A DNA stretch of 32,000 bases. Source: Candidatus Heimdallarchaeota archaeon (GTDB lineage Archaea; Asgardarchaeota; Heimdallarchaeia; Heimdallarchaeales; Heimdallarchaeaceae). The position numbers were made by a program, and so were the translations under genes. This document shows positions 1 through 32,000 of the stretch, one piece after another (position 1 is the stretch's first letter; each line of letters begins with the position of its first letter). The notes beneath the pieces were generated by a model, which saw only the letters and a program-made list of their open reading frames with translations, made no database searches and was not told the DNA's origin. The DNA is taken from the NCBI GenBank assembly GCA_030668875.1, contig DAOVER010000004.1, positions 60,001-92,000 on the forward strand. The letters are read 5' to 3'.

Positions 1-668
1 ATAAAAGTTACTTTATCATATTTTTTAGTTATTTCTCCCAAATCTCTTGTTACCCCATTTCGGGTAAACTGAATATATTCCATGAACCGAGTATCTTTTG
101 GAAGTTCTATAACTATTACCTTGTCTTGTATCACAATCTTTGTCTCAGAAAAATCTATGCCAGGTAATCGTTTTTCAAGGAGACAGATGCACTGTTCCTT
201 AATATCCATAACTTTTTTGATTATTTCTATGTCATATATTAAATCAAATCCGGCTAAATCATGATTAAAGTCAACTTTTACTCTGCTACTTGATACTTTG
301 AGAATTCTACCTCTTTGACCACCAATTTCTACTTTTGCGTCTTCTTTTGGTTTTATTTGATGTTTCTGAAATTCTCTCCTTTGAATTAATCGGATTTTTG
401 AACGATCTCTTAAGCCAAATCCTCTTTTAGCATCAATGTTGATTGTCTTAGAGTCACCTTCTTTTAAACCAATAAGTCCTTCTTCTAATCCAACAGGCAA
501 TTTATGGTTTCCAACAATAAGAGTAAATGGTTGGTATATAAATTTCTCATCAAAGATATCATGTTCTTTTGCAATTTTTTCAAAAGTTGTATCGAAGACC
601 TTTTCGTCCTCAGCAGTTTTGCATGTATAGTTTAATTTTACCATGTCACCAATCTTTATATTTGACAT
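1..668 (-). CDS. Long-type archaeal FKBP peptidyl-prolyl cis-trans isomerase (SlyD-like), 3' end beyond the window
   Basis: Not in the ORF track. Manual translation from ATG at 668 (GGTGA RBS just upstream) gives MSNIKIGDMVKLNYTCKTAEDEKVFDTT...GLEEGLIGLKEGDSKTI...KRGFGLRD...RVKVDFNHDLAG, with no stop before base 1. FDTT, GLEEGL and DFNHxLAG are FKBP/SlyD signatures. Confidence 0.9.
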   Translation of the reverse strand, partial: MSNIKIGDMVKLNYTCKTAEDEKVFDTTFEKIAKEHDIFDEKFIYQPFTLIVGNHKLPVGLEEGLIGLKEGDSKTINIDAKRGFGLRDRSKIRLIQRREFQKHQIKPKEDAKVEIGGQRGRILKVSSSRVKVDFNHDLAGFDLIYDIEIIKKVMDIKEQCICLLEKRLPGIDFSETKIVIQDKVIVIELPKDTRFMEYIQFTRNGVTRDLGEITKKYDKVTF

Positions 669-718
669 AATTTCACCGGATTTTTGTTGTCAACTAAATC
701 TTTATGCGTTTGTCCTAT

Positions 719-1411
719 TTAAAATTCTGGTTTTGGAGTAATTCCTTTTTTTAATCGGATAAGTAGTTTTTCAAAGTCAGATAGATATATGATTTCTTCT
801 AATCCTTTAGAAAATGTACTTAGAATTTTGCACTTCCTTTTAGCAAGTTTCTTACTGTATTTAAAGTGCATTAGTGATGGTAGAATGAGTAATTTTTCAT
901 GAAAATGTATGTTAGTTTTTCCCATATCAACATTTCTTTCTGCAGAATAGCTAATGACCCTGTATAATCCAATTATTCCAAGAGCATCTAAAGCATCTGC
1001 ATCCTTAAGGATCTTTCCCTCTTTGAATTTTGGTAATATTTTCGTGCTAAATCTATGAGATTTAATAGCATCACAAACTTCTGGAATCATATCGTATTTC
1101 TCTTGCTTTTCTAGGTATTCTTTTGCTAATTCAGCACTAATATCCGCATGATTCCTTCCTGTTTTTTCTTCTTCTGCTCTACCTACATCATGAAAAAGAG
1201 CTGCCGTTAATAGGATATCAATTGATGCTCCAAGGCGTTTAGCAATATCCATACACGTATTAGCTACTCTTATTGTATGTTCAAGTGAATGAGATTGACT
1301 CTGGTTATTTCCTGTAAATATATCATCCACATAGTGATATGTTTTGGTTATAAACTTCTGAAACTCCTGATCTGAATCGAAGAAGTTAAGTTTTATTTTA
1401 GCTTTTTGCAT
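719..1411 (-). CDS. HD-domain metal-dependent phosphohydrolase
   Basis: HSLEHTIRV, AALFHDVGR, HADISA, SHRFS, DADALDALG: complete HD-domain metal-ligand pattern. Confidence 0.9.
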   Translation of the reverse strand: MQKAKIKLNFFDSDQEFQKFITKTYHYVDDIFTGNNQSQSHSLEHTIRVANTCMDIAKRLGASIDILLTAALFHDVGRAEEEKTGRNHADISAELAKEYLEKQEKYDMIPEVCDAIKSHRFSTKILPKFKEGKILKDADALDALGIIGLYRVISYSAERNVDMGKTNIHFHEKLLILPSLMHFKYSKKLAKRKCKILSTFSKGLEEIIYLSDFEKLLIRLKKGITPKPEF

Positions 1412-1413
1412 TT

Positions 1414-2073
1414 TTATTTCATCTCATGAATATTGTAAATTTTTCCTTGAACTGCACAATTTTCGTCTATTTCGATAACAGCGAAATTTCCTTGTGTAAC
1501 TGGTCCTGGGTTGATTATACAACAATCTCCTAAAAAAGAAATCGTTGGTGATTCATGTATGTGACCAGATACAGAGAGAAATATGTTTGGGTGTGTCTCT
1601 ATAGCCTTTCTTATTTCCCTTGATCCAACATGTCTGTTTAATGAAGCCAAATCTGCACCTGTTCCATAAGGAGGAACATGAGTTAACAAACACACATTCT
1701 CTGCATTTTTTTCTAGTTTCCTTAGTATTTTTTTGTTAATTTTAGGTTGTGCTGAACCAAAGCCTACAAATGTAATTCCTTCCAAACGTTGAGGGTTAGA
1801 TTCAACGTGGAAAAATGATGTTTGAAGTTTCTCCAAGTCATAAATCGGATCACAGTTCCCAAATACAAAGTAAATCTGTGAACTATATATAGAAACGAGT
1901 TCAAGCAGTGAAGACATATTTTCGATAGAACCAAAATTCGTTATATCACCGGCAATTAAGACTGTAAATGGTTTTTTTATGACTTCCTTTGCTTTTGCTA
2001 GAATATTCTCCAAGGTTATCTTTTGACTATGAATATCAGCTAAAATTAGTGCTCTTAGAACCATACATGTCAC
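1414..2073 (-). CDS. Calcineurin-like metallophosphoesterase (Icc-related)
   Basis: ADIH, AGDIT, GNCD, LLTHVPP and GHIHE motifs. The true start may be an internal ATG (MVLRALI). Confidence 0.9.
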   Translation of the reverse strand: MTCMVLRALILADIHSQKITLENILAKAKEVIKKPFTVLIAGDITNFGSIENMSSLLELVSIYSSQIYFVFGNCDPIYDLEKLQTSFFHVESNPQRLEGITFVGFGSAQPKINKKILRKLEKNAENVCLLTHVPPYGTGADLASLNRHVGSREIRKAIETHPNIFLSVSGHIHESPTISFLGDCCIINPGPVTQGNFAVIEIDENCAVQGKIYNIHEMK

Positions 2074-2721
2074 CTAATTATAGGAAAGCTCAAGAAACGT
2101 GAAAATCCCAGAATACTGGAAATCATCAACTAGAGAGTTATATCTCCATAATTCAAATACAATCTTCAGATCATCATTTGTTCCTAAAATTGTAGCTAGT
2201 GTATTATTCATAAACAGCGTAGTATTCACAGGTCCCCAGATATACTCTCCAGTTTGCACTCCTTTTTCCTCTTTCTCACTTTTCGTCGCAGGTGATAAGA
2301 TCTTCTCATATGTTTCATTTGAATATAACAGCTTAGAATTTGAAAGAGAAAGAGGTTTTTCAAGGCTGATATTTTGAGATATCTTTGCGACTTTTATCTG
2401 GAGTTGATAGTAAGTGATTTTATTTTCAAAATTTTTTACCATAAAAAATATTGTGATGTTATCTGATAGTGATATTTGGTTTGGGTAATTATTTGCGACA
2501 TATGTCTCGTTTGTTGCATTGTATGTCAATAATGATAATTCAGAGAAGCCATTTTGTTTATTTGGGAAGAAAACTATGGAAGTGATTGCAACTATCGCCC
2601 CAATTGTGGAAACAACTATGACAAGCGTTATAATTTTTTTTGGATTTATTTTTGGCAGCCCTTTCTTTGGATTTATTTTATCAAATTTATTGTTCTTTTT
2701 TGCCATTTTATTTGTCTCCAA
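2074..2721 (-). CDS. Single-pass membrane protein resembling the extracellular C-terminal part of DUF1616
   Basis: Basic N-terminus, one TM helix (IITLVIVVSTIGAIVAITSIVFF), then FSELSLL...ANNYPNQI...VKNFENKITYYQL, resembling the FTEFYxL...NYP...V.N.E...Y.L pattern of archaeal DUF1616; several N-x-S/T sequons. Confidence 0.6.
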   Translation of the reverse strand: METNKMAKKNNKFDKINPKKGLPKINPKKIITLVIVVSTIGAIVAITSIVFFPNKQNGFSELSLLTYNATNETYVANNYPNQISLSDNITIFFMVKNFENKITYYQLQIKVAKISQNISLEKPLSLSNSKLLYSNETYEKILSPATKSEKEEKGVQTGEYIWGPVNTTLFMNNTLATILGTNDDLKIVFELWRYNSLVDDFQYSGIFTFLELSYN

Positions 2722-3229
2722 GTTCCTTGTCGTAGATTATCTCTAGATTGCCATATTCTTCAATTTGTTTGTTCTTAAACCAAGGGTAGATTTTCTTTAC
2801 GAAGAGAAAAACAAAACCAAGGGTAGCAAAAGCAGAAACCACGCCAACTATACTGTATAGTAACCATGATTCTTTTATAGCCAAATTATTTATTTCTACA
2901 ATTTCCGCCTCTATATTTTCCAGTTGGGTTAACGCTTGATTCGCTTTCTGTATTGAAAGATCATATTGTGCATATCTGAATAATTGCTTGGCTTCATTAA
3001 TCAATTGAAGTGAGTTATCCACCTGCAAAACAATAGTTCTCACCTCTGAGTTAATATTTCCTACTTCTTCCAACATGGATAATACTGTTTTGAGTTTCTC
3101 AGAAGCTTGCTGAATAAATTGTTCTGCTTCCTCCTCAGATTGTGCAAAGGCATCAGAACTAGCAAAGGAAACAGATAGCATCAAGATAACGAAGCAGAAT
3201 AACAGGTAATTTGCTAATTTATTTCTCAT
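2708..3229 (-). CDS. Hypothetical exported helical protein with signal peptide and C-terminal membrane anchor
   Basis: N-terminal hydrophobic stretch ending in AFA, heptad-like helical middle, C-terminal TM (LLYSIVGVVSAFATLGFVFLFV) followed by KK. Confidence 0.6.
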   Translation of the reverse strand: MRNKLANYLLFCFVILMLSVSFASSDAFAQSEEEAEQFIQQASEKLKTVLSMLEEVGNINSEVRTIVLQVDNSLQLINEAKQLFRYAQYDLSIQKANQALTQLENIEAEIVEINNLAIKESWLLYSIVGVVSAFATLGFVFLFVKKIYPWFKNKQIEEYGNLEIIYDKELGDK

Positions 3230-3905
3230 CTTCCCTCACTCTCTTTTTGAAAATGTTAATTTCTGATAACTTCGCAAGAAACGTCTTTGATTTTACTTTG
3301 ATTATTTTGGAACCTAGTAAGATTCGAACAATTACTGATGATAAGTGAATGAAAAGGGAAAAACTACCTATAATGATAACAAACGGAACGGAATCGATTA
3401 ACCATATTGCATTGAGTATAAGACCTGAAAATATGATTATGCCTATATTCATACCTACAGCTAATAAAACACGTTCTAATTGATCTATATTCTCGTAAAG
3501 TCTAGGAAAAATTAAGTTTGTTATTGTCCAGCCCGGGATGAATAATCCAAATAAAACACCAAAAATTATTCTTAGAAAAGAGAAAAAAGAATCTGCGGGA
3601 ATAAGCAAACCTATTGGAACAAACATACTAATCAAAATAAGCAGAGTCCAAAATTCTACAACAAAGTACTTATTTCTAAAAAGATATTCATAAACTGATT
3701 TAGGTAACTCTCTTGTTATCTTTGGAGAGCCTAGTTTAATGATATTAGCTTTTTCAAGCTCTTGAATAGCTAAATATATCTCACGTTCCTCTTTGCCAGT
3801 AACTGTCATTGTTATTGTCATAAGCTGTTTAACAGTTTTTGGCTTATCTTCATTCATGATTTTTTGAATGACTTTTTTTATTTCTGATATATCAATGCTA
3901 TTCAT
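3219..3905 (-). CDS. Membrane protein: winged-helix-like N-terminus plus DUF1616 transmembrane part
   Basis: LFIPGWTITNLIFP...IDQLERVLLAVGMNI matches the LFLPGY...LFP...LD.LER..LSVG pattern of DUF1616; four TM helices. Confidence 0.65.
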   Translation of the reverse strand: MNSIDISEIKKVIQKIMNEDKPKTVKQLMTITMTVTGKEEREIYLAIQELEKANIIKLGSPKITRELPKSVYEYLFRNKYFVVEFWTLLILISMFVPIGLLIPADSFFSFLRIIFGVLFGLFIPGWTITNLIFPRLYENIDQLERVLLAVGMNIGIIIFSGLILNAIWLIDSVPFVIIIGSFSLFIHLSSVIVRILLGSKIIKVKSKTFLAKLSEINIFKKRVREDEK

Positions 3906-3924
3906 GCTTTCGATTACTAATTGT

Positions 3925-3975
3925 GTGGGTATAAAAAAATGTTTTTGAAAGAAAGTGGGTGGAAATACAATACCT
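3925..3975 (-). terminator. Possible oligo-T terminator after metK
   Basis: Minus strand reads ...CCACTTTCTTTCAAAAACATTTTTTTA just after the metK stop. Confidence 0.3.
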
Positions 3976-3978
3976 AGT

Positions 3979-6495
3979 CTATTTTAGCTCATCCACTTTA
4001 GCCCTTAATTTCTCAACAAGATCAGTCTTTTCCCAAGTGAAATCGGGCAATTCTCTTCCAAAATGTCCATAGCAAGATGTTTTTTGATAAATTGGTCTCT
4101 TTAATTTAAGGTATTCAATAATATTTCCTGGTCTGAAGTCGAATACACAAAGAATAGCTTCCTTTAGAATTTCTATTGAAACTTTTTCAGTACCAAAACA
4201 TTCAATATTAACTGCTAAGGGCTTGGGTTCACCAATTGCATAAGAAACTTGAACTTCACACTTATCAGCTAATTCTGCAGCAACAACATTCTTTGCGACA
4301 TATCTTGCTGCATAAGAAGCTGATCGATCTACTTTTGAAGGATCTTTACCAGAATTATGACATATGAACCCGTTTGCCGTGAAAGAGTGCACGCCTGGTA
4401 CTTCAAAATCATAAACATGATTTTCATTTTCGGTTATAGACTTTAGTTCTGAATAGTAATGATTCAGAATATAGTATGATTTTAGATACTCAAAATCTGG
4501 ATCGTCATCAAATCGATTTTTATAACAATCTAAGAATTCTACTAATTTTGTATATGTTAATTCCTTAGTCCCTTTATAACTTTGACTTCGAAGTAAACGA
4601 CCTATTTTTGCTTTATCCTCTTGATGTTCTTTTGGTGATAGCTTATCCCATAATCGTTTCAACCTACTTTTTTGATTGGGAATCCTCCAAAGGTTTCTCT
4701 TATTAGAAAAATCAACTGAATTCAAGACTCTAGATTTTCTTGTTAATCCAAAATTGATTTCTTTTTTAAAGGCTGTTATGCTATTTGTACCTTTAATTCG
4801 AAGATGATAGCGAATTCTCTTAGATTCCACTATTCTACCATCTATTTCTGATTTAAGTCCTCGCGCACCAACTTCTTGTATAGAACTAATAATTCCAAAA
4901 TTTAGCAGTAATTGTTGTGTTTCCTCGATTAACTGCTTTGATGTTGAAGTAAGAGTTATTTCAATTGAATTTAGGTTTCTTCCAGTTTTTCTTATGGTTC
5001 CATCGGTGTCAAATAAACCTCTAATAAATGAAGCAATTACAGATTTTTGTGCTTTAAAAATACTGTTTGGAACACTTTTTTCCCAAGACCTTGAATAATC
5101 TAATCCAAGTGTGTAAAGAAACTCCCTAAGTTCTACCCCACAATAATGTGCCCAATGACCGAATATTTTCCCTTTATCGCCAAATAGCTGTTCATAGAGA
5201 TTCTGAACAGAATTTTTCATCTCATCTTCCCATACACATATCTGTATACCATTTCTAGATGTACACAAACCATCACCAATAAGCAATCCTAAGAGATATC
5301 CATATTCTTCTGTAAGTGTATTGGGAAATTTAAATTCATTAAATCGTCGAGTTCCTTCTTTATGCTGAAATTCAAAGTTAATTGTAGAATTCTTACCAAA
5401 TAATCGATTTTTCCTTTGAATAGCAATCCAATCATCAGTTTGTAAAGTGTCTAATCTCCTCCAAACATAATTGCCGTTTTTATCAATTATTCTTATATTT
5501 TGATTAAAAGAACCTTCCAGCTTGTAACCTTCTTTTGTTTCTACAATTAATGTTTTCATTTTTCCATTGTCTATCCATCTCTTAATGGGTGACGGTGATA
5601 TGTCTGTTTTGATTAAGGTTCCTTCTTCAATACCATCTAGTTCAGATATGGTTGCTATTCCATTTTCATAATTAATCAAGCTGCTACCTGCAACGCAGAA
5701 TGCTCCTCCACCGTGAGAATCTACTCCTCCGTAAGTGTCAACGATTATTTTTCTTCCTGTTAATCCTGAATCGCCATGTGGTCCCCCTGTAACAAATCTC
5801 CCTGTTCGATTGATGAAGATTTTAGTTTTTTCATCTACTAAGTAAGTTGGGATAACTGCTTCAATAACTTCTTTTTTCAATCCAGATTCAATTTCTTCAT
5901 TTGTTGCTTCTTCTGCATGTTGGGCAGCAATAACAATAGCTTCTATTCGAATTGGCTTATCATTCTCATATTCAACTGCCACTAGTGATTTGCCATCTGG
6001 GCGTAGAAAGGGCAAAGTACCATTTTTTCGAACTTCAGTGAGTTTCATTGTTATTTTATGGGCTAGTACTATAGGTAATGGCATAAATTCTGGAGTTTCT
6101 TTTGTTGCATATCCATACATAATACCTTGATCTCCTGCCCCTTGTTCCTCAACCATGTCTTTTTTTACACCTTGAGCTATGTCTTCTGATTGAGAGTGCA
6201 CTGTGTTTATTATAGCACATCCTCTATAATCAAAACCAATACTTGAATCATTATACCCGATTTCTTTAATAATATCACGAATGATTTTTTCATATTCAAC
6301 AGTACACACTTTTGATGTGGTAATTTCACCACCTACTAAAACAAGACCTGTTGTAACAAAACATTCACATGCTACATGTGCATCAGGATCATCTTTTAAA
6401 ATAGCATCGAGGATCGCATCAGAAATTTGATCACAAATTTTGTCAGGATGCCCCTCTGTTACAGATTCTGAAGAAATAATTTTACGTAATACCAT
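3979..6495 (-). CDS. metK: S-adenosylmethionine synthetase (bacterial/eukaryotic MAT type), intein-containing precursor; about 390 aa after splicing
   Basis: [61 protein letters not shown]|[12 protein letters not shown]-extein is residues 1-266; C-extein is residues 715-838. Confidence 0.97.
4354..5697 (-). mobile_element. Intein (448 aa) with LAGLIDADG homing endonuclease, in frame within metK
   Basis: Begins with Cys (TGC, 5697-5695; CVAGSSLI) and ends [21 protein letters not shown], followed by Ser+1. LAGLIDADG motifs [10 protein letters not shown] and [10 protein letters not shown] are present. Removing it restores the MAT motif GGGAFSGKD. Confidence 0.95.
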
Positions 6496-6544
6496 CTACA
6501 TGTCTCTCCAAATTCAAATTCACTGAAACTACTCTTATACTGCA

Positions 6545-6552
6545 TTATAAAA
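6545..6552 (-). promoter_or_regulatory. Candidate archaeal TATA box for metK
   Basis: TTTTATAA on the minus strand about 50 nt upstream of the metK ATG; a GGAGAG RBS-like sequence lies next to the start. Confidence 0.35.
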
Positions 6553-6599
6553 TTATTATGATTAATCTGATTTAGTAAAAATGTGTTGGGAAGGTGACT

Positions 6600-7250
6600 C
6601 TATGATTCCACCCTAACTTGTAATTCTTTCAATAGATTAAGCAACTCTTCTTTTGTTGGGATATCTTCTGGATTATTACTTTTGGCAGCGAAGATTAGTC
6701 TAGTCGATACTTTGTCTAGTTCATGAAGTAAGGTTGCCTTATGCCCTTTTTCCAACAAATTATCTCGAATTTCCAATAAATGATTGGAGATTTTCAATAA
6801 TTCTTTATTAATGTCAGTGCTTTCTTCAATATGTTGTTTCAAAATACTAAATGCATCCACACCTGTAGAGATTTTAGGATGGTATGTCTCGTGAAGATGT
6901 GTATTTACCTGTAATAGTATATCTTTCTCAGCTGAAGCTCTTCTACCTTCAGCTCCCTGAATCCTTTTTTCGAGGATAACATTGGACAAGTGTTTGAGTG
7001 TTGTTTCAACGATCTCTTGAGACTGTAATTCAGGAATTAAGTGAATTAGTTGAGTCTTCACCAAAATTCTTCTTTCATTTTTTAATAGATAGGAATATTC
7101 CTCCTTTGAGAGTATCCCTGAAACTACTAGTTCCTTGACGTTTTTTCTGAAGGATTCTCTATTGCCTCTGCCTTTCCAGAATGAAGGTTCAATATTTTCT
7201 CGTAATTTTTCAGTTATTTCTAATAGAACTGAAGTTTTGGTGGATTCCAT
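6600..7250 (-). CDS. Hypothetical soluble, predicted all-helical protein
   Basis: 216-aa ORF with ATG start and natural Glu/Lys/Leu-rich composition, filling the space between metK and a divergent gene. No family recognised. Confidence 0.7.
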   Translation of the reverse strand: MESTKTSVLLEITEKLRENIEPSFWKGRGNRESFRKNVKELVVSGILSKEEYSYLLKNERRILVKTQLIHLIPELQSQEIVETTLKHLSNVILEKRIQGAEGRRASAEKDILLQVNTHLHETYHPKISTGVDAFSILKQHIEESTDINKELLKISNHLLEIRDNLLEKGHKATLLHELDKVSTRLIFAAKSNNPEDIPTKEELLNLLKELQVRVES

Positions 7251-7398
7251 GATTAATTATCTGTTCTTCATGTTAATAAGAATTTCTTAAAAGGAATAAA
7301 TGAAAATACAAGTTCAACTTTGTATATATACTATCTTGTAAGAAAGAAACTAAAATAGGGTTAAACCTATTAATTAGGTTGAATTCTGAATATATCAT

Positions 7399-8178
7399 AT
7401 GGCGTATGCGAAAAATATTTCAACAAAGAAAAACAACCTTACTGAAATGAAGAATACAGTAGCAATTCTATTTTGCGGTGGAGAGGGAAAAAGAATGCGC
7501 CCTTTAACCTATTATATGCAAAAAGTCATGATGCCAATTGGAACTGATCAGATTCCAATTTTGGAATACGTTATTAAGCACTTCAAAAAACACAATGTGT
7601 TAGATATAATTCTCTTAGTTAATTACAAGAAGGAACAAATTCAAGGTTACTTTGGAAATGGTGAACGATGGGGTGTGAACTTAACATACATTACAGATAA
7701 ACCAGGGCCTGTTGGCACTGGAACTGCACTTTTGAATGTTAAAAAAGAAATAGGTAATCGGAGGATGATAATTTATTATTCTGATATCATCACCAATATA
7801 AATTTTACAGAAATGTTAGAGTTCCATCAAAACAACAAAAAATGGGCTACTATATTTGTCTCAGAAGGTTGGAAAATTCGAGTTGGCACAGCAGAAATTG
7901 ATGATGAGAACAATGTTACCAAATTCATTGAGAAACCAACTCTTCCCCTCTTAGTAAATACGGGCATTAGCATTATTGAACCTATTGTTTTCGATTTTCT
8001 TGATGATTTTAGAGAACAAGAGAGTATAGATTTGTCCAAAAATATCTTTCCAAGATTTGTTGAAGCCTCTCAAATGGTGGCATATACTCCCCCTAACATC
8101 TATTGGGAAGATATAGGCTCAATTGAGCGATATGAAAAATTAGATGGAGAGTTCATCACACAAAAAATGAGTGAATAA
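7399..8178 (+). CDS. Sugar-phosphate nucleotidyltransferase (GMPP/RmlA-like NTP transferase family)
   Basis: ILFCGGEGKRMRPLT...KVMMPIG, GNGERWGVNLTY, GTGTAL, YSDI, FIEKP, WEDIGS. Confidence 0.9.
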   Translation: MAYAKNISTKKNNLTEMKNTVAILFCGGEGKRMRPLTYYMQKVMMPIGTDQIPILEYVIKHFKKHNVLDIILLVNYKKEQIQGYFGNGERWGVNLTYITDKPGPVGTGTALLNVKKEIGNRRMIIYYSDIITNINFTEMLEFHQNNKKWATIFVSEGWKIRVGTAEIDDENNVTKFIEKPTLPLLVNTGISIIEPIVFDFLDDFREQESIDLSKNIFPRFVEASQMVAYTPPNIYWEDIGSIERYEKLDGEFITQKMSE

Positions 8179-8227
8179 ACTCTCATAATAGAAAAATATT
8201 ATTATTAAGTATTTTCTAATAAAAATA

Positions 8228-8617
8228 ATGAAGTACAGGTTGATGGACTTATTGGCTTGCCCTCTTGACAAAGATTGGCCTTTAAAACTAGAGATTATTG
8301 AACAAGAGAAGGAAATTGAACCTATCTCTCCACCCAATGTAAACTCAAAAACTGGTGTTGTATGCAACTTCTATTGCCATTTCAAGGAGTTCTACCTTAT
8401 CTCCGTCAATGATGAAGGTATTGAAGTTGAGAAATCCTTAGACTCTATTAGAAAAAATGTAACCGTTGAGGATTGCAAAGAATGTTTCCAAATTGAAATA
8501 CAAAAAGGTAGGCTGGTTTGTTCGAAAGACAATAATCATATTTATGAGATTAAAGAAGGAATTCCAGTTATGCTTACTTCTGAGCAACTTGAAGAAATTT
8601 ATGGGAAGAAGAAATAA
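8228..8617 (+). CDS. trm112: Trm112 family methyltransferase activator
   Basis: MKYRLMDLLACPLDKDWPLKL at the N-terminus and EIQKGRLVC...YEIKEGIPVML at the C-terminus. Confidence 0.85.
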   Translation: MKYRLMDLLACPLDKDWPLKLEIIEQEKEIEPISPPNVNSKTGVVCNFYCHFKEFYLISVNDEGIEVEKSLDSIRKNVTVEDCKECFQIEIQKGRLVCSKDNNHIYEIKEGIPVMLTSEQLEEIYGKKK

Positions 8618-8633
8618 ACCCGCTCTCTTTTGA

Positions 8634-8951
8634 TTATTCTTCCTTTTGTTTTTCTTCTTTTGTTTTCTCCATCTCCACTCCGTTAGGTTTGGATTTGGCA
8701 TCCAACTTTTTCTTTTTCTTATACATGGTCCATATGAAATAGCTTATTTCCATAACTATTCCAGCTACTAATAAAGCATTAATTATGGTTAATTTTGGTA
8801 ATAAATCCTCATAATAGTGCAAATATCTTTGAAGAATCAAGAACATAACATAGGAAATAATAACAACAATTATCATAAAGAGATGAATAGAGGCTGCTCT
8901 ATCTAAGGAAACAAATGTCTTCCGCTTGGTTTTCTCAGTTTTCTGATTCAT
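8634..8951 (-). CDS. Small two-TM membrane protein
   Basis: Two hydrophobic segments (IHLFMIIVVIISYVMFLIL; LTIINALLVAGIVMEISYFIW) followed by a KKKKK stop-transfer and a charged tail. Confidence 0.7.
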   Translation of the reverse strand: MNQKTEKTKRKTFVSLDRAASIHLFMIIVVIISYVMFLILQRYLHYYEDLLPKLTIINALLVAGIVMEISYFIWTMYKKKKKLDAKSKPNGVEMEKTKEEKQKEE

Positions 8952-9019
8952 TTTTTGCGCCGCAACAAAAATTTATTACTTTTTTTTTACTTTCTCCAGT
9001 TCTATAAGCTATTTTTGAG

Positions 9020-9433
9020 TTATATACTTGAAACATACTCTTTCTCAATCAGATTACGAAATTCTTTGATTTTTTCCAGCATCATTTTTGCTTCATTGCT
9101 AATAACACTTGGTAACATGTTTGATTTCAAAGCTTTTTCATAGCATTTAGCAAAGTAATTTAGTTGAAATACCAGTTGGACTACTCTAGCATATTGAAAA
9201 ACTTGATCAGGAGCAGTTACTAATGCAACTTTTAGCGATATTTCGTTTTGTTCTTCAGGTGTCAAATCAATGTTGTACCCTTCTTTATTACAAATATCAA
9301 ATAAAGTATTTAGAAACAACCTGCTTTTTCTGAGAACTGAAGCTAGTTCCTTTGCAACATCTGAGAGGCCAGGAACTTCTTTTCTAATAATATTTGCACT
9401 CTCAGTAACACTTTCAAGATGCATATTCAACAC
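9020..9433 (-). CDS. Hypothetical helical protein
   Basis: 137-aa ORF on the same strand as its neighbours with natural composition. No family recognised; the start may be the ATG at 9424. Confidence 0.65.
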   Translation of the reverse strand: MLNMHLESVTESANIIRKEVPGLSDVAKELASVLRKSRLFLNTLFDICNKEGYNIDLTPEEQNEISLKVALVTAPDQVFQYARVVQLVFQLNYFAKCYEKALKSNMLPSVISNEAKMMLEKIKEFRNLIEKEYVSSI

Positions 9434-9485
9434 TATTTCTGTTAAGTTCTATCTTGTTTTTATATTCTTTTTGGAATGCAACAGC

Positions 9486-9524
9486 AAAAAGAGCGAAAGA
9501 AGTAAAAAAGAAAGAGAAAGAAAT
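9486..9524 (-). terminator. Pyrimidine/oligo-T tract, candidate terminator of the ribophorin I gene
   Basis: Minus strand TTTCTTTCTCTTTCTTTTTTACTTCTTTCGCTCTTTTT, shortly after the stop at 9539. Confidence 0.4.
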
Positions 9525-9538
9525 CTAGAATTAAGGTT

Positions 9539-11647
9539 CTATTCTAGCAATAATCTAAGAGTTACGAGTTGACCATTAATTTCATTCTTAAGTTTTTCAA
9601 TGGTCTGTTGTCTTTCACGGAATAGTTTAACATAAGATTCTTTGGTCATGCTTTTCTTAGTTCTATATTCTTGTTGAAGCGCTCTTAGATTTCTTCTTTC
9701 TTCGTAGAGTTTTCTTTCAGCAATCTCGATTTTCTGAACAGATTCTTTGTATCTTCCACCAAGAGCTGATAAACTTATCTTTGTTGTCTTCAAGGACTCT
9801 TCTTCGGCTCTTAGGCGTTTTTCTAGCTTAGCACGTAATTCTTTACCTTCTTTTGCTTTCATTTTCTTACTTGCTATTTTCGCCTTTACCTGTCTGAGAC
9901 GTTCTCTAATAGATAAAACTTCTTCATATTGTTTTACAAATTCTTCAATCTCATCAACAGGAATGAATTCTTCTTCTATCTCGGCTTCAGAAAGTCCTTT
10001 TATTCGTTTTGCTGACCAACGAAGTCCAAGGTATATAGCAAAGATAAGACCCACTGCCATAAATTGCCAGAAGAATGTGATAAACATGTTAAAACCAGTG
10101 TAACTATATTCTATAATTAACGATGAGTTATCGCTTCCCGAAAAATTTGTGAACTGTAATCCTACCACTCTCTTTGTTCCTAGTGCAGTAAAATCGAATA
10201 ATCTCCCATAATCAATTATCATGTCCTGATAAGGATCTGTATTCCAATAATCAAGTTCCTTATATACTGCTCCCTTAGGAAGAATTATTTCAAGATTTAG
10301 ATTATCTATGGACCAATTAACAATTGAACTTGGAGAAAGTGTGAGTTTGTAGTTTGAACTTCCTTGTTCTTTCTCTAGAACACTCTCCATTGGAACAGTG
10401 TATACAATTGTAAATTTCATTTCTTCTCCATGGAATAGAGGTTCTCTTGGAAAGATAAGCAAAGCTTGATGTCCTTCAAATGTACTATCCCTTAGGTTGT
10501 AAGCACCTCTTTCAAAATATCCCTCTTCATTTATCTGATACTCTTGATTTAAGGATCCAGTGTCATCATACAAATCAATAACAGTAACGTTTTTTGGAAA
10601 CACTATCGGAAATGAGTTTAGAGCATACAGTTTTGGAGAGAGATGATCATAATCTTCAGGTCTTTCACTACCTAAGAAAACGATATTCTGTGTTTCAGTT
10701 ATTTGTACTAGTCCATAAGGATCAATTTCTACAACTCTATGAACTTCTGTTGCTTTAAACAGCAATGTGCTTGACTGTTGTTCTGCATCAGCAGTGCTTA
10801 CTGAAGATATATGTACATTAAGGAGAAGATCGTCAGAATATGATTGACTATAATTAAAGGGCAATCTTGTGATGTTTGACCATTTAAGAGTACCACTTAC
10901 TGCATCATTGATAACAGTTATCCCTTCAGTATCATTTCCAGGAGATATTCGGAATTCTGCTACATCTAAAAATAGGTCACCACCTTGTTTTTCAACTTTG
11001 ACTGACCCATTAACAATTGGTATGTTGTTAATAAGAGGATACAACAATTCTTCATAATGAGTAATCTGTTCTCCTACATAAAGCTCAAATGTATAAGGCA
11101 TAGAAAATTCAATGTACGAATTGATGAAATAAACGTCATTTTGGTGAATTTCTGTTTTATTCACGTTGAAGGGAATGACGAAAGTTGTATAGTTCAATAA
11201 TTTGTTAAATGTATATATCCGAGTAGCATTACCTTCTATTAGTGACTTATAAGTGGCATTAGCTACACGAAAACTGGCGTAAGTTATTTTATCAGCATGA
11301 ATATTAGGCAATGTATAATTAAAATATGTTAAATTTAGATTACCAATCACTTTTAATTCAATACTATCCGAGATTGAAAGTACACCAAAATTCTCTATGT
11401 TAATTGATCTATTTACTATAGATGTTACATTTAATCCATAGTCGATGACACCGATATCATTGTATCCTTCATCACTGTACACCATGCCACTTGGGGTAAG
11501 GAGGGGTGTACTATTCACAATATTCGATAGATCTGTTTGAGGGTTCATTTCTGCGGAACCCTGTGTTGAATTCAGCATAGCTGAAAATGATATGCTAACG
11601 ATGACAAGTAATGTAAAAGTTAACATTATACCTTTGTTTTTGTGCAT
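9539..11647 (-). CDS. ost1: Ribophorin I / Ost1-like oligosaccharyltransferase subunit
   Basis: Signal peptide; two repeats starting VNRSINIENFG and VHRVVEIDPYG; FPKNVTVIDLYDDTGSL, FPREPLFHG...YTVP and IDNLNLEIILPKGA align by eye with the eukaryotic RPN1 segments LP..A..VYYRDEIGNI, PRFPLFGGW...YNLP and IDSLTVKIILPEGA. Single TM at about residues 521-542 and a ~160-aa coiled-coil tail. Confidence 0.85.
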   Translation of the reverse strand: MHKNKGIMLTFTLLVIVSISFSAMLNSTQGSAEMNPQTDLSNIVNSTPLLTPSGMVYSDEGYNDIGVIDYGLNVTSIVNRSINIENFGVLSISDSIELKVIGNLNLTYFNYTLPNIHADKITYASFRVANATYKSLIEGNATRIYTFNKLLNYTTFVIPFNVNKTEIHQNDVYFINSYIEFSMPYTFELYVGEQITHYEELLYPLINNIPIVNGSVKVEKQGGDLFLDVAEFRISPGNDTEGITVINDAVSGTLKWSNITRLPFNYSQSYSDDLLLNVHISSVSTADAEQQSSTLLFKATEVHRVVEIDPYGLVQITETQNIVFLGSERPEDYDHLSPKLYALNSFPIVFPKNVTVIDLYDDTGSLNQEYQINEEGYFERGAYNLRDSTFEGHQALLIFPREPLFHGEEMKFTIVYTVPMESVLEKEQGSSNYKLTLSPSSIVNWSIDNLNLEIILPKGAVYKELDYWNTDPYQDMIIDYGRLFDFTALGTKRVVGLQFTNFSGSDNSSLIIEYSYTGFNMFITFFWQFMAVGLIFAIYLGLRWSAKRIKGLSEAEIEEEFIPVDEIEEFVKQYEEVLSIRERLRQVKAKIASKKMKAKEGKELRAKLEKRLRAEEESLKTTKISLSALGGRYKESVQKIEIAERKLYEERRNLRALQQEYRTKKSMTKESYVKLFRERQQTIEKLKNEINGQLVTLRLLLE

Positions 11648-11853
11648 TTATACTAACCTCGTCTAATACGGTCCTTGTGCAGATGAGACGAAACAATTTT
11701 AAATATTTTGGCTTATCAGAGATTTCATTTCATAAACTTCAAATTTCCATTTTCTAGTAAAATTTTTCCTTCAACGAACAAAATCACTATTTCTGTACAT
11801 TTTAATCTTCATTCAGTAGGAAAATTTTTGTATTTTGTTACATTCAGCTATTT

Positions 11854-12654
11854 GTGTATTCTAAAAAGGTGACAGTTGAAGAAGTTGCAAAGATGATTGA
11901 TCATACAAATTTGAAATCCTTTGCAACAAAAAAAGAGATATCTAAGCTATGTGATGAAGCAATAGATTATTGTTTTGCTGCTGTTTGTGTAAATTCTGCA
12001 AACGTTTCACATTGCTCTAAGTTATTGAAACAATCTGATGTAGAGGTTGCTGCTGTTGTAGGTTTTCCTCTTGGTGTTTGTACGTCTAAATCTAAATTCT
12101 ATGAAACTCAAGAAGCAGTTGAGCTTGGAGCAACAGAAATTGATATGGTCATGAATGTAGGTTTTTTCCGAGATGGAAATTTCTCTGCTGTAGCTGAAGA
12201 TATTGAAACAGTGGTTAAAGCTGCTGATGGGGTAGTTGTCAAGGTTATACTTGAAACAGGTTATCTTACAGATGAACAAATAGTTAAAGCTTGCCAGATC
12301 TCAAAAGATGCTGAAGCCCATTATGTCAAAACATCAACCGGTTTTGGTCCAATGGGTGCATTTGTTGATCATGTTTCTCTTATGAGAAATACAATTGGAA
12401 AAGACATGGGATTAAAAGCTGCTGGGGGAATTCGAAATGCTAAGACAGCTGTTCGAATGATAAACGCTGGTGCAGATAGATTAGGGGCAAGTGCAGGTAT
12501 TGCCATTGTCGACTCTCTCACTAAAACCTTGGAAAACGGAGAGTGGTTCAATTCAGATTCTGATAAACCTGAGGAAATTTATTCTTGGGGAGCTGCTGAT
12601 CCAAGGAAACAACCCAAGGACATATATGAGTATTATATAGCAAAAAACAAGTAA
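11854..12654 (+). CDS. deoC: 2-deoxyribose-5-phosphate aldolase
   Basis: MIDHTNLK, VVGFPLG, GATEIDMV, VKVILETG, VKTSTGF (Schiff-base Lys), KAAGGIR, RLGASAG. Confidence 0.95.
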   Translation: MYSKKVTVEEVAKMIDHTNLKSFATKKEISKLCDEAIDYCFAAVCVNSANVSHCSKLLKQSDVEVAAVVGFPLGVCTSKSKFYETQEAVELGATEIDMVMNVGFFRDGNFSAVAEDIETVVKAADGVVVKVILETGYLTDEQIVKACQISKDAEAHYVKTSTGFGPMGAFVDHVSLMRNTIGKDMGLKAAGGIRNAKTAVRMINAGADRLGASAGIAIVDSLTKTLENGEWFNSDSDKPEEIYSWGAADPRKQPKDIYEYYIAKNK

Positions 12655-12691
12655 TTAATCGAACTTGACAAAGATTAGGAGTAAATCTAAA

Positions 12692-15349
12692 ATGAAGCGG
12701 TTTGATGATAGAAAACTGAAACCAAAACTTACACCGATGATGCAGCAATGGCAACAGATAAAGAATCAATACCCAGATTATTTGTTATTCTTTAGAGCTG
12801 GTGACTTCTACGAATGTTTCAATGAAGATGCAAAAGTCGCTTCTGAGATTTTGAATATCACTCTAACTGCTCGTAATATTGGAGAAAAGAAATTTCCTCT
12901 TGCTGGAGTGCCTTATCATGCAGTTGATGCATATATAGCTAAAATGGTTCAATCAGGTAATAAAGTAGCTATTGTTGAGCAGCTAGAAGATCCTAAACTT
13001 GCTAAAAAAATAGTCAAGAGAGGAGTAGTGCAGCTCGTAACTAGAGGCACAATCACTTTACCCGAATCTCTTGGGAAAAGTAGAAACAATTATCTCGTCT
13101 CAATTAAAAAAGAACAAGGAATTTATGGATTAGCTGCACTTGATTTATCTACTGGTGAATTTTTAGTTACTGATTTCGATGAAGAGAATGCTCTTAATTT
13201 ACTAGAAGTTGAGCTAACAAGATTGAAACCTTCTGAAATCATTATTGAAAGTGAATTGTGGAAATCTCTTAATATTTACTCGGACGCACAACTATGTACA
13301 ATTACTTACAGAGATGATTTCTTCTTTGATACTGAGCAAGGAAAAGAAAACCTTTGTCAACATTTCAATGTATTAAGCTTGGAAGGTTTCGGAATTGGAG
13401 ATTATAATCCTTCTACTGGTTCAGCTGGAGCCATCTTGAGTTATATAAAGGAAACACAGATGAGAGAAAATTTCCTTAACATCACTAAAATCAGTCCCAT
13501 TTTGAGTCATGACTACATGGTCTTGGATTCAAGTACTATTAGAAATCTTGAACTTATTGAAAACTTACGTGACAGGACCGAGTATGGAACTCTTAGGCAA
13601 GTATTAGATAATACGAGAACCTTTGCTGGTTCTCGATTATTAACTTCTTGGATTCTTCGACCTAGTCTAAACCATTCTACCATTCAAACACGAATCGATT
13701 CTACTGAAGAGCTGTTAAATGATAATATTTTGCGTGATGAAATTCGAGATGTTTTGGGTAGAATGAATGATCTTGAAAGACTTATCAGCCGTGTATGCTT
13801 GGGCAGAAGCAAACCTCGTGATTTATTGGCACTTAGACATTCCTTGGAATTAATACCCTCACTAAAAGACCTCCTCTCAAAAACTAAAACCTCTTTACTT
13901 CAAGAAATCAGAGAAAACCTTGATCCCGTTCAAAAGGCAGTTGATACAATTACTAAAGGAATTGAAGATGAGGTTCCCGCAAGTATCAAAGATGGAAATG
14001 TGGTAAGAGAAGGATATAATGATGAGTTAGATGAATTAAGGAAGATACAAAAAAGTGGGAAATCTTTTCTAGCTTCATTAGAAGCTAGAGAGAAAGTTCA
14101 AACTGGTATAAAGACCCTCAAAGTAAGATTTAACAAAGTTTTTGGTTATTATATTGAGATACCAAAATCCGTTTCAGAAAACGTTCCTCCAGAATACGAA
14201 CGGAAACAAACATTGGTTAATGCTGAAAGGTTCATAACTCCAGAATTAAAGGAGTATGAGGAAAAAATACTGAATGCAGAAGAAAAGATACTAGTATTAG
14301 AAGAACGACTATTTAACGAAATACTTGAAGAAATCAGTAAACATGCAACAGAAATTCAATTAGACGCATATAATTGTGCAATATTAGATGTGATAACTAC
14401 CTTTGCACAAAATGCTGTTTACTATAATTACATCAAACCAGAAATAATTGATAAGGATATATTGAAAATCAAAGGAGGACGTCATCCAGTAGTTGAGCAA
14501 TTGCTTGAACGAACAACATTTATCCCAAACGATACTGTTCTCAAGAAAGATTCCGAGAGAATATTGATAATTACGGGGCCCAACATGGGCGGAAAAAGCA
14601 CTTTATTAAGACAAGTGGCTTTAATTGTCTTAATGGCTCAAATTGGAAGTTTTGTTCCTGCTACTTCTGCAAAAATTGGACTAACTGACAGAATATTTAC
14701 AAGAATTGGTGCCCATGATATTATTGTTGAAAATAGATCTACTTTCATGGTGGAAATGTATGAATGTGCAAACATTCTAAATAATGCTACAGAAAGAAGC
14801 ATAGTTATCCTAGACGAGGTTGGTAGAGGAACTTCTACATATGATGGTGTAGCCATTGCTTGGTCAATAACCGAATATCTTCACAATAATATTGGTGAAG
14901 TTGGACCAAGAACAATGTTTGCAACACATTATCATGAACTCATAGAATTGGAAGAATTGTGGCCCAGAGTAAAAAATTATCATGCTTCAGTTAAGAACGT
15001 TAATGGTGAAATTCATTTCTTGTATAAAGTTAAAGAGGGTGGTATAAGTGAAAGTTTCGGGATTCATGTTGCTTCTTTAGCTGGATTACCACAGAAAGTT
15101 ATAAAAGATGCAGATGCGATGCTTTCGATTTTGCACAGACAAGAGAAAAAAGAAAATGAAAAACTTGGTCACAAAAAAACTGTAAAAAGAAAAACCAAAG
15201 AAGAAGATCAAACACTAATTGAAGAGGGCACACAACTGTTAGACGAAATCTCAGGTATCAATACTGACAGAATCACTCCAATAGAAGCTTTTAATTTATT
15301 GAACCAACTAGTAGAGAAAAGTAAGAAATATCTTGAAAAAGATAAGTAA
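12692..15349 (+). CDS. mutS: DNA mismatch repair ATPase MutS (MutS1 type)
   Basis: TPMMQQW, GDFYE mismatch-binding Phe-X-Glu, GVPYH, ITGPNMGGKST, STFMVEM, DEVGRGTST, FATHYHEL, SFGIHVA. Start placed at ATG 12692 (AGGAG upstream) rather than TTG 12665. Confidence 0.97.
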   Translation: MKRFDDRKLKPKLTPMMQQWQQIKNQYPDYLLFFRAGDFYECFNEDAKVASEILNITLTARNIGEKKFPLAGVPYHAVDAYIAKMVQSGNKVAIVEQLEDPKLAKKIVKRGVVQLVTRGTITLPESLGKSRNNYLVSIKKEQGIYGLAALDLSTGEFLVTDFDEENALNLLEVELTRLKPSEIIIESELWKSLNIYSDAQLCTITYRDDFFFDTEQGKENLCQHFNVLSLEGFGIGDYNPSTGSAGAILSYIKETQMRENFLNITKISPILSHDYMVLDSSTIRNLELIENLRDRTEYGTLRQVLDNTRTFAGSRLLTSWILRPSLNHSTIQTRIDSTEELLNDNILRDEIRDVLGRMNDLERLISRVCLGRSKPRDLLALRHSLELIPSLKDLLSKTKTSLLQEIRENLDPVQKAVDTITKGIEDEVPASIKDGNVVREGYNDELDELRKIQKSGKSFLASLEAREKVQTGIKTLKVRFNKVFGYYIEIPKSVSENVPPEYERKQTLVNAERFITPELKEYEEKILNAEEKILVLEERLFNEILEEISKHATEIQLDAYNCAILDVITTFAQNAVYYNYIKPEIIDKDILKIKGGRHPVVEQLLERTTFIPNDTVLKKDSERILIITGPNMGGKSTLLRQVALIVLMAQIGSFVPATSAKIGLTDRIFTRIGAHDIIVENRSTFMVEMYECANILNNATERSIVILDEVGRGTSTYDGVAIAWSITEYLHNNIGEVGPRTMFATHYHELIELEELWPRVKNYHASVKNVNGEIHFLYKVKEGGISESFGIHVASLAGLPQKVIKDADAMLSILHRQEKKENEKLGHKKTVKRKTKEEDQTLIEEGTQLLDEISGINTDRITPIEAFNLLNQLVEKSKKYLEKDK

Positions 15350-15405
15350 TAACACGGACAGAAGTAGTTTTCTTACTAAGAAAAAAGGAATAGAATTTTG
15401 GTTGT

Positions 15406-17238
15406 TTGAAGAAAATGATTATTGAACTTGATACTCTCACTATAAATAAAATTGCCGCTGGAGAGGTTATAGAGCGACCTGCCTCTGTTGTTAAAGAACT
15501 TGTAGAAAATTCCATTGATGCTGGAAGTACTCAAATTAAAGTTGTCCTTCAGGAAGGGGGGAAGAAACTCATTGAAGTTACAGATAATGGTTCAGGAATG
15601 AATCATGATGACGCTTTGTTATCAATCAAAAGTCATACAACAAGTAAAATTGCTACAGCTGAAGATTTGTTTTCAATTGCAAGTTTAGGCTTTAGAGGTG
15701 AAGCTTTAGCTAGTGTAGTAAGTGTTGCCCAAGTTGAAATTTTTACCAAAAGGGAAACTGACGAACTAGGAACACATATTCAAGTTGAAGGAGGTAAAAT
15801 CCTTCTTGATAAAAATATCTCCGTAGCAAGTGGGACTAAAATTACCGTAAGGAATTTATTTTATAATGTGCCTGTAAGAAGAAGGTTTCTAAAGTCTGAA
15901 ACAACTGAAATGAATCATATTACAGAATACCTCACAAAGCTAGCTTTGGCATTCCCAGAAATATCCTTTTCCCTAGATCATAACAATCGTAGTGTGATAA
16001 CTGCTCCTAAAGGAGACCTTATCTCTCAAATAAATTCCATATTTGGAAAAAACATTGCAAAAGCATGTATTCCGGTTTCTAAGACAGAAGATGAATACAC
16101 AGTTACCGGTTTTATAACCAAACCAGAATTTTCTAGAAAATCTAGGGACTATCTTTATATCTTCGTTTTAAACCGACCTATCGTAAATAAAGTAATCACC
16201 GATGCGATTCTTCGTGGATATAGTACAGCACTGCCACATAATAGAACCCCCATAGTTTTTCTAAATATCACAGTTCCAAAGAATGAAGTTGATGTTAATG
16301 TTCATCCCACGAAAAAAGAAGTTCGTTTTAGTAAAGAAGCTAAATTGTTTAGCCTAGTTGAACTTGCAGTAAAAGAATCTCTAGAAAAAAGCGGATTAGA
16401 GATATTTGAAAGGGTATCAGAACCAAAACACAAGCCCACAATGCTAGATCAACATTCAGCGCCAAAGGTAGTTTCTAAGACACAACCCACCCAAATACGA
16501 TCATCACCTTCTCCTCCTTTAGTTCAAGATAAAGTGGGGTATAAGGTAGTGAAAACAAGAGATAAATCAATTGATCATTTCTTACCTTCTACTCACAGAG
16601 GAACTTCATATCAAAAACAAGAGCATTCGCCAAAACCACTGATTAAAATCCTTGGAATAATCAAGGATACTTACATTATAGCTGAAACGAATGAAGGTCT
16701 TCTATTATGTGATCAACATGCTGCTCATGAGAAAATTAATTATTCTAAATATGTTGATCAAATTGAAAGAAAAAAAATTAGTGTTCAAAGTTTACTCGCA
16801 CCAGTTTCAGTTAGTATAAAACCTTCAGAGTTAGAAGTTATTAATGATCTTAAAACTAAATTGAAAGAATATGGTTTTGAATTAGAAATTTTCGGTAAAA
16901 ATGAGATTCTAATACGTTCAATTCCTTCGATAATGGGCGTTGCTATTTCATATGACTTAGCAAAAGATTTGATTGACATATTTAAAGAAAATATAGACCA
17001 GATTAACAAACAAACAACGCTTGAAGATTTAGGTTTTATAAAAGACATAGTTTCTATCTTTGCATGTCGAAGATCCATTAAAGCCGGTGACAAAATCTCA
17101 GTTAGTGAAGCTGAATCATTGATTGAAAATCTCTTAAAATTAGAAGAACCTTATACGTGTCCTCATGGGCGTCCAACAATGGTTATCTTGAATCAGAAGT
17201 ATATCGAAGAAATATTCCAAAGAGATTACAAATCATAA
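15406..17238 (+). CDS. mutL: DNA mismatch repair endonuclease MutL
   Basis: NKIAAGEVIERPASVVKELVENSIDAG, DNGSG, GFRGEAL; C-terminal DQHAAHE, ACR and CPHGRP endonuclease motifs. Confidence 0.97.
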   Translation: MKKMIIELDTLTINKIAAGEVIERPASVVKELVENSIDAGSTQIKVVLQEGGKKLIEVTDNGSGMNHDDALLSIKSHTTSKIATAEDLFSIASLGFRGEALASVVSVAQVEIFTKRETDELGTHIQVEGGKILLDKNISVASGTKITVRNLFYNVPVRRRFLKSETTEMNHITEYLTKLALAFPEISFSLDHNNRSVITAPKGDLISQINSIFGKNIAKACIPVSKTEDEYTVTGFITKPEFSRKSRDYLYIFVLNRPIVNKVITDAILRGYSTALPHNRTPIVFLNITVPKNEVDVNVHPTKKEVRFSKEAKLFSLVELAVKESLEKSGLEIFERVSEPKHKPTMLDQHSAPKVVSKTQPTQIRSSPSPPLVQDKVGYKVVKTRDKSIDHFLPSTHRGTSYQKQEHSPKPLIKILGIIKDTYIIAETNEGLLLCDQHAAHEKINYSKYVDQIERKKISVQSLLAPVSVSIKPSELEVINDLKTKLKEYGFELEIFGKNEILIRSIPSIMGVAISYDLAKDLIDIFKENIDQINKQTTLEDLGFIKDIVSIFACRRSIKAGDKISVSEAESLIENLLKLEEPYTCPHGRPTMVILNQKYIEEIFQRDYKS

Positions 17239-17254
17239 GTAAGGTGTTTATCAA

Positions 17255-18010
17255 TTGTTAAATGAGAAAGAGAAAGAAAAGTATAATCGTCAGCTCATTA
17301 TTCCCGGTTTTGGTTCTGAAGGTCAACAAAAACTTAAATCAAGCAAAGTGCTTGTAGTAGGATTAGGTGGTTTAGGTTCAGGTGTTCTTTACTATCTTGC
17401 AAGTGCTGGGATTGGTACGATAGGAATTGTTGATAAAGACAATGTTGAATTATCAAATCTTAATAGACAAATATTACACAATGAAGAAAATTTGAATCAA
17501 TCAAAAACAGATTCTGCTAGCGAGAAAATACAAAAAATGAATAAAGATATTAAAATCATACCTTATAATGAACCACTAACTCAAGAAAACGCAGAAGATA
17601 TACTGTCTGGTTATGATTTTGTTGTTGAAGCTAGTGACAATTTTGAAACTAAATTTCTAGTTAATGATTTTTGTATAAAGCTGGGAATACCTTTTGTTAT
17701 AGGTGGTGTTCTGCAATTTGAAGGACAACTAATGACAGTTCTTCCAGGGAAGTCAGCGTGTTATCGCTGCATATTCAAAGAATTACCTGAAAAGGGAAGT
17801 TACCCTACAACAGACAAAGAAGGAATTGTTGGCACAGTTGCGGGATTATTTGGGGTAATTGAGGCAAACGAAACTATAAAATACATTGTCTTTGAAGACC
17901 CAGAAAAACTGCTAACTAACAAAATCCTCTACATAGAGCTAAAAAGTAATAATTTTGAAGTTTACGGCATTAAAAGGGACGAAAACTGCGCTATTTGTTC
18001 CAAAAAGTGA
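17255..18010 (+). CDS. ThiF/MoeB/UbaA-family E1-like adenylyltransferase
   Basis: YNRQL, GLGGLG, DKDNVELSNLNRQILH, DNFETKFLVND, Zn ligands CYRC and CAIC. Confidence 0.92.
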   Translation: MLNEKEKEKYNRQLIIPGFGSEGQQKLKSSKVLVVGLGGLGSGVLYYLASAGIGTIGIVDKDNVELSNLNRQILHNEENLNQSKTDSASEKIQKMNKDIKIIPYNEPLTQENAEDILSGYDFVVEASDNFETKFLVNDFCIKLGIPFVIGGVLQFEGQLMTVLPGKSACYRCIFKELPEKGSYPTTDKEGIVGTVAGLFGVIEANETIKYIVFEDPEKLLTNKILYIELKSNNFEVYGIKRDENCAICSKK

Positions 18011-18078
18011 CATTGATACATTAGAATAATTATTTTGGCTTAAAAAAATGATTTAAAAGATGGAAAAAGTGATGATAT

Positions 18079-18801
18079 TTGAAATCAATGAAAAAGGAAA
18101 TAATTGAACCTGAAGAACAAGAGGATTTATTCAGATATACACCTCTTCAACGTCTTCTTGGTCACCATTTACTAGATAAACAAAGTTTCACGAATATGCC
18201 CAAAGCATACATGATTGCAACACCAATAATTGTTGTAGCTCTTATTCTCGCATTGAACTTAGTTAATTTCGCTATTTTAGCCAGTAAAATGCAATTAGTT
18301 CCCGCAGATGAAAATGCAATAGCTCTCTTTAAAGAAAGCATCTATTTTGGTGTTCTGATTAGTGTCGTCCCTCAGATTCTATTATGGTCGGTAATCGTTC
18401 ATGGTTTGATGGTCTTCTTAGAAGGGAAAGGTAAATTCCTGAAATCTCTCTCCATTTACTCAACAGCTCAAATACCAGTTGTTCTAGGTTTAATCATACT
18501 TACAATAGTTGCTAGTACTCAAACCCGAACTGTCATTTATCCATATGGATTTCCTCTTATGGGATCCTACTTATTCCAACAAACTACAGTAACCTTCAGT
18601 TATGACATCTTTCAAATCTTCAACGTGTTCTCCAGCAATTACACTTTGGCAAGTAATATTATTGTACCTCTAACATACTTGTATGCAATGATAATTGCAG
18701 CTGTAGGTTTGAGTTCAGAGCACAAAGTTCCTTTAATGATTAGCCTTTTTGTAACTGGTCTAGCCTATGTTGCTACACTGATTTTCTACTTCCTTGTATG
18801 A
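18079..18801 (+). CDS. Yip1-domain multi-pass membrane protein
   Basis: About five TM helices; GLMVFLEGKGKFLKSLSIYSTAQIP matches the GGkGsF..tl...gya..P pattern of Yip1 domains. Confidence 0.65.
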   Translation: MKSMKKEIIEPEEQEDLFRYTPLQRLLGHHLLDKQSFTNMPKAYMIATPIIVVALILALNLVNFAILASKMQLVPADENAIALFKESIYFGVLISVVPQILLWSVIVHGLMVFLEGKGKFLKSLSIYSTAQIPVVLGLIILTIVASTQTRTVIYPYGFPLMGSYLFQQTTVTFSYDIFQIFNVFSSNYTLASNIIVPLTYLYAMIIAAVGLSSEHKVPLMISLFVTGLAYVATLIFYFLV

Positions 18802-18832
18802 TTTGTTTATTCTTTTCTTTCTTTTCATTTCT
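18802..18832 (+). terminator. Oligo-T tract, candidate terminator
   Basis: TTTGTTTATTCTTTTCTTTCTTTTCATTTCT immediately after the stop codon. Confidence 0.4.
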
Positions 18833-18842
18833 ATTAATAATC

Positions 18843-18848
18843 TTTAAA
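18843..18848 (+). promoter_or_regulatory. Candidate TATA box (TTTAAA) for a leaderless transcript of the oxidoreductase operon
   Basis: Ends about 25 nt upstream of ATG 18873, the canonical archaeal TATA-to-TSS distance; no RBS in front of the ATG. Confidence 0.35.
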
Positions 18849-18872
18849 GCATCATTATGAAATTATAGTACA

Positions 18873-19874
18873 ATGAAGAAAAAACTTGAAGTAGCCTTAG
18901 TTGGTTGTGGTGCTGTTGCAGAATATTACCACTTGCCTGTTTTGCAAAGAATGCCAGAATATAATGTAAAATATCTTGTGGATTTAAGCAAAGATAGGGC
19001 AGAAACAATCAAGAAACGTTTTCGGATGAGTTCTAAAACTGAAACGAATTTTGAGAAAATTTTAAACGATGACCAACTAGATGCCGTAATGATTCTTACT
19101 CCACCCACACTTCATAAAGATCAAATATTCTTAGCAGCAGAGGCAAAAAAAGCAATATTCTGCGAGAAACCATTATCAATGAATGTCAATGAGGCTGTAG
19201 AGATTGTTGGTATATGCAAGAAAAATGATGTTCCTATTCTCCCAGGTTATCAAATGCGTTTTGATGGAAAGTATTCAAAGATTAAAGAACTCATAGATAA
19301 GAAAATGTTTGGAGAACTCATAGGAGGACAAGGATTGCACTTTGCTAATGCATTTGAATGGCCAAGTGTTTCTAAGTTTCAAATAGATGATAAGAAAGGT
19401 GGGGGGGCACTATTTGAGATGATGCATTTTGTAGATTTATCAACCTGGTATTTTGGTAAAGCAATATCTATGACTGCGACAATATCTAAAAAGAAGAAGA
19501 AATCACCTATAGATGACACTGCAAACTTGCACATAACCTTTGAAAATGATGTTTCGGTTTCATTAAGTATAGGTTGGAACACCATAACTGTAAATTCTTT
19601 TACTGTTTATGGAACAGAGGGATATTTACGAGCATTATCGGATTCAAAGAAAATGCAGTATCATGCTAAAAATTTCCTTGCTCAACAACCTATTCTAATT
19701 AAGCCTAATCATACCATCTCGCCTTTTCAAGATGAGTTGCTACATTTCTATAGAATTATTACCGAGAACAAAACCCCAATGATAACACAACAAGAAATTA
19801 TTCAAAATGCGAAAATTGTTGAAATAGCTTACAGTGAATCAAGCAAAAACAAGACCATGATGTTGGAGGATTAA
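18873..19874 (+). CDS. Gfo/Idh/MocA family NAD(P)-dependent oxidoreductase
   Basis: VALVGCGAVA Rossmann motif, ILTPPTLH, FCEKPLS, GGGALFEMMHFVD. Confidence 0.9.
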   Translation: MKKKLEVALVGCGAVAEYYHLPVLQRMPEYNVKYLVDLSKDRAETIKKRFRMSSKTETNFEKILNDDQLDAVMILTPPTLHKDQIFLAAEAKKAIFCEKPLSMNVNEAVEIVGICKKNDVPILPGYQMRFDGKYSKIKELIDKKMFGELIGGQGLHFANAFEWPSVSKFQIDDKKGGGALFEMMHFVDLSTWYFGKAISMTATISKKKKKSPIDDTANLHITFENDVSVSLSIGWNTITVNSFTVYGTEGYLRALSDSKKMQYHAKNFLAQQPILIKPNHTISPFQDELLHFYRIITENKTPMITQQEIIQNAKIVEIAYSESSKNKTMMLED

Positions 19875-19875
19875 C

Positions 19876-20940
19876 ATGCTTCCCCGAGTTATTGTGTCTA
19901 AGATACTCAGCCCTAAAGATGTTAATAAGAGGGTTAGTCAATCTCTTGATGCCTTGTCAACTGCTTTTGTTGATGACGATTTAGTGGCTATCAAACCCAA
20001 TTTATGTGACTTTAGACCTTATGAACAAGGCGGAACTACTGATCCAAACATAATCGAAGCAATTATTGTTTATATTCGAAAGCAATCATCCTGTCAAATC
20101 GCTATTGTTGAAAGCGATCATGCTCTTGCTACAGCTGATGAAGAATTCCAAAGAATGAACTATAGTTACCTTGAAGACAAATATGAAAATGTGAGTTTGG
20201 TTAACTTAACAACTGATGCTCAAAAGCAGATAGCTGTTGATGGATATTATTTTCAAGAATTAACAGTAGCAGAGACTTTACTCAAAATGACCAAGTTCAT
20301 CAATGTTGCGAAACTAAAAACACATACACTGACAAGAATAACATGTATTTTGAAAAACCAATTTGGTTTGATATCTAGAAGATACAAGAAGCGATATCAC
20401 CCAGTTCTTAGCGAGGTTTTACTCGATTTAATTGGTTTATTCCCTCCAGATATTTCAGTTGTAGATGGAATATATTCGATGGAAGGTGCTGGTCCTTCTG
20501 ATGGAGATTTAAGAAAAACAAACATTCTACTTTTTGGCGATAATCCAATTGTAACTGATGTTGTAGCAGCAAAAATCATGGGAATTAAACCAAGTAGAGT
20601 TCCAGTCTTGAGACTAGCTAAGAGGAAGAGAATTAGTGATTTAAACCACGAGAAAATTGAAAGCTTACCCAACTTCCGCTTCAAGCAGGCTCCTTGGTAT
20701 TCTTTTGCAGCTAGGCGTTTTGGTTTAAAATATCAGAAGAGAGCAGCCAAACGATATAAGAAGAAAATAGAACATGCGAAATTCATCTCTGATGTGGCAG
20801 CAGGATTTATTGTTATTCAACAAGGTAAATATCCTACCTTACAATCAGGATTAATTGATCGAAAAATATTCTGGAGAGTTGTAAAGAGCATGATTAGAAG
20901 ACCATTTGTGTTGCTCAATCATAGGTTAAAAGGCATCTGA
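19876..20940 (+). CDS. DUF362 family protein
   Basis: VAIKPNL, GGTTDP, FINVAKLKTH, TCILKNQFG, VVDGIYSMEGAGP..G, DNPIVTDVVAA. Confidence 0.85.
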   Translation: MLPRVIVSKILSPKDVNKRVSQSLDALSTAFVDDDLVAIKPNLCDFRPYEQGGTTDPNIIEAIIVYIRKQSSCQIAIVESDHALATADEEFQRMNYSYLEDKYENVSLVNLTTDAQKQIAVDGYYFQELTVAETLLKMTKFINVAKLKTHTLTRITCILKNQFGLISRRYKKRYHPVLSEVLLDLIGLFPPDISVVDGIYSMEGAGPSDGDLRKTNILLFGDNPIVTDVVAAKIMGIKPSRVPVLRLAKRKRISDLNHEKIESLPNFRFKQAPWYSFAARRFGLKYQKRAAKRYKKKIEHAKFISDVAAGFIVIQQGKYPTLQSGLIDRKIFWRVVKSMIRRPFVLLNHRLKGI

Positions 20941-20994
20941 ATCTTACACAATAGTCAAGTAAACTTTTTTATGTCCTTGTAGTTTATTGGATTC

Positions 20995-21564
20995 ATGAGT
21001 GATGATAAGAACTATTTTGTCCATCCAACAGCATTTGTTGAAGATAATGTGACAATTGGTGAAGGAACAAAGATCTGGCACTTTGGACAAGTTCGAACTG
21101 GAGCTAAACTCGGAAAGAATTGCATTTTAGGTAAATCTTCCTTTATTGATACCAATGTCTCAATTGGTAATAATGTAAAAATACAGAATTTCGTTTCAGT
21201 TTATCACGGAGTAATTATACAAGACGATGTATTTGTGGGTCCTCATGTTTGCTTTACTAATGATTATTTGCCTAGAGCTAATTATCCAGATTGGGAATTA
21301 GTTGAAACTTTAGTGAAGAAAGGAGCATCACTCGGTGCTAATTCTACAATCGTTTGTGGAATTACAATAGGAGAATATTCAATGATTGGTGCAGGCAGCG
21401 TAGTAACAAAAAGTACCAATCCATTCACCCTAGTTTTTGGAAATCCAGCAAAATTGAGAGGGTATGTTTGTTATTGTGGAAATATTATCCAAAAAACAAA
21501 TCAGCCTTTACCAGTTGGTAGCACTTTACAGTGTGAAAAATGTAATAAGAAAATAGAAGTCTAA
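20995..21564 (+). CDS. Left-handed beta-helix N-acetyltransferase, WbpD/WlbB-like (UDP-3-amino-GlcNAcA acetyltransferase type)
   Basis: FVHPTA, IGEGTKIWHF, VKIQNFVSVYHGV, VFVGPHVCFTND..PRA, GASLGANSTIVCG, GNPA, C-terminal CYCG...CEKC. Confidence 0.85.
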   Translation: MSDDKNYFVHPTAFVEDNVTIGEGTKIWHFGQVRTGAKLGKNCILGKSSFIDTNVSIGNNVKIQNFVSVYHGVIIQDDVFVGPHVCFTNDYLPRANYPDWELVETLVKKGASLGANSTIVCGITIGEYSMIGAGSVVTKSTNPFTLVFGNPAKLRGYVCYCGNIIQKTNQPLPVGSTLQCEKCNKKIEV

Positions 21565-21711
21565 ACTTATTTTAAACAAAAACGTCTAGTTAAAAATACA
21601 TAACCTTCATCCATATTATCTTACTCTAAATATCCGGCATAAACCTTAAATAAGGTATGTGGTTGAGGGTACTTCACTAAGTCATCTAGTATGATGCTGC
21701 TGTGTTACAAA

Positions 21712-21719
21712 TATATAAA
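21712..21719 (+). promoter_or_regulatory. Candidate TATA box (TATATAAA) upstream of the RHH gene
   Basis: Consensus-like TATA about 63 nt upstream of ATG 21783; GGGGT RBS-like sequence before the start. Confidence 0.35.
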
Positions 21720-21782
21720 TTAGATAAAGCTCATATTAGAAAATGATTCAGATTTGAGGATTTTAAAACTAGGGGTAATCAT

Positions 21783-21992
21783 ATGAATTTAATATCAATC
21801 AGACTTCCGAGCGAGTTCGTAGAAATACTTGATGAAATGGTTCTGCAGGGGAGATATGCATCAAGATCAGAGGCAATTAGACTAGCGTTACGTGATTTTT
21901 ACAGAGAGCATTATGCAGTGAAACAATCAACTGATTTTCGTTTTCCAAATATGGAATATTCTTACAATAATGTTATTTTTGAAGATGACTAA
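21783..21992 (+). CDS. Ribbon-helix-helix (CopG/Arc/MetJ) transcriptional regulator
   Basis: ISIRLP (ribbon), EFVEILDEMV (helix A), G...SRSEAIRLALRDFY (helix B). Confidence 0.9.
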   Translation: MNLISIRLPSEFVEILDEMVLQGRYASRSEAIRLALRDFYREHYAVKQSTDFRFPNMEYSYNNVIFEDD

Positions 21993-22027
21993 TCTATCTC
22001 CTCTCTTTTCTTTCTTTTGCACTTTTT
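21993..22027 (+). terminator. Pyrimidine/oligo-T tract, candidate terminator
   Basis: TCTATCTCCTCTCTTTTCTTTCTTTTGCACTTTTT directly after the stop. Confidence 0.4.
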
Positions 22028-22173
22028 GAACAATCGTTAGATTTAACAGATTATTTGAGGTATAAACAATTACCAAATCTCTGTTACTTAGCTCAATTAT
22101 ATTTGCATAACTATAAAATAGAGATAAGAAATCTCATAGTATAACTACATTAGAGTTTAACAAAGGTGTAAAC

Positions 22174-23370
22174 TTGGAGAAAAAGAGCAAGACTTCTGGA
22201 AACCACGAAAAGTTCGATCAAGATTTAAATCTTGAAGAACGAGTTGAAAGAGATTATCCAAGGAAACCTAAATCATTTTATTCTTCAATTGAACCAATCA
22301 TTAAAAATCGCATTCTTAGGTATACAGTGTCATTTATCCTTGTTGCAATTGTTGTTTATTTCTACATTGTCTTTGAAGGTAATCGAGAAGATGATGTTGT
22401 AAAAGTATTTTTCTTTGATATGTCCTCATATTTGCTAGTTCCAATAGCTTTAGTTTTAGCGTTTATTGCTATTTTTTACATAACTTGGGATGATAAGATT
22501 TTCAGAAGATTTCGCTCTCCCGGACTATATATGATTTTATTAACAGGAATATTTTACATTCTGATTTTTTCAGGAATTGATGAGTACCTATTTCAGAACA
22601 CTCTAGCTAAATGGTTAACACAGGGGACTGCTGTAATAGTTGTAGCACTTGTAAGATTATTTGGTATGAATATTGTTGACACAACTTGGAGTGCCGATGA
22701 TGTCATAACCATCATACAATTTGATGGTCCAAGTGGACCTTTATCTCCACAATTTCAGCTTTTTTATGACTATTTTGAAAACATACCCATCATACAATTT
22801 GTGGGTCGACTTTCATCTATTGGTATTGATGCAAGGTGCAGTGGAATACATTCACTCACAATCTTTGTTACAATATTTTTACTTATGTTATTTGAAGCTA
22901 GAAAGCGATTAAGATGGAGTAAATACAGAACTTTTTCTGACTTGAGGGCTTTACTGAATAAGAACGGAATAAGGGGTGTTTTTGATAAACAAGGCTCAAA
23001 AACCCTCCTGATTCTTAGCGGTACCTTTACACTTAATTTCTTGCGTGTGATTGGTATACTTCTTGTTGGGATGATTGGTACATATTTAGTAAATATTTTG
23101 CGCGTGACAATTATTTTTATTATTAATTATTTTGAAGGATGGGGTGTAGCTGAACCTATCCATAACTATCTTGGATATGTGTTTTTGATGATTTGGGTTC
23201 CAATTTTTTGGTTATTTATCCTTCCTCTTTTCGAAAAGAAGAAAGAACCAAAAATTTCTGTTGACTCCAAAAGTGAACCTTCAATTTCCAACTCTGATTT
23301 AACAGATAATTCTACCACTGATTCCAATGACTCGCTTGAAATCGTTGAATCAAATAAAAATAAAGAATAA
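22174..23370 (+). CDS. Archaeosortase/exosortase-family membrane protease/transpeptidase
   Basis: Multi-TM; putative Cys-Arg-His triad in IDARCSGIHSL, LVNILRV and IHNYLGY. Confidence 0.85.
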   Translation: MEKKSKTSGNHEKFDQDLNLEERVERDYPRKPKSFYSSIEPIIKNRILRYTVSFILVAIVVYFYIVFEGNREDDVVKVFFFDMSSYLLVPIALVLAFIAIFYITWDDKIFRRFRSPGLYMILLTGIFYILIFSGIDEYLFQNTLAKWLTQGTAVIVVALVRLFGMNIVDTTWSADDVITIIQFDGPSGPLSPQFQLFYDYFENIPIIQFVGRLSSIGIDARCSGIHSLTIFVTIFLLMLFEARKRLRWSKYRTFSDLRALLNKNGIRGVFDKQGSKTLLILSGTFTLNFLRVIGILLVGMIGTYLVNILRVTIIFIINYFEGWGVAEPIHNYLGYVFLMIWVPIFWLFILPLFEKKKEPKISVDSKSEPSISNSDLTDNSTTDSNDSLEIVESNKNKE

Positions 23371-23379
23371 CCAATTTCT

Positions 23380-24537
23380 TTAAACAACTTCCTCATAGAC
23401 TGATTGAGTTAATTTAGCTGTATTTTCCCATGTGTATGATTCAGCAACTCTTCTGGAAATTTCTTTTTTGCTTTCAAGTTTCTTTCTATTTTCATATAAT
23501 TCAATAATTTTTTCTGAAAAGTCTTTCACTGTTCTTGGAGTGACAATTATGCTGTTCTTATGATTAAAAGTTATAGCACCTTCTGAAGCAAGTATTGGAG
23601 TTTGACAAGATAGAGCCTCAAGGATTGTGAGACTCATTCCTTCATGGCTTGAAGGTAGCAAAAACAAATCTAATGAACTAAAGAATGAATTCTTCCTTTC
23701 AAGATCGGAAATGTAGCCTAGATTTAGCACATTATTTTGTAGTTGATATTTGTTCATCTGCTTTATCATCTCATGTTTGGTATTTAGGTCATCTCCTGCT
23801 AGAAGTAGTTTGATGCCGGGAATCTCCTTTTTTACCAAGTTCAAAATGGGTAATAACATTCTAGCACCTTTAGAGGCTGTCATTCGGGCTAGAAATCCAA
23901 GAACGAACTCTTCTTCCTTCTTCTCATAAACATGCTTTTCTACTCTCTTATGTATCTCCGAATTAACACCGTTTGGAACAATAGTTATCTTATCTTCTTT
24001 AATAGAATAATGGCGTACTAAATCCTCTCTTATTGTATCACTTACTGCTATGAGGTGCTTGGCTCTGTGAAGTAGTTTCTTCTCTATTCTCTTTAACCAA
24101 GGAAAGAAATATTGTACTCGTTTTTCAACCCAACTTAAAGAACGGTTGGGCTCGGCCTTAGTTCCTTCTTTTTCTCTATTGAATGTTGTATGGACTGTTT
24201 CGATAACAGGCAGAGTATTAGTGATGCCTAAAGACGAAAGTAGGTTCATATTTCCATGAACTAAAGCAGGGTTGATTTTGTTTACCTCATGTTTAGAATT
24301 CTTCCAAAATTGACGTGAATAGAAAAATTTGGAATTAGTGGTTTTTGTCAGAATCAGATTAGAAACACCTTCATAAACATCCGATTCAGATTTGTACCTA
24401 TTTGCTGCAATTATATAGGGTTTCCATTTACCCATCTGTTCTATGCTGTTTGCCAGGTTTACGCAATATATCCACGTTGCACCCCTTTTGTATTCTTGAG
24501 TGAGGTAACAAACTGTTTTTTCATCCATTTTTTTCAC
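23380..24537 (-). CDS. GT4 (GT-B) glycosyltransferase
   Basis: ETVHT, VPNGVN, GFLARM..SKG, PSSHEGMSLTILEA (E-x7-E). Confidence 0.9.
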   Translation of the reverse strand: MKKMDEKTVCYLTQEYKRGATWIYCVNLANSIEQMGKWKPYIIAANRYKSESDVYEGVSNLILTKTTNSKFFYSRQFWKNSKHEVNKINPALVHGNMNLLSSLGITNTLPVIETVHTTFNREKEGTKAEPNRSLSWVEKRVQYFFPWLKRIEKKLLHRAKHLIAVSDTIREDLVRHYSIKEDKITIVPNGVNSEIHKRVEKHVYEKKEEEFVLGFLARMTASKGARMLLPILNLVKKEIPGIKLLLAGDDLNTKHEMIKQMNKYQLQNNVLNLGYISDLERKNSFFSSLDLFLLPSSHEGMSLTILEALSCQTPILASEGAITFNHKNSIIVTPRTVKDFSEKIIELYENRKKLESKKEISRRVAESYTWENTAKLTQSVYEEVV

Positions 24538-25410
24538 CTAATCAAGTAAAGTTTCAATTCTAATTATTGGTAGTTTTGAGCACATTTGATGGAATTTGGA
24601 ATGTGTAGTGGCTTTGAAGTCGTATTTATTTACATAAGAAAGAACTTTATTTACCGTTTTTTCTAGTCTTAACGGTTCGTATATTGCATGAACATAGAAA
24701 CAAACATACTTTGTTCCATTTTCAATATGATTGTCGAATCTTTTTTTGTATTCTGAAACTATCTGATCTGTAGATTTACCCTTTGCTATATGCTCCTCAA
24801 TTGTAGGTTCAGTTACTGGGAACTGAGCAAGTTGCGATTTTTTCTCTTCTAACTGGAGTACAAAGGGTTCAGAATACTTGAAGTCTGCAGAAAATTTGAA
24901 TTTATTATCAAATAAAGTCTGAAAGTAGTGTTTGTTTACACTGAAATTAGGCGCTGCATTTGCTATTGGTTTCCTCTGAAAAATGCTCTTGTATTCATAA
25001 ATGAAGTTTGAAACTATATCTCTGGTTTTATCCTTTGAGAGGTTTGCGAAATTAGTTGACCAACGAACATGATTGTAGCCATGAGGATGGATTTCAGTAT
25101 TGGAATCTTTGTCTATGCTTTGAAGGTATTTCTTTTCGTTGTCCCCAATATTTTTTGCAGGAAGTATAATCCCTCTAAACAAACTTTTGAAGCTATTTCT
25201 TTTCCATGGAGGAATGCTACTTGTTATCCTTTCTTTTTTTTGTATTTTCCTGAAAAGGTTTCTGCCCGTTTCATACTTCCCAAGACTAAGATAGATTGAT
25301 ATGGGGATTTCATGCTTCTTGGAAATTTCGAGAACTTTTGGGATGCCCTTCTTTAATCCTTCAAAGGTATCGACATCTACTCTAAGGCAGAAATTTGTTT
25401 CAGAGTTCAT
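24538..25410 (-). CDS. ArnD-like deformylase / polysaccharide deacetylase (NodB/CE4 fold)
   Basis: LRVDVDTFEGLKKGIPKVLEI..KH..ISIYLSLG...GRNLFR parallels ArnD LRIDVDT..G...GVP.LLE...KH...SIFFSVG...GRHLWR; HPHGYNHVRW metal motif; YVHA. Confidence 0.8.
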   Translation of the reverse strand: MNSETNFCLRVDVDTFEGLKKGIPKVLEISKKHEIPISIYLSLGKYETGRNLFRKIQKKERITSSIPPWKRNSFKSLFRGIILPAKNIGDNEKKYLQSIDKDSNTEIHPHGYNHVRWSTNFANLSKDKTRDIVSNFIYEYKSIFQRKPIANAAPNFSVNKHYFQTLFDNKFKFSADFKYSEPFVLQLEEKKSQLAQFPVTEPTIEEHIAKGKSTDQIVSEYKKRFDNHIENGTKYVCFYVHAIYEPLRLEKTVNKVLSYVNKYDFKATTHSKFHQMCSKLPIIRIETLLD

Positions 25411-25449
25411 CGTTATATGCTCACAAATCTGTATGTTCTCTTTAAGTAA

Positions 25450-26673
25450 TTAATGTTCTAAAGCATTAAAATATATTTGTTCAATTTCCTTGGCTTTCTT
25501 TTTCCATGAGAAGTTAGCTGTTACTTCATCAAAACCTAATTGTGCAACTCTTTCTGATTTCTCTTTATCTTTCAGTAAACTAAGAATTCCATCAGCTAAT
25601 TGAGAGATGTCTTTCGATTTAACTAAAATACAATGTGCTCCCTTCTTTGTGATTTCTCTAATACCTGGAATATCAGAAGCTACTACAGGTTTTTTCATAG
25701 CCATTGCTTCTAGAACACTTATACTTGATGCTTCAACGATGCTTGGAACTACAATTATATCTGCTCTTGATAAAAATGAAGGAATACTATCGTTTGGAAC
25801 CATCCCTACAAAAATAACGCTCTTTTCTAATCCTAATCTCTGGACTTCACGGTATATATTGTTTCTTTCTGGTCCATCTCCAATGATGTATAATTTTGCT
25901 GTGGGGTATTCTTCAGTGATTTTCTTGAAACTTCTTGCTAAGAATATAACTCCATTTTTCACAACCAATCTCCTTGTTGTCATTATAATGGGGCCCGCTT
26001 CTTCTGATATCATAGGATTTGGTTTGGTTTTATAATTGAATTTTTGGATATCTACTCCATTTAGAACAGTTACTACTTTCTTTGCATTTTTTGGTTTGCA
26101 CCATTTTTTCACAGTCTCTGCAAAGTCAAAATCTGTATGTATCTGATAATCTGCTTTTCTTGCTAGCAATGGTGCTAACCGTCTCTCCATTCCCTTGTAA
26201 AACCATACAGCAAAAGGGTTTCTAGTTAGTTCATTCCAGTACTTATAGTAAGACCCATGGATGGTATTTATTGCCTTTGCTTTACTTTTTTTACTCAAAA
26301 AATATGCTGCAAGTCCTGAAGAATATATGTGTCCATGGAAAATGTCAGAGTTTTCTACTAAACTATGTATTTTCTTTCTAAGAAATTTCGTTTTTAGTAG
26401 AAAGAATAATTGTCTCGAGAATTTTAGTTGCTGAGGATCATATGCTTTACCGATAAGTGAGAGATAATCGATCCTCTTTATTTTCACACCATCAATCATT
26501 GTATCTTTTTTTGAATTGGGTATAGCTCCAGTCAAATATGTTACGTTGTGACCCATCTTAACCAGTTCTTTTGAAAGGTTGATGGCGTGTAATTCAACCC
26601 CCCCACCGATAACCCCCCCATCATTAGGTCCCAGTTCAAAGAGCATAGTAATGTTCAATGCCATCTTTCTCAC
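25450..26673 (-). CDS. GT4 (GT-B) glycosyltransferase
   Basis: GGGVELH...LVKMGHNV, FHGH, TIHG, LNGVD, RRLVVKNG, GDGP, VPSIVEASSISVLEA (E-x7-E), SDIPGIRE. Confidence 0.92.
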   Translation of the reverse strand: MRKMALNITMLFELGPNDGGVIGGGVELHAINLSKELVKMGHNVTYLTGAIPNSKKDTMIDGVKIKRIDYLSLIGKAYDPQQLKFSRQLFFLLKTKFLRKKIHSLVENSDIFHGHIYSSGLAAYFLSKKSKAKAINTIHGSYYKYWNELTRNPFAVWFYKGMERRLAPLLARKADYQIHTDFDFAETVKKWCKPKNAKKVVTVLNGVDIQKFNYKTKPNPMISEEAGPIIMTTRRLVVKNGVIFLARSFKKITEEYPTAKLYIIGDGPERNNIYREVQRLGLEKSVIFVGMVPNDSIPSFLSRADIIVVPSIVEASSISVLEAMAMKKPVVASDIPGIREITKKGAHCILVKSKDISQLADGILSLLKDKEKSERVAQLGFDEVTANFSWKKKAKEIEQIYFNALEH

Positions 26674-27659
26674 TTCTTGAAATGTGGGTTAAAAATTTCT
26701 TTCAGAATACCTATGCTCCACCACACATGCCCTTCTATAAACATAATGGGTAACAAATAGAAAAATGTGGGTTGCTTAAAGCGCATTGTCTGTACAATTG
26801 TAGCTATTAGAATTGTAAGTAAATAAGCACCATAGTATCCTATAACGATCCATCCACACCACAAGTTTACTAATAGCAAAGACAGAAGGAAAAGACCTGA
26901 TACAAAGTAAATGGGTGGTAAAAGATGCCATATCTCTAACCCTGTTTTGTGCAGTCTGTAGAATTGTATTTTTCCTAATGCATATTTTTTTGACTTGTTT
27001 CGAACTGATTTATGATTTTGAGGACGTTGATGATATACTATAGCATCTGGGATAAATAAAATTGAATAACCTTTCTGAATTAATCTAAAATTAATATCCG
27101 TGTCCTCAGCTGTAATTAATGATTCATTAAATGGTAGTACCTCATTTAAAGCTGCTCTCATATATGCGGCATTGCATCCAGCAGCACTTTCAACTAATCG
27201 TTTTTCTTTGTTAAATATACTTTGAACTTGTTCAGACCATTTTCCTCCCAAAAACGTATTATAAATTGCGCTTACAGCTTTCCCAAAAACACTCTCATTA
27301 GGATATTCAATATTTGGTCCAGTTACGCACACAATCTTCTCATCTTGAGTTTCCTCAAAAGCGCCGACTAGTTTTTCTAACCAATTTTCCTTAGCTATAA
27401 CATCCGAGTCAGTAAATGCCACAATCTCTCCTTGTGAAATCTCTAAGGCTTTATTACAAGCTGCTGACCTAGACCCACCATCTTCATATGTAATTGTACA
27501 ATTGAATTCTTTTGCGATATCAATTGATCCATCGGTAGAATGACCATCTGAGATGATGATTTCCAGTGGTTTAAAGGTTTGTTTAACTATAGATTGTAGA
27601 CATGCCTGAAGTGTTTTTGCGTTATTGTATGTGGGGATAACCACAGAGACAGTTTTCAT
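26670..27659 (-). CDS. GT2 (GT-A) glycosyltransferase with C-terminal TM helices
   Basis: VSVVIPTYN, DGHSTDGS, FTDSD (DxD), AEDTDINFRL; three hydrophobic helices at the C-terminus. Confidence 0.92.
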   Translation of the reverse strand: MKTVSVVIPTYNNAKTLQACLQSIVKQTFKPLEIIISDGHSTDGSIDIAKEFNCTITYEDGGSRSAACNKALEISQGEIVAFTDSDVIAKENWLEKLVGAFEETQDEKIVCVTGPNIEYPNESVFGKAVSAIYNTFLGGKWSEQVQSIFNKEKRLVESAAGCNAAYMRAALNEVLPFNESLITAEDTDINFRLIQKGYSILFIPDAIVYHQRPQNHKSVRNKSKKYALGKIQFYRLHKTGLEIWHLLPPIYFVSGLFLLSLLLVNLWCGWIVIGYYGAYLLTILIATIVQTMRFKQPTFFYLLPIMFIEGHVWWSIGILKEIFNPHFKK

Positions 27660-27664
27660 TCGTA

Positions 27665-28189
27665 TTAATCATTAGATTTCATTATTATTAATTCTTCCTT
27701 CAAAAAATGCTTCTTCTTATAACCCCCGGATTCATACATGACACTTTGGTAATCAAATACAATTTCAGGTTTAGTACCTAAATATTCGTGGACAATTATT
27801 TCAGCTTTTTGAAGTAATCTTTCTGTCCCCTTTTTTTCTGTAAGTGCACAATACCATACATACCATCTAAGCCTATACTCTTTTTCTCCCTCAGGCTTGA
27901 TTTTTACAAAAAGAGGAAATAGCTTACAATCAAGAGGACGATTTTCATAGATGCAACATAAACCTTTATCTGAAAGAAAATAGCAGTCAATCAAATTTTC
28001 CTTTTTACTTACAACTCGAATATTATTTTTCCCATTAATAGTTTTGAACCAGTTTTTTTCTTTTGTAATTGCTTGAATTCTGCTGAAATCTTCTTTTGTC
28101 AATGCAGGTGGGGTGCTGCGGCAACACTTGCTCCCACATACTATACTACATGTTTTTTCATCAGACGCTTTTTCCATAGAATCAACCAA
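27665..28189 (-). CDS. YkgJ family cysteine-cluster (Zn or Fe-S) protein
   Basis: CSIVCGSKCC ... CYFL...GLCCIYENRPLDCKLFP. Confidence 0.85.
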   Translation of the reverse strand: MVDSMEKASDEKTCSIVCGSKCCRSTPPALTKEDFSRIQAITKEKNWFKTINGKNNIRVVSKKENLIDCYFLSDKGLCCIYENRPLDCKLFPLFVKIKPEGEKEYRLRWYVWYCALTEKKGTERLLQKAEIIVHEYLGTKPEIVFDYQSVMYESGGYKKKHFLKEELIIMKSND

Positions 28190-28212
28190 TTTTTCTTATC
28201 ACAAGTTCTTGA

Positions 28213-29502
28213 CTAACTATCGGTTTCAAAATTGAAAGCTTCTTTAACCATATCTTCCACATTATCAGCCTTTTTAATAATTCTAATTTGCCCCACTTCA
28301 TCTAATTCATATACAGCAGGACGAGGATATCCGAATTGTTCACTCATTGAAAGCGTATATGCTCCACAATTGAGAACCGTTATTTGATCTCCTTCATCAA
28401 TTTGATAGCTCACAGATTCATTTGAAATCACATCGACTGGGAGACATAGAGGACCCCCAATTCTGCAGTATGGGCCCTCCCCTTTATTTTGACCTGGAAC
28501 TGCTAGGTAATGTGAATATCGCATTGGTATAAGTGAATTGGCTCCAATATCAATAAATGCCCACTTTCTTCCCCATGAGCTCTTTGTTCGTAAAACTTTA
28601 GCAACGGCAACAAAACTATCCTCCACCAAATATCTACCTGGTTCAAGAATAATTGTCATATCATCAACATTTTCAATACTTGTTGAAATCTGCTCAGCAT
28701 ATCGATTTAGATCAAAACCATTTGAATCAAGCGTGCTTTTACTTGCAAGTCCACCTCCAAGGTTCAAATGTTCTATCTCGATCCCATGTTTATTCACTAG
28801 TTCCTTGATGTATTTATTCATAAAAACTAATAATTCTTCATAAAATGAATGAGAAATAAGATTGGTCCCAACATGAACATGAACACCAGTAGGTTCAAGA
28901 TGAGGACTTTTTTTAGCAAACTTGTAAAGTTTTATTGCTCTTTCGTAATCTATTCCTAATTTACTATTCTTCTTGATAAGCAATTTCTTTTCTGTTTCCT
29001 CACTTAACAAAGGATGAATTCTAATTGTAATTTCTTGTTTCATCTCTTTTGCTTTAGCAATATTTTCTATGTTTTGAAGTTCATTCATAGATTCAATGTT
29101 CAAATATTGAATCCCTTTTGTCATAGCTAATTCTAATTCTTGCGCTGTTTTTGCTGGTCCATTAAACACAATTTGCTTAAAATTGAATCCTGCTTTCTCC
29201 GCTAATAACAACTCAAAAAGGGACATAGCTTCAGCATTCATGTTCAAAGATTTCGCGTGCTGAAGAACTCGACCTAAGTAATTTGCCTTGATTGCATATG
29301 AAATGTGTGATTTAGCAACATGTTTACTCAAAGCTGTTTTCAATTGATTATAATTGTGTTCAAAACGTTCAGGTAGATAAAGAAAGAACGGCGTAGCCAT
29401 TTTTTCTGCAATATCTAAAGACGATTTCTTGTTAATGTGAAGAAGATTTTCCTCATACTTAAGATACGGATAATGTTTAATTTTATCTTCAATTTCCTTC
29501 AT
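28213..29502 (-). CDS. Fold-type III PLP-dependent decarboxylase (LysA/ornithine decarboxylase superfamily), substrate uncertain
   Basis: TPFFLY, YAIKAN (PLP Lys), FNGPAKT, SKLGI, HVHVGT, NLGGG, LEPGRYLV, GPLC, GAY. Confidence 0.9.
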   Translation of the reverse strand: MKEIEDKIKHYPYLKYEENLLHINKKSSLDIAEKMATPFFLYLPERFEHNYNQLKTALSKHVAKSHISYAIKANYLGRVLQHAKSLNMNAEAMSLFELLLAEKAGFNFKQIVFNGPAKTAQELELAMTKGIQYLNIESMNELQNIENIAKAKEMKQEITIRIHPLLSEETEKKLLIKKNSKLGIDYERAIKLYKFAKKSPHLEPTGVHVHVGTNLISHSFYEELLVFMNKYIKELVNKHGIEIEHLNLGGGLASKSTLDSNGFDLNRYAEQISTSIENVDDMTIILEPGRYLVEDSFVAVAKVLRTKSSWGRKWAFIDIGANSLIPMRYSHYLAVPGQNKGEGPYCRIGGPLCLPVDVISNESVSYQIDEGDQITVLNCGAYTLSMSEQFGYPRPAVYELDEVGQIRIIKKADNVEDMVKEAFNFETDS

Positions 29503-29613
29503 TTCATCACACTGATTTTTTTTCGATACAAGGAGATATATGTTTTTATTATTTGTTCTAATTACTAATATCTTTTCTTTGAAATTGAAAAATTTTGCCT
29601 TCTAATTGAAAAA

Positions 29614-29621
29614 TTATTAAA
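29614..29621 (+). promoter_or_regulatory. Candidate BRE/TATA (GAAAAA-TTATTAAA) for a leaderless transcript of the BpsA-like gene
   Basis: TATA-like element ends about 24 nt before ATG 29645 and is preceded by a purine run. Confidence 0.4.
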
Positions 29622-29644
29622 GCTTTGATTATCTAGTCATACTG

Positions 29645-30805
29645 ATGAATGAATTAACCTTTCTTGAGCAACTAAGTGAAGTTACCAAAAATGTAGCAAT
29701 AAAAGAGGGACTCGTTGGCATCTTACGTAACTTGGCGGTTATTTCTCGCTTTCCTGAAGAACCGATGCGTAAAGTCGCTCAAGAAAGCAATTTACCCGTT
29801 CCAATATGTGTGGCCATTCGAAATGAGTTTGAGAAACTTGGTTGGGTATCAAGGGGAAAGAAAGGTGCTTTCCTCACACCATTAGGACAAGATGTTTTCA
29901 ATTCTCACGGTGGTTTTAATGAGAGACATGAATGCATCAAATGCAGTGGAACCGGTATAACTATTCCGTATTCAAAGTTTCAGAAAGAACTGGAAGCGAT
30001 GAAAAGGTATGGTAATATGAGAGGTAAACCATTCACTCAATTAGATCAATCGTTCGCGACTCCTAGAACCAGTCTGGCAAGAATATTCTATATGATTCAA
30101 AATTATGATCTTACTAGAAGAAACTTTGCCTTTTTGGGTGATAGTGATTTGACAAGTATTGCTTTAGCTATGTTTGCTAACAAATCATCTAGAATTGTAG
30201 TTTTTGATGTGGATAAGCGACTAAAGGCGATTATAGAATCTGCAAATCAAGAAAATAGTGTTCAAATAGAATTCATTGAACATGATTTAAGAAACCCTAT
30301 CCCTCCAGAATATCTAAAAAAGTTCGATTGTATTTCCACTGATCCACCATATACTCTACACGGGCTGAATTTATTTATCTCGCGTGGTCTAACCCTACTT
30401 TCAGATAAACACAATGGAGTAGGATATCTTTCATTTGGTGTGAAGCCCTCAAACGAAATCTTAGAATTGGAGAAAAGCTTAATCCAGATGAATTGCGCGA
30501 TAACTCACATAGTTCCAAACTTCAATAAATACATTGGAGCTCAGAAATTGGGTGGTGTATCCAGTTTGTATAGATTCGAAATTATTCCCCCAGCTACACC
30601 ATTGATAAAGGATGTGTATAACTCCTCTCTTTACACAGGAGATATTAACCCAATAATTCGTACATATGAGTGTCTAAATTGTAAGTCCGATATTGATGTT
30701 GGGATTAATCAGTTATTTTCAACAATTGAAGAACTAAAAACTAAAGGGTGTCCTTATTGCAATCATGAGTTTTTTTCTAAAGTAAGCGAGAGAAAAATGG
30801 AATGA
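29645..30805 (+). CDS. BpsA/DUF43-like (branched-chain polyamine synthase-fold) aminopropyltransferase-like protein with extra CxxC motifs
   Basis: LDQSFATP...R, FLGDSDLTSIALA, VVFDVDKRL, HDLRNPIP, FDCISTDPPYT..G..LFISRG: the DUF43 pattern. CIKC near the N-terminus; CLNC...CPYC at the C-terminus. Confidence 0.8.
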   Translation: MNELTFLEQLSEVTKNVAIKEGLVGILRNLAVISRFPEEPMRKVAQESNLPVPICVAIRNEFEKLGWVSRGKKGAFLTPLGQDVFNSHGGFNERHECIKCSGTGITIPYSKFQKELEAMKRYGNMRGKPFTQLDQSFATPRTSLARIFYMIQNYDLTRRNFAFLGDSDLTSIALAMFANKSSRIVVFDVDKRLKAIIESANQENSVQIEFIEHDLRNPIPPEYLKKFDCISTDPPYTLHGLNLFISRGLTLLSDKHNGVGYLSFGVKPSNEILELEKSLIQMNCAITHIVPNFNKYIGAQKLGGVSSLYRFEIIPPATPLIKDVYNSSLYTGDINPIIRTYECLNCKSDIDVGINQLFSTIEELKTKGCPYCNHEFFSKVSERKME

Positions 30806-30836
30806 TTTTAAAAGTACAACTCAGATATAAGAAATA

Positions 30837-31511
30837 ATGAGGATTTTAGATGAAATTTATCTTATTCCAAGTTTTGTCAATTGCTATTTGATAGAACGAG
30901 AACAGTACTCTGTTCTAATAGATACTGGAATGAGTAAAAAGGCAAAAGATGTGATCCAAACAATTAAATCTTTTTGCTCGGATAAACCCCTTAAAGGCAT
31001 AATTATTACTCACGCTCACCAAGATCATATGGCCGGACTAGAAACTCTAGGACAGTTGTATGGTTCAATAGTAATAGCACATAAAGAGGAAAGCGACTAT
31101 ATAATGAAAATAAAAGACATGCCAACAAAAGAGGGTTTTTCTGGAAAAACATTTTCTTTATTAAGTAAAATGTTTTCTTCATCTAGCTATACCGTTGATC
31201 AGGTTGTTACTGATTACGAAGTAATCTATGGGTTGAAGGTTTTCCATCTCCCCGGTCACACACCAGGAAGCATAGCTTTGGAAGATATAGAGAATCACGC
31301 ATTGTTCTGTAGCGATATACTAAACACTGATAAGAAGGGTACGAAATTGATACCTCCAAGCAAGAGATTCGCTCTGGATTATGAACAAGCTCTAAAATCT
31401 TCTATCAAATTGCTCAAGGAATCAAAACCAAGTGTGATATTGCCTGGTCATGGAGCTCCACTTTTTGAACCAGAAGAAGCAATAAAAGAATATTTAGAAA
31501 AATATAATTAG
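30837..31511 (+). CDS. Metallo-beta-lactamase-fold hydrolase
   Basis: LIDTG, THAHQDH (HxHxDH), HLPGHTPGS, CSD, PGHG. Confidence 0.92.
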   Translation: MRILDEIYLIPSFVNCYLIEREQYSVLIDTGMSKKAKDVIQTIKSFCSDKPLKGIIITHAHQDHMAGLETLGQLYGSIVIAHKEESDYIMKIKDMPTKEGFSGKTFSLLSKMFSSSSYTVDQVVTDYEVIYGLKVFHLPGHTPGSIALEDIENHALFCSDILNTDKKGTKLIPPSKRFALDYEQALKSSIKLLKESKPSVILPGHGAPLFEPEEAIKEYLEKYN

Positions 31512-31519
31512 GTGTAAAT

Positions 31520-32000
31520 GTGTCTCGAAAATCGTTTTTCATTCCTGCAATAATCATTGGGCAACTACTTCTAGTGTTCCTAATTTTATATTTCAATGTG
31601 GGTATGTATGGATTTGATGCGTATATTCATTTACAGTATGTTGATTCTATTCTAGGAAACCAACACATAATTGAATTGGATGTTGCAAAATCATATTACG
31701 ATTTTATCGGTTTTCATGTGTTTGCATCAGCTTTATCTGCATTAACAGGATTGAAACCAAGCATTATCTTTGAATTTGTTAGTATAATGGTTCCCATATT
31801 ACTCTTTGACTTTTCAATAATTGCCTTCATTCGTCATCTAGAAAAGAAAAAAAAGGGCTATACCTCTCACAGCTTTAATCTCAGATATTTTGCACTGATA
31901 CTCCTCTTCCCATCAATCATTGGGATTCAGATGTTCTTGGGTCGACCAAATACTTTGGGAATAGGTTTGTTTAGTTTGTGTTTGTATCTGTATTTGTGCA
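31520..32000 (+). CDS. Polytopic membrane protein, GT-C-like (5' part only, runs off the window)
   Basis: Not in the ORF track. Manual translation from GTG 31520 (AGGTG RBS) is open to the window end: VSRKSFFIPAIIIGQLLLVFLILYFNVGMYGFDAYIHLQYVDSILG...GFHVFASALSALTG...GRPNTLGIG. The G.D...H...V..I pattern after TM1 is typical of GT-C loop 1. Confidence 0.65.
   Translation, partial: MSRKSFFIPAIIIGQLLLVFLILYFNVGMYGFDAYIHLQYVDSILGNQHIIELDVAKSYYDFIGFHVFASALSALTGLKPSIIFEFVSIMVPILLFDFSIIAFIRHLEKKKKGYTSHSFNLRYFALILLFPSIIGIQMFLGRPNTLGIGLFSLCLYLYLC

Follow-up and report, generated by a model that had tools for sequence, protein, structure and literature searches.

Full-length inteins of solved structure whose Hint splicing domain is split by a LAGLIDADG homing endonuclease include the archaeal TliVMA and PhoVMA (7qss, 7qst), PI-PfuI from a RNR (1dq3), and PI-TkoII (2cw7), as well as PI-SceI from yeast VMA1. 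They share Cys1 and a C-terminal His-Asn, and their insertion sites are nucleotide-binding motifs of essential enzymes, namely ATPases, polymerases, or RNRs. Inteins also occur in hosts outside replication, among them UDP-glucose dehydrogenase, RtcB, Cbf5/TruB, A-ATPase, SufB, and the fungal GLT1 and ThrRS; those of SufB and of fungi have been documented (PMC8891592, PMC5056185). Enzymes of metabolism and of RNA processing are thus able to host inteins.

Two described systems are of particular relevance for the first splicing step. The orthologues of the Tko CDC21-1 intein form a small natural group without the block B His, which carries a bulky Leu at position −1 and splices by a compensatory mechanism (PMC6333167). 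In the engineered G-1F/H73A form of the Ssp DnaB M86 intein (6fre, 6frg), a −1 Phe stands in for the block B His (PMC6333167). According to the same study, Phe and other large side chains at −1 can take over the role of this His in the N-S acyl shift, and the few natural inteins that lack it carry a bulky −1 residue (PMC6333167).

The intein that we describe here, in the methionine adenosyltransferase (MAT) gene metK of a heimdallarchaeon, has the split Hint architecture, the Cys1, the His-Asn end, and the kind of insertion site of the first group. It differs from TliVMA, PI-PfuI, PI-TkoII, and PI-SceI by its host and by a Gln in place of the block B His. Like the inteins of UDP-glucose dehydrogenase and the other hosts listed with it, it resides outside replication proteins; those inteins occupy other insertion sites and belong to unrelated lineages.

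A LAGLIDADG intein in the triphosphate-binding loop of MetK

The window, that is, the whole 32,000-nt stretch of DNA analyzed, contains the metK gene whose features are listed in table 1. The product of the ORF matches three S-AdoMet synthetase domains, Intein_splicing, and LAGLIDADG_3 in Pfam; its match to the NCBIfam metK model (E 7e-167, 555 bits) exceeds the curated cut-off of 309, and both MetK signatures, GAGDQG and GGGAFSGKD, are found in it. Human MAT2A and Escherichia coli MetK are the best solved relatives. The N-extein can be aligned to both, in E. coli MetK through residue 262, the last before the junction. The inserted segment starts with CVAGSS and ends with FICHN, followed by SGKD, and its removal in silico yields a 390-aa MetK with a whole GGGAFSGKD. 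The triphosphate-binding loop is thereby interrupted at GGGAF↓SGKD (the arrow marks the junction), a position that we take to be F262↓S263 of E. coli MetK, with Lys K265 as the third residue past the junction. The original prediction had placed a full-length LAGLIDADG intein in this motif, and the ORF, Pfam, NCBIfam, and the AlphaFold2 and Foldseek results agree with it; the coordinates (4354-5697), the length of 448 aa, the Cys1, His-Asn, and Ser +1 that it had read, and an insertion three residues before the Lys, are all confirmed in the ORF. Scans of the 32,000-nt window for tRNAs and Rfam families gave no matches. An ORF with a Ribophorin I domain also lies in the window, and NCBI assigns a close protein to Heimdallarchaeaceae; the host is therefore probably a Heimdall-type Asgard archaeon.

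Table 1. Features of the interrupted metK gene (positions in the window; residue numbers of the two exteins and of the whole intein are those of the precursor, all others those of the intein)
Feature	Position	Strand	Description	Support
metK precursor ORF	3979..6495	(-)	838 aa, bacterial/eukaryal-type methionine adenosyltransferase with intein	TIGR01034, PF00438, PF02772, PF02773
N-extein, residues 1-266	5698..6495	(-)	Last residues HGGGAF; −1 residue Phe	Alignment to human MAT2A and E. coli MetK
Intein, 448 aa, residues 267-714	4354..5697	(-)	Hint splicing domain with nested LAGLIDADG homing endonuclease	
C-extein, residues 715-838 and stop	3979..4353	(-)	Starts SGKDPSKVD; Ser +1 codon 4351-4353	PF02773 profile positions 31-138
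Block A nucleophile Cys1 (TGC)	5695..5697	(-)		120/120 in family alignment
Block B, S63-F-N-Q66 for T-x-x-H	5500..5511	(-)	Gln66 at 5500-5502; Arg69, three residues further on, invariant	Profile alignment
Homing-endonuclease region	4462..5382	(-)	Intein residues ~106-412, approximate limits	PF14528, Foldseek
LAGLIDADG motif 1, LLGLLIGDG, catalytic Asp142	5269..5295	(-)		G137, G141, D142 invariant in 120
LAGLIDADG motif 2, IRGLFDTDG, Asp230/Asp232	4999..5025	(-)		D230 120/120, D232 116/120
Blocks F and G, H427-V-Y-D430...H437...N442-G-F-I-C-H447-N448	4354..4419	(-)		Family alignment, TIGR01443

The endonuclease region matches PF14528 with E 2e-20. The intein also matches the intein_Cterm model, and many NCBIfam models of intein-containing proteins align to it with their intein portions. 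A confident AlphaFold2 model built from 60 family members (pLDDT 93.6, pTM 0.92) retrieved TliVMA (7qss, E 9e-23), PI-PfuI (1dq3), PI-TkoII (2cw7), and PI-SceI as best Foldseek matches. These are also the best profile matches, yet their identity to the MetK intein is just 11-18%. The free LAGLIDADG enzymes I-DmoI and I-Tsp061I match the middle of the model, and the mini-inteins NpuDnaB, Ssp DnaB, and Mxe GyrA match its Hint part, 6fre and 6frg being among the Hint-domain matches.

Residues Cys1, Asp142, Asp230, Asp430, N442, G443, His447, and Asn448 are invariant in the alignment of 120 family members; His437 is present in 108 of the 120, and in 102 the third-last residue is Cys (C-H-N). In both LAGLIDADG motifs the acidic residue is intact, as originally predicted: D142 and D232 each precede a Gly, and together with the matched endonuclease fold they point to a monomeric enzyme of the two-motif type. 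Cys1, the block F and G residues, the +1 Ser, the Hint fold, and an in-frame insertion with precisely empty homologues are those of a class 1 intein. The T-x-x-H of block B is the exception, Gln66 standing in place of the catalytic His, a substitution on which the original prediction is silent. Since natural class 1 inteins without this His are known (PMC6333167), we consider the mismatch a variant that does not exclude the intein from the class. Assignment to class 3 is contradicted by Cys1, by the V-Y-D core of block F, where Asp430 rather than Cys is found, and by a block G, FICHN, without the Thr signature.

The MetK intein family

A search with the full-length protein identified at least 120 proteins of ~835 aa, 50-77% identical to the query. 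All of those listed share the junction HN↓SGKD, so that the +1 residue is Ser in 120 of 120. Scanning one genome per species among GTDB representatives, we found this intein in 49 species, with identities of 46-67%. The surrounding ORF has MetK motifs in 48 of them, the remaining locus (L073) being without a usable ORF, and the C-terminal junction is HN↓SGKD wherever it is readable. Carriers are mostly DPANN archaea: Micrarchaeota, Nanoarchaeota, Woese- and Pacearchaeota, Aenigmatarchaeota, Iainarchaeum, and Diapherotrites. To these are added a few MAGs labeled Nitrososphaerales, Patescibacteria/Parcubacteria/Saccharibacteria, or Omnitrophota. When the library is clustered at 50% identity, the family is reduced to a handful of representatives. 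As the closest inteins in other hosts are at most ~36% identical, the MetK intein constitutes a distinct, site-specific lineage.

In some MetK proteins an extra intein is present at one of two other sites, either after GAGDQG (six proteins and locus L028) or after GDxGL, before TGRK (locus L040). The view that a MAT is an uncommon intein host thus holds for the searched literature alone; at the level of sequences, though not of characterised inteins, many already occupy this very site, the refuting case that the original prediction had named. No paper describing the MetK intein was found in the open-access full-text literature, an absence that is no proof of novelty, and the main text of a 2016 intein survey does not mention it. 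MetK is a frequent intein host in uncultured archaea and some bacteria that has apparently remained undescribed.

The heimdallarchaeal genome itself is rich in inteins. In addition to the metK copy, three are located in MCM, three or four in RNR, and two in GyrA, and single inteins interrupt PolII DP2, RpoA'', A-ATPase, RtcB, Cbf5/TruB, and UDP-glucose dehydrogenase.

The only MAT gene, its predicted splicing, and block B

The genome (G000) is a MAG of 3.23 Mb in 99 contigs, 92% complete and with 4.4% contamination. The interrupted metK is its single PF02773 locus, and no archaeal-type MAT (PF01941) was found in this 92%-complete assembly. Compared with the closest intein-less allele, the extein shows dN 0.019 and dS 0.198, that is, a dN/dS of 0.10. 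With a sole MAT gene under purifying selection, SAM supply should depend on splicing, as the original prediction expected. From the same two observations we infer that the intein excises itself autocatalytically and ligates its exteins. The 838-aa precursor would be translated, and Cys1 would convert its bond with Phe(−1) into a thioester by an N-S acyl shift. Ser +1 would then attack the thioester, and Asn448 would cyclize with the assistance of His447. Splicing would release the 448-aa endonuclease and leave a 390-aa MetK in which GGGAFSGKD is restored. To spread by homing, this endonuclease would cleave metK alleles that lack the intein, across the conserved codons of the insertion site, and repair would copy the intein into them. 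Altogether, the gene probably harbors a functional and selfish class 1 intein into which a double-motif LAGLIDADG homing endonuclease is nested.

Many inteins cannot do without the block B His. In the profile alignment, Gln66 faces His75 of the Mxe GyrA intein (T72-A-N-H75). This column contains 98 Gln and 22 His among the 120 aligned members, and 108 Gln and 29 His among 137 distinct family inteins, and the tree requires two or more changes between the two residues. Judged from these alignments, the Gln is a trait of the MetK intein family and not a private defect of this element. As metK is normally an essential gene and 108 of 137 family inteins carry the Gln, we consider that it is likely to work in vivo.

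How the first step would then proceed may be suggested by the −1 residue. The invariant, bulky Phe(−1) of the MAT motif presumably helps, through strain, to activate the N-terminal junction in place of the block B His, and the invariant Arg69 is perhaps a helper at this junction. The MetK site naturally offers the −1 Phe that was introduced into Ssp DnaB M86 by the G-1F change, although M86 is an artificial trans-splicing mini-intein and the MetK intein is natural and full-length. The Tko CDC21-1 orthologues differ in their host, MCM/CDC21, and in both the replacing residue, here Gln, and the compensating one, for which the invariant Arg69 is a candidate here; moreover, unlike them, the MetK family comprises His and Gln forms side by side (29 versus 108). 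PMC6801210 offers nothing relevant on compensation for the block B His. We tentatively propose, as a possibility to which we give rather less than even weight, that the MetK inteins form a large natural class 1 clade dispensing with this His, in which the strain from Phe(−1), possibly with Arg69, substitutes for it, and that a weakened first step might render SAM synthesis condition-sensitive in the few carrier lineages. If true, the family would provide a natural test bed for the catalysis of the first splicing step.

Distribution, mobility, and persistence of the intein

In the host genus, the intein is present in 2 of 23 species. In the 21 others, GGGAFSGKD is uninterrupted where metK was recovered, so that the empty alleles whose search had been advised exist as 21 congeneric genes. 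In the phylum as a whole, 3 of 399 genomes carry it: G000, its congener G019, and G051 from the sister genus. On the extein tree, G000 belongs to a four-member clade (support 100) whose three other members, 88-97% identical in amino acids, have empty alleles with an intact GGGAFSGKD; that of G021 is 95-97% identical to the G000 extein in amino acids and 94.6% in nucleotides. The nearest intein sampled at species level is only 67% identical, and variants of ~94-96% nucleotide identity are found in metagenomes.

These metagenomes document both states of the locus. Contigs from an independent cold-seep study (X5), ~94-96% identical in nucleotides, span both junctions, which shows that the allele is real and not an assembly artefact. 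In another study (X6), a contig of depth 17 joins position 4352 to 5697, skipping exactly 1344 nt, and low-depth contigs (~4) of the same run cover the intein. The source study, too, includes a sample (X3) with empty-allele joints. At the level of contigs, though not of individual species populations, the same sediments therefore contain alleles with and without the intein from close relatives.

The endonuclease region has evolved under constraint. Its mean pairwise identity in the family is 54.5%, versus 60.8% for the extein, and its dN/dS is ~0.12, a rough ratio since dS is saturated (>2). Together with the invariant acidic residues, this conservation argues for an active nuclease. The patchy distribution, the precise empty alleles in the closest relatives, the joint occurrence of both allele forms in sediment metagenomes, and the conserved endonuclease fit an active homing cycle, and the original view of a probably still-mobile element is consistent with them.

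The history of the intein in the Asgard archaea can be read in two ways. Tree support is 99 for a clade of the three Asgard inteins and 100 for its nesting with the inteins of a Micrarchaeota MAG and an uncultured archaeon; the order within this clade, (G051,(G000,G019)), mirrors the host taxonomy. A single entry into the archaeal family followed by many precise losses, or continued homing within the family, would both represent phases of the homing cycle, and ancient acquisition with repeated precise loss fits the Asgard intein tree as well as a recent invasion does. A rival reading holds that the intein entered the ancestor of the family long ago and is now inherited vertically, its endonuclease no longer homing here and the patchiness reflecting repeated precise losses. 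The monophyly of the Asgard inteins, the large divergence between those of G000 and G019 (67% amino acid identity, dS saturated), and an intein GC content (32.0%, GC3 21%) near that of the genome (33.8%; extein 35.7%, GC3 18%) agree with it, although GC says nothing about the origin of the intein. Also in its favour, allele comparison revealed no clear co-conversion tract linking the G000 flanks to another occupied allele: these flanks are closer to the empty alleles of G021 and G016 than to any occupied one. In the 52 nt surrounding the junction, G000 and the nearest empty allele differ at eight synonymous sites, versus 5.4% overall, a weak signal once scanning is allowed for. The extein tree, however, would demand about five or more independent precise deletions, one of them within a dS of 0.2 of G000. 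Purifying selection acts on the acidic residues and on the entire endonuclease region, and the coexistence of occupied and empty alleles in the same samples is the condition under which homing takes place. We therefore regard such a vertically inherited relic as unlikely.

Even less probable is a domesticated intein, kept as a useful switch, through which an environmental cue (redox via Cys1 and Cys446, temperature, metals, or substrate) would gate splicing and tune SAM synthesis. Splicing that depends on conditions has been proposed for other inteins (PMC4760082), and, as the intein interrupts the loop that binds triphosphate in the sole MAT, an unspliced precursor should be inactive. The weakened block B could make the first step more dependent on conditions, and the third-last Cys is widespread in the family. 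Yet the intein is missing from 396 of the 399 genomes of the phylum and from the three nearest alleles, a patchiness unexpected of a regulator needed by its host, and 21 of the 23 congeners do without it. A conserved endonuclease serves a selfish element rather than a switch, and no sensor feature was found in the intein. The conditional control of SAM supply suggested in the original prediction thus gains no evidence from the data. Finally, a chimeric assembly, or a non-splicing intein that had made metK a pseudogene, might be read into the missing block B His and a contaminated 99-contig MAG, but this explanation is close to refuted by the independently bridged junctions, the 838 open codons, the low dN/dS of the extein, the failure to find another MAT gene, and the same architecture in more than 130 distinct sequences, mostly with Gln.

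The metK intein leaves the knowledge of how inteins work or spread unchanged. With it, an enzyme central to cofactor synthesis joins the intein hosts, and its ATP/triphosphate-binding loop is in keeping with the nucleotide-binding motifs that inteins are known to prefer; in uncultured microbes MetK offers at least three intein sites. The many ~830-aa "methionine adenosyltransferases" of this family merit annotation as intein-containing proteins. That one intein lineage is common to DPANN archaea, a few Asgard archaea, and candidate-phyla bacteria of sediments and groundwater hints at gene flow among them. The most interesting remaining novelty is the replacement of the block B His by Gln beside a fixed −1 Phe, a natural experiment on the mechanism of inteins.

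Additional intein sites in MetK and the codons beside the insertion

Two further insertion sites for inteins were found in MetK, the bacterial/eukaryal-type MAT, both in organisms other than the source genome, G000. The first, after GAGDQG, holds an intein of ~405 aa (C...HN/S) in the database proteins P0003, P0004, P0010, P0024, P0058, and P0059 and at genome locus L028. The second, after GDxGL and before TGRK, is occupied by a ~453-aa intein (C...HN/T) at locus L040. Each of these inteins is found alongside the GGGAF/SGKD intein in the same MetK, in precursors of ~1240-1300 aa.

In G000, the extein codons flanking the GGGAF/SGKD intein show a local synonymous excess. Compared with the nearest empty allele, the intein-less metK of G021, there are 8 synonymous differences in 52 nt around the junction versus 5.4% over the whole gene, a statistically weak difference. 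This excess could correspond to a short co-conversion tract or to target-site drift.

The MetK intein in MAGs labelled as bacterial

The same MetK intein was identified in MAGs labelled Patescibacteria, Parcubacteria, Saccharibacteria, Omnitrophota, or simply "bacterium" (L040, L042, L044, L050, L054, and L060). The six inteins form a single clade (support 97), whereas their exteins are dispersed among DPANN MetKs. Cross-domain transfer of the intein alone could account for this pattern, as could transfer of the whole metK gene or mis-binning.

Other inteins and neighboring genes

G000 is intein-rich, with 24 Hint matches in total. Several inteins reside in MCM (~3), ribonucleotide reductase (~3-4), and GyrA (2), and single ones in PolII DP2, RNA polymerase A'', A-ATPase subunit A, RtcB, Cbf5/TruB, and UDP-glucose dehydrogenase. 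In the two congeners G019 and G015, an intein 33-34% identical to that of MetK resides in an ORF of 1329 aa, located a few kb away from metK; judging by its size, this ORF is probably MutS. The MutS of the window is devoid of intein. It is of bacterial type in an archaeal genome, and the MutS/MutL pair adjoins a ThiF-family gene. The window also encodes a Ribophorin I-domain protein, an oligosaccharyltransferase component of eukaryote-like character that is typical of Asgard archaea. Its presence supports the assignment of the host to this group.

Positions of the features in the window, in the congeners, and on other G000 contigs
Feature	Position	Strand	Description
Extein codons beside MetK intein	4315-4368 and 5683-5712		local synonymous excess
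Ribophorin I-domain ORF	9539-11647	-	702 aa, domain E 9e-15
MutS	12665-15349	+	894 aa
MutS + MutL pair	12665-17238	+	MutS with all five domains
Intein in 1329-aa ORF	G019:C32:7280-8614		
Intein in 1329-aa ORF	G015:C27:7067-8398		
G000 intein loci L119-L127	C13, C79, C15, C95, C9, C40, C91, C68, C19		

Distribution of the two MAT types in the order

Among the genomes of this single archaeal order (G000-G039), MetK is encoded by 33 of the 35 relatives belonging to families f1 and f3; archaeal-type MAT was found in none of these 35, nor in G000. Conversely, families f2 and f4 encode the archaeal-type MAT (4/4) and never MetK. The two MAT types are distributed in a complementary manner within one order, which looks like a non-orthologous replacement.

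What the first reader, a model, noticed from the sequence alone, without database searches (positions are those of the whole stretch)
23380..32000. Candidate undescribed system: SAM-dependent two-step aminopropylation module built into a surface-glycosylation locus
Seen: a 142-nt divergent promoter drives two arms. Leftward, a tightly packed operon: decarboxylase > YkgJ > GT2 > GT4 > ArnD-like > GT4 (gaps 23, 5, -4, 39, 0 nt). Rightward: BpsA-like > MBL hydrolase > GT-C-like (gaps 31, 8 nt). Both polyamine-type enzymes carry non-canonical active-site residues, and no SAM decarboxylase or spermidine synthase is in the window. Established precedent: in microcin C biosynthesis, MccD transfers 3-amino-3-carboxypropyl from SAM and the PLP-dependent decarboxylase domain of MccE converts it to aminopropyl, bypassing dcSAM. 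Inference: the BpsA-like enzyme adds an aminocarboxypropyl group to an amine, possibly one unmasked by the ArnD-like or MBL hydrolase on a lipid-linked sugar. The decarboxylase then yields an aminopropyl group and the GT-C exports the cationic sugar to glycoproteins or lipids. This would give a polyamine-like decorated archaeal cell surface. The pathway is a hypothesis from gene context and motifs only.
Basis: inference. Interest (0 to 1): 0.8.

Follow-up and report, generated by a model that had tools for sequence, protein, structure and literature searches.

The report
Asgard aminopropylation module without SAM decarboxylase
A family of Heimdall (Asgard) archaea has swapped the usual SAM decarboxylase partner of a BpsA-type polyamine enzyme for a lysine-pathway-like PLP decarboxylase plus a cysteine-cluster protein, which points to an untested way of adding aminopropyl groups straight from SAM; the link to the neighbouring sugar-transferase genes is not obligatory.

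Summary
Its two-step chemistry gains real comparative support. Its glycan framing does not.

**Conserved core.** The conserved unit is three genes: a BpsA-like enzyme, a divergent fold-III PLP decarboxylase, and a YkgJ-like protein.
- The BpsA-like enzyme reads GDSD, with Ser in place of the Asp159 of Tk-BpsA that binds dcSAM.
- The decarboxylase reads C-L-P-V-D instead of the C-E-S-x-D of LysA.
- The BpsA-like/decarboxylase pair is in 28-29 of 29 related genomes of the window's family.
- Two closed genomes have the trio but lack the ArnD-like and GT-C-like island genes.

**Family-wide pattern.** None of the 30 genomes has AdoMet decarboxylase or DAP epimerase, and 28 have deoxyhypusine synthase.
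- In sister Heimdall families, Bathyarchaeia and bacteria, BpsA homologs keep GDDD.
- There they sit next to, or are fused to, AdoMetDC (40 of 77 loci).
- None of those 77 loci has a fold-III decarboxylase nearby.
- A second Asgard lineage (GDGD) repeats the swap.

**Best reading (about 0.45).** The module replaces the AdoMetDC-BpsA pair. It transfers 3-amino-3-carboxypropyl from SAM and then decarboxylates, as MccD/MccE do, most likely onto agmatine, putrescine or another polyamine.

**Rivals.** A PLP-type SAM decarboxylase; glycan decoration; a decarboxylase that supplies the acceptor amine.

Nothing is biochemically tested. First readers of this scan noted the same module in three other genomes.

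The parts
29645..30805 (+). BpsA-fold (DUF43) SAM-dependent aminoalkyl transferase. It has an N-terminal wHTH and a C-terminal Zn ribbon. Its motif is G165-D166-S167-D168 in place of GDDD. This is core gene 1.
   Evidence: PF01861 scores 166.9 bits. By sequence it matches 2qm3 and 5xnc at E 1e-38 and 8e-37. The AF2 model has pLDDT 83, and its best fold match is 5xnc at E 3e-22. GDSD is present in all family orthologs. The strongest positions that separate them from GDDD homologs are S167, K301 and R310.
29503..29644 (.). 142-nt AT-rich spacer between the two divergent core genes. It is the presumed site of two promoters.
   Evidence: The pair stays adjacent, 113-202 nt apart, across the family's genomes (coordinates). 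Promoter function was not tested.
28213..29502 (-). Fold-III (alanine-racemase-fold) PLP decarboxylase of the DAPDC clade. Its signature is C-L-P-V-D, L-I-P-M-R-Y and M-S-E-Q-F-G-Y-P-R. This is core gene 2.
   Evidence: PF02784 scores 139.9 bits; TIGR01048 scores 264.5, below 297.9. Motifs were compared with true LysA. It forms its own clade with 100/94 support. It is the only PF02784 member of the genome. DapF is absent from all 30 genomes.
27665..28189 (-). YkgJ-like CxxCxxCC protein with eight conserved cysteines, probably an Fe-S or Zn protein. This is core gene 3, and its role is unknown.
   Evidence: PF03692 scores 38.8 bits. The invariant cysteines are C14, C18, C22, C23, C69, C78, C88 and C114. 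It directly follows the decarboxylase in all six family loci examined (L008, L009, L010, L020, L027-L029) and in the distant locus L110. It sits beside a GDND BpsA-like gene in L111.
23380..27659 (-). Neighbouring glycan genes on the same strand: GT2 (26670-27659), GT4 (25450-26673), an ArnD/CE4-like gene (24538-25410) and GT4 (23380-24537). They are probably co-transcribed here but are not part of the conserved core.
   Evidence: The ArnD-like gene is found in g1-g3 and not in g4 or g5. The g5 locus has no GT genes.
30837..32000 (+). MBL-fold hydrolase (30837-31511) and the start of a 589-aa protein with 11 hydrophobic segments, GT-C/PMT-like (31520 to contig position 93289). A further GT4 lies beyond the window. 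These are neighbours, not core.
   Evidence: The MBL gene is absent from L008. The membrane protein is not found in g3-g5.
22174..23370 (+). Exosortase/archaeosortase-like membrane protein, convergent with the last GT4. It flanks the glycan island.
   Evidence: PF09721 scores 34.7 bits. It holds the same position in L008 and L009.

Best explanation
The real unit is a three-gene module: a BpsA-like enzyme with Ser at the Asp159 position, a DAPDC-clade PLP decarboxylase, and a YkgJ-like cysteine-cluster protein. In the window's family (called f1 here; source names say Heimdallarchaeaceae) it has taken the place of the AdoMet decarboxylase + BpsA pair found in other archaea and in bacteria.

Proposed mechanism (inferred, not shown):
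1. The BpsA-like enzyme binds SAM itself rather than dcSAM.
2. It transfers the 3-amino-3-carboxypropyl group to an amine and releases MTA.
3. The decarboxylase removes the carboxyl group, leaving an aminopropyl group. The net chemistry is that of AdoMetDC plus an aminopropyltransferase, with the two steps in reverse order, as proposed for MccD/MccE in microcin C.

The most likely acceptor is a free polyamine precursor such as agmatine or putrescine. That would give carboxyaminopropylagmatine or carboxyspermidine, and then N1-aminopropylagmatine or spermidine. This would supply the spermidine-type substrate that deoxyhypusine synthase is known to use in most organisms.

The glycosyltransferase genes that follow in this genome are neighbours, perhaps co-transcribed, and not an obligatory part of the module. 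The role of the YkgJ-like protein is unknown.
For: **Shown here**

(1) The pair is conserved.
- Orthologs of the BpsA-like gene are in 29/29 related genomes of the family, and orthologs of the decarboxylase in 28/29.
- They are adjacent wherever both lie on one contig.

(2) Partner swap.
- AdoMet_dc is absent from all 30 genomes of the family, including two closed ones.
- It is present in 10/12, 20/22 and 2/2 genomes of families f7, f5 and f6.
- There it lies directly beside the BpsA homolog (f7, f6) or is fused to it in one roughly 462-aa frame (f5).

(3) Wider sample of 80 loci from archaea and bacteria.
- 77 loci are GDDD. Of these, 40 have AdoMetDC within 2.1 kb and none has a fold-III decarboxylase within 10 kb.
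- The 3 GDSD loci all have the decarboxylase and YkgJ, and none has AdoMetDC.

(4) The substituted residue matters.
- Asp159 and Asp160 of Tk-BpsA salt-bridge the aminopropyl amine of dcSAM and are essential (review PMC12979288).
- The family has Ser at that position in 98% of sequences, against Asp in 70/70 GDDD homologs.
- It has also gained two basic residues, K301 and R310.

(5) Repeat in another Asgard family (genome G396).
- A GDGD BpsA-like gene lies 3.6 kb from a C-L-P-T-D decarboxylase with 40% identity.
- That genome has no AdoMet_dc.

(6) A triangle of linkage.
- Decarboxylase followed by YkgJ in L110.
- A GDND BpsA-like gene divergent from YkgJ in L111.

(7) The decarboxylase is not LysA.
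- It scores below the TIGR01048 cut-off.
- The DAP-binding residues are lost.
- It forms a separate clade.
- DapF is absent from all 30 genomes, and DapB is below its cut-off in this genome.

(8) Pathway gap.
- This genome has a PdaD-like gene, an agmatinase (224.7 bits, above the 174.3 cut-off) and DHS. DHS is in 28/30 genomes of the family.
- It has no convincing SpeE.
- It has no CASDH. Its only saccharopine-dehydrogenase homolog matches PH1688 at 246 bits and CASDH at 38 bits, and it occurs class-wide.

**From the literature**
- MccD (methyltransferase fold) plus the MccE N-domain carry out ACP transfer followed by decarboxylation (PMC10491745).
- MccE is an AR-fold decarboxylase of the DAPDC clade (PMC7857480).
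Against: - No biochemical, transcript or metabolite data exist for any member.
- The order of the two steps cannot be read from genomes. Even for MccD/MccE, the dcSAM-first route is 'not completely ruled out' (PMC10491745).
- One GDSD homolog (P0059) has no decarboxylase within 8 kb. The Hermod-type GDND gene has YkgJ but no decarboxylase within 10 kb upstream or 2.8 kb downstream.
- Many Heimdall genomes (f2, f3, most of f4) have neither AdoMetDC nor this decarboxylase. Aminopropylation is therefore not universal in the class, and the 'DHS needs spermidine' argument is soft.
- The two closed g5 genomes lack a PdaD-like gene. There the decarboxylase could be the arginine decarboxylase instead.
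- In most genomes of the family the module heads tightly packed GT operons, with gaps from 5 to -4 nt. A glycan-linked acceptor is not excluded.
- I could not measure whether K301 and R310 lie near the SAM carboxylate, because no model coordinates were available to me.
Confidence: 0.45

Rival explanations
1. The PLP decarboxylase is a new, non-pyruvoyl SAM decarboxylase. It makes dcSAM, and the BpsA-like enzyme then uses dcSAM as an ordinary aminopropyltransferase.
For: It fits the same partner swap: AdoMetDC is lost and the decarboxylase is gained at the same place. The corresponding route b for MccE/MccD has not been ruled out (PMC10491745).
Against: If dcSAM were still the donor, nothing would select against Asp159. 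That residue is essential in Tk-BpsA and invariant in 70/70 AdoMetDC-type homologs. Yet it is Ser or Gly in every lineage that carries the decarboxylase.

All known AdoMetDCs are pyruvoyl enzymes (own knowledge). A PLP-bound SAM carbanion is the intermediate that ACC synthase cyclises with loss of MTA, so side reactions would be expected. This last point is an inference from established mechanism.
Confidence: 0.2
2. One reading: the pair aminopropylates an amino sugar on a lipid-linked glycan. The ArnD-like or MBL hydrolase unmasks that sugar, and the GT-C-like protein flips or transfers it, giving a cationic cell surface.
For: In genera g1-g3 the module heads two GT operons with very short gaps, and the arrangement holds at 46-50% protein identity.
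Against: - The trio exists without any GT neighbour in two closed genomes.
- The ArnD-like and GT-C-like genes are not found at all in g4 and g5.
- The MBL gene is dispensable.
- The synteny that includes MetRS, RIO1 and eIF genes shows vertical inheritance of the whole neighbourhood, not independent re-association.
- G396, L110 and L111 carry parts of the module and have no glycosyltransferase among their called genes.
Confidence: 0.1
3. The decarboxylase makes the amine acceptor, acting as an arginine, ornithine or lysine decarboxylase or a similar enzyme. The BpsA-like enzyme then adds an aminocarboxypropyl group (or a methyl group) from SAM. The carboxyl stays on, giving a nicotianamine- or opine-like compound or a carboxylated polyamine.
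For: The closed g5 genomes lack a PdaD-like gene and any AdoMetDC-family decarboxylase. This is therefore the only decarboxylase found there with these queries. The loss of Asp159 also fits SAM as donor.
Against: - The enzyme sits in the DAPDC clade with MccE, BtrK and the citryl-amino-acid decarboxylases, which act on conjugated amino acids. It does not sit in the ODC, LDC or ADC clades (PMC7857480).
- In g1-g4 it coexists with a PdaD-like gene.
- GDDD homologs pair with the donor-forming enzyme, never with a diamine-forming one.
Confidence: 0.12
4. It is ordinary: a slightly divergent LysA that happens to lie next to an inactive or regulatory BpsA relic.
For: The best named matches are diaminopimelate decarboxylases. 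Sources annotate it as 'diaminopimelate decarboxylase family'.
Against: DapF is absent from all 30 genomes. The DAP-binding residues are lost. The gene is absent from sister families. Both genes are strongly conserved, with invariant catalytic cores.
Confidence: 0.03

Closest known systems
BpsA, N4-bis(aminopropyl)spermidine synthase (EC 2.5.1.128; Thermococcus kodakarensis TK1691, PDB 5XNC; Thermus thermophilus, PDB 6J27), working with AdoMet decarboxylase
   Same: - Same fold and domain order: wHTH followed by a class-I methyltransferase-like domain.
- It keeps G157, D158 and D160, the Asp of T-D-P-P (Asp225) and the Tyr290 equivalent.
- Homologs are gene-linked to the enzyme that handles the SAM carboxyl group.
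   Different: - Asp159 is replaced by Ser.
- The Glu259 position is Pro.
- The C-terminus is a Cys4 zinc ribbon, and no aligned acidic carrier cluster was found.
- The genome has no AdoMetDC, so it has no known source of dcSAM.
- The partner is a PLP enzyme.
- The host comes from marine sediment, not from a documented thermophile.
MccD / MccE N-terminal domain of microcin C maturation
   Same: A SAM-dependent methyltransferase-fold enzyme is paired with an alanine-racemase-fold PLP decarboxylase of the DAPDC clade. Together they install an aminopropyl group without AdoMetDC (PMC10491745, PMC7857480).
   Different: - The transferase here is a BpsA/DUF43 family member. Homology to MccD was not tested.
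- The acceptor in microcin C is a phosphate oxygen of a peptidyl-nucleotide, whereas here it is probably an amine.
- The two enzymes are separate genes plus a third YkgJ-like gene.
- The setting looks like housekeeping, not an antibiotic cluster.
Aspartate-semialdehyde-dependent spermidine routes (CASDH/CASDC; CAPADH/CAPADC/APAUH of Synechocystis)
   Same: These routes would share the carboxylated intermediates (carboxyspermidine or carboxyaminopropylagmatine). They also share a final fold-III PLP decarboxylation and a ureohydrolase step (PMC10599626, PMC12979288).
   Different: - No CASDH or CAPADH is present. The only homolog resembles lysine 6-dehydrogenase PH1688.
- The decarboxylase is LysA-like, not nspC-like: TIGR01047 scores 51.7 bits against a cut-off of 409.
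- The three-carbon unit would come from SAM, not from aspartate semialdehyde.
Diaminopimelate decarboxylase LysA (TIGR01048)
   Same: The fold is the same. The PLP-binding Lys (Y-A-I-K-A-N), H-x-H-x-G, G-G-G, E-P-G-R and G-A-Y motifs and the catalytic Cys are all present.
   Different: - It scores below the family cut-off.
- C-E-S-x-D has become C-L-P-V-D.
- The Arg of R-P-x-L-Y is deleted.
- No DAP pathway is present in the family.
FliB / YkgJ family (PF03692), for the third gene
   Same: It shares the cysteine-cluster CxxCxxCC domain. FliB is a SAM-dependent enzyme whose [4Fe-4S] cluster is held by a Cys-rich motif (PMC8598068). That FliB belongs to this Pfam family is from my own memory.
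   Different: It has no NCBIfam match at E<=0.01. It is much shorter than FliB (own knowledge). Its function here is unknown.

Membership tests
BpsA (branched-chain polyamine synthase, EC 2.5.1.128) | BpsA_C (PF01861) domain and BpsA fold | tested here: met
   166.9 bits against a cut-off of 27. phmmer against 5xnc gives E 8e-37. Foldseek against 5xnc gives E 3e-22.
BpsA (branched-chain polyamine synthase, EC 2.5.1.128) | Conserved G-D-D-D motif with Asp159 and Asp160 holding the aminopropyl amine of dcSAM | tested here: not met
   The motif is G165-D166-S167-D168, with Ser at the Asp159 position. The role of this residue is given in PMC12979288.
BpsA (branched-chain polyamine synthase, EC 2.5.1.128) | Flexible acidic C-terminal cluster that carries the aminopropyl group | tested here: inconclusive
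   The alignment to Tk-BpsA ends at residue 298. The C-terminus is a CxxC...CxxC ribbon. Its last 70 residues hold 10 Asp/Glu and 8 Lys/Arg.
BpsA (branched-chain polyamine synthase, EC 2.5.1.128) | A dcSAM supply (AdoMet decarboxylase) in the genome | tested here: not met
   PF02675 is absent from all 30 genomes of the family, two of them closed. PF01536 gave no hit, but its control search was silent as well.
BpsA (branched-chain polyamine synthase, EC 2.5.1.128) | Activity: dcSAM plus spermidine gives a branched polyamine | not testable with these tools
   This needs an enzyme assay.
Diaminopimelate decarboxylase LysA (TIGR01048) | Score at or above the curated equivalog cut-off | tested here: not met
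   264.5 bits against 297.9.
Diaminopimelate decarboxylase LysA (TIGR01048) | Residues that bind the distal L-centre of DAP (Glu and Ser of C-E-S-x-D; Arg of R-P-x-L-Y). These roles are recalled from LysA structures. | tested here: not met
   C-L-P-V-D, and L-I-P-M-R-Y with the Arg deleted. The changes are conserved across the whole clade.
Diaminopimelate decarboxylase LysA (TIGR01048) | A DAP pathway in the genome | tested here: not met
   DAP epimerase is absent from all 30 genomes. DapB_N scores 21.4 bits, below its cut-off, in this genome.
MccD/MccE-type two-step aminopropylation | A methyltransferase-fold SAM enzyme gene-linked to an AR-fold PLP decarboxylase of the DAPDC clade | tested here: met
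   The placement of MccE in that clade is from PMC7857480.
MccD/MccE-type two-step aminopropylation | ACP transfer from SAM, then decarboxylation of the conjugate | not testable with these tools
   Only indirect evidence is available: loss of Asp159 and absence of AdoMetDC.
Carboxy(nor)spermidine decarboxylase (nspC, TIGR01047) | Family score and a CASDH/CANSDH partner | tested here: not met
   51.7 bits against 409. No CASDH is present; the best PDB match of the only Sacchrp_dh homolog is PH1688, not CASDH.
YkgJ / CxxCxxCC (PF03692) | Cys-cluster domain above the gathering score | tested here: met
   38.8 bits against 23. Eight cysteines are invariant.
ArnD deformylase (NF011923) / CE4 | Score at or above the cut-off | tested here: not met
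   96.1 bits against 382; PF01522 at 21.6 against 23.1. It is a distant relative only.
GT-C glycosyltransferase | A recognised GT-C family domain | tested here: inconclusive
   No Pfam hit. It has 11 hydrophobic segments. Atlas neighbours partly carry PMT_2 or DUF2206.

The most novel reading that the evidence does not exclude
A third, undescribed way to make spermidine-type polyamines. A BpsA-derived enzyme transfers 3-amino-3-carboxypropyl directly from SAM to agmatine or putrescine. A DAPDC-derived PLP enzyme then decarboxylates the product. A [4Fe-4S]/Zn YkgJ-like protein is an obligatory third component. This route would replace AdoMetDC and dcSAM altogether in a family of Heimdall archaea and in at least one other Asgard lineage.
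Probability: 0.35. Interest if true: 0.85.

Novelty: new variant of a known kind. Interest (0 to 1): 0.7.

Why it matters
**What is known.** In the library I searched, aminopropyl groups in polyamines come from only two sources: dcSAM, made by pyruvoyl AdoMetDC, or aspartate semialdehyde, through the CASDH/CAPADH routes.

**What would be new.**
- A SAM-direct route of ACP transfer followed by PLP decarboxylation would be a third solution.
- It would be a clear case of non-orthologous displacement inside a conserved two-gene partnership.
- It would also be a natural example of an aminopropyltransferase retuned from dcSAM to SAM, mainly through one active-site Asp.

**Where it occurs.** It is found in Heimdallarchaeia, which are under discussion as close relatives of the eukaryotic host lineage. 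It therefore bears on what polyamine and hypusine metabolism looked like there.

**How testable.** Two or three genes can be expressed in a polyamine-deficient E. coli strain.

**Annotation.** Current labels such as 'diaminopimelate decarboxylase', 'alanine racemase' and 'bis-aminopropyl spermidine synthase family' are probably wrong for these genes.

Tried and rejected
- **Complex prediction.** I submitted three chains (BpsA-like, decarboxylase, YkgJ-like) with YkgJ as the partner. The score was 0.00, so there is no verdict. This says nothing either way about binding.
- **Sequencing runs.** No RNA holder is listed. Four DNA runs of one marine-sediment study hold the stretch. I did not lay reads.
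- **Promoter and terminator scan.** Counts equal those of shuffled sequence, and the consensus is bacterial, so the result is uninformative.
- **Eukaryote-type AdoMetDC (PF01536).** There was no hit, but the control genomes gave no hit either, so this shows nothing.
- **CASDH route.**
  - I considered it because a Sacchrp_dh_C homolog exists.
  - I rejected it because that protein matches PH1688 at 246 bits and CASDH at only 38 bits.
  - It also occurs across the class regardless of the module.
  - That PH1688 is a lysine 6-dehydrogenase is from my own memory.
- **SpeE.** Only weak hits of 20-36 bits were found, in roughly 280-aa ORFs of genus g1. None was found in g2-g5. I treat them as generic methyltransferases, but I did not examine them.
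- **Distant BpsA homologs as tests of the glycan link.** The Loki-type homolog (P0057) and the bacterial ones (P0055, P0056) show no GT, decarboxylase or YkgJ context, and they are GDDD.
- **Two informative contigs.** The contigs carrying P0059 and P0052 came without DNA. The decarboxylase next to P0052 (GDGD) could therefore not be typed.
- **Position of K301 and R310.** I could not measure their distance to the SAM pocket, because model coordinates are not exposed to me.

Full report
**1. What is in the window**

The window is G000:C38:60001-92000 of a 3.23-Mb assembly. The assembly has 99 contigs and is 92% complete. Names given by sources to near-identical proteins place it in Heimdallarchaeaceae. 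Runs that hold the DNA are marine-sediment metagenomes.

Profile searches confirm the gene identities:
- a fold-III PLP decarboxylase (429 aa);
- a CxxCxxCC/YkgJ-type protein (174 aa);
- a GT2 and a GT4;
- a distant ArnD/CE4 relative;
- a second GT4;
- on the other strand, a BpsA_C protein (386 aa), an MBL hydrolase and a membrane protein.

The contig continues 13.5 kb beyond the window.
- The membrane protein is 589 aa and has no Pfam hit. It has 11 hydrophobic segments and PMT_2/DUF2206-type language-model neighbours.
- Another GT4 follows it, and then MetRS.
- Upstream of the island lie an exosortase-like protein and genes for a hexapeptide acyltransferase, DUF362 and a GFO/IDH/MocA oxidoreductase.

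**2. The two 'polyamine-type' enzymes are non-canonical**

*The BpsA-like protein.*
- It aligns with Tk-BpsA (5xnc) and its Pyrococcus homolog (2qm3) over residues 38-298.
- Its AF2 model has pLDDT 83 and finds the BpsA structures first.
- In that alignment G165-D166-S167-D168 lies on G157-D158-D159-D160 of Tk-BpsA.
- A 2026 review states that the GDDD motif is indispensable. It says Asp159 and Asp160 salt-bridge the aminopropyl amine of dcSAM, and that C-terminal acidic residues carry the aminopropyl group (PMC12979288).
- Here Asp159 is Ser, and the C-terminus is a CxxC...CxxC ribbon.

*The decarboxylase.*
- Its best matches are DAP decarboxylases, but it falls below the lysA equivalog cut-off (264.5 against 297.9 bits).
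- Against true LysA sequences it keeps the PLP lysine, the glycine loop, E-P-G-R, G-A-Y and the Cys.
- It reads C-L-P-V-D instead of C-E-S-G/S-D, lacks the Arg of R-P-x-L-Y, and reads M-S-E-Q-F-G-Y-P-R instead of M-x-S-N-Y-N-x-R-P.
- In a tree these C-L-P proteins form their own clade (100/94 support). A C-M-P-V-D protein is sister to them, and the C-E-S-x-D LysA clade lies elsewhere.

**3. Genome-wide context**
- This decarboxylase is the only PF02784 member of the genome.
- There is no AdoMet_dc.
- SpeE does not reach its cut-off.
- There is no DAP epimerase.
- DapB does not reach its cut-off.
- The genome does have:
  - a divergent pyruvoyl arginine-decarboxylase homolog;
  - two arginase-family proteins, one scoring as agmatinase at 224.7 bits, above the 174.3 cut-off;
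  - deoxyhypusine synthase.
- A saccharopine-dehydrogenase homolog raised the possibility of the aspartate-semialdehyde route.
  - It matches PH1688 at 246 bits and carboxyspermidine dehydrogenase at only 38 bits.
  - It occurs across the class regardless of the module.

**4. Comparative genomics: the core result**

*Across 82 Heimdallarchaeia genomes.*
- The window's family (f1) has the BpsA-like ortholog in 29/29 related genomes and the decarboxylase in 28/29. The two are adjacent wherever both lie on one contig.
- The family has AdoMet_dc in 0 of 30 genomes, including two single-contig genomes.
- Sister families show the opposite pattern.
  - f7 has AdoMet_dc in 10/12 genomes, directly upstream of a BpsA homolog with 36-38% identity (L017).
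  - f5 has it in 20/22 genomes, inside the same roughly 462-aa frame as the BpsA domain, so the two are fused.
  - f6 has it adjacent in 2/2 genomes.
  - None of these families has the C-L-P decarboxylase.
- The motif follows the partner. All f1 orthologs read GDSD, while f7, f5, Loki-type and bacterial homologs read GDDD.

*A scan of one genome per prokaryote species.*
- It returned 80 loci from Heimdall archaea, Bathyarchaeia, Alphaproteobacteria, Actinomycetota, Bacillota, Xenorhabdus and others.
- 77 loci are GDDD. In 40 of them an AdoMetDC homolog lies within 2.1 kb, and in 38 within 550 nt.
- None of the 77 has a fold-III decarboxylase within 10 kb.
- The three GDSD loci have the decarboxylase and YkgJ and no AdoMetDC.

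*Positions that separate the two groups.*
- Position 167 is the cleanest: Ser in 98% of f1 sequences against Asp in 70/70 of the others.
- f1 also gained Lys301 and Arg310.

*Among 146 representatives clustered at 50% identity.*
- 124 are GDDD.
- 11 have Ser, Gly or Asn at this position.
- On a quick tree these variants need at least two, and by parsimony four, changes.

**5. Repeats outside the family**
- **G396.** In this genome of another Asgard family:
  - a GDGD BpsA-like gene (39% identity) lies 3.6 kb from a C-L-P-T-D decarboxylase (40% identity);
  - the genome is 91% complete and has no AdoMet_dc.
- **L110.** In an archaeal contig, the C-M-P-V-D sister decarboxylase is followed directly by a YkgJ-like gene.
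- **L111.** In a Hermod/Promethearchaeota contig, a GDND BpsA-like gene is divergent from a YkgJ-like gene. The tblastn matches lie 69 nt apart.
- **P0052.** A GDGD homolog, with Com_YlbF genes as neighbours, lies 0.9 kb from a fold-III decarboxylase. No DNA was available to type that decarboxylase.
- **P0059.** This GDSD homolog has no decarboxylase within 8 kb.

The three genes are thus linked pairwise in different lineages and all together in f1. The YkgJ-like protein keeps eight invariant cysteines.

**6. The glycosylation link is not obligatory**
- In the closed genome G006 (genus g5), the BpsA-like gene, the decarboxylase and YkgJ sit between an enoyl-CoA hydratase and CysRS on one side, and an amino-acid kinase and GyrB on the other. 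There is no GT gene.
- Across the family, the ArnD-like gene is found in g1-g3 but not in g4 or g5. The membrane protein is found in g1-g2 but not in g3-g5.
- The MBL gene is missing from L008.
- Where the island is present, the whole neighbourhood is syntenic, including MetRS, RIO1 and KH-domain genes. Its conservation therefore reflects descent, not repeated association.
- Co-transcription with the GT genes in this genome remains likely from the 5-nt and -4-nt spacings, but it is untested.

**7. Mechanism**

The evidence shows that the decarboxylase has displaced AdoMetDC as the partner of a BpsA-family enzyme. The displacement coincides with loss of the acidic residue that binds the donor's amine.

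*Simplest reading.* The donor is now SAM, whose carboxylate would clash with Asp159. The enzyme would transfer 3-amino-3-carboxypropyl, and the decarboxylase would then remove the carboxyl group.
- This is the route proposed for MccD and the MccE N-domain (PMC10491745).
- MccE is an alanine-racemase-fold decarboxylase of the DAPDC clade, like this enzyme. That clade otherwise acts on conjugated amino acids (PMC7857480).

*The acceptor (inferred).*
- GDDD relatives pair with AdoMetDC alone in many genomes, which suggests free amines.
- The family has agmatine/agmatinase genes and DHS, but no other aminopropyl route.

*Main rival.* A PLP-type SAM decarboxylase would explain the swap but not the loss of Asp159.

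*Other caveats.*
- Because g5 lacks a PdaD-like gene, a role for the decarboxylase in making the acceptor amine cannot be dismissed.
- Families f2-f4 mostly lack both kinds of decarboxylase, so this chemistry is not essential for the class.

**8. Novelty**

Full-text searches found no description of a SAM-direct ACP route to polyamines, or of this Heimdall module.

Earlier notes of this scan bear on the finding:
- First readers had seen the same pair or cluster in three other genomes, without follow-up.
- Several follow-ups describe BpsA-AdoMetDC pairs and fusions, which agrees with the background pattern found here.

I class this as a new variant of a known kind. The enzymes and the chemistry are known; the combination and the predicted pathway are not. 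No experiment exists.

Noticed in passing
L019:9090-10469 (G056, Heimdall family f5); also G047-G067: In family f5, the BpsA-like domain and a pyruvoyl AdoMet decarboxylase domain lie in one open frame of about 460 aa. This is a fusion, and it is present in about 20 of 22 genomes.
   Followed up: partly
L004:8823-9701 (G000:C88:38823-39701): A second, shorter DUF43 paralog (292 aa). It lacks the wHTH domain, reads G-D-M-D and I-E-P-P instead of GDDD and T-D-P-P, and ends in a zinc ribbon. Homologs of 28-32% identity occur in most Heimdall families. Its neighbours include an RpoH-domain protein and CofD. Its function is unknown.
   Followed up: partly
window 9539-11647 (-): A 702-aa protein with a Ribophorin I domain (55 bits). 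This is a eukaryote-type oligosaccharyltransferase subunit homolog. It is also present beside the syntenic locus L008.
   Followed up: no
window 22174-23370 (+) and 18873-21564 (+): An exosortase/archaeosortase-like protein flanks the glycan island. Next to it lie genes for a GFO/IDH/MocA oxidoreductase, DUF362 and a hexapeptide acyltransferase, which may make a modified sugar.
   Followed up: no
G006 and G007 (closed genomes of genus g5): These genomes have no PdaD-like pyruvoyl arginine decarboxylase and no AdoMetDC-family gene. Archaea normally need agmatine. Their arginine decarboxylase is unidentified and could be the C-L-P decarboxylase.
   Followed up: no
L026:1465-2610 (G000:C22): A saccharopine-dehydrogenase-fold protein that matches Pyrococcus PH1688 (3abi) at 246 bits. 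It lies next to a 457-aa GFO/IDH/MocA oxidoreductase. Copies with 51-64% identity are scattered across several Heimdall families.
   Followed up: partly
Genus g1 genomes, for example G008:C2:33923-34330: ORFs of about 280 aa hit the spermine/spermidine synthase profile weakly (25-36 bits, just over the Pfam cut-off). In G000 the corresponding hits are below the cut-off (20 bits). They could be generic methyltransferases or very divergent aminopropyltransferases.
   Followed up: no
window 12665-17238 (+): Bacterial-type MutS (894 aa) and MutL (610 aa) genes lie side by side in this archaeal genome.
   Followed up: no
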